Shown here one piece after another: positions 1 through 64,000 of a DNA stretch of 64,000 nt. The translations under genes were made by a program, and so were the position numbers. The DNA comes from an uncultured Candidatus Solibacter sp. Lineage in GTDB: Bacteria > Acidobacteriota > Terriglobia > Bryobacterales > Bryobacteraceae. How positions within the stretch are numbered: position 1 is the stretch's first letter; each line of letters begins with the position of its first letter. The notes under the pieces are model-generated. The model saw only the letters and a program-made list of their open reading frames with translations, was not told where the DNA came from and ran no database searches. The stretch covers positions 38,738 through 102,737 of the forward strand of contig CAYLPH010000021.1 of assembly GCA_964385495.1 (NCBI GenBank), in the 5' to 3' direction.

Positions 1-491
1 ATGCGCGCCCCGTAGATCCCGGCCGCCATGGACGAGGCGATCGCGGCGGCGTCGGTCAGCCCCTGCTCCACCACCATCTTCACGCTCCCGGCCGTATCGT
101 AAAACGTGTTTTTCTCCAGATGCGGATGCGCGGCAAAGAAATCCAGGCACTGATTCAAGGCCACCGGATGGGAAAACACGCGCCGGATTCCGCTCCATTT
201 CACACCCTCGGGAGCAATCAGATTATGGACAATCCGTAGCTTTGTTTCTCCTACGATTACCACGTCAAAATTGAGGAAATGGTCGTAGTTTTCGATTACC
301 GACCCGTGCAAAGTATTCTCAATAGGAATTACCGCCGCATCGACGCCGCCGTTCACCAGCGCCCGGAAGACCAGGTCGAACCGCTCGTACGGGACGGCCT
401 TCACATCCTCTCCCAGCAACTGCCGCGCCGCCGCCTGGCTGAATGCCCCCAACTCGCCTTGGAACCCCGCCCGTACCCGCCTTCTCTTCAT
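1..491 (-). CDS. pheA: prephenate dehydratase, N-terminal ~163 codons (gene continues past the window start)
   Basis: Hand translation of the minus strand from the ATG at 491-489 gives MKRRRVRAGFQGELGAFSQAAARQLLGEDVKAVPYERFDLVFRALVNGGVDAAVIPIENTLHGSVIENYDHF..., a PDT-domain N-terminus. Its ATG overlaps the ubiX stop (ATGA at 488-491). It is missing from the ORF track because there is no stop inside the window. Confidence 0.8.
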   Translation of the reverse strand, partial: MKRRRVRAGFQGELGAFSQAAARQLLGEDVKAVPYERFDLVFRALVNGGVDAAVIPIENTLHGSVIENYDHFLNFDVVIVGETKLRIVHNLIAPEGVKWSGIRRVFSHPVALNQCLDFFAAHPHLEKNTFYDTAGSVKMVVEQGLTDAAAIASSMAAGIYGAR

Positions 492-1054
492 ACCCGTCCT
501 CCCTGCCAGCGCGTGGTCGTCTCGCCCGGCAACCCGAGCAGGTCCAGCACGCGGTCCACACTGAAATTCACGATATCGTCCACCGTCTGGGGACGGGTAT
601 AAAACGCCGGAACCGGCGGCGCGATGATCGCACCCATCTCCGCCAAAGCCGTCATCGAGCGTAGATGGCCCAGGTGAAACGGCGTCTCCCGTACCAGTAG
701 AATCAGCTTTCGCCGCTCCTTTAAGGTGACGTCGGCGGCGCGTACCAGCAGGTTACTGGCGATCCCGCAAGCGATGGAGGACATGCTGGAGATGGAGCAC
801 GGCGCCACCACCATGGCATCGGTCAGAAACGAGCCGGATGCCAGCTTTGCCCCAATATCTTCAACAGGATAGCTGTAGTCGGCCAAGGCCTTGAGATCGG
901 CCGCCAGGCGCCCCGTCTCGAGGTACGCCGTGCGTTCCCCCGAGCGTGTCAACACCAGATGCGTTTCCACTCCACCCCGCGCGCGCAGCTTTTCGAGCAG
1001 CCGAATCCCGTAGATGGAGCCGCTCGCTCCGGAGATCCCCACGATGATTCTCAA
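488..1054 (-). CDS. ubiX: flavin prenyltransferase UbiX
   Basis: 188-aa ORF. MRIIVGISGASGSIYGIRLLEKL... and ...AMVVAPCSISSMSSIACGIASNLLVRAADVTLKERRKLILLVRETP match the UbiX/Pad1 family along the full length. Confidence 0.9.
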   Translation of the reverse strand: MRIIVGISGASGSIYGIRLLEKLRARGGVETHLVLTRSGERTAYLETGRLAADLKALADYSYPVEDIGAKLASGSFLTDAMVVAPCSISSMSSIACGIASNLLVRAADVTLKERRKLILLVRETPFHLGHLRSMTALAEMGAIIAPPVPAFYTRPQTVDDIVNFSVDRVLDLLGLPGETTTRWQGGRV

Positions 1055-1077
1055 AATTTCCCTCCAACTCGCGGTTT

Positions 1078-1095
1078 TGTTCCGAAAACGGAACA
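1078..1095. promoter_or_regulatory. perfect inverted repeat TGTTCCG-AAAA-CGGAACA, a candidate operator or 5'-UTR hairpin in the ubiX/XRE divergent spacer
   Basis: Read directly: 7-bp arms with a 4-nt spacer, 24 nt upstream of the ubiX ATG and upstream of the candidate XRE promoter. Confidence 0.3.
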
Positions 1096-1111
1096 GCCTT
1101 CTCGCAAGCGG

Positions 1112-1141
1112 TTGCCCCCACCCGCGCCGATTGTCTATAAT
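1112..1141 (+). promoter_or_regulatory. candidate sigma70-type promoter TTGCCC-N18-TATAAT for the XRE-family gene
   Basis: TTGCCC at 1112-1117 and a consensus TATAAT at 1136-1141, 77 nt upstream of the ATG at 1219. Confidence 0.35.
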
Positions 1142-1218
1142 CCGAACGGGTCCCGGCCCGGCCCCGCAATCGGCATCTGACGCGCAACGCTGACTTCATT
1201 TCACGAGAACTTTTTAGC

Positions 1219-2013
1219 ATGGAGGAAGCCGGACAGAAACTCAAGCGGACCCGGGAACGGCTAAATCTTCGCTACCGCGACGTGGAAGAAGCTTCCCTGC
1301 GCATCGCCGAACGGCAGCGCAACGACGAGTTTATCCTCGGCCTCAGCCGCCTCGCCGACATCGAAAACAAAGGCGTTCTGCCCTCGCTGTACCGGCTTTA
1401 CTCGCTGTGCGCCATCTACCGCCTGGATCCGCTCGAAGTCATGCGCTGGTATGGCGTCGATTTCGCCACTCTCCCCTCCGACGCCGCGCAGATCGAGATC
1501 GAACGTACCCATCCGATCGGGTTCAACGCCAATGGGCATGGGCACGTCACTCTGCCGCTAACCCTCGATCCCGGCGTCGACCTGCGCCGCACCACGTATC
1601 TCTCGCGCATGATCCAACGCTGGGGCCGCCTCCCCCTCATGCTGCTCGAAAGTCTTGATCTGGAAGAGCACCGGTACGGCTTTATCGGTACCGACGATTA
1701 CTTTATGTATCCGATTCTACAGCCCGGCTCGCTAATCCTCATCGACGAAACCAAACGTAAGGTCGTCGATACCGGTTGGACGAGCGAGTTCGAACGCCCG
1801 ATCTACTTTTTGGAGCACAAGGGCGGTTGGGCTTGCGCTTGGTGCCACCTCACCGATGGTGGCCAGATGGTCCTGCACCCCCACCCCGCTTCGCGCTGTA
1901 ACCCACTTTTTTTCCAGCATCCACAGGAGATTGAAGTGATCGGCCAAATTACCGGCGTCGCGATGCGTCTCGATCCGGCGAAGAAACGCCGAGCTCGTTC
2001 CGCATCAAGCTGA
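1219..2013 (+). CDS. XRE-family HTH transcriptional regulator with a C-terminal S24 (LexA/CI)-like domain
   Basis: 264-aa ORF. The N-terminus has an HTH_XRE-like segment (LKRTRERLNLRYRDVEEASLRIAERQRNDEF...LPSLYRLYSLCAIYRLDPLEVMRWYG). The C-terminal ~100 aa resembles the S24 beta fold (FMYPILQPGSLILIDETKRKV...VIGQITGVAMRL), but the position of the GxSM serine reads F-M-Y-P. Confidence 0.65.
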   Translation: MEEAGQKLKRTRERLNLRYRDVEEASLRIAERQRNDEFILGLSRLADIENKGVLPSLYRLYSLCAIYRLDPLEVMRWYGVDFATLPSDAAQIEIERTHPIGFNANGHGHVTLPLTLDPGVDLRRTTYLSRMIQRWGRLPLMLLESLDLEEHRYGFIGTDDYFMYPILQPGSLILIDETKRKVVDTGWTSEFERPIYFLEHKGGWACAWCHLTDGGQMVLHPHPASRCNPLFFQHPQEIEVIGQITGVAMRLDPAKKRRARSASS

Positions 2014-2452
2014 GCAGCGCGTCGAGATCGGCGAGGAACAGTTCCCGCTCCAGCGCGCTTGCGTTGCCAGGCACAACCGCGCGGTACGGCTCGATTTGAC
2101 TCCATGTTTCGACCACGCGCCGGCGCTCGGGCTCCAGGCCTGAAACATATAGCTCCAGGTCCACTTTCTGCTGTTCCAAACCGTAGCCAAGCCACTCGGC
2201 AAAGAGCCCTTCGTGGCTGTTGGCCATGGCGCGCCCAGCCTGCTCCCATCCAAAAACGGCCGCGAAGCCGTGGTGACGGTACTCGCCACTGTTGGTATCG
2301 CGAAGCGAAGCCAGGTACACGAGCCTTCCGAAAGTGGAAGGGATCTGGGATAAGGTGCGCTGCCAAAGGTCGGCGGCGGCATCAGATGCGGGCACGGATC
2401 CTCCGCGATGGTCAAACCCATCCTCGCGTCTGATTGTACAACAACGGTGCAA
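1949..2452 (-). CDS. conserved-looking hypothetical protein
   Basis: 167-aa ORF with protein-like composition (..LWQRTLSQIPSTFGRLVYLASLRDTNSGEYRHHGFAAVFGWEQAGRAMANSHEGLFAEWLGYGLEQQKVDLELYV..). No competing ORF is credible here. Its 3' end overlaps the XRE gene convergently by 65 nt. Confidence 0.55.
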   Translation of the reverse strand: MHRCCTIRREDGFDHRGGSVPASDAAADLWQRTLSQIPSTFGRLVYLASLRDTNSGEYRHHGFAAVFGWEQAGRAMANSHEGLFAEWLGYGLEQQKVDLELYVSGLEPERRRVVETWSQIEPYRAVVPGNASALERELFLADLDALLSLMRNELGVSSPDRDASRRR

Positions 2453-2601
2453 CTACCGTGCGCGAAACACCTTACCCGCGCTTGCCGCGCCACCCTTGTT
2501 CTGAAATACGAAAACCTCTGTCGTTTCAATTCGTTCGGGGCAACTCACGGGTATTCTCGAAGTGTCCCGCACCGAGACGAACGAAAACAAGGAGATTTCA
2601 A

Positions 2602-2739
2602 ATGATCACTCGCCTTCTGTTACTCGCCGCCCTTACGCTGGCCACCTTGGCCACCCCCAGCAATGCCATCGACATCCCGTTCCCCGACTGCTCGCCGGAA
2701 AACTGCGACAGCACTCCCCCCAACCCTCCCGCCCGCTAG
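2602..2739 (+). CDS. small secreted peptide (45 aa): signal peptide plus a 23-aa Pro/Cys-rich mature part
   Basis: ATG at 2602 follows AAGGAGATTTCAA (a strong SD at 6-nt spacing). The product is MITRLLLLAALTLATLATPSNA/IDIPFPDCSPENCDSTPPNPPAR. The track lists a longer 2434-2739 ORF whose N-terminal part is junk. Confidence 0.45.
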   Translation: MITRLLLLAALTLATLATPSNAIDIPFPDCSPENCDSTPPNPPAR

Positions 2740-2865
2740 GGCCGGCTGGTACGCGAGCCCCCGCCGTGATCAGGCTCGCTTCCCGGCTCCTTATCCTTCA
2801 GCCAAGGGCCAACACCCCTCGGGCGCCGATCTCCTGATCGCGGGCGGCTGCATGCGCCGCTCGCG

Positions 2866-3681
2866 ATGATACACTCGACATTTGCACCTGCAACCGGTGC
2901 CATGAGTGAATCCATCTTCCGCTTTAATTCGCTGCTTGTCCTGATATCCGCCCTGCTCACGGCGGGGGTGGTGGTGCGTCTGCTGCAAGGGCGCCTTTGG
3001 ACCCGCTACCGGTTCTTCTTTTGCTTCCTCGTATTTGCCCTGTTCCGGCTCGCCGTTGTCACCTTCGTCCCGCTGAGCCGTAAGTCCTACTCTGTCTTTT
3101 TTATCACTACGGAATCGATAAACCTAGTCCTATACGTCCTGATTACACTGGAGATATACAGCCTACTTTTCGAGCGCTATCCGGGCATCCAATCGCTTTC
3201 CCGCTGGGTCACCCTCGCCGCGATGGGGATTTCTCTCCTCGTAGCCGCGATGTCGCTCCGGCCCGACGTCGCCAGCAAGAGCCGGAACCTAATACTCGAC
3301 TACCTGTTCATCGCCGACCGCGGCGTGCTTTCCGGCATGGCGGCGCTGATTCTGCTCATGAGCCTGTTCCTCGCTTGGTATCCGGTCAGCCTGCCCCGGA
3401 ACGTAATCACCCACACCATATTGTTCGGGGTCTATTTCCTGGCGAAGGCCTCCGTGGTTCTGGTGCGCAACCTCAGTTCCAGCTACACTTCCCAGCCGTA
3501 TACCACGGTTGTCAGTATCGTTGGATCGGTTTGCCTGCTGCTTTGGCTGCTGCGGCTGCGCCCCGCCGGCGAAGCCGTCCTGCGGGTCGTCGGCCATCAG
3601 TGGAACCGGGCCGATGAAGAGAAGCTGATCCGGCAACTGGAGCAGGTTAATCAGGCCCTGACCCGCTCGGCGCGGGAATAG
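2866..3681 (+). CDS. polytopic integral membrane protein, function unknown
   Basis: 271-aa ORF with ~7 hydrophobic segments (LLVLISALLTAGVVV, FFFCFLVFALFRLAVVTFVPL, INLVLYVLITLEIYSLLF, ...). GC content looks lower than the surroundings by eye. An alternative start is M13 (2902). Confidence 0.6.
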   Translation: MIHSTFAPATGAMSESIFRFNSLLVLISALLTAGVVVRLLQGRLWTRYRFFFCFLVFALFRLAVVTFVPLSRKSYSVFFITTESINLVLYVLITLEIYSLLFERYPGIQSLSRWVTLAAMGISLLVAAMSLRPDVASKSRNLILDYLFIADRGVLSGMAALILLMSLFLAWYPVSLPRNVITHTILFGVYFLAKASVVLVRNLSSSYTSQPYTTVVSIVGSVCLLLWLLRLRPAGEAVLRVVGHQWNRADEEKLIRQLEQVNQALTRSARE

Positions 3682-3767
3682 CCCTGCTTTGTCGCGGAAA
3701 TACGGGAATAATCTGGCTTAATTTCCATTGCAATTGGCGCGATCATCCGGTATGCTTCTGACAAGGT

Positions 3768-4304
3768 ATGACGTCACAGTTCCCCGTCTGGCTTCTCTCC
3801 GCCATGGTGGTTTGCCTGGCAGCACTCTTCGCATGGCTGCTCGGTCGCATTCTGCGGATCGCGCCGGTGTACCCGGCATCCCGTTCCGAATCGCGGCGCC
3901 CGCTGAACCTCCGTCCAATGGAGCGGTTGCTGCGGGACGATGACTTCTCCTACCTCGCCAGTCTCCCTGGATACACTCCCGAGGTAGGACAGCGGCTTCG
4001 CGCCCGCCGCGTCGAGGTCTTCCGCGGCTATCTTTCCCAGGTGGAGGCAGAGTTCCACAGGCTGCATCTCGCCTTACGCCTCATCGGCCTCACTTCCGGG
4101 CAGGACCGGCCCGACTTGGCCCGGCTCCTTCTTGAGCAGCGAGTGGTCTTCTCCTACCGGATGTTCCAGGTGCGGCTGCGTCTGCTGTTCTTCGGCTTCG
4201 GCATCCGCCCGCTGGCCACGGGCGACATCGTGCGGACGGTCGAGGTCCTTCGCGAGCAGATTGCGACCCTCCAGCCGGCTATTGCGAGCGCGCCGGCTGC
4301 CTAG
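3768..4304 (+). CDS. membrane-anchored hypothetical protein
   Basis: 178-aa ORF with an N-terminal TM (FPVWLLSAMVVCLAALFAWLLG) followed by an Arg/Leu-rich helical region. I recognised no family. Confidence 0.5.
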   Translation: MTSQFPVWLLSAMVVCLAALFAWLLGRILRIAPVYPASRSESRRPLNLRPMERLLRDDDFSYLASLPGYTPEVGQRLRARRVEVFRGYLSQVEAEFHRLHLALRLIGLTSGQDRPDLARLLLEQRVVFSYRMFQVRLRLLFFGFGIRPLATGDIVRTVEVLREQIATLQPAIASAPAA

Positions 4305-5058
4305 CCTGTCGCCGTTGCGCCGTCACCAGCTTCCCAAATTCCCGCCTGATCCACGCCTCGGCGTCCTCATGGCGTAAGAACTCGCGCTCCCTGTCTCGAA
4401 ACTCGGGCGGATGGACGCACCGCCGCCCGCCTTTCCGCTCCACCGGAAAGACCAGGTGCAGCATCTCGTGGTACAGCACATAGTCCACGACATACTCCGG
4501 CACCGCGGAATGGTCCAGCATCCGGTTCAACACGATCGTATGGTGGCTCCGGTCGTAGTGCCCTAACTCCCACCGTCCGCCCGTCACACTCCACCCTAAT
4601 TCCGGCCGTGCCATCAGTCCGTGGAAATAATGCCGGTTCAGCGCTTCGAAGCGATCCACCAGGTCGTACACCGCGCCGCCTGGGGCCAGCACCCGCTTCC
4701 GTCCCCGCTCCCGCCGTACCTTCTCCAGCATCTTCTGGACATCTTGCCGTTGCAGGTAGCGCCGGTAACGGCCGGCGAACCGGCGTGGCACCGGGCGGCG
4801 AAACAGCTTGCTTACCAGGATATGCCCTAACGCATGCCAGACATCCTCCGGGGCATCCCGCAAAACGTCGCAGAGCCGCACCCGCAACACCCCGTCGCGT
4901 AGCGAAACGTGACTCGTTGCCGTCGCAAAATCGCAGAACTCGACTACCACTCGCGTGAGCGCCTCACGCGGCCGGCATTCGGCAAAGGCCCGTGCGAATG
5001 CCGCTTCCGCAGTTCCTGTAGCATTCCACTCCCCCGGCACCGCCTCCGAATGTACCAT
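4279..5058 (-). CDS. DUF45/YgjP (SprT-like, M48-related) zinc metallohydrolase
   Basis: The C-terminal block is ...HHTIVLNRMLDHSAVPEYVVDYVLYHEMLHLVFPVERKGGRRCVHPPEFRDREREF with an HEMLH zinc motif. The track ORF extends to 5139, but that would overlap the fabH start. The internal ATG at 5058 (MVHSEAVPG...) leaves a 61-nt divergent spacer. Confidence 0.65.
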   Translation of the reverse strand: MVHSEAVPGEWNATGTAEAAFARAFAECRPREALTRVVVEFCDFATATSHVSLRDGVLRVRLCDVLRDAPEDVWHALGHILVSKLFRRPVPRRFAGRYRRYLQRQDVQKMLEKVRRERGRKRVLAPGGAVYDLVDRFEALNRHYFHGLMARPELGWSVTGGRWELGHYDRSHHTIVLNRMLDHSAVPEYVVDYVLYHEMLHLVFPVERKGGRRCVHPPEFRDREREFLRHEDAEAWIRREFGKLVTAQRRQARQPARSQ

Positions 5059-5119
5059 AGAGAGAATGAGCAGACGGCGGATGCTGACAACCAGCCCCCC
5101 GCCTCTGTAGGAGAACACG

Positions 5120-6112
5120 TTGCCTAGAGCCAAGATCACAGCCTTGGGTTGCTACACGCCCGAACAGATAATGACCAACTTCGATCTGGAGAAGATAGTA
5201 GAGACTTCGAACGACTGGATTCTGGAACGCACCGGCATCCAGCAGCGGCACATCGCTCCGCCCGGCATGGCCACTTCCGACCTCGCCATCGAGGCCGCCA
5301 AACGCACCTTGGCCCACCGCGGCATAGACGGTTCCAGCATCGAAGCGATCCTGCTCTGCACGGTGACGCCGGACATGCTGTTCCCTTCCACCGCGTGTCT
5401 GGTTCAGGATCGCATTGGAGCCAAGGGCGCGTGGGGATTCGATCTGGTCGCCGCCTGCTCCGGATTCGTTTATGGCCTGACCACGGCGGCTCACATGGTC
5501 AGTTCCGGAGCGCACAAGCGTGTGCTCGTCATCGGCGCCGACACCATGTCCCGCATCATTAACTACAAGGACCGGGCCACCTGCGTGCTATTCGGCGACG
5601 GTGCCGGCGCCATGCTGGTGGAACCGGCCGAGGAGGGCGACGACACCGGTTTCGTCGGCTTCTTAAACGAGATTGACGGCTCCGGCGGAGACTTCCTGAA
5701 GATGCCCGCCGGCGGCAGCCGCCTGCCTGCTTCTCACGCCACCATCGACGCGGACCAGCATTACGTGCATCAGGATGGCGGGCAGGTTTTCAAGTACGCC
5801 GTGCGGAAAATGTACGAGATCTGCCGCGATTTGCTGGCCAAGCACGACCTAACCGTCAATGACGTGAAGATGATGATTCCCCACCAGGCCAATCGCCGCA
5901 TCATCACCGCCGCCGCCGAGCGCCTGGGCATGCCCTGCGACCGCGTCCAGATCAGCATTCACAAATACGGCAATACCACCGCCGCCACCATCCCGCTGGC
6001 CACGCAGGACGCCATTGAGGAAGGAAAAGTGCAGAAAGGCGACCTCGTCCTATTTGCAGCCGTTGGCGCCGGCTTCACGGTCGGGGCCAACCTGTGGCGG
6101 TGGGGCTACTAA
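5120..6112 (+). CDS. fabH: 3-oxoacyl-ACP synthase III
   Basis: 330-aa ORF with a TTG start. ...ITALGCYTPEQIMTNFDLEKIVETSNDWILERTGIQQRHIA..., the active-site region AACSGFVYGL and the C-terminal ...HQANRRII...GNTTAATIPLA... are typical FabH. Confidence 0.92.
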   Translation: MPRAKITALGCYTPEQIMTNFDLEKIVETSNDWILERTGIQQRHIAPPGMATSDLAIEAAKRTLAHRGIDGSSIEAILLCTVTPDMLFPSTACLVQDRIGAKGAWGFDLVAACSGFVYGLTTAAHMVSSGAHKRVLVIGADTMSRIINYKDRATCVLFGDGAGAMLVEPAEEGDDTGFVGFLNEIDGSGGDFLKMPAGGSRLPASHATIDADQHYVHQDGGQVFKYAVRKMYEICRDLLAKHDLTVNDVKMMIPHQANRRIITAAAERLGMPCDRVQISIHKYGNTTAATIPLATQDAIEEGKVQKGDLVLFAAVGAGFTVGANLWRWGY

Positions 6113-6121
6113 CGCCAGCCC

Positions 6122-6760
6122 CTACCGGTACTTCCGCAGTACCGCCAGCAACTTCCCCTGCACCTCTACATCCTGGCTGGAAACGAAGATGGGCTCCATC
6201 GCCGCATTGGCGGGTTGCAGACGGACGTTGCCGTCGCCCTCCCGGTAGAAGCGTTTGAGCGTCGTGTCCGACCCCTTCACCAACGCCACCACGATGTCCC
6301 CGTTCCGCACGTTCGCGGTGCGCTCGATCAGTACGTAATCGCCATCGCAGATGTGATCTTCGATCATCGACTGCCCGCGCACTTGCAGTGCGTAGAGATC
6401 ACGGTCATTCACCAGATCCGAGAAATTCAGCGTCTCATTGGTCGAGTACGACTCCACCGGCGCTCCGGCGGCAATCCGGCCCTGAACCTCCACTTCCAGC
6501 GGCGGCACTCCCAAACTCGCGCTACTCTCGCGCCGCCACTCCTTTAGATAGCTCGCGGATAGCTCCAGCGAGCGGCTTTGGTTGAAGCCGCGCTTCAAGT
6601 ACTGCTTCGTCTCCAGCGTCTGGATGTGCTTATGCACGGTCGCCAGGGACGCCAACTCCAAGCCCGTCGCAATCTCTTCGTAGCTGGGGCAGTAGCCGTT
6701 TTTGTCCACAAATCCGGCTATGAAGTCCAATACTTCTTTCTGTCGGCGTGTAAGGGCCAT
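6122..6760 (-). CDS. lexA: LexA repressor
   Basis: MALTRRQKEVLDFIAGFVDKNGYCPSYEEIATGLELASLATVHKHIQTLETKQYL... plus the S24 block ...LQVRGQSMIEDHICDGDYVLIE...VVALVKGSDTTLKRF. The start is set at the ATG at 6760; the 23-codon upstream extension in the track is not LexA-like. Confidence 0.92.
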   Translation of the reverse strand: MALTRRQKEVLDFIAGFVDKNGYCPSYEEIATGLELASLATVHKHIQTLETKQYLKRGFNQSRSLELSASYLKEWRRESSASLGVPPLEVEVQGRIAAGAPVESYSTNETLNFSDLVNDRDLYALQVRGQSMIEDHICDGDYVLIERTANVRNGDIVVALVKGSDTTLKRFYREGDGNVRLQPANAAMEPIFVSSQDVEVQGKLLAVLRKYR

Positions 6761-6775
6761 GGCCCCATTATTGGC

Positions 6776-6790
6776 GAAGAAAAAGTGAAC
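6776..6790 (-). promoter_or_regulatory. candidate LexA operator (GTTC-N7-CTTC on the minus strand)
   Basis: The minus strand reads GTTCACTTTTTCTTC. That is one mismatch from the GTTC-N7-GTTC direct repeat reported for Acidobacterium/alphaproteobacterial LexA (from memory). It lies in the 67-nt spacer between lexA and the divergent serine hydrolase gene. Confidence 0.3.
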
Positions 6791-6827
6791 GTCAAGTCCT
6801 GTTTCCTGGACGCTATACTGGCTCTTC

Positions 6828-8438
6828 ATGCTTTTCCTGCCCGCCCTAGCCGCAGCGCTGTTCGCGGCCGCCGCACCTTCCCCCGACGCTCTGTTTGAAA
6901 AGTTGAACTCGACCCGCTCGCCGGGCTGTGCGGTGGGCGTCCTTCAGGACGGTAAAGTCTTGGTGGAAAAGGGCTATGGGATGGCCAGTCTCGAATACCA
7001 GCTTCCCATAACGGCGCGTTCGCGCTTCTATCTCGGCTCCACTTCCAAGGAATTCACGGCACTCACTGTGCTGCAGCTTGCCGAACAGGGACGGCTCTCG
7101 CTCGACGACTCCATCCGCCGTCACTTCCGGCAACTTCCCGCGTATACCGAAGCGGTGAAGGTGCGCCATCTGTTGGAACACACCAGCGGAATCCGCGATT
7201 ACATTGGCCTGTGGACCATCAACGGCGCCGGCGACGACACTCCACTGAATGAAACGCAAGTCTTTCGCCTCTTGGAACGCCAGAGTGCCCTGAACTTCGC
7301 CCCAGGGAGTGAGTTTCTCTACAGCAATTCCGGCTATTTCCTACTCGCCCAACTCACCCGGCCGCTCGCCCAGCGCCAATTTCCCGACCTCGCCCGCGAG
7401 CTGATTTTCGCTCCTCTTGGACTTGCGGACACCCTCTATTACACCGACCGTTTTGCTATCCTGCCCAACCGCGCCCAAGGTCATTCCCCGACTGGCTCGC
7501 AAGGCGCCTACCGGCTGAACAACGCCACGCTCGATCTTGCCGGTGACGGCGGCGTCTTCAGTTCCCTCCAGGATGTCCTCACCTGGCTCAAGCTGCTCGA
7601 CAGCCCTCCGCCCGCCTACGCCGCTTCTATCAAAGCCATGATGACACCCGCCAGGCTGAACTCGGGCGGGCTGGCCGAATACGGCCGTGGCTTCATGCTG
7701 CGCCAGTTTAAGGGCATCGATATCATCCAGCACCCAGGCGGACTGCGCGGCTACCGCTCCGATATCCTCTGGATCCCTTCCAAGCGTCTTGGCGTGGCTT
7801 GCCTCTGCAACACCAGTGATATCGACGCTGGCCGCATGACTCGCCAGATCGCCAGTCTCTATCTCAACCTGCCCGACCCACCCATCGTCAAGCTTCACAT
7901 CGCGCAACTGCAGCGCAAGACCGGCCAATTCCGCGACACGGACTCCGGCGATATCCTCCAACTCCAAATGCAAGGCGATCAACTGGTGGCCAACTACACT
8001 GGTTTCCAATTCGCCCTGCAGGCCGCCACACCCACCCGGTTTCGCTCCGCCCCCGGCTCCCCGCTCGACTTCGAACTCCAGTTCAAGTCCGATGGCGACC
8101 GCGACCTGCCGTCGTTCCAGCGCGTCGAAGCCGAATCGCATAAGCCCGCGCGCTACCAACGCATCAAGCTCGATCCTACTCCGCCGGCCAGCCCCAAAGA
8201 CTACGAAGGCACCTTCATTTCCACGGAAGTTGATGCCCAATGCCGCATTCGCTTCGAGGAAGGCCAATTGCAGTTCGAACAGAATGGGCTGGCGATGGGA
8301 GCCCTGGCCCACATCGCCGGCGAGTACTTCGCCTTGGCGAATCTGAATGTGGAGTTCCTGCGCGAAGGGGGGAAGGTAGTGGGAATGAAGCTAAATACCG
8401 GACGCGTCCGCGGATTGCGGTTCCAGCGCCTGCCATGA
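6828..8438 (+). CDS. secreted serine hydrolase, class C beta-lactamase / PBP fold, with an extra C-terminal domain
   Basis: 536-aa ORF with a signal peptide (MLFLPALAAALFAAAAPSP), the SxxK motif in YLGSTSKEFTALTVLQL and the YxN motif in LYSNSGYFLL. Confidence 0.85.
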   Translation: MLFLPALAAALFAAAAPSPDALFEKLNSTRSPGCAVGVLQDGKVLVEKGYGMASLEYQLPITARSRFYLGSTSKEFTALTVLQLAEQGRLSLDDSIRRHFRQLPAYTEAVKVRHLLEHTSGIRDYIGLWTINGAGDDTPLNETQVFRLLERQSALNFAPGSEFLYSNSGYFLLAQLTRPLAQRQFPDLARELIFAPLGLADTLYYTDRFAILPNRAQGHSPTGSQGAYRLNNATLDLAGDGGVFSSLQDVLTWLKLLDSPPPAYAASIKAMMTPARLNSGGLAEYGRGFMLRQFKGIDIIQHPGGLRGYRSDILWIPSKRLGVACLCNTSDIDAGRMTRQIASLYLNLPDPPIVKLHIAQLQRKTGQFRDTDSGDILQLQMQGDQLVANYTGFQFALQAATPTRFRSAPGSPLDFELQFKSDGDRDLPSFQRVEAESHKPARYQRIKLDPTPPASPKDYEGTFISTEVDAQCRIRFEEGQLQFEQNGLAMGALAHIAGEYFALANLNVEFLREGGKVVGMKLNTGRVRGLRFQRLP

Positions 8439-9347
8439 TTCCATCGCGTGGATCACCAGCCCCGCCCGGTCCACGCCCGCATCCATCACTTCGCTCTCAT
8501 GCCCGCGCATGCGGAAGATCTGGCAGACCAGGTCGCAGACGCTTTCGTGACCGCGTTCGAAGAACACCAGGATAGAAGGCCCTGCCCCGGATAACGTGCA
8601 TCCCAGCAGGCCCGGCGCCTTCAGCTTTAGAATCTCTTCCAAGCCCGCCACCAGGCGCGCCCGGTACGGCTGATGTAGCGCATCTTCAAAGGCCAGCGGA
8701 AACGCAGCGCTATTCCCGGTAGCCAGCGCTGCTACCAGCAACGCTGCCCGCTGCACATTGAACACCGTGTCCCGCTTCGAATAGCCGTCCGGCAGAGCCG
8801 CTCGGGCCTTACTGGTCGGCAGGTCGAAATCCGGCACCACCACCGCCACGCCGAAATGCTCCGGCATCTCCAACCGCACGGCGCGCGTCTGCCCGTGGGC
8901 GTCAATCGCGCTGGCTACGATCCCGCCCATTACGGCCGCCGCCACGTTATCCGGATGGCCTTCGATCTGCGCCGCCTCATCCAGAATGCGTGGCGCCTTC
9001 CAGCCCAGACCGAGCAGTTTGTCGGCAATCACGACGCCCGCGGTCAGCGCCGCCGCCGAGGAGCCCAACCCCTTGCCCAGCGGGATGTGATTCTCCACTT
9101 CCAATTCGATTGGCGGCAACGTCTCCTGCTTGTACTCGCGAGCCACGCGCAGCGCCGTCTGCCAGATCAGGTTCTCCTCCGTCTCCGGAATGAGCGCCGC
9201 ATCGCGCCCGGTCACCCGGATGCGCAGCCGCTCCGCCACCCGGAACCGGCACAGGAGAGGGACATCGATCGCCAGACCTAAGCTGTCAAAACCCGGACCG
9301 AGATTCGCACTCGACGCAGGTACGCGAATCGACCAGGCCATAACCAA
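8391..9347 (-). CDS. thrB: homoserine kinase
   Basis: 318-aa ORF. ...VPASSANLGPGFDSLGLAI... and the GHMP motif PLGKGLGSSAAALTAGV are present. The 3' end overlaps the preceding convergent gene by 48 nt. Confidence 0.9.
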   Translation of the reverse strand: MVMAWSIRVPASSANLGPGFDSLGLAIDVPLLCRFRVAERLRIRVTGRDAALIPETEENLIWQTALRVAREYKQETLPPIELEVENHIPLGKGLGSSAAALTAGVVIADKLLGLGWKAPRILDEAAQIEGHPDNVAAAVMGGIVASAIDAHGQTRAVRLEMPEHFGVAVVVPDFDLPTSKARAALPDGYSKRDTVFNVQRAALLVAALATGNSAAFPLAFEDALHQPYRARLVAGLEEILKLKAPGLLGCTLSGAGPSILVFFERGHESVCDLVCQIFRMRGHESEVMDAGVDRAGLVIHAMESWQALEPQSADASGI

Positions 9348-10373
9348 CTAAACGACCTCGTCTTCCAGGACAACCTTGCGGTTCTCGCGGCAAGACTTAT
9401 AGATGGACACCACCAGTTCGAGCGCCCGGTAGCCGTCCTCGCCCGCGGTCAGCGGCTTGCGGTTGTTCTTAATTGCCTCGGCGAAATCGGTGAACTGCCG
9501 CTCGAAAGGCGTCAGTGGGATGGCCATCGGGTCGGACGCGCCGGACATGGTCTGCTTGGCGAGCGGCGCCTCCGGACCCGAGTCGTTCTCCACATCCCAG
9601 GCCGTGAGTTTGTCACCCGTAACGATTGCCGTGCCCTTGGTGCCGTGTATCTCGATGCGTTCCGGATACCCTGGCCAGAAGGCCGTGGATGCCTGAATCA
9701 CGCCCGTGGCCCCGTTGGCAAAGCGCAGAATCGCGTTCACAACGTCTTCGCTTTCGATGGAATGCAGGGCGCCCAACTGCCACACGCCCGATACTTCCTT
9801 CACCCGCCCAATCAGGTACAGCAGCATGTCCACCTGGTGGATGCCCTGGTTGATCAGAGCGCCGCCGCCTTCGGTGGCCCAACTACCCTTGATGGGCCGC
9901 GAATAATACTCCGACGAGCGATACCACTTTACATAGGCGTCGGCCTGCAGAATGGTGCCCAGACGTCCAGCCGGAATCGCCTTCGCGAGGAACTGAATCG
10001 AGTCGTCAAAGCGATGCTGGCTCACTACGTTCAGCATCACGCCGGCGCGGCGGCAGTATCGCACCATGCCCATCGCGGTCTGCAGGTCCGTGGCAATCGG
10101 CTTTTGCACCTGCACATGCTTGCCTGCATCGGCGGCGATCTTCAAGGGTTGGAACCGGAAGTCCGGGAACGTGCAGACATCGATGAAGTCGACGCGGGGG
10201 TGGCGGCACACCTCCTGAAAGGCGGGCACGAACTCGGCTCCGCAGGCTTCGGCGAACTGCTGGCCGCGGTCCGCGCGGTTATCATTGACCACGGTTACTT
10301 CAAAGCCAATGTTCCGGTAGGCCTTTACGTGCATCTGGGCGATCGCCCCGCATCCGATGATTCCGACTCGCAA
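9348..10373 (-). CDS. Gfo/Idh/MocA family NAD(P)-dependent oxidoreductase
   Basis: 341-aa ORF with the Rossmann N-terminus MRVGIIGCGAIAQMHVKAYRNIGFEVTVVND and a typical C-terminal alpha/beta domain. Its stop abuts the thrB start. Confidence 0.85.
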   Translation of the reverse strand: MRVGIIGCGAIAQMHVKAYRNIGFEVTVVNDNRADRGQQFAEACGAEFVPAFQEVCRHPRVDFIDVCTFPDFRFQPLKIAADAGKHVQVQKPIATDLQTAMGMVRYCRRAGVMLNVVSQHRFDDSIQFLAKAIPAGRLGTILQADAYVKWYRSSEYYSRPIKGSWATEGGGALINQGIHQVDMLLYLIGRVKEVSGVWQLGALHSIESEDVVNAILRFANGATGVIQASTAFWPGYPERIEIHGTKGTAIVTGDKLTAWDVENDSGPEAPLAKQTMSGASDPMAIPLTPFERQFTDFAEAIKNNRKPLTAGEDGYRALELVVSIYKSCRENRKVVLEDEVV

Positions 10374-10404
10374 TCGAAGGGTCTCCTCTGCTTGAGTTGA
10401 TCCT

Positions 10405-11508
10405 CTAGGTTATCGCAGATGCCGCCGCCTGAGTGCGCTCCCGATCCAGCAAAACGCGCTTCCGCTCCAGTCCCCAGCGATAGCCGCCCAGCGCCCCTGT
10501 TCCGCGAATCACCCGGTGGCAAGGGATGGCCAAGGCCACCACGTTCGAGGCGCACGCCCGCGCTACCGCCCGCGCCGCCGTCGGCTGCCCGATCGCTTTC
10601 GCCACCTCCTGGTAGCTCTCCACGGAGCCTGGTGGAATCGACTGCAGGTACCGCCACACCTTCATCTGAAACGCCGTGCCGCGCACGTGTACCGGCAAGT
10701 GCAGATCGGGCGCCTGCCCTTCCAGATGCCGGTTGAGTGCCGTCATCCAATTAACAAAGCGCTCCGGCTGCGGATCCGGCATCGCCCGCAAGGTTGCGGC
10801 CGGATACTCCTTCCGCAGCGTCTCTACCAACTCGCGTTCGTTCTCGCCGAACTGCAGGAAGCATAAGCCGCGATCGGTGGCACCCAGGACCAACCAGCCC
10901 AGGGCCGTTCGGGCCGCGGCATAGGTGATCTCCAATCCGCGACCGCCCGCCCGGTACTCCATCGGCGTCATCCCCAGGTGCGTGTCCACCTTCTCGTACA
11001 GGCGGCTCAGCGAGCCGAACCCGGCATCGAAGATCGCCCCCGTGACATCGCCCTCGCCCTTCCGCAGCGACGCCTTGAAACTTTGCAGACGGCAGTTGTC
11101 CAGGTACTGCTTGGGACTGACTCCGACAACGGCTTTGAAGGTCCGCTGCAGGTGTGCCGGGCTCATGCCCGCCTCGCTACCCAGATGCTCCAGGGTCAGC
11201 GATTCGCCGGCGTTCTCTTCGATATAGCGGCACAACGCCAGCATCCGGTCCCGCATGCCCCCGGTATCGAGGGGCTTACAGCGCAGGCAGGCGCGCAGGC
11301 CATCGCGCTCGGCCTCGGCCGGCGTGCGATAGAATCGCACGTTCTGCCGCTTCGGCGTGCGAGCCGCGCAACTTGGACGGCAGTAAACGCCGGTGGTCAA
11401 CACGCCGTAGAGGAACGCCCCGTCCTGGCTGGCATCGCGGCCCAACACGGCCCGCCAGCAAATATCGGCATCCAGCGGCGCCATGGTTCTATTCTCCGCT
11501 ACCTGCAT
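10405..11508 (-). CDS. ada: bifunctional Ada: methylphosphotriester-DNA methyltransferase/AraC-type regulator plus O6-methylguanine-DNA methyltransferase
   Basis: An N-terminal Cys4 Ada zinc domain (YCRPSCAARTPKRQNVRFYRTPAEAERDGLRACLRCKP), an AraC HTH in the middle, and a C-terminal MGMT active site IPCHRVIRGTGALGGYRWG. Confidence 0.88.
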   Translation of the reverse strand: MQVAENRTMAPLDADICWRAVLGRDASQDGAFLYGVLTTGVYCRPSCAARTPKRQNVRFYRTPAEAERDGLRACLRCKPLDTGGMRDRMLALCRYIEENAGESLTLEHLGSEAGMSPAHLQRTFKAVVGVSPKQYLDNCRLQSFKASLRKGEGDVTGAIFDAGFGSLSRLYEKVDTHLGMTPMEYRAGGRGLEITYAAARTALGWLVLGATDRGLCFLQFGENERELVETLRKEYPAATLRAMPDPQPERFVNWMTALNRHLEGQAPDLHLPVHVRGTAFQMKVWRYLQSIPPGSVESYQEVAKAIGQPTAARAVARACASNVVALAIPCHRVIRGTGALGGYRWGLERKRVLLDRERTQAAASAIT

Positions 11509-12149
11509 TACGCTGCCCTCCCGCCGGTCATCATGGTCATGAACTTGGAATCCGCCAAGCGGGAAGGATGCACCTCGCCGCCCAGGTTGAAGAAGCGGCA
11601 GAAGCTCATAATCAGCGGCTGCCAGCGCTCCGGATCGATGTGTGGGCGGCTGCCGGAGCCCACCAGCAGATCCTCATGAACGTGCAGTTTGACGATGTGC
11701 ACTTCGAAGGCATAGGCATTCACGTTGTTGCCGAACGGACGCCACTCGTGGACGATGCCTTCCATCTGTACGGGGCATTCCTCGACGCGGGGCGGCGCGA
11801 CGCTTTCCGATGCCACCGCGGTGAGGCCCGCCGCTCCGAACTTATCGCCTTCATAACGATAGCCCCATTGCCGCTTCTTGTCCGGCACCGGGTCTTTGCC
11901 GGTGGTCAACGCCAGCCGGTCGACATGGCTCACCAGACTGGCCGAAGGCAAGTTGATGACGCATTCCCGCGTGCGGATTAGGTTGTCGGACGTCTGTCCC
12001 ATTTGGCCCAGGCCCAGCATGCAAGTCCAGCCCAGCCACCACGCCGACGACATCGGCGCCAGGTTCGGGCTGCCGTCCGGATTGATCGTGCTCAACAGCG
12101 CCACTGGCGTGCCGAAGTAAAGAATCGTTGGTTCAATCGTGCGATGCAT
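11508..12149 (-). CDS. flavin reductase-like (FMN-binding split-barrel) protein
   Basis: MHRTIEPTILYFGTPVALLSTINPDGSPNLAPMSSAWWLG... is typical of the Flavin_Reduct family. The start is set at the ATG at 12149. Its stop overlaps the ada ATG by 1 nt (TAATG). Confidence 0.75.
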   Translation of the reverse strand: MHRTIEPTILYFGTPVALLSTINPDGSPNLAPMSSAWWLGWTCMLGLGQMGQTSDNLIRTRECVINLPSASLVSHVDRLALTTGKDPVPDKKRQWGYRYEGDKFGAAGLTAVASESVAPPRVEECPVQMEGIVHEWRPFGNNVNAYAFEVHIVKLHVHEDLLVGSGSRPHIDPERWQPLIMSFCRFFNLGGEVHPSRLADSKFMTMMTGGRAA

Positions 12150-12282
12150 GAACCAACAGTAAGGTTTTCCCCGCGGATGGAAACATCCGATTCTTGCGGC
12201 GGAATCCAAGCCGGCGTTCCCATAGGAGACCTACACGGGTCAGCTCCGAAGGAACATCGGTGTCCAGTAGGAACGCCGTCAC
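12133..12282 (-). pseudogene. truncated remnant of a VapC-type PIN toxin
   Basis: A GTG overlaps the antitoxin stop (GTGA at 12279-12282). Translation gives VTAFLLDTDVPSELTRVGLLWERR..., the characteristic PIN N-terminus (xxLLDTNVxSEL) with the first catalytic Asp. It then degenerates and stops after 49 codons, running into the flavin reductase start. Confidence 0.4.
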
Positions 12283-12527
12283 AACTCTACTGGACGACCC
12301 GTATCCGGGTCGCGCTCAAATTTTAGATCGAGACCCTTGAGGGGCGATTCCGCGAAGAGTTGGACAAGGCTTTTTCTTCCTCCGGGCCGCTTGGAAATAG
12401 CACTCTTGGCGGGAGTATGGGTGACCACAAGATCGCGGATCAACGTATCTAGCGGCACACCTTTGGCCTGCGCCTCAGCGAGATACGCCTGTTCGACATC
12501 GGGGGGAAGAATGAGCGTGACGGTCAT
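12279..12527 (-). CDS. type II antitoxin-like protein (VapB-like partner of a PIN toxin)
   Basis: 82-aa ORF. MTVTLILPPDVEQAYLAEAQAKGVPLDTLIRDLVV... with the C-terminal ...SLVQLFAESPLKGLDLKFERDPDTGRPVEL resembles antitoxins found upstream of vapC. Confidence 0.6.
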   Translation of the reverse strand: MTVTLILPPDVEQAYLAEAQAKGVPLDTLIRDLVVTHTPAKSAISKRPGGRKSLVQLFAESPLKGLDLKFERDPDTGRPVEL

Positions 12528-12648
12528 GAAACGGCCTCTGGTTACAGAGTAACGCTACGCCGGCACGGCCGCATTGTCACGCCTGAACCGCGTTACGGTG
12601 GCTGCTTCTAAACGCCGCGCCCACAACGCGCTGCGTTAGAGTGAGGGG

Positions 12649-14184
12649 ATGGCACACCCAGGCGTGAGCAGGCGGTACTTCTTCTTTGGCGCTCTTCTCG
12701 GCGGCGCCGTCCCGGCAGCCGGATTCGGCAGCGTGGCTTCTTTGAAAGCCCTTGGCTACAAGCCCTTCTATAACAAGTTGAACGTCGCGGCCATCGGCTG
12801 CGGCGGGCGCGGCGAGGTCATCCTCAAGGAAGCCGCCGCCACCGAGAACATCGTCGCGCTCTGCGATGTCGACACCGCTCGAGCCGCCTCCGAACTGAAG
12901 GCGCGCAACAAGCTGAACCAATATAAAGACTTCCGCGTCATGCTCGACAAGGAAGGCAAGAATATCGAGGCCTGCACGATCGCCGTCCCCGACTTCATGC
13001 ATGCCACCATCGCCCTCGCCTGCATGCAGCGCGGCATCCACGTCTATTTGGAAAAACCCCTCACCCGCACTCCTTGGGAAGCCCGCCTGCTGCGCGAAGC
13101 CGCCGCCAAGTATAAGGTCGCCACGCAGATGGGGAACCAGGGCTTCTCCCACGAAAGCCATCGGGTAGCCGCCGAGATCGTGTGGTCTGGCGAGATTGGC
13201 GAGGTCACGGAAGCGCACATTTCCACGACGCCGGGCACGCATCCCACGGGTCTGCAATCGCTCCCGCCCGAAGAGTCCGCGCCCGGCACCCTCGACTGGA
13301 ACCTCTGGCTCGGGAGTGCCGGCATGCGGCCGTTCAGTTCCTATTACGTACCTTATAACTGGCGGGGCTTCTACGATTTCGGCACCGGGCAGGTGGGCAA
13401 TTGGGCCACCCACACGGCCGGCCCTGTTCATCATGCCCTGCAGTTGGGCGCCCCCGAGAGCATCGAGTGCGTTTCGCAGGTGAACGCCAGCAAGTACACC
13501 TTCCCTGATCGCGGCGTCGTTCGCCTCGACTTCCCTGCCCGTGGCGGCATGCCCCCGGTCAAGGTTTTCTTCCACGACTCCGCCAAGGCTGGCGAGCCCG
13601 AAGCTTGGGTGGTGCCTGGCATGGAGAATGAGCGCATCCTGCCTCCGCCCGACAACCTTAGCGACAAGGGGCGCCCGATGGGCCGCCCGCGCGGTGGTGG
13701 CAGTCGTCCGGCACAGCCTGCGGCGCCGCGCCCGGTGCAACCAAATGGACAACCCTGGGGCGCCGGCGGACCCGGCGTCCGCGTCTTCGGCAGTGGCCGC
13801 GGCACGCCCGCTCCTGGCGTCCTTTCCGGCAACGGCTCGGTGATGGTAGGCACCAAGGGGATGATTGCCACCTGTGATCGTGGCGAAGGCGTCTGGCTGC
13901 TGCCGTCCGCCCGCTGGCAGGAATACCGCCTGCCGCCACAATTGCTTACCCGCTCGCCGGGACATATGGCGGACTTCCTCCGGGCCTGCAAGGGAGGAGA
14001 TCCGGCTTGCTCCGACTTCGCCATCGCTGGGCCGTATGCCGAGTGGCTGGCAATGATCGGGATTGCCTACCGCGCGCCGGGCAAATTGATGTGGGATGCC
14101 AGGAACGTACGATTCACCAACAGTGCGGAAGCGAACAAGTATGTCAAGCCGGTATTTCGGGCGGGGTGGGAACTGAAGCTGTAG
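12649..14184 (+). CDS. TAT-signal Gfo/Idh/MocA family oxidoreductase
   Basis: 511-aa ORF with a twin-arginine-like leader (SRRYFFFGALLGGAVPAAGFG) and the Rossmann motif LNVAAIGCGGRGEV. A Gly/Pro/Arg-rich insertion sits around nt 13663-13830. Confidence 0.85.
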   Translation: MAHPGVSRRYFFFGALLGGAVPAAGFGSVASLKALGYKPFYNKLNVAAIGCGGRGEVILKEAAATENIVALCDVDTARAASELKARNKLNQYKDFRVMLDKEGKNIEACTIAVPDFMHATIALACMQRGIHVYLEKPLTRTPWEARLLREAAAKYKVATQMGNQGFSHESHRVAAEIVWSGEIGEVTEAHISTTPGTHPTGLQSLPPEESAPGTLDWNLWLGSAGMRPFSSYYVPYNWRGFYDFGTGQVGNWATHTAGPVHHALQLGAPESIECVSQVNASKYTFPDRGVVRLDFPARGGMPPVKVFFHDSAKAGEPEAWVVPGMENERILPPPDNLSDKGRPMGRPRGGGSRPAQPAAPRPVQPNGQPWGAGGPGVRVFGSGRGTPAPGVLSGNGSVMVGTKGMIATCDRGEGVWLLPSARWQEYRLPPQLLTRSPGHMADFLRACKGGDPACSDFAIAGPYAEWLAMIGIAYRAPGKLMWDARNVRFTNSAEANKYVKPVFRAGWELKL

Positions 14185-14228
14185 CGGCGGGGTGCGCGCA
14201 AGAAACATTTCCCCCGCGCCGTGTTTTA
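14185..14228 (+). terminator. candidate intrinsic terminator after the oxidoreductase gene
   Basis: CGGCGGGG (14185-14192) pairs with CCCCCGCGCCG (14211-14221): 8 bp with one bulge. GTGTTTTAT follows. Confidence 0.4.
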
Positions 14229-14320
14229 TCCACACGTTTCTCACAAGCTGCGTTTCGTAACTTGTTGATAGCAGGCCATATAAAGGTTGTGCAAAACACC
14301 CTTTCCCGTGCGTTTTTCTT

Positions 14321-14349
14321 TTGACACCTAAACGAAACAGGCGCATAGT
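14321..14349 (+). promoter_or_regulatory. near-consensus sigma70-type promoter TTGACA-N17-CATAGT
   Basis: A perfect -35 TTGACA at 14321-14326, a 17-nt spacer, and CATAGT at 14344-14349. The expected +1 is about 14355-14357. Confidence 0.45.
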
Positions 14350-14355
14350 GAAGAA

Positions 14356-14915
14356 GGTTCCAAGAGGCACACGGAACAGTGAGCCAAAGGGATCGGGAAA
14401 GTCTGGAACGATGATCCGCCTTGAACACAGGCTTGGCGGGGAGTGAGGGGCTGAAACGGTTCCCGAAGGCAAGCCGCTTCGACAGTGTCTGTACGGTGCG
14501 CGACGCGAACCGCAAGGGGAGCGCGCCGCAGGGTAGCTCGAAAGGGTGGCCCGGCGGGCCGGATCCGGAGGGAGTGATATCCCGAAGGGGAGCGACGGTA
14601 CAGGGAGAGTCGGAGACCGGCGTGGAACAATGCGTGGCGGGAAACTTCGCAAGAGGTGGACGGCGGCGCGGCGGGAAGCGCGGGTTCAGGTCACACAGAT
14701 AGGCCGGGAGCAATGACCTCACCGGGGGGGATCGGGAGACCGAAACTCCATGTGAGCGAGCGAAAGGCCAATGGTGACGGAAGGTTTCAGTCACGCAGCG
14801 GAGGCCGAGGGCGCAATGCCGGAGGCTGATGCTAAGGTGGCTGCCGACTCAAGCCGAGCATGCACGGCGGTTGAGCGCACTGGGAAGCAGGTCACTTGGA
14901 ACCTTTTTCTATTTT
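14356..14915 (+). ncRNA. candidate ~560-nt G/A-rich non-coding RNA or long structured leader (class unknown)
   Basis: No protein-like ORF occurs in any frame. 14350-14364 is complementary to 14895-14909 (9 contiguous WC pairs, extendable to 15 with one G-U), and TTTTTCTATTTT follows. A hand count for 14441-14700 gives G112 A56 C62 T30. There are several GNRA-capped hairpins. See the findings for detail. Confidence 0.4.
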
Positions 14916-14990
14916 CTGGGTTCTCCGTTCGAACTATCGGAACAAAACGCTGGCTTAACGGCTCTATTAGCGGAAAGGGGAAGCCGCAGG

Positions 14991-15170
14991 ATGCGTTGGA
15001 TACTCCCGATACTCGTGCTGCAATCGGCTGGGCTGCCCTCAGCCTTTGCCCTCCATCGCAATCTCCAGGAAACGCTCCAGTCCGCGGCCGCCGCGCCTGA
15101 CTCGGAGATTTACTTCGCTGCTGCCATCGCCCTTGGCATTTTTGCCCTCGCCCGCCGTCGCGTGGCCTAA
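14991..15170 (+). CDS. 59-aa mini-protein with a signal peptide and a PEP-CTERM-like C-terminal sorting signal
   Basis: MRWILPILVLQSAGLPSAFA/LHRNLQETLQSAAAA-PDSE-IYFAAAIALGIFAL-ARRRVA. This reads as a Sec signal, ~15 mature residues, a PEP-like motif, a TM helix and an Arg cluster. The purine-rich stretch GGAAAGGGGAAGCCGCAGG lies immediately upstream of the ATG. Confidence 0.45.
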   Translation: MRWILPILVLQSAGLPSAFALHRNLQETLQSAAAAPDSEIYFAAAIALGIFALARRRVA

Positions 15171-15207
15171 CCCCCTTCTCCAAAATTCTGGTAACATTGC
15201 AGTCCAA

Positions 15208-16404
15208 ATGCGGCTGAAACTCTGGACGCTACGTTTCGCGCTGCCCGCCGCGGCGCCCCTTTATGGCTATGCCGAATCGGACGCGGAACGCCGTCAGCGC
15301 TTCGCCCGCATGTCGCGCGAGGCGGAAGCCAAGGGCTTGGCCGAAGCCTTTAAGGGCGTCACGGCCAATGGCATCGCCGAAGCCGGCCTTTTCCCTATCC
15401 GCGCCACCAAGGTCAGCACGAAACCCATGCGCGACGCCGCTACCGCCTTCCTGGCCTCCCTCTCGCCGGAGCAGCGCGGGCAAACCCAATTCCCCATCGA
15501 CGACCCCGAGTGGCGCAAGTGGATGAACCAGCATTTCTACCAGCGTCAGGGGATCGGGTTCATCGACATGTCCGACGCGCAGAAACAGAAAGCCTTCGCG
15601 CTCATGAAGGCGTCGCTGAGCGCCAAAGGCTTTGATGTCGCCCGCAAGTCCATGCAACTTAACCACACCCTGGGCGAACTTAATAACAACGACTTCGAAC
15701 AGTACGGCGAGTGGCGCTACTACCTCACCATCATGGGCGAACCGTCCGACAAAAGGCCTTGGGGCTGGCAGATCGACGGCCACCACCTCATCGTCAACTA
15801 CTTCGTGCTGGGCGATCAGGTGGTGATGTCCCCCACCTTCCTTGGCTCCGAGCCCGTTATCGCCCGTTCCGGCAAGTTCGCCGGCGTCGCCATCCTGCAG
15901 GACGAGCAGAGCATGGGCCTGCGGATGATCCGCGCGCTTGACGACAGCCAGCGGCAGAAGGCAGTCCTGCAGGTTTCGAAAACCGGCAACAACAACCTAA
16001 CCGAAGCTTTTAAGGACAACATCGTGCTCGACTATGCGGGCGCCCCGGTCTCCTCCTTCACGCCGGCCCAGAAGAAGCAGCTTTCGCAACTCATCAACGA
16101 GTATGTCCGGCACATGGACGACGGCCACGCCAGGATCAAGATGCAGGAGGTGGAGAAGCACCTCGATCGCACGTACTTCGCCTGGATTGGCGGCACCGCC
16201 GACGACAGCGTTTACTACTACCGCATTCACAGCCCCGTCCTGCTGATTGAGTTCGACCACCAGCGCCCAGTCGGCATGCGCCACCTGATGAAAGACCCGA
16301 ACGTTCCCTTCAAGGACCACATCCATTCCGTGATTCGCACGCCCAATGGCAACGACTACGGCAAGGATTTGCTCCGCCAGCACTACGCCACCAGCCGCCA
16401 TTAG
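15208..16404 (+). CDS. DUF3500 family protein (secreted)
   Basis: From the ATG at 15208: MRLKLWTLRFALPAAAPLYGYA.... The conserved blocks WRKWMNQHFYQRQG, YYLTIMGEPSDKRPWGWQIDGHHLIVNYFVLGDQVVMSPTFLGSEP and YYRIHSPVLLIEFDHQ are typical of DUF3500. Confidence 0.8.
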   Translation: MRLKLWTLRFALPAAAPLYGYAESDAERRQRFARMSREAEAKGLAEAFKGVTANGIAEAGLFPIRATKVSTKPMRDAATAFLASLSPEQRGQTQFPIDDPEWRKWMNQHFYQRQGIGFIDMSDAQKQKAFALMKASLSAKGFDVARKSMQLNHTLGELNNNDFEQYGEWRYYLTIMGEPSDKRPWGWQIDGHHLIVNYFVLGDQVVMSPTFLGSEPVIARSGKFAGVAILQDEQSMGLRMIRALDDSQRQKAVLQVSKTGNNNLTEAFKDNIVLDYAGAPVSSFTPAQKKQLSQLINEYVRHMDDGHARIKMQEVEKHLDRTYFAWIGGTADDSVYYYRIHSPVLLIEFDHQRPVGMRHLMKDPNVPFKDHIHSVIRTPNGNDYGKDLLRQHYATSRH

Positions 16405-16417
16405 CCGATAGATAGGC

Positions 16418-17815
16418 ATGCGACGCCGCCGTTTCCTGGCCGGGCTGTTCGCCAGCGCCGGCGTACGGGCCCACGCGCAGGCGGATGCCCCGGAAGCCAT
16501 CACCACCGTCTCCGATGCGGCCGCTCTGCGCCGCGCTCTATCCGGGGCGAAGCCCGGGTCGGTCATCGAGTTGGCCGACGGCCCGTGGCGTGACCTTGAC
16601 CTGGTCATCGACGCCGAAGGCACGCCGGACGCCCCCATCCAGGTGCGCGCGGCCAGCCAGGGCAAAGTCCTGCTCCAGGGGCGCAGCCGCCTGCGTTTGG
16701 GCGGGCGGCATATCAACGTCTCCGGCTTGCGCTTTGAGGGTTCTGAAGACACGGGCGAGATCATCGCCTTCCGCAGCAGTACCGCACGCCTGGCCGAACA
16801 CTGCCGTGTTTCCCATTGCTCCATTGTCAACGCCGCCCCAGCCGACACAGCGGCTAACACGAAGTGGGTCTCGCTCTATGGCGCCGCCAATCGCTTCGAC
16901 CATTGCTACCTGGAAGGCAAGAAGAATCTCGGCACTACGCTGGTTGTGTGGCTGCGCGACGGCGCTCCGCCCAACGAACACCAAATTGATCACAACTACT
17001 TCGGTTACCGGCCGCCCCTGGGCCAGAACGGCGGGGAAACCATCCGCGTTGGCGACAGCAACACCTCGATGCTGGCGTCCCGCACCCGCGTCTTCTCCAA
17101 TTACTTCCACCGCTGCAACGGCGAAGTAGAGATCATCTCCAACAAAAGCTGCTTCAATCACTACTACAACAACACGTTCGAGGAATGCGAAGGCGCGCTC
17201 ACGCTTCGGCATGGCAACGATTGCCGTGTCGAGGCGAACTGGTTCCTTGGAAATGGGAAACCCAATACCGGCGGCGTGCGCATCATCGGCGAACGCCACG
17301 AAGTCATCAACAACTACTTCGCCAACCTCACCGGACGCGATGCCCGCGCCGCGTGCAGCCTCATGAACGGAATGCCGGACTCTCCCCTGAACGGCTATTT
17401 CCAGGTGCGGTACGGCGTGGTCGCGTTCAACACGTTTGTGAACTGCGCCGAGCCCTTCGCAGCCGGCATTCACACGCGGGCCGATGCGGTGCTGCCTCCC
17501 ATGGGCGTCATCGTCGCCAGCAACGTGATCACACCGGCGGCAAACCCCGCCATCCGCTACGCCGATGAACGTAGCGAACTGCGGCTGCTCGCCAACTTCT
17601 TCGACAAGGACCCCGGCTTGACCGAGCACGAAGGCATCTGGCGGCCTACCAAGGACAGCCCCGTAATCGGAGCCGGCACGACGGAAGTGGCGGTATCCGT
17701 GGATATCGACGGCCAGCCGCGCACCGATCCGCGCGATGCCGGCTGTGACCAGATTTCGGAGTCACCCATCGCTTGGCCACGCATCGGCCCGGGCGTTCTC
17801 GACGAACTGCTTTAG
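16418..17815 (+). CDS. polysaccharide lyase family 6-like right-handed beta-helix protein (alginate lyase / chondroitinase-B type)
   Basis: 465-aa ORF with a TAT/Sec leader MRRRRFLAGLFASAGVRAHA. ...ELADGPWRDLDLVIDAEG...NVSGLRFEGS...NHYYNNTFEECEGALTLRHGNDCRVEANWFLGNG...GVRIIGERHEVINNYF matches the PL6 pattern from memory. Confidence 0.7.
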   Translation: MRRRRFLAGLFASAGVRAHAQADAPEAITTVSDAAALRRALSGAKPGSVIELADGPWRDLDLVIDAEGTPDAPIQVRAASQGKVLLQGRSRLRLGGRHINVSGLRFEGSEDTGEIIAFRSSTARLAEHCRVSHCSIVNAAPADTAANTKWVSLYGAANRFDHCYLEGKKNLGTTLVVWLRDGAPPNEHQIDHNYFGYRPPLGQNGGETIRVGDSNTSMLASRTRVFSNYFHRCNGEVEIISNKSCFNHYYNNTFEECEGALTLRHGNDCRVEANWFLGNGKPNTGGVRIIGERHEVINNYFANLTGRDARAACSLMNGMPDSPLNGYFQVRYGVVAFNTFVNCAEPFAAGIHTRADAVLPPMGVIVASNVITPAANPAIRYADERSELRLLANFFDKDPGLTEHEGIWRPTKDSPVIGAGTTEVAVSVDIDGQPRTDPRDAGCDQISESPIAWPRIGPGVLDELL

Positions 17816-18454
17816 CTACTGATGTACGATAGCGCGCTCGTTGCTGGTGTCCAGGTCCACCCATTTCACCAGCAACTTGTGAGCCGCGACCCTGCTCTCA
17901 ATCCCCGGCCGCTTCAGGAACTCGTGAAAGCGGGACTGGCGTTCGTCCACGGCCTTCGCCAGATTCGGATATTGCTTGCGCTGGTCCGGGTTCTTGGCCA
18001 TCTTCTCGGCAGCGCAATCGGTATGGGTGGTGAACACCACCACCTCCACGCCATTGTTCACCGCCAATTCCAGCATGTCCTCGTCCTTCTCGTCCAACGC
18101 CGATCCGGCCATGCGCAGAACGTAATAGTAGCGGCGCGTGTCGCCGGCAATCTCGTTGGTATCCAGGCGCGCGTCCATGCAGGTCACTAACGCCACCAGC
18201 GGATGCCGCGCCGAACGAGGGAACGTCGTTCGCACCAGCGACGCCAGCCGGTTCTGTTCGCTGAACTCATTCCAGACCTCCTCCGGAGTGGCATGGGTGT
18301 GCTTGAAATCGTAAGCATCCAGGCGGTCCTGGAGCCGGTAGCCTAAGTTGATCAATGCGCCGCCGGTGAGGAATTGCAGGCGGTTGCTAAGCAGAAGGGC
18401 TGCGCCTCCGGCCAGCGCTAACAGTATGAGAAAACTGCCAGCTTTCCGTATCAT
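17816..18454 (-). CDS. membrane-anchored beta-carbonic-anhydrase-like protein
   Basis: 212-aa ORF with an N-terminal TM (FLILLALAGGAALLL), the CxDxR motif in LVTCMDARLD and the HxxC motif in FTTHTDCAA. Confidence 0.55.
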   Translation of the reverse strand: MIRKAGSFLILLALAGGAALLLSNRLQFLTGGALINLGYRLQDRLDAYDFKHTHATPEEVWNEFSEQNRLASLVRTTFPRSARHPLVALVTCMDARLDTNEIAGDTRRYYYVLRMAGSALDEKDEDMLELAVNNGVEVVVFTTHTDCAAEKMAKNPDQRKQYPNLAKAVDERQSRFHEFLKRPGIESRVAAHKLLVKWVDLDTSNERAIVHQ

Positions 18455-18488
18455 TTGGCACCGATTATAGCTCCGGGCGCCGCTGGCG

Positions 18489-19478
18489 TCACTCGCGGAG
18501 GGCGTTCTTCGGGATCTTCACCGCCATTACGCCAGCCAGGGTGACCACGTCGTACCTGGCCTGATGGCCGATCAGCAGGTGTGCCGCAACCGGTTCGATA
18601 CCGCGCTCCTCGATGAGCCAGCGCAGCATGTCCGCGTTCGCCGTGGCGAGTGCGTCGTTGAGCGAGTTTGACTGCGCCGTGCGTCCGCCGACGCTGATGA
18701 GATATTCGGCGTTCTCCAATCGCGGCGTGGTAAGGTTGGCGCGCTTCTTCAATTCGACGCGGAATTCGACATCCAACGACGTCTCGATGCCGGAACCCAC
18801 TGCCTCGCCGTCTCCTTCGAGCGCGTGGCCATCGCCGATGAAGAGATAGGCGCCTGGGAGGCTGACCGGCAGCATCACGGTGGCGCCTTCGCGCACTTCC
18901 TTGTAGTCCAGGTTGCCGCCATAGGTGCCCGCGGGCCCGGAGGTGGGCGGTTTGTCGAGGTCTGGGGCCACCCCGATGCAGCCCAACATCGGCGATACGG
19001 GAAAGCTGAGACTCACTTTGCCGCTCAGCTTCTCTTTAGGCCTGGCGGTGCCTGCCTTGCGATCAAGAACGAAGGGAATAAGGTCGGTGCGGCCGGGCAG
19101 CACGGCGCCTTCCTGGTAGGCCGGAGGTGCGTATTTGTCGCGCGCCTCCGGAGGAACGGCGCCCACGCGGAAGGCCGTATAACCCGTATCTCGATTGAGA
19201 CGCACTTTCTCCAGATGGATGATGAGCGCGTCACCGGGTTCGGCGCCCTCGATGAAGAAAGGGCCAGTCAGCGGATTGCCGTGAGTCTTGGTGTGGCGAA
19301 CGCCGGCGTAGTCAAAGCCGGCCGAGTCCACAGTCTTGGTAATCACACGGTCCCCGGGCTTCAGCCGCGCCTGGATGGGATGCTCCTTGGAGAACGTGTG
19401 ATAGTTGACTTCATTGACCACGCGGTGCGTTTCGCCATGTGCCGTGGCGAGAGCGGTCAGCAGCAGCGGAAGCAGCAT
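18489..19478 (-). CDS. acetamidase/formamidase family amidohydrolase (signal peptide)
   Basis: 329-aa ORF. ...GNPLTGPFFIEGAEPGDALIIHLEKVRLN...GGNLDYKEVREGATVMLPV..GAYLFIGDGHALEGDGEA is typical of the FmdA/AmdA family. Confidence 0.85.
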   Translation of the reverse strand: MLLPLLLTALATAHGETHRVVNEVNYHTFSKEHPIQARLKPGDRVITKTVDSAGFDYAGVRHTKTHGNPLTGPFFIEGAEPGDALIIHLEKVRLNRDTGYTAFRVGAVPPEARDKYAPPAYQEGAVLPGRTDLIPFVLDRKAGTARPKEKLSGKVSLSFPVSPMLGCIGVAPDLDKPPTSGPAGTYGGNLDYKEVREGATVMLPVSLPGAYLFIGDGHALEGDGEAVGSGIETSLDVEFRVELKKRANLTTPRLENAEYLISVGGRTAQSNSLNDALATANADMLRWLIEERGIEPVAAHLLIGHQARYDVVTLAGVMAVKIPKNALRE

Positions 19479-19481
19479 GGG

Positions 19482-20360
19482 TTAGGGCCTCCGATACTTA
19501 GCGGGGATGCGATAGGCAAGCCCCGCATAGCGGAACTCTTCCGCGGCTTGGAAACTGGTGCCCTGGGCGGCGATGCGAGCCAAACCCAGGATATTCTCAT
19601 GCACCAGGGCGTTGATGCTGGCCTCGTTGATGGCTTGCAGTGCCGGCAGGCGTCGATTCGTGGTGTCCAGCCGCGCTTTCAGCCTTCGCGCCACGGCGTC
19701 ATTCGTGGTCTTCAACGCCTGCGCCGCCTTCTCCTTGGTAGCTAACGTTGCGGCGATATCGAATTGCTTCACCTGCGGTACGAAGGTTTCCGTGCTTTCC
19801 GCATCGCGCCGGCGCGGGTCTACGGGCTGCCCGAAGTAGAACACTTCCGGGACCAGGTGCGGCTTCAGTCCGCTGGCCGTAAACGGCGGAAGATGATTCT
19901 CCAGAGCAGCAGCGTTCCAGGCATCCTCGGCGGCGCGCCCGGTATGGTGACGATCAAAGGCGCGCTCGTACTCGATGTAAGGGTTCGGCAGGAACAGAAT
20001 GCCAGGCTTGTAGTGGCGGATGTAGAAGATCAGCTTGTCGCGGAGGGTGGTGAAGGGAATGTCCGCCAGTTCTCCCGCCCGGTAGCCCAGCGAGATCACC
20101 TCCTTAACGCCTAACACGCGCGCCGCCGCCTCGCTCTCCGTCTTCGTTCGCAGCGCTGCCTCTTCGGGAGACAGGTCCCATGCGTCCTTCTCTTCGTTAG
20201 AGACACGAACGACGTGGATAGCGGAACCTTTGGCTGCCATCGCCGCCAGCGTTCCACCCGCGGCCTGGATGTAATCGGCCGAGTCCGCCGTGATCACCAA
20301 TACGGTGGGCTGCTGCGCCATTGCGCAGACGTGCAGGAAGAGTGCGGCAACCAGCTTCAT
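19482..20360 (-). CDS. PIG-L/LmbE family paralog with a degenerate metal motif (signal peptide)
   Basis: 292-aa ORF. VLVITADSADYIQAAGGTLA occupies the position of the canonical VxAHPDDExxGxGGT, and FDRHH occupies the position of HPDH. Confidence 0.7.
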   Translation of the reverse strand: MKLVAALFLHVCAMAQQPTVLVITADSADYIQAAGGTLAAMAAKGSAIHVVRVSNEEKDAWDLSPEEAALRTKTESEAAARVLGVKEVISLGYRAGELADIPFTTLRDKLIFYIRHYKPGILFLPNPYIEYERAFDRHHTGRAAEDAWNAAALENHLPPFTASGLKPHLVPEVFYFGQPVDPRRRDAESTETFVPQVKQFDIAATLATKEKAAQALKTTNDAVARRLKARLDTTNRRLPALQAINEASINALVHENILGLARIAAQGTSFQAAEEFRYAGLAYRIPAKYRRP

Positions 20361-21292
20361 TGCTTTTGGATGTTCCGATTCAGATAGTCTTTCAGGCCCG
20401 GCAGATGGTCAAACTCGTCCAGGAAGTAGTAGTCTTCGGCGTACTTCGTTCCAGCCTGCTTGCCGATCTTGCGCGATTGCCAGTTCATGAACCACTCCTC
20501 CATTTGCACGGCGATGGCCTGGTCGTCCAGGTTCGCGAACTCGGGGACTGTGAGGTTCTGCTTCGCCAGGGTGGCTTGCAGCGCGCGGGCCGACGCCGGG
20601 TGCGCGTAGACATTGCGATGCGTCTGGTACGCAATTTCCTTGCGGCGCTGCTGCGCTTCGTTGAAAGAGAAGGCGCCATTTGGCGTGTGGCCAAGTCCCC
20701 AATCCAGCCTCGCCTTTCCGATGAGGTATGCCGCCTGGTGTGGCGTAACCCCCAGTTTGAAGTGCTCCGGATGCACATTGGCCAGACCCGCCATCCAGTA
20801 CGCTTCCGCCATCGCACGGCCCACGTTGCGGTGATCCGGATTCTTCTGGTAGTGCTCCCATGGATTGTGGCCCACCACGATGTCTGGCCGCAGCTTACGG
20901 ATCAGGAAGATGAGTTGCGCGCGCAATTCGTTCAAAGGAATGGACGCCGTATAGTCGTTGCGCCAGTTGAGGCTGATGACCTCCTTCATCCCAAGCACCT
21001 TCGCGGCCGCCACGCTTTCGCGATGGTTGATGTTATCGTTCTCAGCCGGAAGGGCCACGCCGTCCTTCTCGTCGTTAGAGGCGCGCACATAGTAAACGTC
21101 GTAGCCCTCGTCGACGAAGCGCGCCAGCAGGCCTCCCATGCCGTAGTCCGTGGTGTGGTCGTCATGATGCGGTTGCGGCACCAGCACAACCTTGCCAGGA
21201 GGCAACGGCAGCAGCGGCAGCGTTTGTCCGGAGGCAGCGGCCAGGAGAAGTGCGAACAGAATCGCCATGGCGGTTGGGGGACATCGTAGCAC
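20357..21292 (-). CDS. PIG-L/LmbE family deacetylase (canonical motifs, signal peptide)
   Basis: 311-aa ORF. VVLVPQPHHDDHTTDYGMGGLLA and ...HNPWEHYQKNPDHRNVGRA keep the His/Asp motifs. The likely start is the ATG at 21268 (MAILFALLLAAASG). There is a 4-nt overlap with the downstream paralog. Confidence 0.8.
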   Translation of the reverse strand: MLRCPPTAMAILFALLLAAASGQTLPLLPLPPGKVVLVPQPHHDDHTTDYGMGGLLARFVDEGYDVYYVRASNDEKDGVALPAENDNINHRESVAAAKVLGMKEVISLNWRNDYTASIPLNELRAQLIFLIRKLRPDIVVGHNPWEHYQKNPDHRNVGRAMAEAYWMAGLANVHPEHFKLGVTPHQAAYLIGKARLDWGLGHTPNGAFSFNEAQQRRKEIAYQTHRNVYAHPASARALQATLAKQNLTVPEFANLDDQAIAVQMEEWFMNWQSRKIGKQAGTKYAEDYYFLDEFDHLPGLKDYLNRNIQKQ

Positions 21293-21323
21293 GGTTCCCG
21301 CGTTACACTTGGTTTCTCTGGCT

Positions 21324-22205
21324 ATGCGCTATCTGCTTCCGCTATTGATGCCGCTCGTGCTGTTGGGGCAGTCCAAGAGTGTTCTGGTGATCACGTCCAC
21401 GCCTGGGGATTACCTGATGGCCGCCGGAGGCACGCTGGCCTCGCTGATCGAGCAGGGCTATACGGTCAACGTGGTGCAAGTGGGTAACGATGAGAAGCGC
21501 TCTCTGGGTTTGAGCCCCGCCGATACACGCTTGGCGAACAATCGCGAAGGCGAGGAGGCGGCTCGCATGCTGGGTGTGCGGGAGGTCTTTCTGCTGAATC
21601 ACAAGAGCGGCGAGCTGTCGCAGGCCGGCGTGAATGAGATCCGCAACCAGATTTTCGGCATGGTGCGTCACTACAAACCCCAGATCATCTTTCACCCTGA
21701 TCCGTGGATTCACTATGAACCGAACCACGATCACTTCTTCACAGCCCGTCCCGCCGAGGAGTTCAGCTATGGCAGCGGGCGTTATGTAGGTGAGGAGTTC
21801 ACCAAGATGGGCCTGCCGCCGGTTGGTGTGCGGGAGACTTACTACTATTCGCCCTACCGGCCCTATCGCCCCGGCGAGGGTGGACATAACGCCGCGAAGT
21901 TTCGGCCCGTCGACATCACCAAGCACTTCAACCTCAAGGTGGCGGCGTTACAGAAACTGGAGACCGCGAACCGTGTGTATGCCGCCCAGGTGAAGCAGCG
22001 GCTGGAACTCGCCGGCAAGCCGTCACGCCTGCTGGCCGAACTGAACCGCGCCTCCATTGCCGAACTCGTGCGCGCCTACGTGGAGGAACTGGCCGAGACC
22101 ATCGGCCAGAAGCATGGCTTCCGCTATGGGGAAGAGTTCAACTGGCATGGTAGTGGCGGCGGAATTCCGGAGCACATCCGCGAGAAGGCGAAAGAGATTC
22201 GTTGA
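21324..22205 (+). CDS. PIG-L/LmbE family paralog with a degenerate metal motif (signal peptide)
   Basis: From the ATG at 21324: MRYLLPLLMPLVLLGQSKSVLVITSTPGDYLMAAGGTLA. TSTPGDY replaces AHPDDE, and the later block is HPDPWIHYEPNHDHF. The gene is divergent from the other two paralogs. Confidence 0.7.
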   Translation: MRYLLPLLMPLVLLGQSKSVLVITSTPGDYLMAAGGTLASLIEQGYTVNVVQVGNDEKRSLGLSPADTRLANNREGEEAARMLGVREVFLLNHKSGELSQAGVNEIRNQIFGMVRHYKPQIIFHPDPWIHYEPNHDHFFTARPAEEFSYGSGRYVGEEFTKMGLPPVGVRETYYYSPYRPYRPGEGGHNAAKFRPVDITKHFNLKVAALQKLETANRVYAAQVKQRLELAGKPSRLLAELNRASIAELVRAYVEELAETIGQKHGFRYGEEFNWHGSGGGIPEHIREKAKEIR

Positions 22206-22208
22206 CGC

Positions 22209-23075
22209 CTACGGTTCGCGCCCTGGGAACTCCGCCCGAAAACTGACGATCCGCTTCTGGTCCGCATCGGTGACGTACACCGTGCGTCCATCCGGACCTC
22301 CAAATGTGAGGTTGGTCGGCATCTTGCCCAGCACATCGATCTCGCGCAGGACCTTGCCTTCGGGCGACATTACCACCACGGTCCCCTTGCCGTGCCGTGT
22401 GATGTAGAGATTGCCCTTCACGTCGCAGCGCATGCCGTCGAAGCCAAAATCCGGGAAGTCGGCGAGTTTCCGCTTGTTCGTGATATCGCCGTTGGGCAGG
22501 ATGTCGAACACCCACACGTTCCGCTGCACACTCTCGTTCACATAGAGTTTCTTGCCGTCGGGACTCACTTCGATTCCGTTGGTAGTGCCCATATCCGCCG
22601 CGAGCTTCTTAATTCGCCCCTTGGTGTCGATGCGCCACAGTTGCCCCGTGCTCTCCTTCCAATTCGGATCGCTGGCGTAGAGCATGCCGTTCGGCGCCAT
22701 GGCGAGGTCATTCGGCTGGTTCATCGTTGGCTCATGCGCGAACACGCTGAACTTGCCTGTCTTCGGATCCATCAGCAGGATGTTGTGGTTGCTGTAGTCG
22801 GCAACGAACATGCGCCCCTTGCGATCAAAGCGAATGCCGTTGGCCAGTGAGCCCTGCGTGAACTCCACCAGAATCGTACCCTTGCCGTCTGGAGTGAACT
22901 TGCCGATGGTCGGCTTGCGCTGGTAGCTGACGGCGTAGAGATTGCCGGCCTTATCCACGGCGGGCCCCTCGGCTTCGGCCGTGAAACTGCCCGCGGGCGT
23001 GAACGGCGTTGCCTGATATAGATCCTCGGCGAAGGCGGCGGACGTCAATAAGAGGGCAAACACGGAGATGCGCAT
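22209..23075 (-). CDS. SMP-30/gluconolactonase/LRE family beta-propeller protein (signal peptide)
   Basis: 288-aa ORF with repeated ...GNLY..., ...PNDLAMAPNGMLYASD..., ...TNGIEVSPDGKKLYVNES..., ...DGMRCDVKGNLYIT... blades. Confidence 0.85.
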   Translation of the reverse strand: MRISVFALLLTSAAFAEDLYQATPFTPAGSFTAEAEGPAVDKAGNLYAVSYQRKPTIGKFTPDGKGTILVEFTQGSLANGIRFDRKGRMFVADYSNHNILLMDPKTGKFSVFAHEPTMNQPNDLAMAPNGMLYASDPNWKESTGQLWRIDTKGRIKKLAADMGTTNGIEVSPDGKKLYVNESVQRNVWVFDILPNGDITNKRKLADFPDFGFDGMRCDVKGNLYITRHGKGTVVVMSPEGKVLREIDVLGKMPTNLTFGGPDGRTVYVTDADQKRIVSFRAEFPGREP

Positions 23076-23927
23076 TTGTTTCCCATGGTAACGCCGCCGT
23101 GCTCTACTGAGAGCGTGTCAACCCTTTGGAACGCCTTCCAGGCTGGAAAGAAGCCCATCATCGGCATGCTCCATGTCCCCGCATTGCCTGGCTCGCCGCG
23201 GAACCGGCTGAACCTGGATGCCATTCACGACTGGGTGATGCAGGATGCCCGCGCGCTGGCGGACAGCGGTGTTGACGCGTTGATGCTGGAAAACTTCGGC
23301 GATGTGCCGTTCTACCCGGACCGCGTTCCTGCCCATACCCTGGCGTTCCTGACGGTGATCGCGCGCGAGGTGCGGCGAGGCGCTGCCCTTCCCCTGGGGA
23401 TTAATGTTCTGCGCAACGACGGCGAAGGCGCCATCGCGATTGCCGCCGCGGTTGGCGCGGAGTTCGTGCGCGTGAATGTGTTCACCGGCGCGCGGCTTAC
23501 GGACCAGGGCCTGATCCAGGGCGCCGCGCACCAGTTGCTCCGCTATCGCCACTCGCTCGGCGCCGCTGTTAAGGTTCTGGCCGACGTGAACGTGAAGCAT
23601 TCGGCTCCGCTGGCGCCGCGCGATCTGGCCGAAGAGGTGGAAGAGACCATCGGCCGGGGTTGTGCCGACGGCATTATCGTCACGGGAGCGGCGACCGGTA
23701 AGCAGACGCCGCTGGTTGATCTGCGCCGCGCGGTGGCCGCGGCCCAGGGAACGCCCGTGCTGGCCGGTAGTGGAGCCGACGCGCAAACTATTGGGGCGGT
23801 GCTGGCCATCGCCGATGGCGTGATTGTTGGTACCGCCTGTAAACGGGACGGCGTGACGGTGAATCCCGTGGATCCGGAGGCGGTGCGGCGTATCGTGACC
23901 GCGGCGCGCACCGGACTTACGGTGTGA
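23076..23927 (+). CDS. BtpA/SgcQ family TIM-barrel protein
   Basis: 283-aa ORF. IIGMLHVPALPGSP...DALMLENFGDVPFYPDRVPAHTLAFLTVIAREV...LGINVLRNDGEGAIAIAAAVGAEFVRVNV is typical of BtpA. Confidence 0.8.
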   Translation: MFPMVTPPCSTESVSTLWNAFQAGKKPIIGMLHVPALPGSPRNRLNLDAIHDWVMQDARALADSGVDALMLENFGDVPFYPDRVPAHTLAFLTVIAREVRRGAALPLGINVLRNDGEGAIAIAAAVGAEFVRVNVFTGARLTDQGLIQGAAHQLLRYRHSLGAAVKVLADVNVKHSAPLAPRDLAEEVEETIGRGCADGIIVTGAATGKQTPLVDLRRAVAAAQGTPVLAGSGADAQTIGAVLAIADGVIVGTACKRDGVTVNPVDPEAVRRIVTAARTGLTV

Positions 23928-24612
23928 CCGGCTTGATCCAGGTCCGTCCCGGCATCACCGAGATATCCGCGGGTAACGCGCTGATGCCCGCGCTCAACGC
24001 GAACCCGACTCCGATGACCTGGGGCGTCCAACCCTTCACCGAGAGCGATGGCGGCCACATGGTTACGGGTGGCGCGCTGATGATCATAATCCCCGATACC
24101 GTCAAGATGCCGATTCCCATCTCTACCGCAACGCTGATACTGTCGCCCGCCAGCGTGGAGGAGGGCGTCCCGAACAACAAGCAGATCTGGTCACCAATCG
24201 ACACGCCCGCGTTTGTTACATAGCCCAGCGACACCGAACCGTAGAGCCCGACTTGTCCCATCGGTGACTTGTTCCACGCGTAAATCCCCGCGCCAACACC
24301 CGCCGTGGCGCCTGCCCCAGCCTGCGCCGCCAGACCAAAGGTCACCGTGAAGTCCGGGGCCGGCATCTTGATGATGGCCCCCGCCACGGAACCCATCACG
24401 GCAAGCGTGGCTACCGGGGAACTGGCCACTCCCAGCATGCTGGTCATGATCCCGCCCTTGCTGGACAGCGCTCCGATGGCGCTCATTCCCGCGCGCACCA
24501 AGGTCTCCTCCCCAGGCAGATTGCCCTTGGGCTTTGGCACGTTGATTTTCTTTGCTGTCGAGAAGTCCAGGTGCGTGAAATTTTTGAAGGTTACTTTGTA
24601 TTGTCCGGGCAT
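23917..24612 (-). CDS. Gly/Ala/Ser-rich hypothetical protein without a recognisable signal peptide
   Basis: From the ATG at 24612: MPGQYKVTFKNFTHLDFSTAKKINVPKPKGNLPGEE..., then ~180 aa of alternating small/hydrophobic segments (TVTFGLAAQAGAGATAGVGAGIYAWN, GLYGSVSLGYVTNAGVSIG, ISVAVEMGIGILTVSGIMII, IGVGFALSAGISAL). Third-position GC looks coding-like. An AGGAG sits 13 nt upstream. Confidence 0.6.
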   Translation of the reverse strand: MPGQYKVTFKNFTHLDFSTAKKINVPKPKGNLPGEETLVRAGMSAIGALSSKGGIMTSMLGVASSPVATLAVMGSVAGAIIKMPAPDFTVTFGLAAQAGAGATAGVGAGIYAWNKSPMGQVGLYGSVSLGYVTNAGVSIGDQICLLFGTPSSTLAGDSISVAVEMGIGILTVSGIMIISAPPVTMWPPSLSVKGWTPQVIGVGFALSAGISALPADISVMPGRTWIKPVTP

Positions 24613-24686
24613 TGCTCGCGTCTCTCCTCGATCGGACAGGCGCAAGCCCCAGGCTCAATTCTGGCAGTCAGGTTTGAGATTCCAAC

Positions 24687-26255
24687 TCATTGCGTAATGG
24701 CTGTTGTAACCCCGGTCTGCGCGCTCACGCCGCCGATTACCACGTTCAGGGGCACCGCTGCTCCGGTTGGCGCCGCCGGTGGCACCACCACGTTGATCTG
24801 CAGGACACCGGCGGTCACGCCGAAGATCGCCCCCTTGTAGACCACCGGAGCGTTCGCCCCGCCGATGCTCACCGTCACGGAAGCCGCGGCCTGCGGTTGA
24901 TCCAGGCCGACGATCTTGCCATCCTCTTGCGGTGGCGTCAACACGCCTTCTCCCGTCACAAATAGTACGATCTGCCCGCCGCGCCTGGCCGGATTGGACG
25001 CGCCATTGCGGGTGAGATCTTCGTTGAAGATCGCGCCCTGTCCCTTGCCCGATTGATCGGCGGTGAAGATGCCCGGCGCCGTATCGGCGATACGCAGCGT
25101 CATCGGCGACGACCGCCGTCCCTGGTACTCCACGATAACCGGCACACTGGCCTTCCCCGACGCTCCGTACGGCACGATCGCGCTCAACACATCGGCGCGG
25201 ACGAATACCAGCGGTGCGGCTACACCGTCGAACAGCACGCGCGTTCCGGCAACCTCCGTCGTCAGGTAGCGTCCATCCGCCGTCAGTTGCGCTCCGGCGA
25301 TCTCGAAGGGACCCATCTGCGTTCCGAAGATTGCCACAACCTCTCCCGGCGCGGCGCTTCCAGTGGCATAACTGGCTGCATTGGTGATGCCGCTGATGAT
25401 GGGAGTCAGCGTTGCTGCCTGGCGGATGGTGAATACCTGATCGTTCACGGTGATGCTGCCCAGACGCGTGGTTGCCGCGGCATTCGCCGCAACCCGGTAG
25501 TTCACCGTTGCATTCCCTGTCCCGCTTTCGGCGCTGGTGAGCGTGATCCAGGTAGCAGAGGGAGTAGCGCGCCAGGTGCATCCCTGGGTAGTGATGTTGA
25601 AGGAGCCAACACCCCCATCGCCGGGGGCGTCCACCGAGGTTGGCAACAGGCTCAGATTGCAGGCGATGCCGGCCTGCGTCAGCGTGAACACAGCGGTGCC
25701 AACGGTGATGGTGGCGGTGCGCTCCTGTGTGGTGAGGTTGGCGTCGTAGTTGTATTGCAGCATGACGCCGTTGCCCATGCCTGTAGCGGGCGTTACCCGG
25801 AGCCAACTCGCGTTCGTCGATGCCGACCATTGGCAACTGCTGTTCACCGTAATCGAGCCCGAACCCGCGGCGTTGGACCCACGCGCCGATAAAGGTGACA
25901 TCGAGAAGGTGCAGGTACCCCCGGCCTGGTTCACAGTGAACTGCGTTGCGCCGATGGAGATGCGGCCAACTCGCGCCCCTGCCGTGCGATTCGCCTCCAC
26001 GCGGTACCCAACCAGTCCGTTGCCGGTGCCGGTGGTGCCGAAAGAGATCGTAAGCCATTCGGGACTGTCGGAAACGGCGTTCCGTGTACAAGTACCGGCG
26101 GAGGCTCTCACCTCGAAACTGCCGACCGTATCGGTGGCCGCTGGTGCATTGATGGAGGCCGGGACAAACGTGAAAGTGCAAGCTTGCTGCGCTGCCGCGG
26201 GAACTGCTGAGGAAAGGACCAGAAGGATGGCCGCAAGTGGGCGTGGTATCATCAA
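24687..26255 (-). CDS. secreted protein with three BACON/Ig-like repeats and a Solibacter-type C-terminal domain
   Basis: 522-aa ORF with a signal peptide. Three ~85-90-aa repeats each open with a Cys (CTFTF.., CTFSM.., CNLSL..) and end with ..FT(V/L/I)xQA. The C-terminal ~230 aa (ITNAASYATGSAAPGEVVAIFG...AGTRVLFDGVAAPLVFVRADVLSAIVPY...) resemble the 'Soli_cterm' domain family from memory. Confidence 0.75.
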   Translation of the reverse strand: MMIPRPLAAILLVLSSAVPAAAQQACTFTFVPASINAPAATDTVGSFEVRASAGTCTRNAVSDSPEWLTISFGTTGTGNGLVGYRVEANRTAGARVGRISIGATQFTVNQAGGTCTFSMSPLSARGSNAAGSGSITVNSSCQWSASTNASWLRVTPATGMGNGVMLQYNYDANLTTQERTATITVGTAVFTLTQAGIACNLSLLPTSVDAPGDGGVGSFNITTQGCTWRATPSATWITLTSAESGTGNATVNYRVAANAAATTRLGSITVNDQVFTIRQAATLTPIISGITNAASYATGSAAPGEVVAIFGTQMGPFEIAGAQLTADGRYLTTEVAGTRVLFDGVAAPLVFVRADVLSAIVPYGASGKASVPVIVEYQGRRSSPMTLRIADTAPGIFTADQSGKGQGAIFNEDLTRNGASNPARRGGQIVLFVTGEGVLTPPQEDGKIVGLDQPQAAASVTVSIGGANAPVVYKGAIFGVTAGVLQINVVVPPAAPTGAAVPLNVVIGGVSAQTGVTTAITQ

Positions 26256-26272
26256 AAACTACCTGTAGTCAC

Positions 26273-26785
26273 ATGATACGCTCCTTTCGGGGCGCTGTTC
26301 CCAAGATAGCCCCTTCCTGTTATATAGACCCCAGCGCGCAGGTCATCGGCGATGTCACCATCGGCGAGCGCTCCAGCGTCTGGCCCAACGCTACCCTCCG
26401 TGGCGACGTCGCACCCATCCGCATTGGTGAAGGTAGCAACGTCCAGGACAACAGCGTCTTCCATGCCGATGACGGCTTTCCGCTCACTTTAGGAGACCGC
26501 GTCACCATCGGCCATTCCGTGGTTCTGCATGGCTGCACACTGCATAACGATGTGTTGATCGGCATCGGCGCCATCGTGTTGAATGGGGCTGTGATTGGCG
26601 AAGGGTCGGTGATTGCCGCCGGGGCGCTGGTGCCCGAAGGCATGCAGATTCCGCCGTTCAGCCTGGCGATGGGCGTCCCTGCCAAGGTGCGCCGTGAAGT
26701 GACGCCCGAAGAGCGGGAACGCTTCCGGCTGAACGCCGAACACTACGACGAACTCCGCCAGCAGTATAGGGAAGAACCGTCTTGA
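26273..26785 (+). CDS. gamma-class carbonic anhydrase family protein (left-handed beta-helix, YrdA/PaaY-like)
   Basis: From the ATG at 26273: MIRSFRGAVPKIAPSCYIDPSAQVIGDVTIGERSSVWPNATLRGDVAPIRIGEGSNVQDNSVFH.... Confidence 0.85.
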   Translation: MIRSFRGAVPKIAPSCYIDPSAQVIGDVTIGERSSVWPNATLRGDVAPIRIGEGSNVQDNSVFHADDGFPLTLGDRVTIGHSVVLHGCTLHNDVLIGIGAIVLNGAVIGEGSVIAAGALVPEGMQIPPFSLAMGVPAKVRREVTPEERERFRLNAEHYDELRQQYREEPS

Positions 26786-28035
26786 TCAAAGCCGTTAAGG
26801 GTACCCGCGATATCCTTCCGCCCGACAGCCGGGTCTGGAATCGCGTCGAAGAGACTGCGCGCCGCGTGTTCTCCGCCTATCATTATGGCGAGATCCGCAC
26901 CCCAATCTTCGAAGAAACCGCGCTGTTTGCCCGCGGCGTCGGCGAGGAAACCGACATCGTCAGCAAGGAGATGTACACGTGGGAGGACCGCGATGGCTCT
27001 TCCCTGACCCTCCGCCCGGAGAATACCGCCAGCGTCATTCGCGCCTATATCGAACACCGGCTGGACCAGCGGCCGGGCTTGCAAAAGCTCTATTACATTG
27101 GGCCGATGTTTCGCCGCGAGCGTCCCCAGAAAGGCCGCTATCGCCAGTTCTCGCAGATCGGCGCCGAAGTCATCGGGTCCGAATCGCCCGCCGTGGACGC
27201 CGAAGTAATCGAGATGGTGCTGGAGATCCTGAGCCAGTGCGGGCTTAGCGGCTTCCACCTGGTCATCAACTCGGTTGGCTGCAAAGATTGCCGCCCGGCA
27301 TTTCTGGCCCTATTGCGTGAACGCCTGCAGGAGGTGAAGGGGCAACTGTGCGGCGATTGCCAGCGCCGCGCCGATACCAATCCGCTGCGCGTGCTCGATT
27401 GCAAGGTGCCGCAGGATCAGCCGGTGATCGAAACGCTGCCTTCCATCCTCGATCACCTTTGCGAGGTATGTAAGCCGCACTTCGCCACCGTGCGCCAGTT
27501 TTTGGACGACCGCGGGATCCAGTACGAAGTGCGCCCAAGACTGGTACGCGGGCTGGATTATTACATGCGCACGACCTTTGAAGTCGTGCACGGCGCGCTG
27601 GGTGCGCAGAACTCGGTGCTGGGCGGCGGCCGTTATGACGGCTTGGCCGAATCGCTGGGCTCGCGCGTGCACTCGCCGGGGATCGGCTTTTCCATCGGTG
27701 AGGACCGCCTGGTGATGAGCGTCGAAGAGGCCAGCCAGAATGCGTCCGGCGATGCCTTGGACGTGTTCATCGCCCCGATGGGTGCCGAGCCTTTGCGCCA
27801 CGCGGCGGGACTCGCGCACGAACTGCGCCGCCATAATGTGCGGGTGGAGATTGCGTTCGAGGGCAAGCTGAAGCGCGCCCTGGAACTGGCCAACAAGCTG
27901 AATGCGCGCTACACGTTGATTGTCGGTGATGCAGAAATGGCCGCCGGCGTGTACGCATTGAAAAATATGACAAGCGGCGAACAGGAGATGATCAGCCGCG
28001 AACAACTCGCGGAGCGACTGTATGCAGGAAAGTAA
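26782..28035 (+). CDS. hisS: histidine--tRNA ligase
   Basis: 417-aa ORF with a TTG start overlapping the preceding stop. [45 protein letters not shown]...[27 protein letters not shown] is classic HisRS. Confidence 0.93.
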
Positions 28036-29827
28036 CGAACAACGTCAGATTCCACTGGACTTCCTTGGTGACCTGAAGCGCACCCACAACTGCGGGCAGT
28101 TGCGGGCGGCCGATGCGGGCCATCGCGCCCTGGTGATGGGTTGGGTGCATCGCCGCCGAGACTTGGGCGGGGTGATCTTCATCCACCTCCGCGACCGCGA
28201 AGGCGTGACCCAGGTGGTGTTCCATGAAGACGTGGATGCCAGCGTGCATGCGAAGGCCGAAGTGCTGCGCTCTGAATTCGTGGTTGCCGTCGAAGGCAAG
28301 GTCGAGCCGCGCACCCCCGAGACGGTGAATCCCAACATCCCCACCGGCGAGGTAGAAATTGTCGCCGAGAAGGTGTGGATCCTCAATGAAAGTAAGGTCC
28401 CGCCGTTCCCGATGGACGAGTTCGGCGAGATAGCCGAAGACGTGCGCCTGGAGTATCGTTACCTGGACCTGCGCCGGCCGCAGATGCAGCGCAACATCAT
28501 CATGCGCAGCCATGTCTCGTTCGCCACGCGCCAGTACCTGTATTCCCAGGGCTTCCTGGAGATTGAGACGCCCTTCCTGACCAAGTCGACGCCGGAAGGC
28601 GCCCGCGACTTCCTGGTGCCCAGCCGACTGAATCCCGGCACCTTCTACGCGCTGCCGCAATCGCCGCAAATCTTCAAGCAGTTGCTTATGGTGAGCGGCT
28701 ACGAAAAGTACTTCCAGATTGTCCGCTGTTTCCGCGACGAGGACTTGCGCGCCGACCGCCAGTTGGAGTTCACGCAGATCGACCTGGAGATGTCCTTCCC
28801 GCAGCAGGAGACCGTGTATAGCGTGGTGGAAGGCATGCTGGCCGCGATCTTTGAAGCCGCCGGATCTCCGATTACGTTGCCGATTCCGCGCCTGACCTAT
28901 GACGAGGCCATGCGCCAGTACGGCAGCGATAAGCCCGACATGCGTCTGCCGGCCTTCCGCGAAGTGCAGGACCTGTTCGAAGGCTCCGGCCTGACTAACG
29001 GCGATCTGCCGATGGTGGCTATCGTGATCCCGGACGCCGCCGGAGCCAGTCGCAAGGAGCGCGACGAGTTCAAGGCTGTTGGGCAGGAACGTGGACTGCG
29101 GGTGTTCGATGACGCCAAGCGCCTGGAACGCGATTTTCCCGAAGTGATGGCGAAGGTTCGTCAACGTACGGGCGCTGGCGACGGCGACCTATTGGTGATC
29201 GCGACGTGGGCCGGCGAGAAGCAGGGCCATCGTCCCGAGTACACGGTACTACTGGCCTGCGGGCATCTGCGCCTGGCACTGGCGGCTAAGTATGCCGACA
29301 AGCACAAGGCCTTCGAAGGCAAGGTGTTCAAGCCGCTGTGGGTTGTCGACTTCCCGATGTTCGAGTGGGATGAGGAAGAGAGCCGCTGGATGGCCGCGCA
29401 TCACCCCTTCACATCGGTGCATGACGAAGATCTGGACAAGCTCACGACCGATCCGGCGCACTGCCGCGCGAAGTCTTATGACGTGGTGTTGAATGGCATT
29501 GAATTGGGTTCGGGCTCTATCCGTATTCACCGCCAGGATATCCAGTCGCAGGTATTCTCCGCGCTGGGACTGAGCAAGGAAGAGGCGCAGGCGAAGTTCG
29601 GATTCCTGCTGAGCGCACTGGAGTTCGGCGCTCCGCCACATGGCGGTATTGCGTTGGGCCTGGATCGGTTGGTGATGTTGCTGGCGGGTGAGAAGACCAT
29701 CCGCGACGTGATTCCATTCCCGAAGACTGCCAAGGGGACGGACCTCATGGCCGATTGTCCGACGCCGGCCGCGGATAAGGCGCTACGGGATCTGGGGATT
29801 CAGTTGCGGAAGGCGCCGCCGAAGTAG
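28022..29827 (+). CDS. aspS: aspartate--tRNA ligase
   Basis: 601-aa ORF with an OB-fold N-terminus ([24 protein letters not shown]) and class II motifs ([48 protein letters not shown]). It overlaps hisS by 14 nt. Confidence 0.93.
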
Positions 29828-29879
29828 GAGTGAAAGCGGGAGGTGGGTCTGATGCTCACGGCCATACCTGCCCTCTGCT

Positions 29880-30242
29880 TTACCCCCACCGGCTCAAGAA
29901 CTCGATCCGATTGTGCATGGCACCCGCGGTCTTGGCGGCTCGCAACCTTAAGATTCGATTAAGTTGCGATCCGATGGAGTAACGCTGCTGTGACCCCATC
30001 AGAATTCCCGCATGAAATCGTCCGCAGGCGGCCCATGCGCTGTGCAGGCGGTAGAAGTCGCAGACATTAAAGGTATAGAGAACCAGTCCGTGGGCGGCTC
30101 CGAAGGACAACTGTGCTTCATCGTCCTTGCCGATTAAACCGGCTTCCATCGCACTTGTGACGGGGACGCCCCGTGCGCGAAGCGCCGCGACGAGGTCGGC
30201 GTCCATTGCATCTTCGTCAATGTATAGACTGATCGCCGCCAT
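29880..30242 (-). CDS. DUF5615 family PIN-like protein (putative toxin partner of DUF433)
   Basis: 120-aa ORF. MAAISLYIDEDAMDADLVAALRARGVPVTSAMEAGLIGKDDEAQL...LVLYTFNVCDFYRL. It lies 8 nt downstream of a DUF433 gene. Confidence 0.65.
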   Translation of the reverse strand: MAAISLYIDEDAMDADLVAALRARGVPVTSAMEAGLIGKDDEAQLSFGAAHGLVLYTFNVCDFYRLHSAWAACGRFHAGILMGSQQRYSIGSQLNRILRLRAAKTAGAMHNRIEFLSRWG

Positions 30243-30250
30243 CGGGGAGT

Positions 30251-30577
30251 TCAGCCACGATAGATTTGCTCAACCCGCTCTGCTTCCAGTGCCTCTGCCT
30301 CAAGGTCCGCGTCGATCGCAGCTTGGTTGGCGTGATAGAAAGCGAGCGCGGCATGGACTTGGGCGAGAGAAAGGTGGCTAATTTTACGGGCAATCTCCTC
30401 GGGAATCAAGCCCATGTTGTGCCATTGTGCGACACGATGAACGCTTACACCCGTTCCGGCAACGCACGGCCGTCCGCCCCGGACGCCTGGAGTTTGATCA
30501 ATCAGACTGCCGATTTCTGTCACGACTTCCACCGATTTGAGTATACCGCGCAGCAGGTCAGGCGAGCCCTCTCTCAA
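30251..30577 (-). CDS. DUF433 domain protein (putative antitoxin)
   Basis: ...DQTPGVRGGRPCVAGTGVSVHRVAQWHNMGLIPEEIARKISHLSLAQVHAALAFYHANQAAID is the DUF433 core. The track start at 30577 is a TTG. An internal GTG (~30532) may be the true start. Confidence 0.7.
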   Translation of the reverse strand: MREGSPDLLRGILKSVEVVTEIGSLIDQTPGVRGGRPCVAGTGVSVHRVAQWHNMGLIPEEIARKISHLSLAQVHAALAFYHANQAAIDADLEAEALEAERVEQIYRG

Positions 30578-31170
30578 TGCTCATGAATACAAGTTGGGAA
30601 CTCCGCCAACACCGTGTTCCCCTTGTATCCCAGCACGTCCACCAACCCCGCCTTCGACGTGAAATACCCATCCGCCGTCATGCTTTTGAACGCCTTCATG
30701 AAGCGCACTTCCAGCGCCGGAGCGTTCTTGCCACCCGCCTTCCAGCGATCCGCCGACTTCACCAGCGGCGTCAGAATCCCGATCTGCGTCTCCTCATCCA
30801 GCATGTGGAAGCGCTTGCCGTTGGAGATCCCCGCGGCTTCCTCCAGCCACGCCAGCCCCTCGCGGAAGAGCTTCTTCCACGATTCGTTGCTGTTCACCAC
30901 GTAGTCGATATAGAACGGCACCCCGGCCTGTACGGCCCCTGGCGTGTCAGTGGGCGGAATGATCAGGTCCGCCAGAGCCTTCACCGTATCGAACTCCTTG
31001 TCGGTGAAGAACACGGGCTTGGTGGGTAAGGCTGCTGCCTGCGCCGCCGTCTCCGACGCGTGCTCATGGGCCGGGGCCCGCTGTCCATACAGTTCGTCCG
31101 CGCTGAATGGGAACGCGCACGTGGTTCCGATGGCGCCAATGATCTTCAAGGTATCGCGGCGGTCCGACAT
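30574..31170 (-). CDS. gluconate 2-dehydrogenase subunit 3-like protein (TAT signal)
   Basis: From the ATG at 31170: MSDRRDTLKIIGAIGTTCAFPF...FFTDKEFDTVKALADLIIPPTDTPGA.... It lies directly downstream of the GMC flavoprotein gene with a 2-nt gap. Confidence 0.75.
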   Translation of the reverse strand: MSDRRDTLKIIGAIGTTCAFPFSADELYGQRAPAHEHASETAAQAAALPTKPVFFTDKEFDTVKALADLIIPPTDTPGAVQAGVPFYIDYVVNSNESWKKLFREGLAWLEEAAGISNGKRFHMLDEETQIGILTPLVKSADRWKAGGKNAPALEVRFMKAFKSMTADGYFTSKAGLVDVLGYKGNTVLAEFPTCIHEH

Positions 31171-31172
31171 CG

Positions 31173-32735
31173 CTATAGCGCTCCCTTCTTCAGTTGCTCG
31201 GCCATGTAGACCGCGGTTCGCGCAGCTAGAGCCATCATGGTATGGGTGGGGTTCTTCTCGCTGGCGGAGGGGAAGACGCTGCCATCGACAACGAACAGAT
31301 TCCTGACATCGTGCGACTGGCACCACTCATTCAATACGCTGGTCTTAGGATCCTTGCCCATGCGGCAGCCGCCCAGTTCGTGGTTCGTGCGCGGCTCATC
31401 GCTTACGGCCAGGATCTCCGCGCCGGAGGCTTCCAGGATGCGTCTGGACCAATCCGTCATATCCCGGAAGATCTTCCAGTCGTTATCTCCCCAGAAGACA
31501 TTGCGCCGCGCCAGCGGCAGGCCCCACGTATCCTTCTTCTCCCAATCGAGATCGACGTAGCACTTGGGATTCGGCAGCATCTCGCCGTAGGGAGAGAACG
31601 TCAGGAACGCCGGGTAGCGATCCTTCACGGCCTTCTTATAGCTGGCGCCGAAGCCGGCGATGTCGCGGGCCCAGCCTACGGCGCGGCGGTTCTGGTAGTT
31701 GAACTGGATGCCGAAGCTGCGGGCATAGTCGCGCTTGCGGTTGTGCATAAACGAGGGCACATAGGCATGATCCAGGAAGCCCTCGTCGTTGCTTGTTGGC
31801 TTGCCAATCAGGTCACCCAGGAAGCACTGCACGCCCCCCATGAAGTGAGGGATGTAGTTCTTGCCCAACTGGCCGCTGGAATTCGCCAGCCCATTCGGAT
31901 ACAGGCGGGACTTCGACATCAGCAGCAGCGCCACGCTCTGCACGCAGGCGCAACTGACCACTACGCTGCGCGCGTTCACCTCACTTTCCGCTTTCGTCTC
32001 GCGGTCGAGGTAGCGCACTCCGGTGACCTTGTTTTCGTTGTTAACGATCACCTCGCGGGCGATGGCGTTGTGACGCACTTCCAACTTACCGGTGCGCTGC
32101 GCGGGAACGATATGCACATCGGCGGAATTGTACTTCGCCACCACATCGCACCCAGCCATGCAGTTGCCGCAGAAGTGGCACGCGGGACGGTTGAAGGCGG
32201 CCCGGCTCAGCGTGGCCTTGCGAACGTGAATCACTTTCACGCCCAGCTTTGCCGCGCCTTTCTTTACGATCTCATCGGAGCACTTTAACGGGACAGGCGG
32301 AAGGAACTCGCCGTCTGGCAGGTCTTGCAAACCGTCACGATTGCCGCAGACGCCGACTTCCTTTTCAATAGCCGAGTAGAAGGGCGCAATGTCCTTATAC
32401 TCGAAAGGCCAATCCTCGCCCGCGCCTTCATAAGTCTTACCTTTGAAGTCCCGCTGGCTATAACGCCACGCCACGGCATTCCAGGTAAGACTCTTGCCGC
32501 CGATACCCCGCGTACGCTCCGAATCGAAGCCCGCCTTCCCCGGCTTCATGGTGGGGATGTGACGGTTGGGGAACTGAAACGGCATGGCGTGGGTGTTGAA
32601 GTCAGTCCGGGTATTCACCTTCGGACCGCCTTCTAAAAGCAGCACATCCACGCCCTGCCGTGCCAAATGGGCGCTCAGCGTGCCACCGGAGGCACCGCTG
32701 CCAACGATGACGACGTCATAGGTCTTTCCGGGCAT
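31173..32735 (-). CDS. GMC family FAD-dependent oxidoreductase
   Basis: 520-aa ORF. YDVVIVGSGASGGTLSAHLARQGVDVLLLEGG is at the N-terminus and ...HELGGCRMG...NLFVVDGSVFPSASEKNPTHTMMALA at the C-terminus. Confidence 0.88.
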   Translation of the reverse strand: MPGKTYDVVIVGSGASGGTLSAHLARQGVDVLLLEGGPKVNTRTDFNTHAMPFQFPNRHIPTMKPGKAGFDSERTRGIGGKSLTWNAVAWRYSQRDFKGKTYEGAGEDWPFEYKDIAPFYSAIEKEVGVCGNRDGLQDLPDGEFLPPVPLKCSDEIVKKGAAKLGVKVIHVRKATLSRAAFNRPACHFCGNCMAGCDVVAKYNSADVHIVPAQRTGKLEVRHNAIAREVIVNNENKVTGVRYLDRETKAESEVNARSVVVSCACVQSVALLLMSKSRLYPNGLANSSGQLGKNYIPHFMGGVQCFLGDLIGKPTSNDEGFLDHAYVPSFMHNRKRDYARSFGIQFNYQNRRAVGWARDIAGFGASYKKAVKDRYPAFLTFSPYGEMLPNPKCYVDLDWEKKDTWGLPLARRNVFWGDNDWKIFRDMTDWSRRILEASGAEILAVSDEPRTNHELGGCRMGKDPKTSVLNEWCQSHDVRNLFVVDGSVFPSASEKNPTHTMMALAARTAVYMAEQLKKGAL

Positions 32736-32772
32736 GCTGTGGATTTTACCAGTTACCCGGAGTCTACGGTCT

Positions 32773-33219
32773 TCAGCGCCTGCGGTTGCGGGTGGCCTGG
32801 TCGTAGATCACGCCGCCAGCCGCTCCGGCGGTACCGCCGAGCACCGCGCCCTTCCATCCGCCCAGGACGGCGCCGACACCCGCGCCCGCCGCTGCCGTAC
32901 CGCCGATGATCGCCGCCGACGTGCCCGCGGAACGCGAATCACGGTAACGGTACCCATCGTTGTAACGGTAGCCATCGTTGTAGGGGTAGGGGTTCGCGCG
33001 GTAGTTGCCGTTGTAATAGCCATTATCGCGATAGCCGTTGCCCCGGTAGTCGTCCCGATAACGCACGTCGTTGTACCGCTTCTGCTTGAAATGCCCGTAG
33101 GCATTGCCCCGGCCGCGGCGCTCGCAGCGGTCACCCGCGGAGGCCAGGTCGGGAACGCCGAACATCGTGAACGCCAGCGCTGCTGTCAGTAGTTTGGGAG
33201 TCCATTGGGAACGGAACAT
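32773..33219 (-). CDS. small secreted Tyr/Asn/Arg-rich protein with a C-terminal glycine-zipper segment
   Basis: From the ATG at 33219 (GAGGTG SD 5 nt upstream): MFRSQWTPKLLTAALAFTMFGVPDLASA..., then ...YRDDYRGNGYRDNGYYNGNYRANPYPYNDGYRYNDGYRYRD..., then AIIGGTAAAGAGVGAVLGGWKGAVLGGTAGAAGGVIY. Confidence 0.6.
   Translation of the reverse strand: MFRSQWTPKLLTAALAFTMFGVPDLASAGDRCERRGRGNAYGHFKQKRYNDVRYRDDYRGNGYRDNGYYNGNYRANPYPYNDGYRYNDGYRYRDSRSAGTSAAIIGGTAAAGAGVGAVLGGWKGAVLGGTAGAAGGVIYDQATRNRRR
32944..32979. repeat. 18-nt tandem duplication (2 copies, 1 mismatch) inside the Tyr/Asn/Arg-rich gene
   Basis: GTAACGGTACCCATCGTT / GTAACGGTAGCCATCGTT read directly. It encodes the repeated NDGYRY unit on the minus strand. 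Confidence 0.8.
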
Positions 33220-33517
33220 CGTGTCACCTCGACCTAACAGATGGACGCGATTCGTATCCGGTTCCCTCATTAAACAAAAGTAATATCCACCTCCTAGTGT
33301 GCCGAGCCCGATGAGTAATTCCTCATAATTTTCCGGCCCCAGCCGCGTGCCGCTTTCCTTTCCCCGGCACAACCACCTGCCCCGCATTGCGAACTGCCCG
33401 CTGTCTGCCCGAAAAGCATTTCACACCTCGATCGCGGGTCCGAGAGGTACATCGCCGAATGCGCCGCCGGCCTCGTCTGATTGCCGCGTTCAGGGTTCAG
33501 GCCGAGCTTGCGTTCGA

Positions 33518-33649
33518 TTAAACCTCTGAGTTCATGATGTATGGTGGGCGATCCAGGCAATGGCGCGGGCCAAGCCCGTGAGTCGCTCGAAACGCCGGCC
33601 ATTCTGGCCTGAGATCATCGGGAACGTCGTGATCCAGTAGGAATTTCAT
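33518..33649 (-). pseudogene. truncated DUF5615/PIN-like toxin remnant downstream of a DUF433 gene
   Basis: The ATG overlaps the DUF433 stop (ATGA at 33646-33649). Translation gives MKFLLDHDVPDDLRPEWPAFRATHGLGPRHCLDRPPYIMNSEV*. The first 13 residues match the DUF5615 N-terminus (MKxLLDxxxPxxL). The rest is unrelated, and the ORF is only 43 aa against the ~110-120 expected. Confidence 0.4.
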
Positions 33650-33909
33650 TCCCCGGACGAAGCCATTTGGCGGGCGACCAGGAGGTCGATCTCACCCCGG
33701 TGGTCTTCGTAATACGCGAGGCACTCGAAAATCTGGGCGCGCGTAAGTTGGGGAAAACAGTTCTGTCTGAGGGAGTCGACGGTCTCGCCGTTTTGGAGCA
33801 AGCCGATCACGTCGTGTACGCCGATACGCGTACCTTCGACGGCAGCGTTGCCGCTGCGAACGCCAGCGGTGCGCACAATGTAGCGGTAGCCCTGGGAGAC
33901 AGCTTGCAT
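33646..33909 (-). CDS. DUF433 domain protein (putative antitoxin)
   Basis: 87-aa ORF. ...IVRTAGVRSGNAAVEGTRIGVHDVIGLLQNGETVDSLRQNCFPQLTRAQIFECLAYYEDHRGEID. Confidence 0.75.
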   Translation of the reverse strand: MQAVSQGYRYIVRTAGVRSGNAAVEGTRIGVHDVIGLLQNGETVDSLRQNCFPQLTRAQIFECLAYYEDHRGEIDLLVARQMASSGE

Positions 33910-33995
33910 ACCCAGATGGTAATGAGAGCGTCGGAGAGTGTCAACCTCGATCCTTGTCTACTGAGGAGAGCACTCCTGCCTGCGGCCTACATGCG

Positions 33996-35342
33996 TCAAT
34001 CGGTGCGCATCATCCCGCTGATCACCCGCTTCGGCACCGCCCCGACAGTGATTTTCTTCACTACTTCGAAGGTCCGGTTATCGACAACCACCGTCTGGTC
34101 GTCGCCCGCCACCGCCACATATACGTGCTTGCCATCGGGAGGGATGGCCAGCCAATCCGGATGCGACCCAACATCCACCATCTTCACCAACCGGTAATCC
34201 GGCAACGAGTATGCCGCGATGGCCCCATAGTGTTTGCTGGTGGCCCAAAGCAGCTTGCCGTCTGGGGTTATCGCCAGACCGTGCGAAGGCGAGCCCTGCA
34301 GCCCTTCCAACTCCTTCTTTTTCCCTGGTGGATCCGGAAGCGGAATGCGCCGCATCTCCTTCCTGGTGGCGAAGTCCACCAGCGCGAAGCCGTGGTAGTC
34401 CGACAACTGCACGATGATGTTCCGGGTCGAACCGTCCGGGTTGCGTGTGAACGCCATGGGCCGGATACCCGAGCTCAATGTGAGCGTCCACGCCAGGGTC
34501 TGCGACTTCGCGTCGATCACGCTGATCGTGCTCGCGGCAATGGATCCGGCCACCACGTGCTTGCCGTCCGGCGTCATGTAGACGTTGTGAATCTCGCCCT
34601 TCACGGGCACACTCTTGATGTTCCGGTTCGACGCGCTGTCGATAATATCCACCGCCCCGGGCGCCTCTCTGATTCCGACATACACATAGCGCCCATCGGG
34701 CGAGATGTCGACATTATTCGGCTTACCACTCAGCGGAATCCTTTCGATGACCCGCAGGTTGCCGCAATCGACAACGTCCAGCGTCACCCGCGATTCGTTG
34801 GTCACATACAGACGGCGCCCGTCCGGAGACAGCACCAGCCCATGCGGCACCTCAATGCCGTCGATCCTTGCGATCACGCGATTCGTTGCCGGGTCGATGA
34901 TATGGATGTCGTCGCCCGCCGCGTTCGATTGCAGCACCCGCACTCCCGACGCGATTGGCTTCGTTTTGCCATTCACCCAGGCCGCCAGAATCTGCCATTC
35001 GGGGTCTTCCTGCGAATGCCAGTGCTTTCCTCCGGCGTGGAAATGATCGCCGCCGGCATGGTGCGACAGCGGATGTAGCAGCATCCTGCTCTTGAGGGGC
35101 TGCCCCGGCACGACGAAGCCCTTCCACGCATCGAAGTTCTTCTTCGACTGCTCTTCGGTCCACGTGGTGGCGCCCGGGGAGAGCGGCTGTAACGGTGGTA
35201 TGCGATGGGTGTGGCAGGAAACGCAACGCGCATGCCCATCGCGCTTCTTCAGCAGGATCGGCTGAACCTGATCCTTGAAGAACCCATAGTCAAGCGCGGG
35301 TAACTCGCCCGCGAACAGCAGCAATGGCAGGAGTGCAATCAT
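33996..35342 (-). CDS. c-type cytochrome domain fused to a YVTN-type beta-propeller
   Basis: 448-aa ORF. The N-terminal FFKDQVQPILLKKRDGHARCVSCH carries CxxCH, as in PSCyt-like domains. Repeated ...SPDGRRLYVTNES.., ..SPDGRYVYVG.., ..TPDGKHVVAG.., ..TPDGKLLWAT.., ..PPDGKHVYVAV.. blades follow. Confidence 0.8.
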   Translation of the reverse strand: MIALLPLLLFAGELPALDYGFFKDQVQPILLKKRDGHARCVSCHTHRIPPLQPLSPGATTWTEEQSKKNFDAWKGFVVPGQPLKSRMLLHPLSHHAGGDHFHAGGKHWHSQEDPEWQILAAWVNGKTKPIASGVRVLQSNAAGDDIHIIDPATNRVIARIDGIEVPHGLVLSPDGRRLYVTNESRVTLDVVDCGNLRVIERIPLSGKPNNVDISPDGRYVYVGIREAPGAVDIIDSASNRNIKSVPVKGEIHNVYMTPDGKHVVAGSIAASTISVIDAKSQTLAWTLTLSSGIRPMAFTRNPDGSTRNIIVQLSDYHGFALVDFATRKEMRRIPLPDPPGKKKELEGLQGSPSHGLAITPDGKLLWATSKHYGAIAAYSLPDYRLVKMVDVGSHPDWLAIPPDGKHVYVAVAGDDQTVVVDNRTFEVVKKITVGAVPKRVISGMMRTD

Positions 35343-35366
35343 GGCTTCCCTTGTCGGGAGACGCTA

Positions 35367-35786
35367 TCACACTCCGCTGAGCCGTACCAGCGTGGCCGAG
35401 TCTCCTTCTCCCGCGAAGTACTTGTCCAGCGCCTGTTGAAATACCTCGCTGGCGCCAGGCACCTGAGCGAACAGGGTCATGGAAGAATGGAACTTCCTGT
35501 CGTCAGGTGTGCCGAAAATCTGGCGAATGTGCCGGCCCTCCACTGCCATCACCAGTTCTGTGCAGTCCACCAGCCGCACTCCCAGTTTGGGATGCTCCAG
35601 GTAGGCCTTCGCTTCCTCCAGGGACTCGATGCCATAGTATTGCGACATCTCGCTGACACCCAAGCCCCGCAGTTGGGGGAACACGAACCACATCCAGTGC
35701 GTACGCTTATGGCCGTCGCGCAACTCCGCACGGACTTCATCGTAGATCAGATCCTGGGCTTCAACGAAACGGCGCAGATTGAACAT
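35367..35786 (-). CDS. DUF1810 family protein
   Basis: From the ATG at 35786: MFNLRRFVEAQDLIYDEVRAELRDGHKRTHWMWFVFPQLRGLGVSEMSQYYGIESLEEAKAYLEHPKLG.... Confidence 0.8.
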   Translation of the reverse strand: MFNLRRFVEAQDLIYDEVRAELRDGHKRTHWMWFVFPQLRGLGVSEMSQYYGIESLEEAKAYLEHPKLGVRLVDCTELVMAVEGRHIRQIFGTPDDRKFHSSMTLFAQVPGASEVFQQALDKYFAGEGDSATLVRLSGV

Positions 35787-36110
35787 GGATCCTAGGCACC
35801 GCGATGCCTCCGATACAGCGTACCGTATTACGCCGGTTAACGCGTTCACGCGAGTTGCAAACAATTCTCGCCTCCCCTAAGCCGTGCGGAATCTGTAACG
35901 TAATTACCTTTCGCAACCCGCCTGGTACCCGATCCCTTGGAGACCCACTGGTATCCTCAATCCGGGAGAATTGCACGGCATTCCCGGCACTTCACCGGAA
36001 AGGAAGTTCGCAGCCATGATCGGCAAACTCACGAGCGCGGGAATAGAAAAATTGCAATCCGAACCAACGGCCGAACCGAAAATCAATCACTTACAGGAGT
36101 CTGAATCACT

Positions 36111-36434
36111 ATGCCCGGCTGCCTAGGTCCCGACATCACCTTTCCGCGCCGCTTCGTGCCGCGCCCGGAAACCTGTTCTCCGTTCCTTTGCCGCCCCTCG
36201 CCGCATGGGCGACACGACGGTGTCTGCGCTTCTTCTGGCCAGCCCGCTACACCCAACGCCGCCGGCCGCGACACCCCGGCTGCGGCGCGCCATAAGACCG
36301 CGGCCCAGCCGTCGATCGAAGAGATGCGCCGCGAAGTCGACGAGACCAACGAGGTCCTCACCAGAGTCATGTTCACGCTTCGTGGCTTCCCGGACGCCGC
36401 CGCTGCGGTCTCGGCCATGCTCGTCCCGAACTAG
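36111..36434 (+). CDS. hypothetical protein (weak call)
   Basis: 107-aa ORF with GC-rich third positions and a CAGGAG 13 nt upstream. The sequence is Pro/Ala/Arg-rich with a helical tail (SIEEMRREVDETNEVLTRVMFTLRGF). I recognised no family. Confidence 0.3.
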   Translation: MPGCLGPDITFPRRFVPRPETCSPFLCRPSPHGRHDGVCASSGQPATPNAAGRDTPAAARHKTAAQPSIEEMRREVDETNEVLTRVMFTLRGFPDAAAAVSAMLVPN

Positions 36435-36453
36435 CCAGGAAACGGTCAAGAGC

Positions 36454-37698
36454 TTATGGCACCGGAATCCCAGCAATACAGCGTACCGTATCCCTTGCGA
36501 TCAGCAACTCTTCGTTGGTGGGAATCACCCAGGCCGGTATGCGGGACGTCTCGGCCGATATGCAGGCATCCACGCCAATGGCGCCCGCGTTGCGGCCCGC
36601 GTCTACTTCGATGCCCATCCCGGCCAGCGGCTCCAAAATGCGCTGGCGGATAACCGGGGAATTTTCCCCGATACCGCCGCCGAACAGAACCGCGTCACAG
36701 CCTCCCATCGCGGCCATGTACGCGCCGATGTACTTGCGCACGCGGTAGCAGAACATGTCGATGGCAAGCTTCGCGCGCGGATTGCCTTTCGCCTCCTCTT
36801 CCAGTAGGACGCGCATGTCGCTGGAGATTCCCGACACGCCATAAAGGCCGCTCATGCGATTCAGCATCGACTCCAGCCCCTGGGGATCCATCTCCTCGTG
36901 CCAGATGATGTGCAGCACCGCCATCGGATCGACATCCCCGCATCGCGTGCCCATCAGCAGCCCTTCCAGCGGCGTGAAACCCATCGACGTGTCCACCGAA
37001 TCGCCGCCGTCGATCGCGCATACCGAACAGCCGTTGCCCAGGTGGCAGGTGATGAGCTTGTAATCGTCGCGCGACTTGCCGTGGATTTGCGCGAACCGGT
37101 AGGAGATGTAGCGGTGCGATGTGCCATGGAAGCCATAGCGGCGGATCTTGAAGCGCTCGTAATAGAGGTACGGCAGGCCGTAAAGATAGGCGTGCGGCGG
37201 CATCGAGCTATGAAACGCCGTATCGAACACCGCTACGTGCTGGGCACCGGGCAGCAGGGATCGGGCCGCGTAGAAGCCCTTCAGGTTATGCGGCGTATGA
37301 AGCGGCGCCAGATCCACCGAATCCTCGATCGTATCCACCACCTCTTCGCTCATCAGCGTCGAAGAGCGGAAGCGTTCCCCGCCGTGAACGATGCGGTGGC
37401 CCACTCCCTCAATGCCGTTCGGGCCCTGGATCTCATCGCCCCAATGCTGCAGGCAGGCGTCCACGATGGCTTGCACCGCATCCTCGGCCTTGTAAATGGG
37501 TTTCGGTTCTTTCAGTTTCTTACGCCCGGGAATCCGCTCGGGTGCCTCTACGTTCACGACGGAGTAAGGCGTGCCCATCCGGTCCACCGTGATCTTGGCC
37601 AGCAGCCGGTCGCTATTGGAAGCGATCATGTCCGGGCTAGTCTCGATCAACTGGCTCTTCGCGGTGGAACTGCCGAAATTTAAAACAAGGACCTTCAT
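36454..37698 (-). CDS. ackA: acetate kinase
   Basis: 414-aa [20 protein letters not shown]..., ...GHRIVHGGERF..., ...VAVFDTAFH..., ...RRYGFHGTSHRY..., ...FGGGIGENS. Confidence 0.92.
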   Translation of the reverse strand: MKVLVLNFGSSTAKSQLIETSPDMIASNSDRLLAKITVDRMGTPYSVVNVEAPERIPGRKKLKEPKPIYKAEDAVQAIVDACLQHWGDEIQGPNGIEGVGHRIVHGGERFRSSTLMSEEVVDTIEDSVDLAPLHTPHNLKGFYAARSLLPGAQHVAVFDTAFHSSMPPHAYLYGLPYLYYERFKIRRYGFHGTSHRYISYRFAQIHGKSRDDYKLITCHLGNGCSVCAIDGGDSVDTSMGFTPLEGLLMGTRCGDVDPMAVLHIIWHEEMDPQGLESMLNRMSGLYGVSGISSDMRVLLEEEAKGNPRAKLAIDMFCYRVRKYIGAYMAAMGGCDAVLFGGGIGENSPVIRQRILEPLAGMGIEVDAGRNAGAIGVDACISAETSRIPAWVIPTNEELLIARDTVRCIAGIPVP

Positions 37699-38834
37699 AA
37701 ATGTTTAACGGGTGGAATGGGTACGGTGCCGACGATCTCGATGCCAAAGCCTTCCAGCCCGGCAACCTTGCGTGGATTATTGGTGAGCAGCCGGATTCGC
37801 GACAGGCCCAGGTCCACCAGGATCTGCGCACCGATGCCGGTATCGTGCTGCTGCCGCCTCTCGCCCTGAGGCGTGGCGGGAAACTCATCCCGCCCATGCG
37901 TGAGCAGGCGCGTTCCCTGCGGGTCGGCATGCGTGCGGATGCCGGCCCCGGTCTGGTGCAGGTAGACCAGAACGCCCGCGCCTTCTTCGTCGATCGCCTT
38001 CAGCGCGCCATGAATCGCCTGGCCGCACTGGCAGTCGATGCTGTGAAACACATCGCCGTAGGTGCAGCGGGAATGCATGCGCACCAGAACATCGCCGCTG
38101 TGGCGCACATCTCCGCGAACCAGCGCCATGTGTGTCTCGCCATCCACGTTGCAGGAGTAGGATATGGTCCGGAACTCGCCGTGCGCCGTGCGCAGGCAGC
38201 CTTCGGCCCTCCGCATCACAATACTCTCGTGCTGCAGCCGGTAACGGATAAGGTCCGCCACGGAAATCATCTTCAGCCCGTGCTTTTCACAGAACTGTAT
38301 CAATTCGGGCACCCGCGCCATGGTGCCGTCGTCATTCATGATTTCGCAGATCACACCGCCAGGACGGAGTCCAGCTAGGCGTGCCAGGTCCACCGCGGCT
38401 TCTGTCTGTCCGGTCCGCACGAGCACGCCACCCTGTTTGGCGCGGAGCGGAAACATGTGTCCTGGGCGCGCCAGATCCGCTGGGCGTGTGGCCGGGTCCA
38501 TCATCACGCGGATGGTATGGGCGCGGTCCGCGGCGGAGATGCCGGTGGTCACACCGCTGGCCGCATCCACGGATTCGCAGAAAGCCGTCCCGAACATCGA
38601 CGTGTTGCGCGGCGTAATGAGCGGCAAATGAAGTTGGTCACACAACTCCGGCGCCAGCGCGATGCAAATCAGCCCGCGCCCATGCACGGCCATGAAATTA
38701 ATGAGCTCTGGCGTTATCTTCTCGGCGGCAATAGTAAGGTCGCCTTCGTTCTCGCGATCCTCGTCGTCCACCACCACCAACATCCGCCCGGCGGCGAAGT
38801 CAGCAATGGCTTCCGGTATCGGCGCAAATGGCAT
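37695..38834 (-). CDS. ribBA: bifunctional 3,4-dihydroxy-2-butanone-4-phosphate synthase / GTP cyclohydrolase II
   Basis: 379-aa ORF. ...[40 protein letters not shown]... (RibB) followed by ...[21 protein letters not shown]... (RibA). There is a 4-nt overlap with ackA. Confidence 0.92.
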
Positions 38835-38880
38835 AATGATTAACTCGATTCTAGCGTGAGCGCCCGGCGCGCTCGAGGTT

Positions 38881-41880
38881 TTGATGCATCAGGTCGCCCG
38901 TCCGAAGAATCTCCGGACTCCGCAACAGGAGTCACGCGAACGTGTCCGCTATTACATCTTCGCGGCCTTCGTTGGTATCCTTTTGCTGCTCAACGTCACG
39001 GGTGTCTTCAAGACTTTTCTCGGCATTGATACCGCCGCCTTCGTGGTTGTGCTGGCTGGCTACAAAACGTTCTACAACTCCATTGTTTCTCTTCTTGACA
39101 GGCAGGTCACGGCGGACCTGGCGATCTGCATCGCCGTGGTGGCCGCGCTTTCCACCGGCGAGTATCTGGCCGCCGCCGAGGCGCTGTTCATCATCCTGGT
39201 GGGTGAGGGGCTGGAAACGTACGCGGCTGGCCGTACCGACGCTGCCATTCGCAAGTTCGTGGAGCAGATGCCCCGCCGCGCCCACCTGCTCCGCGATGGC
39301 CAGGAAGTGGAGGTAGATGTCGACGACCTCAATCCAGGTGACCGCATTCTGGTGCGCGCCGGAGAGCGCATCACCGCCGATGGCTTAGTTGCCACGGGCC
39401 TGTCCAGCGTGGATGAGAGCACCATCACCGGTGAACCCGTACCGCGCGACAAGAAGCCCGGCGAGTCCGTGTTTGCCGGGACATTAAATGGCACCGGGTT
39501 GCTGGAGATCCAGGTCACCAGCGCCGGCTGGGATACAACACTGGCCCATGTGGTGCACCTGGTGAAAGAAGCCAGGAACCGCCAGGCTCCGGTAGAGCGC
39601 GCCGCCGATCAGGCTGCGAAGTACTTTCTGCCCGCGATACTGCTGGCCGCCGCCGCTACGTTCTACTTCACGCGCGATTGGCTGCGTACCGTTGCCGTTT
39701 TGATTGTCGGCTGTCCGTGCGCGTTGATTCTGGCAACGCCAACAGCCATGGTCGCGGCGATCGGCGGCCTGGCTCGCAAAGGCATCCTGGTGCGGGGCGG
39801 CGCCGTTCTCCAGAAAGCCGCGAAGGTGAATGCAGTCGTCTTCGACAAGACAGGCACGGTTACGGAAGGTAAGTTCGAGATTGTGCGTGTCATTCCGGCT
39901 GCGCAAAGCGAAGGGGAGGTGCTGCGGTTGGCGGCGATGGCCGAACGCGGGTCGGAGCATGTTCTGGCGCGCGTCATCGTCGAAGCCGCCAGGGCCAAGC
40001 ACATGGATATCCCTGCCGTCGAGGACGCCCGCGTGCTTCCAGGCTGCGGTGCGGAGGGCGTTTACCAGGGCATCGCCATTCGCGCCGGCAACGCCGCGTA
40101 CCTGAACGAGCATGGCGTCACAGGTCTGGAGGGCGCCCTTGCAGAAGCGGACCGTATGGGTGCTACCGCCGTGCTGGTAGCGGAAGACAACAGCTTGGCG
40201 GGCGCCATCCTGCTCCGCGACCGGCTTCGCGCCGGCGTGAAGAAGGCTATTCACCAACTGCGTGATCTCGATATCGACGATGTCGTCATGCTCACCGGCG
40301 ACCGGCGCCGCGCCGCCGAAGTGATCGCGAAGGAACTCCAGTTTCCGCAATTTGAAGCGGAACTGCTGCCAGAACAGAAGCTCGACCGCATCCGCCAGTT
40401 GGCAGGCAGCGGGCGCGTGGTGGCGATGGTCGGCGACGGTATCAACGACGCCCCCGCCTTGGCCGCAGCCGATGTGGGTATCGCGGTGAAGGGCGCCAGC
40501 GACATCACGGCCGAAGCCGCTGATGTGGTCTACATGAGCGATAGCCTGGACCGCCTGCCCCTGCTCTTCCGTGTCAGCCGGCGGGCCATGAAGATCACCT
40601 GGCAGAACATCGTGATCTTTGCCGGCGTGGTCAACTTCGCCGCGGTTCTGGCCTGCGCCACCGGCATCCTGGGACCGCTTGGGGCTGCCTTCACGCACCA
40701 GATCTCCTCGCTCTTCGTGATGCTGAGTTCACTGCGTCTGCTGCAAGCGGAGCCGGCGCAACCTGTCTGGGTGAGAAAGTATTTTGGCTGGGCGAGCGGG
40801 CATAGAATCCATCACCGGTGGGAACGGCTCGACCTCGCTCGGGCGGCACGTCGAGTCTGGTCCCAACGCGGCCGCTGGGCCCGTCCATTGGCGGCGGCCG
40901 CGGTTGCAATGGTGGTCATGAACGGCTTCTACGTGCTCCAACCCGACGAGACCGGCGTGGTGGAACGGTTCGGACGCAAGCTCATGCCGCACCGCGAGCC
41001 CGGCCTGCACTACAAATTGCCGTGGCCGGTGGAGAAGCTCACGCGCATCCAGGCACGGCGTACACGGGTGCTGGAGTTCGGGTATCGCTCCACCGCTGAC
41101 GCCAATGAGTCCGAGCCTGCCGCGTACGAATGGAACGTCCAGCACCGCGGCGGTCGCTTCCAACGCAAGCCGGAAGAGGCGCTGGTGCTTACCGGCGACC
41201 AGAACATGATGGAGGTGAATGCCGCCATTCATTACCGCCTGGCGCGGCCCGATGAATTCCTGTTCGGCCTCGCCGATGGAGAGGCGACGGTGCGCGTTGC
41301 CGCGGAGTCGGCTGTCCATGCGGTGCTCACCACGATGGACCTGGACGGGGCATTAACGCAGTCCCGGCGCGCGATGGAACAACGTATCGCCGGCGAGATG
41401 CAGCGCCGGCTGGACCGCTACCAGGCAGGTGTCGAGGTGCTGCACGTCAAACTGCTGGACGTGCATCCGTCGCTCGAAGTGGTGGATGCTTTCCGGAACG
41501 TCGCCGGAGCCTTCGAGGAGAAGAACCGGCTGGTCAATGAAGCAGAGGGCTATCGCAATGAGCAGGTGGCGCTGGCGCGCGGCAACGCACAGGCAGGCCT
41601 TCTCAACGCACAGGGCTATCGGGTTGGGCGCCGCAATCGCTCAGAAGGCGATGCCAGCCGCTTCGTCCGGGCCGAAGGCGCGTTCCGCACGGCTCCGGGG
41701 TCTACGGAAACGCGCCTCTATCTCGAGGCCATGGAAGAAGTCCTCCCCGGAAAACGCAAGCTGATCGTAGATGCTACCAAAGGCCGCCGGCACTTGCTGC
41801 TGCTGGAAGATGGAGTGGAGATCGCCCCGCCGGCCATGCCCTTTGTCGCACCCAACCGGCCACAGCGGGAGGAGCAGTAA
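38881..41880 (+). CDS. P1B-type heavy-metal-translocating ATPase fused to a C-terminal HflK-like SPFH (Band 7) domain
   Basis: 999-aa ORF with 8 N-terminal TM segments, TGEP (aa 183-186), CPC (nt 39712-39720), DKTGT (nt 39844-39858) and GDGINDAPAL (aa 519-528). After aa ~622 come an Arg/Trp-rich linker and one TM (aa ~669-686). An HflK-like sequence follows (VVERFGRKL..PGLHYKLPWPVEKL..LTGDQNMMEVNAAIHYR..VDAFRNVAGAFEEKNRLVNEAEGYRNE..GDASRF..RLYLEAMEEVL). Confidence 0.8.
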   Translation: MMHQVARPKNLRTPQQESRERVRYYIFAAFVGILLLLNVTGVFKTFLGIDTAAFVVVLAGYKTFYNSIVSLLDRQVTADLAICIAVVAALSTGEYLAAAEALFIILVGEGLETYAAGRTDAAIRKFVEQMPRRAHLLRDGQEVEVDVDDLNPGDRILVRAGERITADGLVATGLSSVDESTITGEPVPRDKKPGESVFAGTLNGTGLLEIQVTSAGWDTTLAHVVHLVKEARNRQAPVERAADQAAKYFLPAILLAAAATFYFTRDWLRTVAVLIVGCPCALILATPTAMVAAIGGLARKGILVRGGAVLQKAAKVNAVVFDKTGTVTEGKFEIVRVIPAAQSEGEVLRLAAMAERGSEHVLARVIVEAARAKHMDIPAVEDARVLPGCGAEGVYQGIAIRAGNAAYLNEHGVTGLEGALAEADRMGATAVLVAEDNSLAGAILLRDRLRAGVKKAIHQLRDLDIDDVVMLTGDRRRAAEVIAKELQFPQFEAELLPEQKLDRIRQLAGSGRVVAMVGDGINDAPALAAADVGIAVKGASDITAEAADVVYMSDSLDRLPLLFRVSRRAMKITWQNIVIFAGVVNFAAVLACATGILGPLGAAFTHQISSLFVMLSSLRLLQAEPAQPVWVRKYFGWASGHRIHHRWERLDLARAARRVWSQRGRWARPLAAAAVAMVVMNGFYVLQPDETGVVERFGRKLMPHREPGLHYKLPWPVEKLTRIQARRTRVLEFGYRSTADANESEPAAYEWNVQHRGGRFQRKPEEALVLTGDQNMMEVNAAIHYRLARPDEFLFGLADGEATVRVAAESAVHAVLTTMDLDGALTQSRRAMEQRIAGEMQRRLDRYQAGVEVLHVKLLDVHPSLEVVDAFRNVAGAFEEKNRLVNEAEGYRNEQVALARGNAQAGLLNAQGYRVGRRNRSEGDASRFVRAEGAFRTAPGSTETRLYLEAMEEVLPGKRKLIVDATKGRRHLLLLEDGVEIAPPAMPFVAPNRPQREEQ

Positions 41881-41883
41881 CTC

Positions 41884-42771
41884 ATGAACGGATTTGTCGA
41901 GAAGTATTCCCGCTGGCTGCTGGGTGCGGCCGCGCTCCTGATGATATGGCTATCGTTCTACACCGTGCGCGAGACCGAGTTCGTGCTGGTGACGCAGTTC
42001 GGGCGCCCGCTCTACACGGTCCACGAAGCGGGCCTACACACCAAGTGGTTCTTTCAAAGCGCAACCTACTTCGATAAGCGGCTGCGCGTTTATAACCCCC
42101 GCCCAAGTGAATTCCTGACGCGCGATAAGAAGAACCTGGTCGTGGAAAGCTACGTCGCCTGGCGCATTCAGGATCCCAAGCGCTTTGTGGAAAGCGTGGG
42201 CGATCCGGTTGCCGCGGAGATGCGCCTGCACGATATTGTCTGGTCCGGCCTGGCGGCGGCACTGGGCACTCATGATCTGGATTCGCTGATCTCGGTCAAC
42301 ACGCAAGCCGTACAGGCGCGGCAGCTCTTTGATCAACTGACAGCCGATACCGACCGCAAAGCGCTCGCCCAATACGGACTCCAGGTGGTGGACGTGCGCA
42401 TCAAACGCTTGAATCTCCCCGATCAGAACAAGCAGAGCGTCTATGCGCGAATGCGCGCCGAACGCGAACGGATCGCCCGCCAGTATCGCGCCGAAGGCGA
42501 AGAACAAGCGTTACGCATTCGCGCCGATGCGGACCGGCAGAAGGAAGAGATCCTCTCGCTTGCCTACAAAGATGCCGAGAAACTCAAAGGCGAGGGCGAT
42601 GCCGAGTCCACCCGCACGTACTCGCAGGCCTACTCGCGAAACCCGCGCTTCTACAAGCTGCTGCGCACTCTGGAGGCCTACAAGAAGGTCCTGGACGACA
42701 AGACCACAGCCATCCTCAGTTCGGACTCGGAACTGTTGAAAGTCCTGATGCGCGGAGAGACGGCCCAATGA
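41884..42771 (+). CDS. hflC: HflC-like SPFH domain protein
   Basis: 295-aa ORF with an N-terminal TM. ...FVLVTQFGRPL...LTRDKKNLVVESYVAWRIQDP...VVDVRIKRLNLPDQNKQSVYARMRAERERIARQYRAEGEEQALRIRADADR...GEGDAES...NPRFYKLLRTLEAYKKVL. Confidence 0.8.
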   Translation: MNGFVEKYSRWLLGAAALLMIWLSFYTVRETEFVLVTQFGRPLYTVHEAGLHTKWFFQSATYFDKRLRVYNPRPSEFLTRDKKNLVVESYVAWRIQDPKRFVESVGDPVAAEMRLHDIVWSGLAAALGTHDLDSLISVNTQAVQARQLFDQLTADTDRKALAQYGLQVVDVRIKRLNLPDQNKQSVYARMRAERERIARQYRAEGEEQALRIRADADRQKEEILSLAYKDAEKLKGEGDAESTRTYSQAYSRNPRFYKLLRTLEAYKKVLDDKTTAILSSDSELLKVLMRGETAQ

Positions 42772-43748
42772 AGCTGCTGGAACTGGATCCGGCGCTGTTG
42801 AAGGCTTCGTTACCGCCCGAGGCTGCCAGCACGATCCGGCGCCGCTGGTGGCTGGGCTTGCTGCTGTTGTGGTTGCTCACCAGCGTCTACATTGTGCGGG
42901 CCGATCAGCAGGCAGTAGTGACGCGCTTTGGACGCGTCGTGGAATCGCGCGTGACCCCCGGTATTCACCTTAGCCTGCCGTGGCCGGTGGATCGCGTGAC
43001 GCGCCTGAAGGTGCGGCAACTGCAACGCCAGGTGATCGGAGGTACGCTCACCGACAACGTGGTGGGCCGCACCCAACCGTTATTGGCGCAATTCCTTACC
43101 GGTGACCAGAACATCATTTACCTGCGCGTCATCGCACAGTATTCCGTGAGTGTTCCGGCCGACTACCTGTTCCAGACCGGGGATGTCGCCAAGGTGGTGA
43201 TGGCTGCCAGCGAAGCCGAACTGGCGCGGCGCATCGCTTCCCGCGCCGTTGACGCCGTGCTTACCACGGAGAAGGCCGCTATTCAGGAAGAGGTGCGCGC
43301 GGCCGCCCAGAAGGTATTGAACGACTATCGTTGCGGCGTCATCCTGGCGAGCGTGAACATCGAGTCCGCCGCGCCACCCCCCGAAGCCGCCGAGGCCTTT
43401 CGCGACGTGGCCAGCGCGCGCGCGGATTCCGCCCGCATCGTGAATGAAGCGCAGGGCTATGCCAATGACCTCCTCCCCAAGGCCCGCGGCCAGGCGCAGC
43501 AATTGCTGGAATCCGCGGCCGCCTACAAACAACGTAAGATCAACGAAGCCATCGGCGACGCATCCCGCTTCTCGCAGGTCGCGGCGGAGTATGCCAAGGC
43601 GAGTGAAGTGAACGGTCGCCGCCTCTACATGGAGACCATGGAGCAGGTGCTGCCGCGAATCAGGAAACTGATCGTGGATAAGAACGGCAACCTCGATCTC
43701 ACCATCGTCCGCCGTGCCACTGAGCCGGCCAGCGGGGAGAAGAAGTGA
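42768..43748 (+). CDS. hflK: HflK-like SPFH domain protein (second HflK-type module)
   Basis: 326-aa ORF with an ATGA overlap to hflC. ...AVVTRFGRVVESRVTPGIHLSLPWPVDRV...FLTGDQNIIYLRVIAQYSV...AFRDVASARADSARIVNEAQGYANDLLPKARGQAQ...GDASRFSQV...RLYMETMEQVLPRIRKLIVD. Confidence 0.8.
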   Translation: MKLLELDPALLKASLPPEAASTIRRRWWLGLLLLWLLTSVYIVRADQQAVVTRFGRVVESRVTPGIHLSLPWPVDRVTRLKVRQLQRQVIGGTLTDNVVGRTQPLLAQFLTGDQNIIYLRVIAQYSVSVPADYLFQTGDVAKVVMAASEAELARRIASRAVDAVLTTEKAAIQEEVRAAAQKVLNDYRCGVILASVNIESAAPPPEAAEAFRDVASARADSARIVNEAQGYANDLLPKARGQAQQLLESAAAYKQRKINEAIGDASRFSQVAAEYAKASEVNGRRLYMETMEQVLPRIRKLIVDKNGNLDLTIVRRATEPASGEKK

Positions 43749-44248
43749 CAAAGGAGCGGCGGGCACAGGTCCTGACGGTGCTCATTCTTGGCGGGGCACT
43801 TGCCTTCGCCGGCTATCGCAAGGGTGCGTTGCCTGCAATTGATTTGTCGGGGGTGGCGGCGCAGAACGCCCCACAAGCTGACCCTACACCGCAGGATGCC
43901 GTCTATGCGATGCTGGACGCCGGTAGGGAAGGCAAGGTGGCGGAGTATCTGGCCGCGCACACCGGGCAGATGGCGGAGTCCTTGCGGAAGTCGATTGCCG
44001 AGCAGGGCGATGCGGCGTTTTCGGCGTACCTCCGGGAGTCGAATTCGCCCATCAAAGGCATTGCTCTGCAGGAGCCGCAGCCGCTGACCGATCATGAGGT
44101 GAAAGTAAAAGTGGAGTATGTTTTCGCTGACCGCAATGAGGTGCAGTGGATGTACCTGGAGCGCGACGGCAAGCTGTGGCGAATCTCCCGCGTAGATGCG
44201 GCGGAACGGATCAAGACGCTGGTTCCCTATGGCACGCCTGTCCGTTGA
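43745..44248 (+). CDS. membrane-anchored hypothetical protein (possibly an NTF2-like fold)
   Basis: 167-aa ORF with a GTG start in a GTGA overlap with hflK. One TM (VLTVLILGGALAFAGY) is followed by a ~120-aa soluble domain. Confidence 0.55.
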   Translation: MTKERRAQVLTVLILGGALAFAGYRKGALPAIDLSGVAAQNAPQADPTPQDAVYAMLDAGREGKVAEYLAAHTGQMAESLRKSIAEQGDAAFSAYLRESNSPIKGIALQEPQPLTDHEVKVKVEYVFADRNEVQWMYLERDGKLWRISRVDAAERIKTLVPYGTPVR

Positions 44249-46739
44249 GGCACGCCGGAAACTGCTGGTGGCGCTGGCGGTGCTGGCCGGCATCTACCTG
44301 GCCACCTACTCGTACGATGTCCTGCGCCGCATTTACAGCCGCGGCATCGTTTCCGATCCGCTGGAGTTCACGATGCTTCCGCCGGAGGTCGGCCTGGTCC
44401 GGCCGGAGGCTCGCGGATTCGGGCTGAAGCATGGCGACCAACTCACGTCGATCAATGGCCAACCTATCACCGGATCGCTGACGTTGAGCCGCTTGCTGGC
44501 GAAGGCCAAGCCCGGCGATACGATGATCATCACGTGGCGCTCCCAAAGCGGCGGCGCCGAGCACAAGGCTTCGCTGACTCTCCGCAACCCGCCGCGCGGC
44601 GCCACGCCCATCCCCCTGCTGATCACGCAGGTGCTGCTTCCCAATTTCAGTATGCTGTTGGGCTTCACCGTAGCGTTCCTGCGCCCGCTGGACCGGCGTT
44701 CGTGGATCCTGCTTGGCCTCATGATCTCCTTCCCTGGCATGATCCAGTCGCCAGTGGATATCGGCCGTTGGCCCACCCCGCTCTACGAACTCGGCATGCT
44801 GTTTCGCGTGGGGGCGCCGATGACCTGGGGCATCTGGATGATGCTTCTGGGCCTGGAGTTTCCGGAACGGCTCCATGGCTTCCGCCGTCTGCGCGCAGCG
44901 GCATGGGCACTGGGAGCGCCCCTCCTGCTGCTTTCCCTGGCGCGGTTCTCGTTCGAGTTTGTGCGTGCCCACAACGTTCAATCCGCCCGTGCCCTCTGGG
45001 ACATAATGCGTCCCGCGGGCTTTATCTCGCTGATCCTATCCATGGCGGCGATTGGCCTCTTCTTCTCCGCAATGGGTATCCAGAATGCGGTGATCGAGAA
45101 GCCCGACGCCCGGCGGCGCGCCAAACTCCTATTGTGGGGTTCCTACGTGGCCCTTACGCCAACCTTCCTATTGCTGCTGTGGTCGCTCGCGCTGGGCCGG
45201 CCGCCGATGGGTGCCGCGCCGTTCCCAATCGTGATCTTCACGTTTCTCATGATGGCCCTGTTCCCGGTGGTGCTGGCCTACATCATCGTGGTCGAACAGG
45301 CGCTGGATATCCGCGTGGTATTGCGCCTGGGCATGCAGTACGCGCTCGCGAAGAATGCGCTGGTCGGCGCCAGTTGGCTAGTGGGCGGGTTAGTAGCCGT
45401 GTATGTCATTCGCGCCATAGAGTCGGAGCAGAGCCAATCGCTGGAAGTCGCCACGGCGTTGGTGGGCGCGGGCGCCGTCGCCTCGCTCATCCCTCTTCAG
45501 AAGCGCCTGACGCAAGCCATCGACCGCCGCTTCTTTCGCGACGCCTACAATGCCGAGCATGTGTTGACCGAACTGACCGAAGAGGTGCGTACCGTCGTGG
45601 AGCCGGGACCGCTAGTCGAGATGGTCGGCAATCGCATCTCGCAGGCCATGCACGTTCCCCGGTTGGCGATATTGCTCAAACAGCCCGCGGGCTATCAGCC
45701 GGCGTTCACCATCGGGTATCCCCCGGAGATGGTGGCGGAGCGGCTTCCGGAGATCCCCGATGTCGATCAGATCGATCCGCGCCATCCGCCCAAGCCCGAT
45801 GGGTGGAGCCGCCTCGATACCCATCTGCTGCTCCCCGTGCTCTCGAAGAACGGTGTACTCGGCATGATCAGCCTGGGTGGGAAGCGCTCCGAGGAGCCTT
45901 ACTCTTCGAGCGATATCCGTCTCCTTCGTTTGGTAGCGGCACAGACGGCGCTGTCTCTTGAGAACACAAAGCTCACCGCCGTGGTAGCGCATGAAATCGC
46001 ACAGCGGGAACAGTATGACCGCGAGATGGCCATCGCCCGGGATGTGCAGCGGCGCCTGTTCCCCAGCAAAGTGCCGCAGTTGCGCAACGTGGATTGCGCC
46101 GGCGGCTGCCGTCCGGCCCAGAGCGTGGGTGGCGACTACTACGATTTCTCGGAGCTCCCTGACAACGAGATGATGTTCGCGGTGGGCGATGTAAGCGGCA
46201 AGGGCATGCCCGCGGCTCTGCTGATGGCGGCGCTGCAGGCCAGCGTTCGCGGACAGACCATGAACAGCGTCACGGATCTGGCGCTGTTCACACGCAACGT
46301 CAACCTGCTGCTCTACGACATGTCGCCGAAGAGCCATTTCGCAACCCTGTTCTACGCGCTCTACGATCCGGTTCTGCGCACGCTGCGCTATGCCAATGCC
46401 GGGCACAATCCGCCGCTGTTGATTCGCGCCAACGGGCCGCTCGACTTCCTGAAGCCCACCGGACCCGGTGTCGGCATGACGCGGCTGGCGGTGTATAAGG
46501 CGGAAGAGGTAAGACTCAAGCCAGGCGATATGGTAGTGGCGTACACCGACGGCATCACCGAAGCCATGGATCGCACTAGGGACGACTTTGGCGAGTTGCG
46601 GCTGATCGAAGCCGTGCGGGCATCGCGGGATAAGAGCGCTGGCGAGATTATTCGCCACATCATGACCGCCGTTGACGAGTTCACGAAGGGCGCGCCCCAG
46701 CATGACGACATGACGCTGGTCATCCTGAAGGTGCAGTAG
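44229..46739 (+). CDS. membrane-bound PP2C (SpoIIE-type) protein phosphatase with an N-terminal PDZ domain and a polytopic sensor region
   Basis: From the ATG at 44229: a TM, then a PDZ-like segment (LKHGDQLTSINGQPITGSLTLSRLLAKAKPGDTMIITW), ~8 TM segments and a GAF-like linker. The SpoIIE block follows (ARDVQRRLFP...GGDYYDF...FAVGDVSGKGMPAALLMA...YANAGHNPP...YTDGITEA...DDMTLVILKV). Confidence 0.8.
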   Translation: MARLSVEARRKLLVALAVLAGIYLATYSYDVLRRIYSRGIVSDPLEFTMLPPEVGLVRPEARGFGLKHGDQLTSINGQPITGSLTLSRLLAKAKPGDTMIITWRSQSGGAEHKASLTLRNPPRGATPIPLLITQVLLPNFSMLLGFTVAFLRPLDRRSWILLGLMISFPGMIQSPVDIGRWPTPLYELGMLFRVGAPMTWGIWMMLLGLEFPERLHGFRRLRAAAWALGAPLLLLSLARFSFEFVRAHNVQSARALWDIMRPAGFISLILSMAAIGLFFSAMGIQNAVIEKPDARRRAKLLLWGSYVALTPTFLLLLWSLALGRPPMGAAPFPIVIFTFLMMALFPVVLAYIIVVEQALDIRVVLRLGMQYALAKNALVGASWLVGGLVAVYVIRAIESEQSQSLEVATALVGAGAVASLIPLQKRLTQAIDRRFFRDAYNAEHVLTELTEEVRTVVEPGPLVEMVGNRISQAMHVPRLAILLKQPAGYQPAFTIGYPPEMVAERLPEIPDVDQIDPRHPPKPDGWSRLDTHLLLPVLSKNGVLGMISLGGKRSEEPYSSSDIRLLRLVAAQTALSLENTKLTAVVAHEIAQREQYDREMAIARDVQRRLFPSKVPQLRNVDCAGGCRPAQSVGGDYYDFSELPDNEMMFAVGDVSGKGMPAALLMAALQASVRGQTMNSVTDLALFTRNVNLLLYDMSPKSHFATLFYALYDPVLRTLRYANAGHNPPLLIRANGPLDFLKPTGPGVGMTRLAVYKAEEVRLKPGDMVVAYTDGITEAMDRTRDDFGELRLIEAVRASRDKSAGEIIRHIMTAVDEFTKGAPQHDDMTLVILKVQ

Positions 46740-46740
46740 G

Positions 46741-47253
46741 ATGATTGCCCTGCTTTCCGTATTGCTCGGATGCCTGCTCTCTTCGCAGACCCCGGCGCCG
46801 CAATTGCCTGATATCAAATACGCCCGCCGCCCACCGGATCAGCCGCTGCCGTTCAGCCATAAGCAGCATGCCGGCACCAACGGCACCGCCTGCAGGCAGT
46901 GCCATCCCATGCCGGATCCGGGCGACTACATGCAACTGCCGGCCACCTCCGTTTGCATGAGTTGCCACACCGCCATAAAGACCGCCAGCCCGCACATCCA
47001 AGCGTTGTCGGCGGCGCATGCCGAACGGCGCAAGATCGAATGGAAGCCGGTGTACAAGATCCCGGATTACGTGTTCTTCAATCACAAGAAGCACAATGCA
47101 CTGGCGGGCGTGAGTTGCGCGAGTTGCCACGGGCCGGTGAAAGAGCGCGAAGTGCTGCGGCGCGAGAAAGAGATCAGCATGCAAGCCTGCATGGATTGCC
47201 ACCGCCAGATGCAAGCCCGGAACGACTGCCGGTTCTGCCACGACCCGCGCTAG
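46741..47253 (+). CDS. pentaheme c-type cytochrome lipoprotein
   Basis: 170-aa ORF with a lipobox-like VLLGC. Five CxxCH motifs are read directly: CRQCH, CMSCH, CASCH, CMDCH, CRFCH. It starts 1 nt after the phosphatase stop. Confidence 0.8.
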   Translation: MIALLSVLLGCLLSSQTPAPQLPDIKYARRPPDQPLPFSHKQHAGTNGTACRQCHPMPDPGDYMQLPATSVCMSCHTAIKTASPHIQALSAAHAERRKIEWKPVYKIPDYVFFNHKKHNALAGVSCASCHGPVKEREVLRREKEISMQACMDCHRQMQARNDCRFCHDPR

Positions 47254-48428
47254 CGCGCCTGCACCAACTTGCCCACCAGTTCCGTGATCTCCCGCTTCAA
47301 CCGCGCATGCCGCGCGCCGGTGGATGGCCCATCGAAGCCGGCATGGAGCAGCTTCACTTTGCCGTCGCGCCCAATGTAGATATTGGTGGGATACGCGCCA
47401 AAGTTTTCCAACTGCGGCAGGGTCTTCTCGATATCCTCCGTGGCGCCCGCGTAGAGAATCGGGTACGGCGGCTGGTATCTTGCCTGGAACAACTTCAACT
47501 GGCGGATGTCGCGCTCCGCCTCGCCCGTGTACTCAAAGGCCAGCGAGATAATCTCCAAACCCTTGTCGTGAAACTTGGCCCATAGCTCCTTCAGCAGCGG
47601 AATCTCTTCATGGCAGTTCGGGCACCAGCTTCCCATGATGTTGATCAACACAACCTTGCCCTGGAAACGCGGATCGGCGGCGGACAGACGGTTGCCGTTT
47701 AGATCGGGGAAGGAGAATTGAAACCGCTCCGACGGGTTCTTCATCCGCGTGTAGGCAGTCGCTTCCGGCGGCTTCTCGCTCGTCTCTTTCGCCCTCCGGC
47801 CGCGCACGGTGGCGCTGCCGTCCATCATCCCCGTTAGTGCGCCATCGGTTCCCACGCTGGCCGCCAGCAACGTGGAGCGGATCCCGTCAAAGCGGCTAAC
47901 CCGCAGCGAACGTCCCTCGACGAAGCCCGACAGCAATCCGGAGTCGCCGCTCACCGGCAGCAGCGTACCTTCCAGTCTGCTGCCTTTCTGCGCGAACTGC
48001 GCCTTCCAGATGCTGCGCTTTCCGGCGTCCGTCACTTCCAGTGTCCATTCCCCGGATACATCCACGGCCGGTGGAAGTTTGGGCGTCAGCAGCGGCTGCC
48101 GTTGCGCCAGGAACTCACGTTTGCGGATCTCCTTCCGCCAGGTACGCGTATAGACGCCAGTGAACTTCGTCCCATCGAAGTCCGCCTCCAGCACGCCATC
48201 CCAGTGATTGAAGACCAGCCGTAACTTCTGCCCATCGAAGGTGCCGGAACTCGACTGCTCGCGGTCCGGGCCGTTAACAAGGGCGCCGGACCACGCGTTG
48301 CCGCGCTGTTCGAGTTGTAATTGGAAGCCGGCGAGATCGCCGTTCGGAAGCTTGACCGCCGCATGCCAGACACCGGTAACACTCTGTGCATGGGCCGTCG
48401 CGCACAGGGCAAGGACCCGGAGTAGCAT
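47250..48428 (-). CDS. TlpA/redoxin-family thiol-disulfide oxidoreductase with an N-terminal extra domain (secreted)
   Basis: The C-terminal thioredoxin fold is ...GKVVLINIMGSWCPNCHEEIPLLKELWAKFHDKGLEIISLAF.... The start is set at the ATG at 48428 (MLLRVLALCATAHAQS). Confidence 0.8.
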   Translation of the reverse strand: MLLRVLALCATAHAQSVTGVWHAAVKLPNGDLAGFQLQLEQRGNAWSGALVNGPDREQSSSGTFDGQKLRLVFNHWDGVLEADFDGTKFTGVYTRTWRKEIRKREFLAQRQPLLTPKLPPAVDVSGEWTLEVTDAGKRSIWKAQFAQKGSRLEGTLLPVSGDSGLLSGFVEGRSLRVSRFDGIRSTLLAASVGTDGALTGMMDGSATVRGRRAKETSEKPPEATAYTRMKNPSERFQFSFPDLNGNRLSAADPRFQGKVVLINIMGSWCPNCHEEIPLLKELWAKFHDKGLEIISLAFEYTGEAERDIRQLKLFQARYQPPYPILYAGATEDIEKTLPQLENFGAYPTNIYIGRDGKVKLLHAGFDGPSTGARHARLKREITELVGKLVQAR

Positions 48429-48489
48429 ATCGCTATCATGCCATGAGACAGGGGCGAAGGCCGGTGCCATGGCATGACCGGGCAGGCCG

Positions 48490-49326
48490 CTAAGACGTCT
48501 TGCGAGCGTTCGCCTTCTTCAATACTTCCTGAATCTTCGCGGTCAGCTCTTTCTTCTCCTTGCTCTCCGGCGCTTCCTTGATCAACTCCAGTGCTTCCGT
48601 GGAGAGAGCCTTCAATAGATCCGGCCGGTCCAGTTTGCGGGCATCGTAAAGCTGCGCGCCGTCAAACAGCGTCTTTGCCATCGACATGGCGAACACCGGC
48701 AGCGACACCTTGGCTGGAGGGGTCTGGAACGCCGCGCGACCCTTGGCCGCATCGTCACCCGCGCCCACGGAGTCGGTCACGGCTAGCACCACACCTCGCT
48801 GTACGGCCGCCTTACGGGCCTTCTCAATCTCCACCGGGGGCAGCAGAATGCCTTTCGACGCCTGCACCAGCGCCGCTACCGGAGCTGCGCTGCCCGAGGG
48901 AAAGGGGAAATCCAGGACCACCTCGGCAGGTTTCGCCGCTTTGAACTTCCGCCAGGATTCCAGCAACTGCATCGTCAGGTTGCCGGCTACCGAGCGGGCG
49001 TCGTTCAAGCTCTTGCGAAACGGCGTGGGATTCGTCTTATTCTCGCGGCCGCCGTATTCGAACTTCTCCGCGAAATCCAGGTAACCGCGCAACATGCCGG
49101 ATAACATCACCAGCCGCCACGGGCGGGCGCGCTCGGTGAACTCATTCTGGGACTTCAATAATTGTTCCAGATGGTCATTGGTCTTCATGAAATCGCCGGC
49201 GGCGTACGACTCTTGTGCCGCCTGCCAGTAGAAGGCCGGGGTTCCCTTGGCCGGGGGCGCCGGCTGGTTAGAACAGGAGCAGAGCAGTGAGAACAGCAGG
49301 ACTCCAACAACAGGGATGGGGCGCAT
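48490..49326 (-). CDS. hypothetical lipoprotein
   Basis: From the ATG at 49326: MRPIPVVGVLLFSLLCSCSNQ (lipobox), then a helical ~250-aa domain. I recognised no family. Confidence 0.6.
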   Translation of the reverse strand: MRPIPVVGVLLFSLLCSCSNQPAPPAKGTPAFYWQAAQESYAAGDFMKTNDHLEQLLKSQNEFTERARPWRLVMLSGMLRGYLDFAEKFEYGGRENKTNPTPFRKSLNDARSVAGNLTMQLLESWRKFKAAKPAEVVLDFPFPSGSAAPVAALVQASKGILLPPVEIEKARKAAVQRGVVLAVTDSVGAGDDAAKGRAAFQTPPAKVSLPVFAMSMAKTLFDGAQLYDARKLDRPDLLKALSTEALELIKEAPESKEKKELTAKIQEVLKKANARKTS

Positions 49327-49426
49327 TGAGTCTCCTTTGCTTGATGTGAGGGTTATCACAGACCTGGGCCGGTGACAAGGGGTGGCTCTTCCCGCCCCCG
49401 GTGCGCTAGGGTGAGATTAACCACCG

Positions 49427-50169
49427 ATGTTCGTCCTTCGTACGCTCTCCGGTCTGCTTGTACTTGCTGCGTTGGCTGCCGGCGCCGGCCCGCTTGGTTA
49501 CGATTGCCGGCGTGCTTCGACCCCCGTGCGGATCGATGGCAAACTCGACGACCCGGCGTGGCAGACCGCCCCGTGGACCGCGGACTTCGTCGACATCGAG
49601 GGCGACGCGAAGCCCCGGCCCCGATTCCTTACCCGCGCCAAGATGCTCTGGGATGACCAGTACTTTTACATCGCCGCCGAACTGGAGGAGCCGCACGTCT
49701 GGGCTACGTTGACGAAACACGACGCCGTCATCTTTCACGACAACGACTTCGAAGTCTTCCTCAACCCATCCGGCGACACGCTCAACTACTTCGAATTCGA
49801 AATGAATGCGTTAAACACAGGCTGGGATCTCTTCCTGCCAAAACCCTACAAGAAGCAGGGCAAAGCCGACAATAGCTGGGAGATTCCCGGTCTGCGTACT
49901 GCTGTCCAGGTGCAAGGGACACTCAATGATCCGCGCGATCAGGATCGTGGCTGGACGCTGGAGATTGCCTTCCCCTGGACTGCCTTTGCGTCGAAGGCGC
50001 CGGTCAAAAGGCCCAAGCCCGGCGAATCCTGGCGGGTGAACTTCTCCCGCGTCGAGTGGCGCGTCGAAATCCGCGACGGCCGCTATGTCAAACTGCCGGG
50101 CTTAAAGGAAGACAACTGGGTGTGGTCGCCGCAAGGGCTCATCGACATGCACGTCCCAGAGATGTGGGG

Positions 50170-50191
<22 letters not shown>
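49427..50191 (+). CDS. carbohydrate-binding family 9-like (DOMON-like) secreted protein
   Basis: 254-aa ORF. ...VRIDGKLDDPAWQTAPWTADFVDIEG...MLWDDQYFYIAAELEEPHVWATLTKHDAVIFHDNDFEVFL...YFEFEMNALNT. Confidence 0.8.
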
Positions 50192-50877
<686 letters not shown>

Positions 50878-50889
50878 GGTAAGCAGGCA

Positions 50890-51819
50890 TTATCCCGCAA
50901 GCCGCCGTGCCGCGGCTATTCCCGAAAGATAGGCGCCCTCCACCCGCGGTCCGCCAAACGCGTCGCCGGCGAGGAGTAGCGGGGCGGTGTGCCTTGCCTC
51001 CGCGAACAGTTGCCCGGGCCGGCAGGTTGGACGCGCATACCGCCAGCGATGCAGTTGGCATTCGGTGATTGTGCCGTCGAACCAGGGGGCCGCCGCATCC
51101 AGCAACAACTGCGATACCCGTGCCTGTGGGGAATCGAAGTGCTCGCGGGAGAACGCCGGACTGCCGTGGATGGTAAGGGCGGCGGGCCCACTGGACACAC
51201 CCTTCTGCGTATTGTCGGCGATCCAGCCGGCCGGGCCGTCCTCCAGTTCCACAAACCCATTCGACGGTATGCGGCTAATCCCAGAGATCACGGCCAGCAG
51301 CGCAAAGCATGGTTCGTAGTTCGCTTCCGGCAGCGGGGGAAGCAGGGATTGATGCTCGCCCAACAGAGCTAGCGACTGCGGCAATGGCGCCGTCAGCAGA
51401 ATCCTCGGCGCTTCCCACTGTTCGCCCGACGCCGCCAAGGCGCGCCAGCCGATGGTGGTGGGCTCCACGCGGGAAACGGCCACCTCCGTCAGCACATCCA
51501 AACCCTTCGCCATCTCCTTCGCCAGGCGGTTCATGCCGCTGATGGCCCGGTAACAAACGTCGCCGTTCCTCTCGAACCACGGCGCGGCCAGATTCTCCCG
51601 CTGCCATTGCGTAACGAGCGCGCGGAACTCCGGATCCCGAGCCGTGAAGAACTGCGCGCCATGATCGAGTGTGCTTTCGCCGATACGCCGCGTCGCCATG
51701 CGCCCGCCCACGCTTCTGCCCTTATCCAGGACGACGCAATCCAGGCCCTGCGATTTGAGAAAACGCGCGGCGGCCAAGCCGGAAATACCAGCGCCGATAA
51801 TGAGACAAAATGGCTCCAT
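50890..51819 (-). CDS. NAD(P)/FAD-dependent oxidoreductase (renalase/amine-oxidase-like)
   Basis: From the ATG at 51819: MEPFCLIIGAGISGLAAARFLKSQGLDCVVLDKGRSVGGRMATRR.... The upstream extension in the track would overlap the tRNA. Its stop lies 12 nt before the deiodinase-like gene start. Confidence 0.8.
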   Translation of the reverse strand: MEPFCLIIGAGISGLAAARFLKSQGLDCVVLDKGRSVGGRMATRRIGESTLDHGAQFFTARDPEFRALVTQWQRENLAAPWFERNGDVCYRAISGMNRLAKEMAKGLDVLTEVAVSRVEPTTIGWRALAASGEQWEAPRILLTAPLPQSLALLGEHQSLLPPLPEANYEPCFALLAVISGISRIPSNGFVELEDGPAGWIADNTQKGVSSGPAALTIHGSPAFSREHFDSPQARVSQLLLDAAAPWFDGTITECQLHRWRYARPTCRPGQLFAEARHTAPLLLAGDAFGGPRVEGAYLSGIAAARRLAG

Positions 51820-51882
51820 CGCCAATGGATGCCGCCCGCTATCAGGCTGAGTCTCGAAATTGTAAGGGAGTATCGGTAAGTT

Positions 51883-51958
51883 TGGTGGACGGCATGGGAT
51901 TCGAACCCACGACCCCCGCATTGCGAACGCGGTGCTCTCCCAACTGAGCTAGCCGCCC
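51883..51958 (-). tRNA. tRNA-Ala (anticodon CGC), CCA encoded
   Basis: The reverse complement is GGGCGGC-TA-GCTC-AGTTGGGA-GAGC-A-CCGCG-TTCGCAA-TGCGG-GGGTC-GTGGG-TTCGAAT-CCCAT-GCCGTCC-A-CCA. It folds into a full cloverleaf with a 7-bp acceptor stem carrying the G3:U70 alanine identity pair. The anticodon loop is TT-CGC-AA, with a GTTCGAATC T-loop and discriminator A73. Confidence 0.93.
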
Positions 51959-51980
51959 ACAAGCTTCATCCGACTTAACC

Positions 51981-52008
51981 AGTATACAACGCCCGGCGCG
52001 GGATACAA
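51981..52008 (-). promoter_or_regulatory. candidate promoter TTGTAT-N16-TATACT upstream of tRNA-Ala
   Basis: On the minus strand, TTGTAT lies at 52008-52003 and TATACT at 51986-51981. The -10 ends 22 nt before the mature tRNA 5' end. Confidence 0.4.
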
Positions 52009-52020
52009 TGAAGGTTTTCG

Positions 52021-52698
52021 ATGACCTTAGCTGAACAACTGGAAAAGATGCGCCGGGATTGGGACGAGCGTGCCCGCGAGAACGCCCGCTACTTCGTGAA
52101 CACCGAACGTACGGACTGGACGGACGATGAATTCTTCGCCTCCGGCAGGCGTACCGTCTCCGAAGAAATCCTCACCGACATGATCAACATCTGCCAGGAG
52201 AAAGACCCGAAGCAGATGAAGGTGCTGGAGATCGGCTGCGGCGCCGGACGCGTCACCCGAGCGCTCAGTGACGTGTTTGGCGAGGTCTGGGCCGTTGACG
52301 TTAGCGGGGAGATGATTCGCCAGGCCACCGCGGCGCTGAAGGACCGCCGGCACGTTCATCTGCTGCAGACCAACGGCACGGACCTTAGCGCCATTACCGC
52401 CGACGGCAGCTTCGACTTTGCCTTCTCCACTATCGTGTTCCAACACATTCCCAGTAAGGAAGTAATCGAGAACTACGTGCGGGAAGTGGCCCGCCTGCTG
52501 CGGCCCGGCGCGCTGTTCAAGTTCCAGGTGCAGGGCGACACCAGCATCGAAACGCAGCCCGACGATACGTGGCTGGGGGCGCCCTATTCCGACGAGGAAG
52601 CCTGTGCGATGGCCGAACGCTGCGGCTTCGAACCTCGCTACCGGCACGGCGCCGGCGGACAATACTTCTGGCTCTGGTTTTTCCGCAAAGCGCAATAG
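52021..52698 (+). CDS. class I SAM-dependent methyltransferase
   Basis: 225-aa ORF with SAM-binding motif I VLEIGCGAGRVTRAL and a later ...FDFAFSTIVFQHIP.... Confidence 0.8.
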   Translation: MTLAEQLEKMRRDWDERARENARYFVNTERTDWTDDEFFASGRRTVSEEILTDMINICQEKDPKQMKVLEIGCGAGRVTRALSDVFGEVWAVDVSGEMIRQATAALKDRRHVHLLQTNGTDLSAITADGSFDFAFSTIVFQHIPSKEVIENYVREVARLLRPGALFKFQVQGDTSIETQPDDTWLGAPYSDEEACAMAERCGFEPRYRHGAGGQYFWLWFFRKAQ

Positions 52699-52708
52699 GA
52701 GGCGCGCC

Positions 52709-53794
52709 ATGACTCGCCGTAGCTTCGTAACCGCGCTGGCCGGCGCTTCGGCCGCGGCTGGGCAAAACTCCACGCCTGCCGTGCCGCTGAAACTGGGCAT
52801 CGACACCTACTCCCTGCGCGCCTTCAAATGGAATGTCGACCAGATGCTGGACTACGCCGAGGAGCACAAACTCGACGCCATCCAGGCCAGCCGCGGCGAT
52901 TTCAGCGGCTTCGACGAACCCTACCTGCGCAAGGTGAAAGAACGCGCGAACCGGCTGGGCATTGTCGTGGAGCCCGGTTGGGGCTGCATCTCCACCGTTT
53001 CCAAACAGTGGAATCCGCGTCAAGGCACGCCCACTTCCTATCTGGAAGAGGGCATCCGCGCCGCACGGCTGTTGGGGGCGCGCTCCTTTCGCGTCTTTGT
53101 CGGCGGTGCGGGCGACCGCGCCGGCGGTACCAACATCAGCGCGCTTCTGGAGTCCGCCATCACCGCCCTCAAGACCGTGCGCAACCAGTCCCTCGATGCG
53201 CAGGTGAAGATCGCCGTTGAGAATCATGGCGAGTTCCAGGCTCGCCAGGTGAAGACCATCATCGAAGAGGCAGGCAAGGATTTCGTCGCCAGTTGCCTTG
53301 ATACCGGCAACCCCGTCAATGTGCTGGAAGATCCGCTGCACACGCTGGAGGTGCTGGGGCCCTACGTCGTCAGCACCCACATTCGCGATTCCGTTGTCTT
53401 TGAACACCCGCGCGGCGCCGCGGTGCAGTGGGTAGCGCTGGGCGACGGCAGCATCGACTTCGTCAGACTCACCGCGCGATTCCGCGAACTTTGCCCGAAC
53501 GCGCCATTCTTAATGGAAGTCATCACCGGGCGCCCACCGGCCGTCGTGCCCTACCTGGAGCAGTCCTTCTGGAAGAACTTCGCCGATACGCCCGCCGAGG
53601 ATTTCGCTCGCTTCGTCGCCCTCGCCAAGAAAGGCCATCCGCTGATGGCGCCGATCATCCAGGCCGATGTCAGCGGCGAGAAGTTCCCGCCCGAGTATGC
53701 CGCCGCTCTGAAGGCGCAGCAGCGCTACGATCTGGACCGCAGCCTGTCCTATGCCAAGAAGACGCTGAACGCCGGCACTCGCTGGCGAGGCTAA
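52709..53794 (+). CDS. TAT-signal sugar phosphate isomerase/epimerase (xylose isomerase-like TIM barrel)
   Basis: From the ATG at 52709 (AGGAGG 6 nt upstream): MTRRSFVTALAGASAAAGQ...LKLGIDTYSLRAF...FRVFVGG...IAVENHGEF...STHIRDS. Confidence 0.8.
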   Translation: MTRRSFVTALAGASAAAGQNSTPAVPLKLGIDTYSLRAFKWNVDQMLDYAEEHKLDAIQASRGDFSGFDEPYLRKVKERANRLGIVVEPGWGCISTVSKQWNPRQGTPTSYLEEGIRAARLLGARSFRVFVGGAGDRAGGTNISALLESAITALKTVRNQSLDAQVKIAVENHGEFQARQVKTIIEEAGKDFVASCLDTGNPVNVLEDPLHTLEVLGPYVVSTHIRDSVVFEHPRGAAVQWVALGDGSIDFVRLTARFRELCPNAPFLMEVITGRPPAVVPYLEQSFWKNFADTPAEDFARFVALAKKGHPLMAPIIQADVSGEKFPPEYAAALKAQQRYDLDRSLSYAKKTLNAGTRWRG

Positions 53795-56448
53795 CGCACC
53801 GTCACATAGAGCAACGCCGGATCATGGTCGCTCAGCCGCTCCGGCCGGATGCTGTCCGTTGCCAGTTGCTCCGGAAACCACGCATTCACGCGCGCGTACA
53901 CCAACCTGCTCACGAAGCCGGCGGCGGTCTGCGATGCCAGGATATGGTCGAGCACCTGCCTTGAGCCTTCGAAGATGTAGGAATAGCGTTCCTCTTCGGT
54001 GACCTTGGCGGTCGCTACCAGGTTCACGAAGTTCGGATTCACCAGGTCGCCGCTGGCTTCTACTACTTCGTTCTCGGGAACCGGATCGCCCGTAATGGTG
54101 CCCAGCACGTCCACATACCCATCGCTGAACGGGAAGGCATTGAAGTCGCCCATCACGAAGATGCGCTCTTCCGGATCCGCCGTCTGCCGCTGCTGCAGGT
54201 AACGCGCGATATCCTCCGCTGCCAGACGCCGCTTCACCCGCGTGCGTTGGCCTTCCGTAACGGTGTTCCGCAGGCTGGCGGGCACTTCGCTTTCGACATC
54301 GATCAGCGACCGCAGATGCACCATGACGGCCGTGAACGTAAAGTCGCCGGCGCGAGCTTGCAGCACTAGTGGCGCGCGGTCATGCAGCCGTTTCGCGATG
54401 CCATCGGCGGGGTCGACAAACATGCCGTTCTCCAGTGCCTGCTGGGGTGTGCCCGTCAAGGTGATGCGCGAAGTCTTTACCAGGAAGCCTACGTTCTGCG
54501 AACCGCCGGTGGTGCCCAGAAAGGCTTCGTAGCCAAGGCCTGGCTGTTCCGCATTCAGGGCGGCGGTCAGACTTTGCAGTGCGCCCAAGGTGTTAACCTC
54601 CGTGACGCCCAGCACGTCCGGATAGTGGAGCGCGTTGCGTATCACGCGCACCGCCTTATCCAATTGGGCGGGCGCACCCGTGTAGTTGCGAAGTGCCATA
54701 CTGCCGATCGTGATCTCGTTGGCCGTAGGCGCAGGGATCGCGCGAAACACCGCTGGCCCACTGACCTCCGCCCGGAGGTTGAAGTCCTGCGCGATCTCAA
54801 ATCCGCGGCTGTTGAAATCCAGCACCCCAACAACGTTGCGAACCGTCTGCCCAGCGGTGACAGCCAGACCCGACGCCTGGTTCTGTCTCCGCAGGTCAAT
54901 CCGGATCAATTCCGGGTTGCTGTCGAACAGCGGGATCGGCGGTATGGTCTTCGATGAATCCGAGGGCACCCCGCGCGGCGCCTGGATGCCCGGTTCTCGA
55001 AACGGCGGCGACATTCCCTGCACCACTGCGTAGAACGCCGCACTTTCAAATCCCAGTTCCGTGGTGCCGGAGGCCGCCGTGAATGCCAGCGCGGTGATGC
55101 GCATCCCTTCCCACCGCTCCAGTTGATCCAGGCCGCCGTCCGGGTGCGGAAACTCGCTGGACAAAATGATCGGTGCAGGAAGGGTCACGCCGCCGCGCAA
55201 TACCTCCACCCGGGCATTGGTGAGTTGCGTCAACGTGCTGAAACTCGTGGCGAACTCCGTGACCGTTCCGGTGACGCACACGAAACTGCCGGCCGGCGGG
55301 CCATTCGCATTGCTCGTAAAAACAAAGATTGCTTCCGATGTTTCGGGGTTCCCGTCGACATCCGCGTCCGGCTCCTGTACGAAAAAGCCGTTGAATTTGT
55401 TCGCTGTCACCACGCCATCCAGCACCACCGCGCGGCTCACCAGTGGGCTGGTCCCGCTGCTCCCCTGCACCTGGCTGATCGCATGCGTCGATTCACAACT
55501 GGGCGGGCCGTCGTCGTTCAAGATAGTGCCCGTAGCGACGCCTCTCACGACCGTCGCACCCGTCACGCCAATCAGCCGCACCGTGAAATTCTCGTCGAAC
55601 TCGGGCTTCGTATCGCCATTCACCAGCACCGTGATCGTTGCCGACGTCTGCCCAGGCTCGATGCGTCCTAGTGCGAAACTGAGTCCGGTCGGCTCGTAAT
55701 CCCCGTCCGCGGCTGTGGCACTGCCATCCGCGGTCGCGAAGATGAAGTTCACCCCACCCGGCCCCGCGGGGGCGCCCAGTCTCACTGGGAACGCAAACTC
55801 GGTGGTTCCCGCATTCCCTTCCGGCCGGCGCACATCTTCCAGCGTCAACGGCGACAGGGAAGAGAACACCTGGCCCGTGTTGATTTGCCCAAAGGTGTTC
55901 GGCGTAGCCCCATCCCAGACAAAATCCCCGTAGACGAGACCTGTTCCCGCTAACCGCAATGACCATCCAACCGGAGACGTTCCCAACTGCGCCACGCCAA
56001 TGTCGGTGCAGGTCATCCCCGCCGCCGGATTCTCCGCGGTTGGCTCCGCCCCCGCCGCCCTCATCACGCCTTCATAGCAAAGAAACTGCACCACCCGATT
56101 ACCCGCGTCCACCAGCGCCAAACCATCATTCGGGCCGTTCTGCAACCCATCGGCCGGGTACTGGATCACCAGGAACCCAAATCCCGTGCCCGTGGTATCC
56201 GGAATCACCGTGCCCGCCGCGAACGTCTCGGCTGCCGCAGGCGTCGTGTACACCACGCCCGCACCTGGCACCGATCCGTTGTACCGCACGATGCGCCACC
56301 CACCGACGTCCGTCCCCGCCGGTCCGGCTATCTCAATCGCCTCCCCCGTATCCGTGCCCGTGTTGTCGTAGTGGATCTCGTTCACGAACACGCTCTGCCC
56401 ACAGGCCAGCGGCAGCCACAAGGACACAGCCAGAAAGATTCGACGCAT
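53791..56448 (-). CDS. ExeM/NucH-family extracellular nuclease (lamin-tail domain, Calx-beta-like domain and EEP nuclease domain)
   Basis: From the ATG at 56448: signal MRRIFLAVSLWLPLACG, then LTD VFVNEIHYDNTGTDTGEAIEIAGPAGTDVGGWRIVRYNGS. A Calx-beta-like block follows (FATADGSATAADGDYEP...ATITVLVNGDTKPEFDENFTVRL), and the C-terminal EEP domain ends ...ERLSDHDPALLYV. Confidence 0.8.
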   Translation of the reverse strand: MRRIFLAVSLWLPLACGQSVFVNEIHYDNTGTDTGEAIEIAGPAGTDVGGWRIVRYNGSVPGAGVVYTTPAAAETFAAGTVIPDTTGTGFGFLVIQYPADGLQNGPNDGLALVDAGNRVVQFLCYEGVMRAAGAEPTAENPAAGMTCTDIGVAQLGTSPVGWSLRLAGTGLVYGDFVWDGATPNTFGQINTGQVFSSLSPLTLEDVRRPEGNAGTTEFAFPVRLGAPAGPGGVNFIFATADGSATAADGDYEPTGLSFALGRIEPGQTSATITVLVNGDTKPEFDENFTVRLIGVTGATVVRGVATGTILNDDGPPSCESTHAISQVQGSSGTSPLVSRAVVLDGVVTANKFNGFFVQEPDADVDGNPETSEAIFVFTSNANGPPAGSFVCVTGTVTEFATSFSTLTQLTNARVEVLRGGVTLPAPIILSSEFPHPDGGLDQLERWEGMRITALAFTAASGTTELGFESAAFYAVVQGMSPPFREPGIQAPRGVPSDSSKTIPPIPLFDSNPELIRIDLRRQNQASGLAVTAGQTVRNVVGVLDFNSRGFEIAQDFNLRAEVSGPAVFRAIPAPTANEITIGSMALRNYTGAPAQLDKAVRVIRNALHYPDVLGVTEVNTLGALQSLTAALNAEQPGLGYEAFLGTTGGSQNVGFLVKTSRITLTGTPQQALENGMFVDPADGIAKRLHDRAPLVLQARAGDFTFTAVMVHLRSLIDVESEVPASLRNTVTEGQRTRVKRRLAAEDIARYLQQRQTADPEERIFVMGDFNAFPFSDGYVDVLGTITGDPVPENEVVEASGDLVNPNFVNLVATAKVTEEERYSYIFEGSRQVLDHILASQTAAGFVSRLVYARVNAWFPEQLATDSIRPERLSDHDPALLYVTVR

Positions 56449-56482
56449 TCCCCTCAGCCTAACACCGCACATCTGATATGCT

Positions 56483-57901
56483 GTGCCGGACATGGCTCTG
56501 TCCCGCCGCAATTTTCTCCCTGCTCTCGCCGCGCCCTATCTTGCCTTCGCGCAACGTCGCGATCGCCCCCACGTGCTTTTCATCGGAGCTGACGACATGA
56601 ACACCAGCCTGGGCTGCTACGGCCACCCCATCGTCAAGTCTCCGAACATCGACCGCATCGCCTCCAGGGGCGTTCGCTTTGACCGCGCCTACTGCCAGTT
56701 CCCGCTTTGCGGCCCCAGCCGCACGTCCCTGCTCAGCGGCCTCCGTCCCGATTCCACGCAGATTCTGGCCAACAACATCAGCGTGCGCGACAAGGTGCCC
56801 AACGCTCTCACGCTGCCCCAGCACTTCAAGAACAGCGGCTGGGACTCCAAACGCTTCGGCAAGATGTACCACATGGACGTGCCTGGCTCGGTGGGCACTA
56901 ATAAATGGGACGACCCGCCCTCGTGGAACACCGCCATCTCACCGCCAGGCAAGGAGCAGAACACAGAAGGCACTCGCTACCCTATTCAAACCAATGGCAA
57001 GGCCCAGTGGGTCTCCATCTCGTTCTCCAACGACGGCAAGGATCAGGCCGACGACCGCTGCGCCGACCTCACGATCGAAGCCTTCTCCCAAACAAAAGAG
57101 CCGCTTTTTGTCGGATTGGGTTTCGTCCGCCCGCACGTGCCGAATGTCGCGCCTGCGCGCTTCTATGACCTCTATCCGCTGTCCAATATCCCCGCGCCCG
57201 CGAATCCGCCCAACGACCGCGACGACATCCCCAAGGCGAGCGAGATCTGTATCAACACGCGCGCCGATGACATCGGCATGAACGACGCCGGCAAACGCGA
57301 AGCCATCCGCTCCTACTACGCCAGCATCAGCTATATGGATTGGCAGGTGGGCCGCGTGCTATCCGCGTTGGAGAAGCAAAAGCTGCTCGACAAGACCATC
57401 ATCGTCTTCTGGGGCGATCATGGCTATCACTTGGGGGAACATCACCGCTGGCACAAACGAAGCCTGTTTGAGGAATCGGCGCGCGCGCCGCTGCTCATCG
57501 CCGCTCCCGGCCGCCGCGGCAAAGGGAAGGCATCACCGGCGCTGGTGGAGTTCGTCGACATGTATCCCACCATCGCCGAACTGGGTGGCCTGCCCATACC
57601 CCAGCATTGCGAAGGGCAGAGCGCCGTGCCGCTGCTCGACAATCCCAGCCGCCCCTGGAAATCCGCCGCCTTCACCCAGATGCATGGGCCTGACAACATC
57701 GTCGGCCGCTCGGTCCGTACCGATCGCTATCGCTACACGCGTTGGACCGGCCCCTACCCCGACGAGGAGCTCTACGATCACCAGGCCGATCCCAAGGAAT
57801 TCACCAACCTCGCCCGCCAGGCGGATAAACACAAAGACCTGCTAACACGCATGCGCGGCGCGCTGGACGCGGGTTGGAAGGCCGCTAAGGCTAAGGTTTG
57901 A
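56483..57901 (+). CDS. sulfatase (iduronate-2-sulfatase-like)
   Basis: 472-aa ORF. ...PHVLFIGADDMNTSLGCYG... and the formylglycine signature CQFPLCGPSRTSLLSG are present. The alternative start ATG at 56492 gives the TAT-like leader MALSRRNFLPALAAP. Confidence 0.85.
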   Translation: MPDMALSRRNFLPALAAPYLAFAQRRDRPHVLFIGADDMNTSLGCYGHPIVKSPNIDRIASRGVRFDRAYCQFPLCGPSRTSLLSGLRPDSTQILANNISVRDKVPNALTLPQHFKNSGWDSKRFGKMYHMDVPGSVGTNKWDDPPSWNTAISPPGKEQNTEGTRYPIQTNGKAQWVSISFSNDGKDQADDRCADLTIEAFSQTKEPLFVGLGFVRPHVPNVAPARFYDLYPLSNIPAPANPPNDRDDIPKASEICINTRADDIGMNDAGKREAIRSYYASISYMDWQVGRVLSALEKQKLLDKTIIVFWGDHGYHLGEHHRWHKRSLFEESARAPLLIAAPGRRGKGKASPALVEFVDMYPTIAELGGLPIPQHCEGQSAVPLLDNPSRPWKSAAFTQMHGPDNIVGRSVRTDRYRYTRWTGPYPDEELYDHQADPKEFTNLARQADKHKDLLTRMRGALDAGWKAAKAKV

Positions 57902-58661
57902 AGGTACGAATCATCGTAGCCTGCCCGCGAATCGTGACCGGCGTTTCGGCATCCACCCGGAACGCCTCGCCTAATAGAAAGGGCTCGTCTCCCACCAGAC
58001 CCTCACCCTGCAGCACCACCAGCACGCAGGGCTGCGCGATCGGCTCCAGCGTGGCCAATCCATTCACCTGCAGCCGTTCGGTATGGAAGAACGGACAGCG
58101 CACCGGTAGCACGCTACGCCCACTCACCGGACCCAGCGCCGAGATCTCCATCGCCTTCTCTAAATGCAACTCCCGGGGACGCCCATAGTCGTACACGCGG
58201 TAGGTCACGTCGCTACGCTGTTGGATCTCGCACAACGTGAGCCCCGCGCCGATCGCGTGTACGGTCCCCGCCGGCACGAACAACGTATCCCCCGGCCGCA
58301 CCGGAATCCAGTTGATCAGCCCTTCAATGGTGCCGTCCTCGGCCGCCGAACGCAGTTGTTCCCGCGAGATCGGACGCCGGAAGCCGATTCCAACGCTGGC
58401 TGCTGGCGCCGTCCGCAGAATGTGCCACATCTCGGTCTTGCCGGCCGAGTTCTCATGCTCACGCGCATACGCATCGTCCGGATGCACCTGGATGCTCAGC
58501 TTCTCCGTCGTGAACAGAAACTTCACCAGCGGATAATCGTCGCCGGCATCGAGCCAAACCTCTCCAATCTTGTTTTCCGGCTCCGGGAACCAGGGGGCCA
58601 ACCCGGTCGACCCCCAGACCCGCTCACGAAACGACGGAGCTATCCGCTCGATGCCCGGCAC
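57891..58661 (-). CDS. manA: type I mannose-6-phosphate isomerase (cupin)
   Basis: 256-aa ORF. ...RVWGSTGL...IGEVWL...LVKFLFTTEKLSIQVHPDDAYA...GKTEMWHIL...PGDTLFVPAGTVHAIGAGLTLCEIQQRSDVTYRVYDYGR. Confidence 0.8.
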   Translation of the reverse strand: MPGIERIAPSFRERVWGSTGLAPWFPEPENKIGEVWLDAGDDYPLVKFLFTTEKLSIQVHPDDAYAREHENSAGKTEMWHILRTAPAASVGIGFRRPISREQLRSAAEDGTIEGLINWIPVRPGDTLFVPAGTVHAIGAGLTLCEIQQRSDVTYRVYDYGRPRELHLEKAMEISALGPVSGRSVLPVRCPFFHTERLQVNGLATLEPIAQPCVLVVLQGEGLVGDEPFLLGEAFRVDAETPVTIRGQATMIRTFKP

Positions 58662-58662
58662 G

Positions 58663-59856
58663 CTACTTCAACTCCCGCAGGAACGTCTCGATGCGATCCA
58701 GCCCCTTGGCCAGTTGCTCCATCGACGTTGCGTACGAGATGCGGATATGACGATCCGTGCCGAAGGCTTCGCCCGGCACCACGGCTACCTTGGCTTCCGA
58801 CAACAGCTTCTCAGAAAAATCCATCGAGGAGTTGATGCCGCTCTTGCCGAAGGCGACGCTGATGTTCGGGTAAGCGTAGAAGGCGCCGCGCGGGTCCACG
58901 ATGCTGACCCCTGGCATGGCGCGCAGCCTTGCCAGCACATAGTCGCGCCGCTTGGCGTACTCGGCCAGCATCACACCCACGCCCTCCTGCGGTCCCCGCA
59001 ACGCTTCCACGCCGGCCTTCTGCGCGATCGAGGTCGGGTTCGACGTCATGTGGCTCTGCAGCTTGCCGATCGCGCTGATCACCCCCGCCGGCGCCAGCCC
59101 AAAGCCGATACGCCAACCGGTCATCGCGTACGTCTTTGACAGTGACCCCGCCACAATCACCGTATCCTTCGCGCCCGGCTGCGCGGCGATCGAGAACGGC
59201 TCGCTGTCGTACAGGAAACGGCAGTAGCATTCGTCGGTCATCAGCCAGATGCCGCGGGATCTGGTCAGCTTATAGATGTCCTCGAAATCCTTCTGGCTCA
59301 ACACCGCGCCGCTGGGGTTCGACGGCGAGTTGATGATCACCATCTTCGTCTTCGCCGTGATGTACGGCTCCAACGTCTTCGCCGTGAACGTGAACCCGGC
59401 CGCTTCATCGGTGTCCACGAAGACACACTTGCCGCCGGCATAGTTCACCACGTCCTTGTAAGTCACCCAGTACGGCACCGGAATGATCACCTCATCACCG
59501 GGGTTCACCAGCACCTGCATCAGGTTGAAGATGACATGCTTGCCGCCCACCGTCACAATGCACTCGTTCGGCTTGTAGCTGGTGCCGTAATCCTTGGCAT
59601 GCCGCTCGCAAATGGCTTCCTTCAACTCCTGGGTGCCGCCCGCGGCCGTGTACTTGGTGAAGTTATTGTGGATGGACCGGATCGCCGCTTCCTTGATATT
59701 GTCCGGGGTGGGAAAGTCGGGCTCGCCCGCGCCGAAGTCCACCACATCCACGCCTTCACGGCGCAGTTTGTCGGCCGCCGCCGCCACTTTCATCGTCGAC
59801 GATTCGCTGATCAGGCCAATACGTTCCGCCAGGGTTTGGGTTGCTACTGTACTCAA
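58663..59856 (-). CDS. aspC: pyridoxal-phosphate-dependent aspartate aminotransferase (class I)
   Basis: 397-aa ORF. ...VVDFGAGEPDFPTPDNIKEAA...YTAAGGTQELKEAI...INSPSNPSGAV...SLSKTYAMTGWRIG.... Confidence 0.85.
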   Translation of the reverse strand: MSTVATQTLAERIGLISESSTMKVAAAADKLRREGVDVVDFGAGEPDFPTPDNIKEAAIRSIHNNFTKYTAAGGTQELKEAICERHAKDYGTSYKPNECIVTVGGKHVIFNLMQVLVNPGDEVIIPVPYWVTYKDVVNYAGGKCVFVDTDEAAGFTFTAKTLEPYITAKTKMVIINSPSNPSGAVLSQKDFEDIYKLTRSRGIWLMTDECYCRFLYDSEPFSIAAQPGAKDTVIVAGSLSKTYAMTGWRIGFGLAPAGVISAIGKLQSHMTSNPTSIAQKAGVEALRGPQEGVGVMLAEYAKRRDYVLARLRAMPGVSIVDPRGAFYAYPNISVAFGKSGINSSMDFSEKLLSEAKVAVVPGEAFGTDRHIRISYATSMEQLAKGLDRIETFLRELK

Positions 59857-59927
59857 TGGTTTCTCCTAAAACTACTTCGCGATATTTCGATTGCACACGG
59901 CTCTGCGTGCCTCTTCAAGGACCGGTC

Positions 59928-60437
59928 CTACGACACGGCCTTGGCCAGGAACCGCTCCTTCAGGGCGGCTTCCACTACCGGCGGCACCAGGCCGCTGATG
60001 TTGCCCCCCAGCCGGATGACCTCTTTCACCAGCCGCGAACTCACGAACGAGTGCGCCTCCGAGGCCATCATGAACACCGTTTCGATCTCCGGCCGCAGGC
60101 GGCGGTTCATCAGCGCCATCTGCAGTTCGTATTCATAGTCCGAGATGGCGCGAATGCCGCGCACAATCAGGGACGCCTTGCGGGCCGCCGCGAACTCCAC
60201 CAGCAGACCGTTGAACGTATCCACCTCAACGTTGTCATACCCGCGAACCACTTCCCTCAGCATCTCGGCGCGCTCGTCCACCGTGAATAACGGCTGCTTC
60301 GCCTCGTTCTGCAGGACACCCAAAATCAGCCGGTCAACGAATCGCGCCGACCGCGCGATGAGATCCAGATGACCGTTGGTGATCGGGTCGAACGAGCCGG
60401 GGTACACCGCGATCAGGTTTGTGGAGAGCGAGCCCAC
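59928..60437 (-). CDS. coaD: pantetheine-phosphate adenylyltransferase
   Basis: 169-aa ORF. IAVYPGSFDPITNGHLDLIARS...IVRGIRAISDYEYELQMALMNRRL...ETVFMMAS..FVSSRLVKEV. Confidence 0.92.
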   Translation of the reverse strand: MGSLSTNLIAVYPGSFDPITNGHLDLIARSARFVDRLILGVLQNEAKQPLFTVDERAEMLREVVRGYDNVEVDTFNGLLVEFAAARKASLIVRGIRAISDYEYELQMALMNRRLRPEIETVFMMASEAHSFVSSRLVKEVIRLGGNISGLVPPVVEAALKERFLAKAVS

Positions 60438-60455
60438 GTTACGTAATTTCCAATT

Positions 60456-61343
60456 TTACAACGAAGAGCGGCCCGCCACCGGATCGGCCGATCCGGGCAC
60501 CACCCGCGTCAGATCGTCACCCACGATCGACGCGCACCACGTCGTCTCAATATGCTCGATCACAAGCTCCGTTCCCCGCTGGTGGCTCACAAACGGACGC
60601 GTGCGCGGGTCATACATTGCATCGGTCAAATCGCGCGCCAAAACCACCTCAAACCCCAACCGCGTCATCTGCCGGGCCCCGAACCCCCGATTGAGAATGC
60701 AGATATTCGTATGCACGCCCATCAGTGCGATCCGGTCGATCCCCTCCTGCTTGCAGAAGTTGTAGATCTCCTGCCCGTTCTCGCTTACACCGTCATAGCC
60801 CACAATGTCGATGGCCGCATGCTCGCGGGTCCACGGGTACGGCGGCCCCGTGAACTTCTTAATCACCGGATCGTCGCAACCGCCCGCCGAATCGTCGATC
60901 GGCCAGGCGCGCTCCTCGGCCGGCACCCGCGGGCAGCGGTTCTCGATCGGAAACGGCGACGCGGCCGTGGGAGCCGCCTTCATCCGCTCGCGATGCGGTG
61001 TGCCTTCGTAAAACTTCATCGTGTCGCTAGGCGCGTGGATGATCATCACGCCATGGCTGCGCGCGGCATTAACCACCTGGTTCATGCGCGGGGCCAGCGC
61101 CGCCACGCGTTGCGCGGACAACGTACAGGTGTGCGCATCCCACATGTCGCAGATGATGATCGCGGTTCGCGCCACCGGCCATTGCAACTCCCGTTCCGAT
61201 GCCCTGCCATCCTTACCCCGGCGCCGCGCCATCAGCCGCAGCGTGCCGGGCACCTTCGGACGATTCGGCAGCTTCTGGGTGGTCTGCGCACCCGCCAGCA
61301 TCGCCGCCGCGGGCATGGTTGCTAGAAACGATCTCCGATTCAT
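60456..61343 (-). CDS. TAT-signal isochorismatase-family cysteine hydrolase
   Basis: From the ATG at 61343: MNRRSFLATMPAAAMLAGAQ..., ...TAIIICDMWDAHTC..., ...IALMGVHTNICILNRGFGARQM.... Confidence 0.75.
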   Translation of the reverse strand: MNRRSFLATMPAAAMLAGAQTTQKLPNRPKVPGTLRLMARRRGKDGRASERELQWPVARTAIIICDMWDAHTCTLSAQRVAALAPRMNQVVNAARSHGVMIIHAPSDTMKFYEGTPHRERMKAAPTAASPFPIENRCPRVPAEERAWPIDDSAGGCDDPVIKKFTGPPYPWTREHAAIDIVGYDGVSENGQEIYNFCKQEGIDRIALMGVHTNICILNRGFGARQMTRLGFEVVLARDLTDAMYDPRTRPFVSHQRGTELVIEHIETTWCASIVGDDLTRVVPGSADPVAGRSSL

Positions 61344-61364
61344 GGCGATGTTAGTATACCCTCT

Positions 61365-63389
61365 GTGCAACTGGCGATTGGCTTCGCATTGGTCTTCACT
61401 CTGGCCGCGCAGACCGCGGATCCTTTCCTCGAGTGGATGAACCGCCAGGCCCAACAGCAACTAGACAAGCGCGATCAGGTCATCGCCGCTATTCGAACCA
61501 AAGCCGATGCCATCCAGCGCCAGGCTGCCGTCCGCGCGAAGTTGCTGGCGCTGCTTGGCGGCCTTCCAGACTACACCGGGCCGCTCCGCGCGCGCCAAAC
61601 CGGCGTGCTCCGCACCGAAACCCACACCATCGAGAAGGTGATTTTCGAGAGCCTCCCGGGCATCTACGTTACGGCCAACCTCTATCGCCCCAACGCCCCC
61701 GGCCGCTACCCCGGCGTGCTCGTCCCCGCCGGCCATACTCAGGAAGGCAAGCCTGAAGTGCAGATTGTCGCCGCCAATCTGGCTGCCAAAGGCTTCGTCG
61801 CTTTAGCCTACGATCCCATTGGCCAGGGCGAGCGCGAGCAGCACTACCTGCCTCAATTGGGCCGTACTCTATCCGGGGGAGGCGGCAATGAGCATCTCGA
61901 ACTCGGCGCCCGCAGCATCCTCATCGGCCAAAGCGTGGCACGCTACTTCATTCACGACGCCCGCCGCGCCGTGGATTACCTCGTTAGCCGCCCGGATGTA
62001 GATCCGGATCGCCTTGGCGTCACCGGGTGCTCCGGCGGGGGAGCCATCACTACCTACGCCGGCGTATTTGACCCTCGTTTGAAAGCCGCCGCGCCGGGCT
62101 GCTTCATCAACTCCTTCCGCACCCTGTTCACCGCATCCACTGCCGATTCGGAAATGAGTTTCCCGCAGTTCCTTACCAACGGCCTTGATATCGCCGATTT
62201 CTTCGAAGCAGCGGCCCCGCTGCCCTGGCTGATGATGGCCACCACCGAGGATTACTTCCGCCCGGAGGGCGCCCGGTCCGTCTACGAAGAAGCGCGCCGC
62301 TTCTACCAGGTGTACGGCGCCGCGGACCGCATCGGCTTCTTCGTCGGCACCGGCCCCCACGGCACGCCGAAGGACTCCCGCGAACAAATCTATGCGTTCC
62401 TGATTCGCTGGCTCAAGGATGGGAAGGGAGATGCCACCGATGTTCCCGTGAAGCTGTTCAGCAATCTGGAACTGATGGTGACGCCCTCCGGCACGGTCGA
62501 TACCGAGCCCGGCAGCCGCAAGTTCTATCAAGTGATTGCCGATGAATTCCGCGCCCGCCGCGAACCCCTCGGCATTGACACACTGCTGTCGAAACTGCGC
62601 GCTTTCGGCGTTCCTTCCTCCGGCTCACCCCCGCCCGTCACCGTCGCTTCCCGCACCCAGGCCGACGGCTACCAACTCGAAGTACTCCACTACGAGACCG
62701 AGCCGGGCGTCCCCGTAACCGCCCGCGTTTATCTGCCCTCCGCCACCGACCGCAAGCCCGCCGTAGTCATGTTCGAAGAGAAGCGCATTCCCGTTCCCCT
62801 CTACGTGCAGCGAAGCCAGTCCACCCAGGCCATGGCGGAAGCCATGGTGCGCGCCGGGCATGTCGTGCTCGAACTCGATCCGCGCGATTCCCCCGACGCT
62901 TATGAAGGACGCCCCTTCCTGGGCAACTGGGTCACCAACGAGCGAGCCGATCTCATCGGACGCAATCTACCCGCCATGCGCGCGCACGATCTCCTCGTCG
63001 CCGTGGACTTGCTACAGGCACGTCCCGATGTCGATCCTCGCAACATCCACGGCTACGCCAGAGGCGTGAAGGGCATCTGGTTGCTGCTCGCCGCCGCCGT
63101 CGATCCGCGTCTGAAAAGCTTGTGGCTTGACCGCACACCGCACAGTTTCCAGACCGCGCTGGAAGCGCCCCTAACGCACTTCCTGTTCGAAGCCCTCATC
63201 CCCGGCTTTGCCCGCCATTGGGATATCGCTGACCTCGTAAAGGCCGCCGGCCCGCGCCCCATCCTCTGGACGGATCCGGCGAACTGGATGAACCGCATTG
63301 TGCCACTCGAAGGCCCGTACCACTATCGAATCGTCGGTGAAAGCGACGAGCCCTTCCTCAAGCAGTTCCTCAAGCAGTTCCTCAAGTAG
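61365..63389 (+). CDS. alpha/beta hydrolase (acetyl-xylan-esterase / prolyl-oligopeptidase-like) with an extra C-terminal domain
   Basis: 674-aa ORF. ...PGVLVPAGHTQEGK...FVALAYDPIGQGER... and the nucleophile elbow GVTGCSGGG are present. It ends in the FLKQFLKQFLK repeat. Confidence 0.75.
   Translation: MQLAIGFALVFTLAAQTADPFLEWMNRQAQQQLDKRDQVIAAIRTKADAIQRQAAVRAKLLALLGGLPDYTGPLRARQTGVLRTETHTIEKVIFESLPGIYVTANLYRPNAPGRYPGVLVPAGHTQEGKPEVQIVAANLAAKGFVALAYDPIGQGEREQHYLPQLGRTLSGGGGNEHLELGARSILIGQSVARYFIHDARRAVDYLVSRPDVDPDRLGVTGCSGGGAITTYAGVFDPRLKAAAPGCFINSFRTLFTASTADSEMSFPQFLTNGLDIADFFEAAAPLPWLMMATTEDYFRPEGARSVYEEARRFYQVYGAADRIGFFVGTGPHGTPKDSREQIYAFLIRWLKDGKGDATDVPVKLFSNLELMVTPSGTVDTEPGSRKFYQVIADEFRARREPLGIDTLLSKLRAFGVPSSGSPPPVTVASRTQADGYQLEVLHYETEPGVPVTARVYLPSATDRKPAVVMFEEKRIPVPLYVQRSQSTQAMAEAMVRAGHVVLELDPRDSPDAYEGRPFLGNWVTNERADLIGRNLPAMRAHDLLVAVDLLQARPDVDPRNIHGYARGVKGIWLLLAAAVDPRLKSLWLDRTPHSFQTALEAPLTHFLFEALIPGFARHWDIADLVKAAGPRPILWTDPANWMNRIVPLEGPYHYRIVGESDEPFLKQFLKQFLK
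63354..63386 (+). repeat. 12-nt tandem repeat TTCCTCAAGCAG x2.75 at the extreme 3' end of the hydrolase gene
   Basis: Read directly. It encodes FLKQ-FLKQ-FLK immediately before the TAG stop. Confidence 0.85.
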
Positions 63390-63996
63390 CGCGCCTGCGT
63401 CCCAGCCAGCGCATGGCCAGCCCCGGCACCACTACCGCCCCGCCAAACGCCAGCAGGAAGCTTTGCGTATGCAGGGCGTAGGCGCCGATCATCGCGTACA
63501 CGGCCGAGATGCCCAGGTTTGCCAACGCGCAGATCGCGCAGAACCGTGCGAACGGACGCGCCAGCATGCCTGCGACAATCACACTCGCCTCCGCCAGCAT
63601 GGGCACCGCCCGCGACGTCGCCAGCACCCAGTCACTGGCCTTCGCGAAGCGCTCCTGCTCCTCCTGCGATACCAGCCGCCGTACCCACGTGCTCGCGAAT
63701 CGCCCCAGCCCGTACCCGATCACGCACGCCACCGTCATCCCCAGCCAACTCGCGGCAAGGCCCCGCCAGAACCCCAATAAGTAACCGCTGCTCGTGCTGA
63801 TGAGACTGGATGGGATCGGCAACACGACGTCCGCCCCGAGTAGCGCCACCACCGCCGCCGCAATCCACTCACGCGGCCGCTCTTCGTCTAACAGGCTCTT
63901 CGTCAGTGCCTCAAACCGGCCCTCCCACAGCGCGAACGGAATCAGGATCAGCACAAACAGGCCAATCGTGATCCAGAAGAGCCGCGAGAGCCGCAC
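63382..63996 (-). CDS. DedA / VTT-domain (TVP38/TMEM64-like) membrane protein
   Basis: 204-aa ORF with a GTG start. ...AAVVALLGADVVLPIPSSLISTSSGYLLGFWRGLAASWLGMTVACVIGYGLGR.... Its 3' end overlaps the hydrolase gene by 8 nt. Confidence 0.75.
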   Translation of the reverse strand: MRLSRLFWITIGLFVLILIPFALWEGRFEALTKSLLDEERPREWIAAAVVALLGADVVLPIPSSLISTSSGYLLGFWRGLAASWLGMTVACVIGYGLGRFASTWVRRLVSQEEQERFAKASDWVLATSRAVPMLAEASVIVAGMLARPFARFCAICALANLGISAVYAMIGAYALHTQSFLLAFGGAVVVPGLAMRWLGRRRAT

Positions 63997-64000
63997 GTTA

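Follow-up and report, generated by a model that had tools for sequence, protein, structure and literature searches.

The analysed window, a 64,000-nucleotide stretch of a contig from an uncultured Candidatus Solibacter sp., carries a gene in which a P1B-type metal ATPase is joined to an HflK protein. The gene and its features are listed in Table 1, with positions counted from the first letter of the window. An earlier note had described positions 38881–41880 as a single 999-aa ORF covering both parts. The frame on the forward strand is indeed uninterrupted, with 999 codons and zero internal stops, and is open across the pump–HflK junction, as claimed. The start was moved by one codon. A TTG at 38881 lies directly 5′ of the conserved start codon, ATG at 38884, and because ATGCAT opens the gene in all relatives, translation was placed at the latter, which gives a protein of 998 aa. 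All three Pfam domains that the note had expected were found in this protein, namely E1-E2_ATPase (aa 129–300, E 3.7e-52), Hydrolase (aa 317–531, E 1.2e-31) and Band_7 (aa 685–890, E 5.6e-17). The AF2 model (mean pLDDT 80.9) displays 8 + 1 helices followed by an SPFH domain and a 73-residue helix. One polypeptide is shown to carry an entire, apparently active P1B-type ATPase for metal export in place of the cytoplasmic N-terminal tail of HflK. Its gene is the first of a translationally coupled cassette, in which genes for HflC, for another HflK that is unfused and for an NTF2-like protein with a membrane anchor follow. In the literature library that was searched, no account of a P-type pump attached to an SPFH scaffold was found, in agreement with the note, which knew of no characterised example. 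Pipeline names for the fusion proteins vary between Cd pump, Cu pump and FtsH modulator, and the family therefore escapes keyword searches.

Table 1 Features of the fusion gene and of the cassette that it heads.
Feature	Position	Strand	Basis
Fusion gene, P1B-type ATPase + HflK, 998 aa + stop	38884..41880	+	ORF, domain matches, relatives
Pump module, aa 1–620, helices MA, MB, M1–M6	38884..40743	+	motifs, Pfam, NCBIfam, AF2, Foldseek
Cytoplasmic linker, Lys/Arg-rich, aa 621–661	40744..40866	+	conservation, charge, low pLDDT
Ninth TM helix, aa 662–679	40867..40920	+	hydropathy, AF2 helix, alignment to E. coli HflK
HflK module, predicted periplasmic: SPFH, coiled-coil helix aa 864–936, second helix, C-terminal strand	40921..41877	+	Band_7, TIGR01933, alignment, AF2
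Insert of ~40 aa peculiar to the fused HflK paralogue, aa 725–766	41056..41181	+	alignments
hflC-type partner, 295 aa, one N-terminal TM	41884..42771	+	Band_7, TIGR01932
Second, unfused hflK paralogue, 326 aa	42768..43748	+	Band_7, TIGR01933
Fourth cassette gene, 167 aa, N-terminal anchor + NTF2-like domain	43745..44248	+	predicted fold, conservation

The reading of the first part as a P1B-type ATPase with eight TM helices was borne out by the AF2 model and by Foldseek, which aligned it to A. fulgidus CopA (7r0g) over 657 columns with a TM-score of 0.72. The fusion protein also scored 553 bits against NCBIfam TIGR01525 (heavy-metal P1B ATPase; cut-off 346). The motifs listed in the note are all present at the coordinates that it gave, except that GDGINDAPAL spans aa 518–527 and not 519–528. 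TGEP lies at aa 183–186 counted from the TTG, so that TGE occupies aa 182–184 from the ATG; CPC lies in M4 (nt 39712–39720), the phosphorylation motif DKTGT in a HAD-type P-domain (nt 39844–39858) and GDGINDAP at nt 40432–40455 (aa 518–525 in the TTG numbering). Across the family T182, G183 and E184 are nearly invariant, and C277, P278 and C279 are each at least 90% conserved. In members down to ~33% identity, little or no variation is seen in TGE, CPC, DKTGT, GDGxND and the His of the N-domain, and because these catalytic motifs are conserved the pump is probably active.

Terminal HMA or His-rich metal-binding domains are common in P1B ATPases but not universal. The fusion pump has an N-terminal tail of ~20 aa without a terminal metal-binding domain, and no HMA domain was found by Pfam in the fusion protein or in any of 46 distant members. 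Metal class was judged from M5 Asn584 and M6 His605-Gln606 (nt 40696–40701) together with M4. The P1B-1 subgroup (Cu+; CopA), which carries Tyr-Asn in M5 and Met-x-x-Ser-Ser in M6, was rejected: M5 has Val-Asn here, and His605 occupies the position of the CopA M6 Met. The TIGR01511 score of the fusion protein is barely over threshold (420 vs 397). Membership in P1B-2 (Zn/Cd/Pb; ZntA), which is marked by an M5 Lys and Asp-x-Gly in M6, was likewise rejected, both features being absent; scores against ZntA equivalog models fell far under the cut-off (345 vs 1240). The P1B-4 subgroup (Co/Ni/Zn; CoaT) has SPC in M4 and His-Glu-Gly-x-Thr in M6. Its member sCoaT (PDB 7QBZ) is the best PDB match for M5–M6, with His605-Gln606 placed over the sCoaT His-Glu, but M4 reads CPC in the fusion and SPC in P1B-4. 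The hallmark quoted for P1B-6 (CtpC-type) between M5 and M6 is N-X18-H-N-X-(S/T) (PMC13460109). The fusion has N584-X20-H605-Q606-X-S608, which resembles this quoted hallmark; M4 is CPC here as opposed to the SCA quoted for P1B-6. The fusion also differs from P1B-6 in a spacing of 20 residues, not 18, and from the two subgroups in Gln in place of Asn or Glu. Unfused close relatives of the pump carry H-N or H-E at the position of His605-Gln606, N-X20-H-N-X-S among them. Judged by its motifs, the membrane signature (CPC in M4, His-Gln in M6) is unusual, being of neither the CopA nor the ZntA type, and it makes Cu(I) a less likely cargo than a divalent ion (Zn, Co, Ni, Cd or Mn).

Gene neighbourhoods give further hints about the metal. 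Unfused relatives of the pump adjoin cbiMNQO and a CsoR/RcnR-family repressor. No metal-sensing regulator was found near the window locus, whose neighbours are the housekeeping genes ribBA, ackA and aspS; in this context a constitutive role in normal physiology is no less plausible than detoxification.

The linker that follows the pump reads VRKYFGW... and is modelled with low pLDDT. The note had described it as ~45 aa long and rich in Arg, Trp and His. It is basic (K+R 9.2 vs D+E 4.4) and cytoplasmic, and its length and charge are kept; its His and Trp content is not conserved. Sequence conservation is weak (0.36), while the distance from the end of M6 to GVVxRFG is 70–79 aa in 156 of 185 family members. 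The additional TM segment claimed for the end of the linker, PLAAAAVAMVVMNGFYVL, is present where it had been placed, and both hydropathy and an AF2 helix at aa 662–679 identify it as a membrane helix. It matches the single N-terminal TM of free-standing HflK (it aligns within E. coli HflK region 83–136). With eight pump helices ending in the cytoplasm, followed by a basic linker and a ninth helix, the SPFH domain and coiled coil are predicted to be periplasmic, like those of free-standing HflK.

The HflK-like nature of the C-terminal part was upheld. All HflK-like strings that had been picked out by eye are in their places, and the part comprises a complete SPFH domain (aa 682–860 in the AF2 model, after helix 662–679) and a coiled coil (helix 864–936). 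It passed the cut-off of the TIGR01933 hflK model, with 190 bits vs 159.4, over aa 683–974 and model positions 1–257 of 261. Against E. coli HflK (7vhp_E) the module gave an E-value of 1.3e-33, and the aligned residues (HflK 83–136 and 147–355) span its TM, SPFH and coiled coil. The insert peculiar to the fused paralogue has the consensus EPAAYEWNxQHRxGRxQRKPEE and occupies the site that in E. coli HflK bears the FtsH-contact residues R141 and E142. Its residues W750 and H754, as well as H861, are nearly invariant and are found only in the fused paralogue.

The two downstream SPFH genes mentioned in the note were identified as HflC (TIGR01932, 218 bits), which starts 3 nt after the fusion stop, and a second HflK (TIGR01933, 220 bits), which has an ATGA overlap with hflC. 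The unfused HflK is 34% identical to the fused HflK module and has Met at the position of E. coli R185. HflC is the best conserved gene of the cassette (median identity 78%). The fourth gene overlaps hflK2 by GTGA, and its product has an invariant C-terminal tail, TLxPYGTPV, and an NTF2-like domain predicted to be periplasmic; it has no Pfam or NCBIfam match, NfeD included, and no invariant Cys, His or Met. Among 61 loci with at least 2.7 kb of downstream sequence, the cassette is complete and in order in 56, HflK2 is present in all 61 and HflC in 60. The same order recurs in Planctomycetota-type and other distant loci, and each of the three SPFH paralogues is orthologous across phyla. A homologue of the fourth gene was detected in a distant locus, L085 (E 1e-25). 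The sole lineage clue for L085 is an adjoining DUF1598 gene, a family that we take to be associated with planctomycetes. The Fervidibacterota cassette is without the unfused HflK.

The spread of the fusion bears on whether it could have arisen artefactually, by a frameshift or lost stop joining two neighbouring genes. The identical protein occurs on 7 contigs of NCBI and Logan assemblies, and 285 species-level genome matches were obtained. Among the 120 listed clusters at 90% identity, all 120 are 967–1013 aa long and contain all three Pfam domains. The three domains are also present in 45 of 46 distant long members, and of the best 150 representatives at 50% identity ~61 carry the fusion at full length. 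By source name the fusions come from Acidobacteriota, Planctomycetota, Elusimicrobiota, Ca. Sumerlaeota and Ca. Fervidibacterota. Frameshifts do occur in 4 of the 74 species-level loci that have both halves, but these are scattered within domains and share no common junction, and in three of these loci the isolate name belongs to the 'MFD' series, which we take to denote long-read MAGs. The remaining 70 loci hold a single uninterrupted frame. With the fusion carried by independent assemblies and the linker length kept, an artefact is refuted, and its residual probability is negligible. Conservation in at least five phyla holds for the partner genes as well as for the fusion, which is under selection. 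None of the outcomes that the note had named as fatal was encountered: related loci keep the ORF intact, the C-terminal part matches both Band_7 and HflK significantly, and orthologous loci in at least five phyla hold the fusion rather than separate genes.

We favour, with a probability of roughly 0.55, a hard-wired pump–scaffold platform analogous to the mycobacterial PacL–CtpC effluxosomes. The fused HflK module, HflC and the unfused HflK would assemble together as a ring or cage of the HflK/C type, to which every fused subunit would add one pump, while the unfused HflK would lower the number of pumps per ring. Such a platform would hold, cluster and probably stabilise an exporter of divalent metal within an inner-membrane patch that SPFH proteins delimit. 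Since the unfused HflK is absent from the Fervidibacterota cassette, dilution of the pump cannot be essential. The likeness to PacL is functional only, the mycobacterial DUF1490 family being absent from the cassette.

The same cassette could instead serve quality control centred on FtsH, with the fused HflK docking the pump into the FtsH–HflK/C holoenzyme and FtsH proteolysis or protection setting the pump level, for example by metal load; we consider this unlikely. It agrees with the match to the HflK equivalog, a model in which the members that have been characterised are modulators of FtsH. At the site equivalent to R185, which contacts FtsH in E. coli, at least 85% of family members have Arg, but FtsH binding is not judgeable over such a large evolutionary distance; the unfused HflK has Met there, and the R141/E142 loop of the fused paralogue is replaced by the conserved insert. 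No FtsH-like ORF was found in the window or within ~8 kb in 87 related loci, which is weak evidence because in E. coli, too, ftsH and hflKC are unlinked. In favour of this reading, another P-type ATPase, MgtA, is named among the substrates already known for FtsH (PMC13220708), and PacL scaffolds guard CtpG against degradation (PMC13043812).

Quite improbable, in our judgement, is a caged periplasmic discharge, in which pumps inside a closed HflK/C dome would release metal into a sealed periplasmic lumen, a nanocompartment where it would be concentrated, buffered or passed to a caged client for its metallation, bypassing the bulk periplasm. As acceptor, the anchored NTF2-like product of the fourth gene would serve, or else the SPFH insert with its His. 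Pump exit and SPFH dome do share the periplasmic side in the predicted topology, and the housekeeping context without a metal regulator fits a physiological role. The near-invariance of W750, H754 and H861 in the fused paralogue alone also agrees with this reading, as does the position of the W750/H754 loop, whose E. coli counterpart contacts the FtsH periplasmic domain inside the assembly. The fourth gene, conserved and apparently periplasmic with its invariant docking-like tail, would suit an acceptor, but its product lacks an invariant Cys, His or Met. By a rough estimate of ours twelve pump headpieces would be too many for the inside of a ring of ~20 nm, the Fervidibacterota cassette has no diluting HflK, and for native E. 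coli HflK/C an open, nautilus-like form, not a sealed one, has been reported (PMC13220708). Highly improbable is a non-assembling appendage, with the SPFH part acting as a cis periplasmic sensor or autoregulator of a monomeric pump and the adjacent SPFH genes forming a separate complex. P1B pumps do have regulatory terminal domains, and titles cited in PMC13460109 refer to a hemerythrin-like domain of a P1B ATPase and to autoinhibitory tails sensed by terminal metal-binding domains. The fused module, on the other hand, retains the whole coiled coil and C-terminal oligomerisation region of HflK, and its gene is translationally coupled to that of HflC, the top-conserved cassette gene, whose E. 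coli counterpart is unstable without HflK (PMC13220708). The conservation of the three-paralogue set across phyla likewise speaks against such an appendage.

SPFH proteins (stomatin, prohibitin, flotillin, HflK/C) assemble as rings and domes on the membranes of every domain of life, and the contents and purpose of these assemblies are still debated. To our knowledge, very few direct SPFH clients have been established beyond FtsH. The fusion is a natural Rosetta-stone link that presents a metal pump of the primary active kind as the stoichiometric client of an HflK/HflC-type assembly. Its conservation points to one particular client in a family of scaffolds for which few clients are known. It offers a tractable cryo-EM target for the position of a client inside, outside or in the wall of the ring, and a genetic handle on whether SPFH scaffolds stabilise, cluster or compartmentalise transporters. 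With it the effluxosome idea, itself recent, is carried beyond mycobacteria, and a membrane signature not yet characterised among P1B pumps (CPC, Asn, His-Gln, without a terminal metal-binding domain) is defined. Caged discharge, if true, would give the inner membrane of bacteria a nanocompartment bounded by protein.

Apart from the P1B-4 and P1B-6-like pumps, three known systems are closest to the cassette. SPFH–NfeD operons (stomatin/QmcA type) also have an SPFH gene co-transcribed with a small membrane-anchored partner; membership was rejected, as the fourth gene has no NfeD (PF01957) match and a predicted NTF2-like fold. One unfused pump relative lies 3 kb from a Band_7–NfeD pair. The E. 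coli HflK/HflC–FtsH complex (PDB 7VHP, 7WI3, 9CZ2, 9PAW) is matched by an HflK-equivalog-level C-terminal third, an HflC gene directly 3′ of the fusion and a predicted N-in, single-TM, periplasmic-SPFH layout. It differs in having a short disordered HflK tail where the fusion has a 620-aa P-type pump, and the cassette has two HflK paralogues per HflC, a conserved 40-aa insert for the R141/E142 loop and an NTF2-like fourth gene. In the PacL–CtpC/CtpG/CtpV effluxosomes (PMC9374683, PMC13043812, PMC13460109) the pump depends on and clusters with a small membrane-anchored scaffold of the same operon. PacL stabilises and clusters the P1B pumps CtpC and CtpG and shields them from degradation (PMC9374683, PMC13043812), and its authors liken it to flotillin-type scaffolds (PMC9374683, PMC13043812, PMC13460109). 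The cassette was placed as an analogue and not a member, with no DUF1490 found by Pfam in its four genes or two upstream neighbours. PacL, encoded upstream of its pump, belongs to the DUF1490 family and not to the SPFH proteins; it is cytoplasmic and carries Glu/Ala repeats, and its association with the pumps is non-covalent and independent of mycobacterial flotillin (PMC9374683). CtpC has CPC and His-Asn before M6, where the fusion pump has CPC and His-Gln, and the scaffold here is an HflK/HflC set, predicted to be periplasmic and covalently fused to its pump.

The open frame at 38881–41880 runs uninterrupted through 999 codons, as the earlier note had claimed for the fusion of a P1B-type metal ATPase to an HflK module. 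Since all relatives begin with ATGCAT, the start was assigned to the ATG at 38884, giving a protein of 998 aa. The three Pfam domains expected on the ORF were all matched (see table), and the heavy-metal P1B ATPase model TIGR01525 of NCBIfam scored 553 bits. The HflK-like nature of the C-terminal part was upheld by TIGR01933, whose score exceeds the curated cut-off of 159.4 bits. Among solved structures, the N-terminal 620 aa matched CopA, ZntA and sCoaT (E 3e-106 to 4e-87), and the C-terminal part aligned with E. coli HflK, TM helix included, up to residue 355 (E 1.3e-33). The motif positions quoted previously were correct, except that GDGINDAPAL lies at aa 518–527 and not 519–528.

Features of the fusion protein, its cassette and the surrounding DNA (aa, residues of the fusion protein)
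Feature	Position	Strand	Remarks
Beta-propeller protein	33996–35342	-	cytochrome-d1/YncE-like; upstream of ackA
DUF1810 protein	35367–35864	-	upstream of ackA
ribBA start	38834	-	divergent from fusion
ribBA–fusion gap	38835–38883		49 bp to fusion ATG
Palindrome	38858–38874		GAGCGC-N5-GCGCTC
Fusion ORF	38881–41880	+	first cassette gene; stop at 41880
E1-E2_ATPase	aa 129–300		Pfam, E 3.7e-52
HAD Hydrolase	aa 317–531		Pfam, E 1.2e-31
Pump helices	end ~aa 620		MA, MB, M1–M6 (eight); AF2
Linker	aa 625–660		helical, low confidence; AF2
Ninth TM helix	aa 662–679		AF2
SPFH domain	aa 682–860		AF2
hflK model TIGR01933	aa 683–974		NCBIfam, 190 bits
Band_7	aa 685–890		Pfam, E 5.6e-17
Insert of fused module	aa 725–766; 41056–41181	+	fused paralogue only
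Long helix	aa 864–936		73 residues, then second helix and short strand; AF2
hflC	41884–42771	+	3-nt gap after fusion; NCBIfam
hflK2 (second hflK)	42768–43748	+	ATGA overlap with hflC; NCBIfam
Fourth gene	43745–44248	+	167 codons; GTGA overlap with hflK2
PDZ-GAF-SpoIIE (PP2C) phosphatase	44196–46739	+	847 aa
Multihaem cytochrome c7/c3-like ORF	46741–47253	+	170 aa, CXXCH repeats; directly after phosphatase

A sequencing or assembly artefact was rejected, because the identical protein is present on 7 contigs (NCBI and Logan assemblies) and the frame is intact in 70 of the 74 related loci that hold both halves. The predicted lack of a stop at the junction was thus confirmed in independent assemblies. 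These loci come from a search that took a single genome for each GTDB species; it yielded 285 relatives, of which 80 loci were fetched. Two apparent stops were explained by a true stop or by a position upstream of the start; the remaining four loci carry frameshifts inside the gene, and three of them bear isolate names of the 'MFD' series, presumably long-read MAGs. All 120 listed clusters at 90% identity contain proteins of 967–1013 aa with all three domains (identity 63–100%).

The family extends well beyond close relatives. The window has 89% identity to MAG-244 and belongs to a Bryobacterales-type acidobacterium. Of the 150 best matches in an exhaustive search of 1.84 billion 50%-identity representatives, ~61 were full-length fusions, down to 33% identity, and all three Pfam domains were found in 45 of 46 distant long members. 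By source name, the same fusion is present across five phyla: Acidobacteriota (Bryobacterales, Thermoanaerobaculia, Vicinamibacterales), Planctomycetota, Elusimicrobiota, Ca. Sumerlaeota and Ca. Fervidibacterota. Longer forms also occur, namely a 1301-aa variant with ~300 extra residues lacking a Pfam match (P0152, at 8001–11906 of the distant locus L085) and several further distant members of 1100–1220 aa. The apparently split homologue P0166 was discarded as a short relative only in appearance, its sequence being cut off by the contig end. No adjacent hflK was found beside the true unfused relatives P0181 and P0206; the contig of P0187 (2.4 kb) was too short to count in this comparison.

The AF2 model of the fusion (mean pLDDT 80.9) contains the eight-helix pump plus one more TM helix that had been proposed. 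Foldseek paired the pump half with an E1-state CopA structure (target-normalised TM-score 0.72), and the predicted C-terminal layout is that of HflK. The linker is poorly conserved (0.36 versus 0.72–0.91 for the domains), although the end of M6 and GVVxRFG are 70–79 aa apart in 156 of 185 members. Its earlier description as Arg/Trp/His-rich stood in part: length and a strongly basic charge (K+R 9.2 versus D+E 4.4) are retained, but richness in His and Trp is not conserved beyond the window. Because the eight pump helices leave the chain on the cytoplasmic side and the ninth carries what follows across the membrane, the SPFH module would be periplasmic, as previously suggested. Free-standing HflK has the same topology, except that in the fusion the pump takes the place of the cytoplasmic N-terminal tail. 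The basic linker agrees with the positive-inside rule and supports this orientation.

TGE, CPC, DKTGT, the N-domain His and GDGxND show little or no variation across the family, which speaks for catalytic activity and against decay to a membrane anchor. All members scanned lack an HMA or any other terminal metal-binding domain. The membrane signature is unusual, with CPC in M4, Asn584 in M5 and a nearly invariant His605-Gln606 in M6. CopA-type (P1B-1) pumps carry Tyr-Asn and Met-x-x-Ser-Ser, and ZntA-type (P1B-2) pumps carry Lys and Asp-x-Gly; assignment to either class was rejected, as the fusion has neither signature. M5-M6 align best with the P1B-4 pump sCoaT, the fusion His-Gln lying over sCoaT His-Glu, and the closest unfused pumps combine CPC with His-Gln, His-Asn or His-Glu. 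The PacL1-dependent CtpC of M. tuberculosis combines CPC with N-X18-H-N-X-(S/T), the P1B-6 hallmark (2026 review, PMC13460109), compared to N-X20-H-Q-X-S in the fusion. Judged from these residues, a divalent metal is the more likely transported ion over Cu(I).

The only contextual hints on the metal come from the neighbours of the pump at three loci. At L084 (Elusimicrobiota, 4116–10982) the order is hflC, hflK2, cbiQ, an ABC ATPase gene and the fusion; at L087 (1–7863) it is Band_7, NfeD, cbiM (MHIPDG start), cbiN, cbiQ, cbiO and an unfused pump; and at L091 (5685–7908) a CsoR/RcnR-family repressor precedes an unfused pump. Such cbi/CsoR-type neighbours are absent from the Bryobacterales loci. 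A link to cobalt/nickel ECF transporters was set aside except as a weak hint, cbiQ/O or cbiMNQO being present beside the pump only at the distant loci L084 and L087.

The fusion is encoded within a tight cassette. Among related loci that extend 2.7 kb or more downstream (n = 61), hflK2 was present in all, hflC in 60 and the complete ordered cassette in 56. The order fusion, Band_7, Band_7 is found again in Sumerlaeota, in Planctomycetota and on further distant contigs, often followed by a ~160-aa gene without a Pfam match; the Elusimicrobiota fusion is preceded by hflC and hflK2, and the Fervidibacterota cassette consists of the fusion and hflC only. At every distant locus with these genes, each SPFH protein matches its own window type best, which indicates that the three SPFH paralogues are ancient and orthologous. 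Within the window the fused HflK module has 34% identity to HflK2 and 23% to HflC. HflC is the most conserved cassette product (median identity to the window 78%), followed by HflK2 (70%), the pump (66%), the fused HflK module (62%) and the fourth gene (49%).

The fourth gene encodes a real, conserved protein with 276 homologues, including one at L085 (E 1e-25) beside a DUF1598 gene, the sole lineage clue at that locus and a family associated with planctomycetes. Its model (AF2 pLDDT 82) comprises an N-terminal membrane anchor and an NTF2-like cone, matched by Foldseek to ketosteroid isomerase, NTF2 and DUF4783 folds. The C-terminal tail TLxPYGTPV, of low confidence in the model, is invariant and resembles a docking peptide. 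The family has no invariant Cys or His, and neither Pfam nor NCBIfam, NfeD included, gave a match, so identity as NfeD was rejected. One source names a homologue DUF4878.

The window locus lies among the housekeeping genes ribBA, ackA and aspS with no metal regulator nearby, a setting that fits a constitutive, physiological role for the cassette. The palindrome ahead of the fusion was dropped as an operator candidate because it is kept only in the closest relative. An Rfam scan of 34000–48000 (E ≤ 0.1) returned no regulatory RNA, not even an FMN riboswitch in the ribBA–fusion gap, and promoter and terminator sites were no more numerous than in shuffled sequence. PADLOC gave no defence-system match for the four cassette proteins. 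The downstream phosphatase, whose annotated start overlaps the fourth-gene end by 53 nt, follows the cassette in the closest relatives only, some of which carry two tandem copies (L006, L076). The DUF1810 and beta-propeller genes appear unrelated to the cassette.

Taken together, one conserved polypeptide contains an apparently active P1B pump and a complete HflK module predicted to face the periplasm, and its gene is accompanied by those for HflC, a second HflK and an anchored NTF2-like protein. HflC would be the common partner of the fused module and HflK2 in an HflK/C-type ring, to which each fused subunit would bring one pump, with HflK2 setting the number of pumps per ring. Such an assembly would hold, cluster and probably stabilise the pump in an SPFH-bounded membrane patch. 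That the SPFH module is instead a regulatory appendage that does not assemble seems very improbable. That metal is discharged into a closed dome in the periplasm is also improbable. By rough geometry, twelve pump headpieces would be too large for the inside of a ~20 nm ring but could surround it; HflK2, usually present yet missing in Fervidibacterota, gives conflicting indications on whether pumps lie inside or outside.

Coupling of pump turnover to FtsH is unlikely, though less so than these two readings. No FtsH-like ORF (Walker A plus HExGH) was found in the window or within ~8 kb at 87 loci, a weak argument, since E. coli ftsH does not lie beside hflKC either. One P-type ATPase, MgtA, is cited as an FtsH substrate. 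The HflK residues contacted by FtsH in E. coli are R141, E142 and R185, and HflC there loses its stability when HflK is missing (PMC13220708). The counterpart of R185 in the fused module is Arg in at least 85% of members, whereas a 40-aa insert with the consensus EPAAYEWNxQHRxGRxQRKPEE, in which W750 and H754 are nearly invariant, takes the place of the R141/E142 loop. HflK2 differs at both sites, with a shorter insert at the loop and Met at the R185 position. H861 (VHPP) is likewise specific to the fused paralogue, and together with the W750/H754 insert might form a putative periplasmic His site.

Database names for the family are inconsistent ('cadmium-translocating P-type ATPase', 'Cu+-exporting ATPase', 'FtsH protease activity modulator HflK'); 'P-type ATPase/HflK protein' is used once. 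The earlier note knew of no characterised P-type pump tethered to an SPFH scaffold, and no description of the fusion was found in the full-text papers searched, an earlier passing mention in P-type ATPase diversity reviews being possible; it is unmentioned in the Hinderhofer 2009 survey of prokaryotic SPFH evolution. The HflK/C scaffold and the P1B pump are each known, and what appears new is their joining. The chief interest is that the fusion points to a specific client present in stoichiometric amount within an SPFH assembly, and allows the effect of SPFH rings on clients to be tested directly.

The nearest functional precedent, by analogy, would be the mycobacterial effluxosome. There, the small membrane-anchored PacL scaffolds are co-encoded with the P1B pumps CtpC, CtpG and CtpV, bind and cluster them and protect them from degradation; PacL was likened to flotillins by the authors, yet assembly is flotillin-independent (PMC9374683, PMC13043812). 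In the fusion, by comparison, the pump is bound covalently to its scaffold, which is a genuine SPFH set.

Follow-up and report, generated by a model that had tools for sequence, protein, structure and literature searches.

A P1B-type ATPase fused to an HflK-like SPFH protein and the conserved HflC–HflK gene block that it heads in Bryobacterales

The first four genes of a closely packed six-gene cluster in an uncultured Candidatus Solibacter sp. make up a widely conserved unit, apparently not described before, in which a P1B-type heavy-metal ATPase with a C-terminal HflK-like SPFH protein is followed by HflC, a free HflK and a small membrane-anchored protein. The last two genes, encoding a sensor phosphatase and a pentahaem cytochrome, do not share this conservation, and the cluster as a whole is probably a composite of three layers, namely the conserved core, an acquired phosphatase, and a cytochrome that comes from another gene pair. 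The cluster lies in a window of 64,000 nucleotides (the whole stretch of DNA that was analysed), and its genes are listed here with the two that bound them.

37695–38834, minus strand: ribBA, divergent, bounding the unit at one end
38884–41880, plus strand: P1B-type heavy-metal ATPase with C-terminal HflK-like SPFH protein, 998 aa (Pfam, NCBIfam, AF2)
41884–42771, plus strand: HflC, 295 aa (TIGR01932, 218 bits against a cut-off of 134.4)
42768–43748, plus strand: free HflK paralogue, 326 aa (TIGR01933, 220 bits against a cut-off of 159.4)
43745–44248, plus strand: small anchored protein, 167 aa (N-terminal TM helix, linker, NTF2-like domain, C-terminal tail)
44229–46739, plus strand: membrane sensor phosphatase, 836 aa (TM1, PDZ, about nine further TM, cytoplasmic GAF, SpoIIE/PP2C)
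46741–47253, plus strand: periplasmic pentahaem c3/c7-type cytochrome, 170 aa (five CxxCH, Pfam)
47250–48470, minus strand: redoxin gene, convergent, bounding the unit at the other end

All six genes are co-oriented and separated by overlaps or by gaps of no more than 3 nt. The stop codon of the ATPase::HflK gene ends at 41880 and the ATG of hflC follows at 41884 after a 3-nt gap. HflC and HflK overlap by ATGA (42768–42771), HflK and the small gene by GTGA (43745–43748), and the small gene and the phosphatase by 20 nt, while a single nucleotide at 46740 separates the phosphatase from the cytochrome. Re-checking of the ORFs showed all coordinates and junctions of a preliminary description of this DNA to be correct; the co-orientation and the translational coupling that it reported are supported. 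The GTG start of the small gene is supported by an N-terminus, MTKER, kept in 22 homologues, and for the phosphatase the ATG at 44229 agrees with 836-aa gene calls and with an N-terminus, MARLS, that is conserved. The tight junctions go beyond chance since the same junctions recur across species: no more than 10 nt separate the fusion from HflC in 37 of 54 related loci, and 4-nt overlaps join HflC to HflK in 30 of 49 and HflK to the small gene in 19 of 30. A scan of the locus with PADLOC and Rfam gave no match.

The ATPase::HflK fusion gene starts the unit and is its anchor, yet it lies just outside the coordinates that the preliminary description covered. Pfam recognizes E1-E2_ATPase, Hydrolase and Band_7 in its product, which also exceeds the NCBIfam cut-offs for TIGR01525 (553 bits, cut-off 346) and for hflK, TIGR01933 (190 bits, cut-off 159.4). 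Against the PDB the fusion matches A. fulgidus CopA (3e-106) and E. coli HflK (4e-32), with ZntA and sCoaT as the other best matches of the ATPase part. The P-type motifs DKTGT, TGE and GDGIND are intact, the catalytic motifs and the CPx of TM4 are kept in 42 fusions from Bryobacterales and in about 58 representative ones, and judged from its sequence the pump looks catalytically competent. The AF2 model has a confident ATPase core, a disordered linker (623–651), a ninth TM helix (662–679), an SPFH domain (682–862) and then a 58-residue helix (864–921). The cytoplasmic disordered linker of the core fusion measures approximately 40–50 residues. Eight TM helices plus one place the SPFH domain outside, which makes the topology self-consistent, and a periplasmic orientation of the SPFH domains is predicted from it; the SPFH parts of the E. 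coli HflK/HflC assembly face the periplasm. Full-length fusions are present in at least 58 clusters at 50% identity, and our literature search found no paper describing an ATPase::HflK fusion.

Three signatures of P1B ATPases were compared with the metal site of the pump. The P1B-1 signature (Cu+/Ag+), as Arguello is said to have given it in 2003, is reportedly NX6YNX4P in TM5 and MxxSS in TM6. P1B-2 pumps (Zn2+/Cd2+/Pb2+) have NX7K in TM5 and DxG in TM6, and P1B-4 pumps (Co2+/Fe2+/Zn2+) have SPC in TM4, HEGSTX5N[SG] in TM6 and six TM helices. TM5 of the pump reads QNIVIFAGVVNF, without YN or Pro, and CPC in TM4 and THQxSS in TM6 are common to the fusion family. Membership in P1B-1 was rejected because TM5 lacks both YN and Pro and TM6 has THQISS, with His replacing Met; P1B-2 was rejected because neither Lys nor DxG is found at the aligned positions. 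TM6, with H[QE]xxS[SL]x..N[SA], is similar to the P1B-4 motif, TM4 has CPC, and of the eight TM helices four come before the A-domain. The site (CPC, TM5 Asn and H[QE]xxS) thus fully fits no Cu(I), Zn(II) or Co(II) signature, and the substrate is given here as an unspecified transition metal.

The two genes after the fusion encode clear HflC and HflK proteins, in the local order hflC then hflK, with the fused hflK-like gene ahead of both. HflC matches the E. coli HflC chains of 7vhp with an E-value of 2.5e-42 and the free HflK matches E. coli HflK residues 87–352 with 2.8e-41 (the HflC alignment spans residues 196–326); both align to the 7vhp chains from the TM helix through the coiled coil. 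Hydropathy, the AF2 model of the fusion and the 7vhp alignments agree on the HflK/HflC architecture of an N-terminal TM helix, an SPFH domain and a long coiled-coil helix, and the fused SPFH part is 34% identical to the free HflK in pairwise comparison. HflC, free HflK and fused HflK all pass the NCBIfam equivalog cut-offs, so the three SPFH modules of the preliminary description are confirmed.

This resemblance raises an alternative that we consider unlikely, in which the triad is the lineage's HflK/HflC modulator of FtsH and the fusion hands the pump to FtsH for turnover or quality control. The cut-offs passed by all three proteins and their alignment to the E. coli FtsH–HflKC chains speak for it, and FtsH of E. 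coli attaches to the HflK/HflC assembly through HflK (PMC13220708). However, two HflK paralogues and a dedicated accessory exceed the needs of a general HflKC. At the positions aligned to the FtsH contacts R141, E142 and R185 of E. coli HflK, the free HflK has Q, R and M (the fused one retains R185), and both paralogues have an insertion of 15–33 residues in the FtsH-contact loop; each of these points argues weakly against the FtsH reading. The triad might be the only HflK/HflC of the cell.

The fourth gene encodes the 167-aa single-TM protein of the preliminary description, and both its length and its single N-terminal TM helix hold. No Pfam or NCBIfam family, including those of the NTF2 clan, matches it at E ≤0.01. 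Its AF2 model (mean pLDDT 84.5) retrieves ketosteroid-isomerase, NTF2 and DUF4783 folds in Foldseek with probabilities of 0.99–1.0 but TM-scores of 0.3–0.57, and the protein is thus called NTF2-like at the level of predicted fold similarity alone. One source annotates a homologue as DUF4878. In total 276 homologues were found, encoded in 173 species genomes that are almost all Bryobacterales, and their alignment shows an invariant C-terminal tail, TLVPYGTPV.

Conservation of the neighbourhood was surveyed in 80 Bryobacterales species loci (designated by L numbers below), all anchored on the small protein, and full gene order was counted in the loci with at least 5.2 kb of upstream sequence (n = 53). 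The order fusion–HflC–HflK–small is complete in 43 of these 53, the small gene is immediately preceded by HflK in 59 of 74 loci, nearly every related locus has HflC in its block, and the four-gene block is kept across about 60 species loci. The fusion–HflC–HflK triad recurs in the same order in Planctomycetota (Gemmataceae), where neither a phosphatase nor a cytochrome gene accompanies it. The earlier view that the pump and three SPFH modules belong together is therefore upheld by a block conserved in Bryobacterales and a triad in a second phylum, and within Bryobacterales the small single-TM protein is part of the same set. The same survey divides the proposed cluster: its four-gene arrangement recurs in relatives and its six-gene arrangement is not conserved.

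The phosphatase is a lineage-specific later neighbour of this core. It scores 168 bits for SpoIIE (PF07228, cut-off 25) and 36 bits for GAF_2, and GGDYYD, GDVSGKG, TDGITEA and DDMT are invariant in the alignment of its homologues. The PDZ domain (approximately residues 45–125, predicted periplasmic) scores 22–23 bits as a single sequence, below the Pfam cut-off of 27, and was confirmed by a profile of seven homologues that matches the PDZ domains of RseP, DegP and DegQ in the PDB (E 1e-7 to 1e-6). The periplasmic PDZ, the TM segments and the SpoIIE/PP2C domain of the preliminary description thus stand; it had missed the GAF domain, and hydropathy gives about 10 hydrophobic segments where it counted some eight. 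The gene directly follows the small gene in L007–L012 and L016 only (7 of 80 species loci; 5 of 66 loci, or 7 with truncated loci included). On the HflC+HflK tree the phosphatase-bearing loci form one clade, which indicates a single acquisition; neither phosphatase nor cytochrome occurs in the sister clade, which shares the ribBA synteny. Elsewhere, at least 22 full-length homologues are without any SPFH or ATPase neighbour and have no conserved neighbours of any kind.

The cytochrome contains five CxxCH motifs in 170 aa, as had been described, and they are conserved in its orthologues. PF14522 (Cytochrome_C7, 41 bits) and PF02085 (Cytochrom_CIII, 40 bits) are both over cut-off. Identity with QrcA was rejected, at 85 bits against a cut-off of 180. 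The protein is probably not the lipoprotein that it was taken for, since the apparent lipobox Cys is not conserved: LLGC occurs in the cytochrome of the window only, and its orthologues have LFAS, FAAA, LAAA or TAAA. It follows the phosphatase in only 4 of 80 species loci, all in the same clade. Its recurrent partner is a gene for a Tat-signal FMN-dependent dehydrogenase (FMN_dh), which lies directly downstream in L007, L008, L010, L011, L091 and L092, and the pair is also found in contexts unrelated to the SPFH block. The window has no FMN_dh gene, and the cytochrome here is probably the orphaned half of such a pair. In L065 (Ca. Sulfopaludibacter) an orthologue of the cytochrome is encoded 447 nt upstream of the ATPase. 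The view of an accidental neighbour does not account for this second, independent association.

These distributions bear on the preliminary proposal that all six genes are one dedicated envelope system for redox- or metal-linked homeostasis or signalling, which now appears improbable. It has in its favour the co-orientation and tight junctions, the cytochrome orthologue beside the ATPase of L065 in a different arrangement, and the overlap of small gene and phosphatase, which is kept in L007–L012 and replaced by a 4-nt gap in L016. The N-terminal half of the phosphatase is only 25–38% identical within the sub-clade, and an overlap that survives such deep divergence suggests that the linkage has some selective value. 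C-terminal tails are the ligands of PDZ domains, and the small protein encoded upstream has an invariant tail; however, species that lack the phosphatase show the same invariance of this tail, whose last residue is R or Q and not a hydrophobic one. The dedicated system is further contradicted by the confinement of phosphatase and cytochrome to a single clade and thus one acquisition, by their absence from the sister clade and from the Planctomycete triads, by phosphatase homologues that never adjoin SPFH genes elsewhere, and by a cytochrome whose conserved partner is the dehydrogenase. A narrower proposal, that the phosphatase is the clade's sensor of the SPFH–pump module, its PDZ reading the ring state or the NTF2-like tail and its output going to a cytoplasmic partner-switching or GAF-linked pathway, is more doubtful still. 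In its favour are a PDZ placed in the periplasm together with the SPFH and NTF2 domains, an overlap with the small gene that the clade retains, and two tandem phosphatase copies in L008 and L010. Against it, the phosphatase was acquired only once, its homologues stand alone in varied contexts, the small-protein tail is invariant without it, and no STAS, RsbW or sigma-factor partner was found by Pfam among the called genes at 24–62.7 kb of the window.

Under the preferred composite reading, the first layer is an old conserved core in which a P1B-type pump, a linker with the ninth TM helix and a periplasmic HflK-like SPFH domain are followed by HflC and a free HflK, and to which Bryobacterales would have added a fourth gene for a membrane-anchored periplasmic NTF2-like protein with its invariant tail. 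From the analogy with E. coli we infer that HflC and HflK-type subunits alternate in a ring or dome that sits on the inner membrane at its periplasmic face. The pump-fused paralogue would occupy some of the HflK positions, which would anchor pumps permanently at the rim of an SPFH microdomain. Through the free HflK the cell could set the number of pumps per ring, and the NTF2-like protein may be a periplasmic accessory of the ring or of the pump. In the second layer, the PDZ–TM–GAF–PP2C phosphatase, from a widespread stand-alone family, would have been acquired once, in the sub-clade to which this genome belongs, and co-expressed through the 20-nt overlap, presumably acting on a partner encoded elsewhere. 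As the third layer, a unit of cytochrome and Tat-exported FMN dehydrogenase would have landed downstream in the same clade, and this genome would have lost the dehydrogenase. A more speculative extension, to which we give only a small chance, makes the HflK/HflC-type dome a vault, where HflC, alternating with the fused and free HflK, would enclose a small chamber in the periplasm and the pump would discharge into it metal that passes to the NTF2-like protein; in other Bryobacterales the metal would also reach a neighbouring secreted DUF3604-like metalloenzyme. If true, it would be a periplasmic nano-compartment for metallation or sequestration, and the first SPFH cage with a client defined by a covalent link.

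Even for E. coli FtsH–HflKC, the effect of SPFH/HflKC cages on the membrane proteins inside them, and the way in which clients are selected, are not settled. Here the gene fusion fixes the client, a metal-transporting P-type ATPase joined to HflK, and a matching HflC and a second HflK accompany it, joined within one order by a dedicated accessory protein. Two phyla and dozens of 50%-identity clusters share this arrangement, which offers a natural, genetically defined system for studying the contribution of an SPFH ring to a transporter, whether to its lipid surroundings, its stoichiometry, its turnover or the confinement of the ion that it exports. The fusion family also draws attention to a P1B subgroup whose metal site has a signature of its own. 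Overlapping junctions alone do not define a functional module, as two of the six coupled genes are probably recent passengers.

Compared with known systems, the cytochrome resembles QrcA/ActA-like cytochromes in its Sec signal, periplasmic location, size of approximately 170 aa, five CxxCH motifs and c3/c7 Pfam matches, but it falls under the QrcA cut-off, does not adjoin Qrc or ACIII subunits, and has the Tat-exported FMN_dh gene as recurrent neighbour. Like SpoIIE, RsbU and SiaA, the phosphatase has a PP2C domain of the SpoIIE family, in which the catalytic Asp motifs are invariant, with sensor domains ahead of it; it differs in its input of periplasmic PDZ, about 10 TM and GAF, its NCBIfam scores are far under the cut-offs (SiaA, 37.5 against 700), and unlike partner-switching systems it has no STAS or anti-sigma partner encoded nearby. 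Among P1B ATPases (CopA, ZntA, CzcP/sCoaT), the eight TM helices, CPC in TM4 and DKTGT/TGE/GDGxND are shared, whereas the fusion lacks the N-terminal metal-binding domain, has neither the Cu(I) YN nor the Zn(II) Lys in TM5, replaces MxxSS or DxG in TM6 with H[QE]xxS, nearest to the P1B-4 HEGST but with CPC instead of SPC, and carries a C-terminal SPFH part. Coupling of an SPFH gene to a small anchored accessory gene is familiar from the SPFH–NfeD operons (stomatin/YbbK–YbbJ, YuaG–YuaF), in which the scaffold gene is translationally coupled to it and whose survey reports no accessory partner for HflK/HflC-type SPFH proteins (PMC2636767); the accessory here has an NTF2-like fold instead of the OB fold of NfeD, and the SPFH proteins are of HflK/HflC type. 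The E. coli FtsH–HflK/HflC complex (7vhp, 7wi3, 9cz1/2, 9paw) provides the same pairing of HflK with HflC, and in both proteins an N-terminal TM is followed by a periplasmic SPFH domain and then a long coiled-coil helix. The block described here differs from it as follows: no ftsH gene is in the neighbourhood, both HflK paralogues carry an insertion in the FtsH-contact loop, a fourth, NTF2-like gene is coupled to the HflK/HflC genes, and one of the two HflK paralogues is covalently joined to a P1B-type ATPase.

The six genes of the run lie on one strand and are tightly spaced, as the preliminary description had observed, and every junction proved exact: a 3-nt gap between the ATPase-SPFH fusion and HflC, an ATGA overlap between HflC and HflK, a GTGA overlap between HflK and the small gene, a 20-nt overlap before the phosphatase and a 1-nt gap before the cytochrome. 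That description had also taken all six as one dedicated system. This holds for a core of four genes, three of which recur across phyla, and does not hold for the phosphatase and the cytochrome.

Genes of the run (window coordinates)
38884-41880, + strand, ATPase-SPFH fusion, 998 aa
41884-42771, + strand, HflC, 295 aa
42768-43748, + strand, free HflK, 326 aa
43745-44248, + strand, small NTF2-like protein, 167 aa
44229-46739, + strand, PDZ-GAF-PP2C phosphatase, 836 aa
46741-47253, + strand, pentahaem cytochrome, 170 aa

For the small gene, the GTG start is backed by the conserved N-terminus MTKER of its homologues, and for the phosphatase, the ATG at 44229 by the conserved MARLS. A divergent ribBA gene flanks the run on one side, a convergent redoxin gene on the other. 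A promoter and terminator consensus scan of 38000-48600 gave counts at or below shuffled expectation, with no notable terminators inside the run, and the sole Rfam match over the locus was a tRNA at 51886-51958, with no other RNA element or riboswitch. A defence system was dismissed, as PADLOC matched none of the six proteins. The ribBA/ATPase spacer (38835-38883) measures just 49 nt; in the corresponding spacers of the related loci L007-L017 a motif of about 25 nt beside the ribBA start, AATGAT[CT]TACTC(C)GATTCTA, is kept across the clade, and a GC-rich hairpin at 38857-38875 lacks such conservation. Downstream, a minus-strand cluster of thiol-redox type (47250-50500) encodes a 406-aa Redoxin/AhpC-TSA protein, a 278-aa protein without match and a 108-aa T4_deiodinase-like protein.

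The ATPase part of the fusion is of P1B type (TIGR01525 at 553 bits) with the DKTGT, TGE, GDGIND and CPC motifs all intact, and its C-terminal third scores above the HflK equivalog cut-off (190 vs 159 bits). An AlphaFold2 model of the fusion, made with Gemmataceae homologues, has a confident ATPase core, a disordered linker (residues 623-651), a ninth transmembrane helix (662-679), an SPFH domain (682-862) and a 58-residue helix (864-921). As modelled, this C-terminal layout is that of HflK, which places the SPFH domain on the periplasmic side. The scores of HflC and of the free HflK exceed the respective family cut-offs, and both proteins align with their E. coli counterparts in 7vhp (E ~1e-41); the free HflK shares 34% identity with the fused module. 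The SPFH loop that bears the FtsH-contact residues R141/E142 in E. coli HflK carries inserts in both paralogues, of about 33 aa in the fused copy (41040-41190) and 15 aa in the free copy (43010-43060); the latter also has a Met aligned with E. coli R185.

Conservation was followed through the small protein, whose relatives turned up in 173 genomes, almost all of Bryobacterales, when a single genome for each species was scanned; 80 loci were fetched and their gene content was determined by tBLASTn with the window proteins. HflK lies immediately 5' of the small gene in 59 of the 74 loci with sufficient flank, the full order fusion-HflC-HflK-small is kept in 43/53, and the fusion is present anywhere in the locus in 48/53. 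The spacing is also recurrent, with 4-nt overlaps at HflC/HflK (30/49 loci) and HflK/small (19/30), and at most 10 nt between fusion and HflC in 37 of 54. When 1.84 billion 50%-identity representatives were searched with the fusion as query, some 58-62 distinct full-length fusions of 950-1300 aa and 33-49% identity were recovered, and one of these, P0170, led to hundreds of Gemmataceae (Planctomycetota) proteins annotated merely as 'cation-translocating P-type ATPase' or 'Cu+-exporting ATPase'. Two Planctomycete contexts show the fusion followed by an HflC-like and then an HflK-like gene, with the small protein, phosphatase and cytochrome all absent from both. The comparison shows a conserved trio of translationally coupled genes, for a pump-fused HflK, an HflC and a free HflK, to which an NTF2-like accessory is added in Bryobacterales.

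Several further features of these loci were recorded. Behind the triad of a Gemmataceae-like contig of 9.3 Mb comes a 293-aa gene in the same orientation (L087:13473-14354), matched only faintly by CarboxypepD_reg; it might be another lineage-specific fourth component comparable to the NTF2-like protein. Identical Bryobacterales-type blocks occur in metagenomic bins labelled Acidobacteria and Cytophagales (L076, L077), and more such blocks are found in L013 (bin label Acidimicrobiia) and L074 (Verrucomicrobiia); all this probably reflects binning errors and not true taxonomic spread. A Sec-signal protein of about 1000 aa, with a weak match to DUF3604 (PHP-like metallo-hydrolase) and propeller repeats, adjoins or interrupts the ATPase-SPFH block in 18 of the 80 Bryobacterales loci (L074:1076-4030, for example; also L047, L051, L058, L060, L063, L068-L071, L073, L078 and L082-L085). 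In L060 and L083, where the triad is absent, it is paired with the small NTF2-like gene. Across the 80 loci this DUF3604-like gene is a commoner neighbour of the core than the phosphatase, and it has no homologue in the window; its product may receive the pumped metal in the periplasm.

The whole fusion family has a single transmembrane signature in common: aCPC[AP]L.LATP in TM4, QNI..FA..N in TM5 and H[QE]xxS..V..N[SA].RLL in TM6. It does not fully match the signature of any of the Cu(I), Zn(II) and Co(II) subgroups. A literature search on P1B-5, -6 and -7 returned no usable motif. Judged by these motifs, the fusion pumps appear to form a P1B subgroup whose metal site is uncharacterised.

By topology, the soluble parts of the core are all periplasmic. 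The E. coli dome that faces the periplasm is made of alternating HflK and HflC (7vhp and related entries; PMC13220708), and by analogy the three SPFH proteins would be expected to build a ring of the same type. The pump would then be tethered at the ring rim through some 40-50 residues of flexible cytoplasmic linker, and the free HflK, by diluting the fused one, would control how many pumps a ring contains. For its pumps, the ring might provide a lipid microdomain, present them to FtsH or confine the exported metal.

The small protein is without match to any Pfam or NCBIfam family; its model is confident (pLDDT 84.5) and consists of a transmembrane helix and an NTF2-like cone. Its C-terminal tail, TLVPYGTPV, is invariant across 22 diverse homologues, and one might suppose that the PDZ domain of the phosphatase encoded next to it binds this tail. 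Such binding has a low probability, given that the last residue of the tail is R or Q and that the tail is equally invariant in species that lack the phosphatase; its partner must therefore be in the core or elsewhere.

The phosphatase itself combines SpoIIE/PP2C (168 bits) with a GAF domain overlooked in the preliminary description, in which PDZ and PP2C had been correctly named and about eight transmembrane segments counted. Hydropathy gives about ten, one helix ahead of the PDZ and about nine behind, consistent with a periplasmic PDZ and a cytoplasmic GAF-PP2C. The N-terminal loop is a true PDZ, since a profile of seven homologues matches the PDZ domains of RseP, DegP and DegQ (E ~1e-7). 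The gene directly follows the small gene in just 5 of the 66 loci with sufficient downstream sequence, or seven when truncated contigs are included (L007-L012, L016). In a neighbour-joining tree of HflC+HflK these loci form one clade, and the sister clade (L014, L015, L017) has the same ribBA synteny without phosphatase or cytochrome; each of the two genes was therefore acquired once. At least 22 full-length homologues of the same architecture were found in a metagenome scan, none of them next to a gene for an SPFH protein, ATPase, small protein or cytochrome, and with no neighbour in common. A suggested regulatory partner was not found: Pfam searches of the called genes in window 24-62.7 kb gave no STAS protein, RsbW-like kinase or sigma factor. 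Two loci carry two tandem PDZ-GAF-PP2C paralogues after the small gene (L008:10476-15604 and L010:10392-15604), whose N-terminal sensor halves (25-41% identity) diverge much faster than their PP2C halves (~46-54%).

The cytochrome, described earlier as a pentahaem lipoprotein, does carry five CxxCH motifs, with c3/c7 Pfam matches; the lipoprotein assignment is rejected because the apparent lipobox cysteine is absent from every orthologue, and a Sec-exported soluble periplasmic protein is most likely from the sequence. Its identification as QrcA or the ACIII subunit ActA was set aside, the score lying under the cut-off and Qrc/Act genes being absent nearby. The homologues of the cytochrome come from Bryobacterales and bear the name 'cytochrome c3 family'; only four loci have it after the phosphatase. 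In L007, L008, L010 and L011 an FMN_dh gene (alpha-hydroxy-acid dehydrogenase family) lies directly 3' of it, often overlapping, and the pair also occurs in two unrelated settings, after a TonB-type receptor gene (L091) and after purH (L092).

FMN_dh side of the pair in related loci
L007, 13469-14689
L091, 9505-10695
L092, 9547-11939, two copies

The FMN_dh protein of L008 has a twin-arginine signal. There is no FMN_dh gene anywhere in the window. In L007, the closest relative of the window, an FMN_dh gene separates the cytochrome gene from the same convergent redoxin gene; its loss here leaves the cytochrome abutting that redoxin gene with a 4-nt overlap (47253/47250). From this recurrent pairing, and the gene missing here, the best reading of the cytochrome is that it is paired, as electron acceptor, with a periplasmic dehydrogenase that this genome has lost. 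A caveat to the dehydrogenase-pair reading comes from L065 (Ca. Sulfopaludibacter SbA3), a second juxtaposition of cytochrome and ATPase, arranged differently: an orthologue with 40% identity and all five haem sites aligned (3869-4729) precedes the ATPase-SPFH fusion (5176-8148) by 447 nt on the same strand, with no FMN_dh gene adjacent.

The phosphatase and cytochrome parts are ordinary, and the interest of the locus rests on its core, which offers a covalently defined client of an HflK/HflC-type scaffold and a candidate P1B subgroup whose metal site is uncharacterised. A literature search, covering mostly papers outside subscription journals, did not find an ATPase::HflK fusion together with HflC and a second HflK. 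Nor do such fusions appear in the 2009 survey of SPFH proteins and operons in prokaryotes, in which the HflK/HflC subfamily stood without an identified accessory partner (PMC2636767). HflK, HflC, P1B ATPase, PP2C, PDZ, GAF and c3/c7 cytochrome are all known families.
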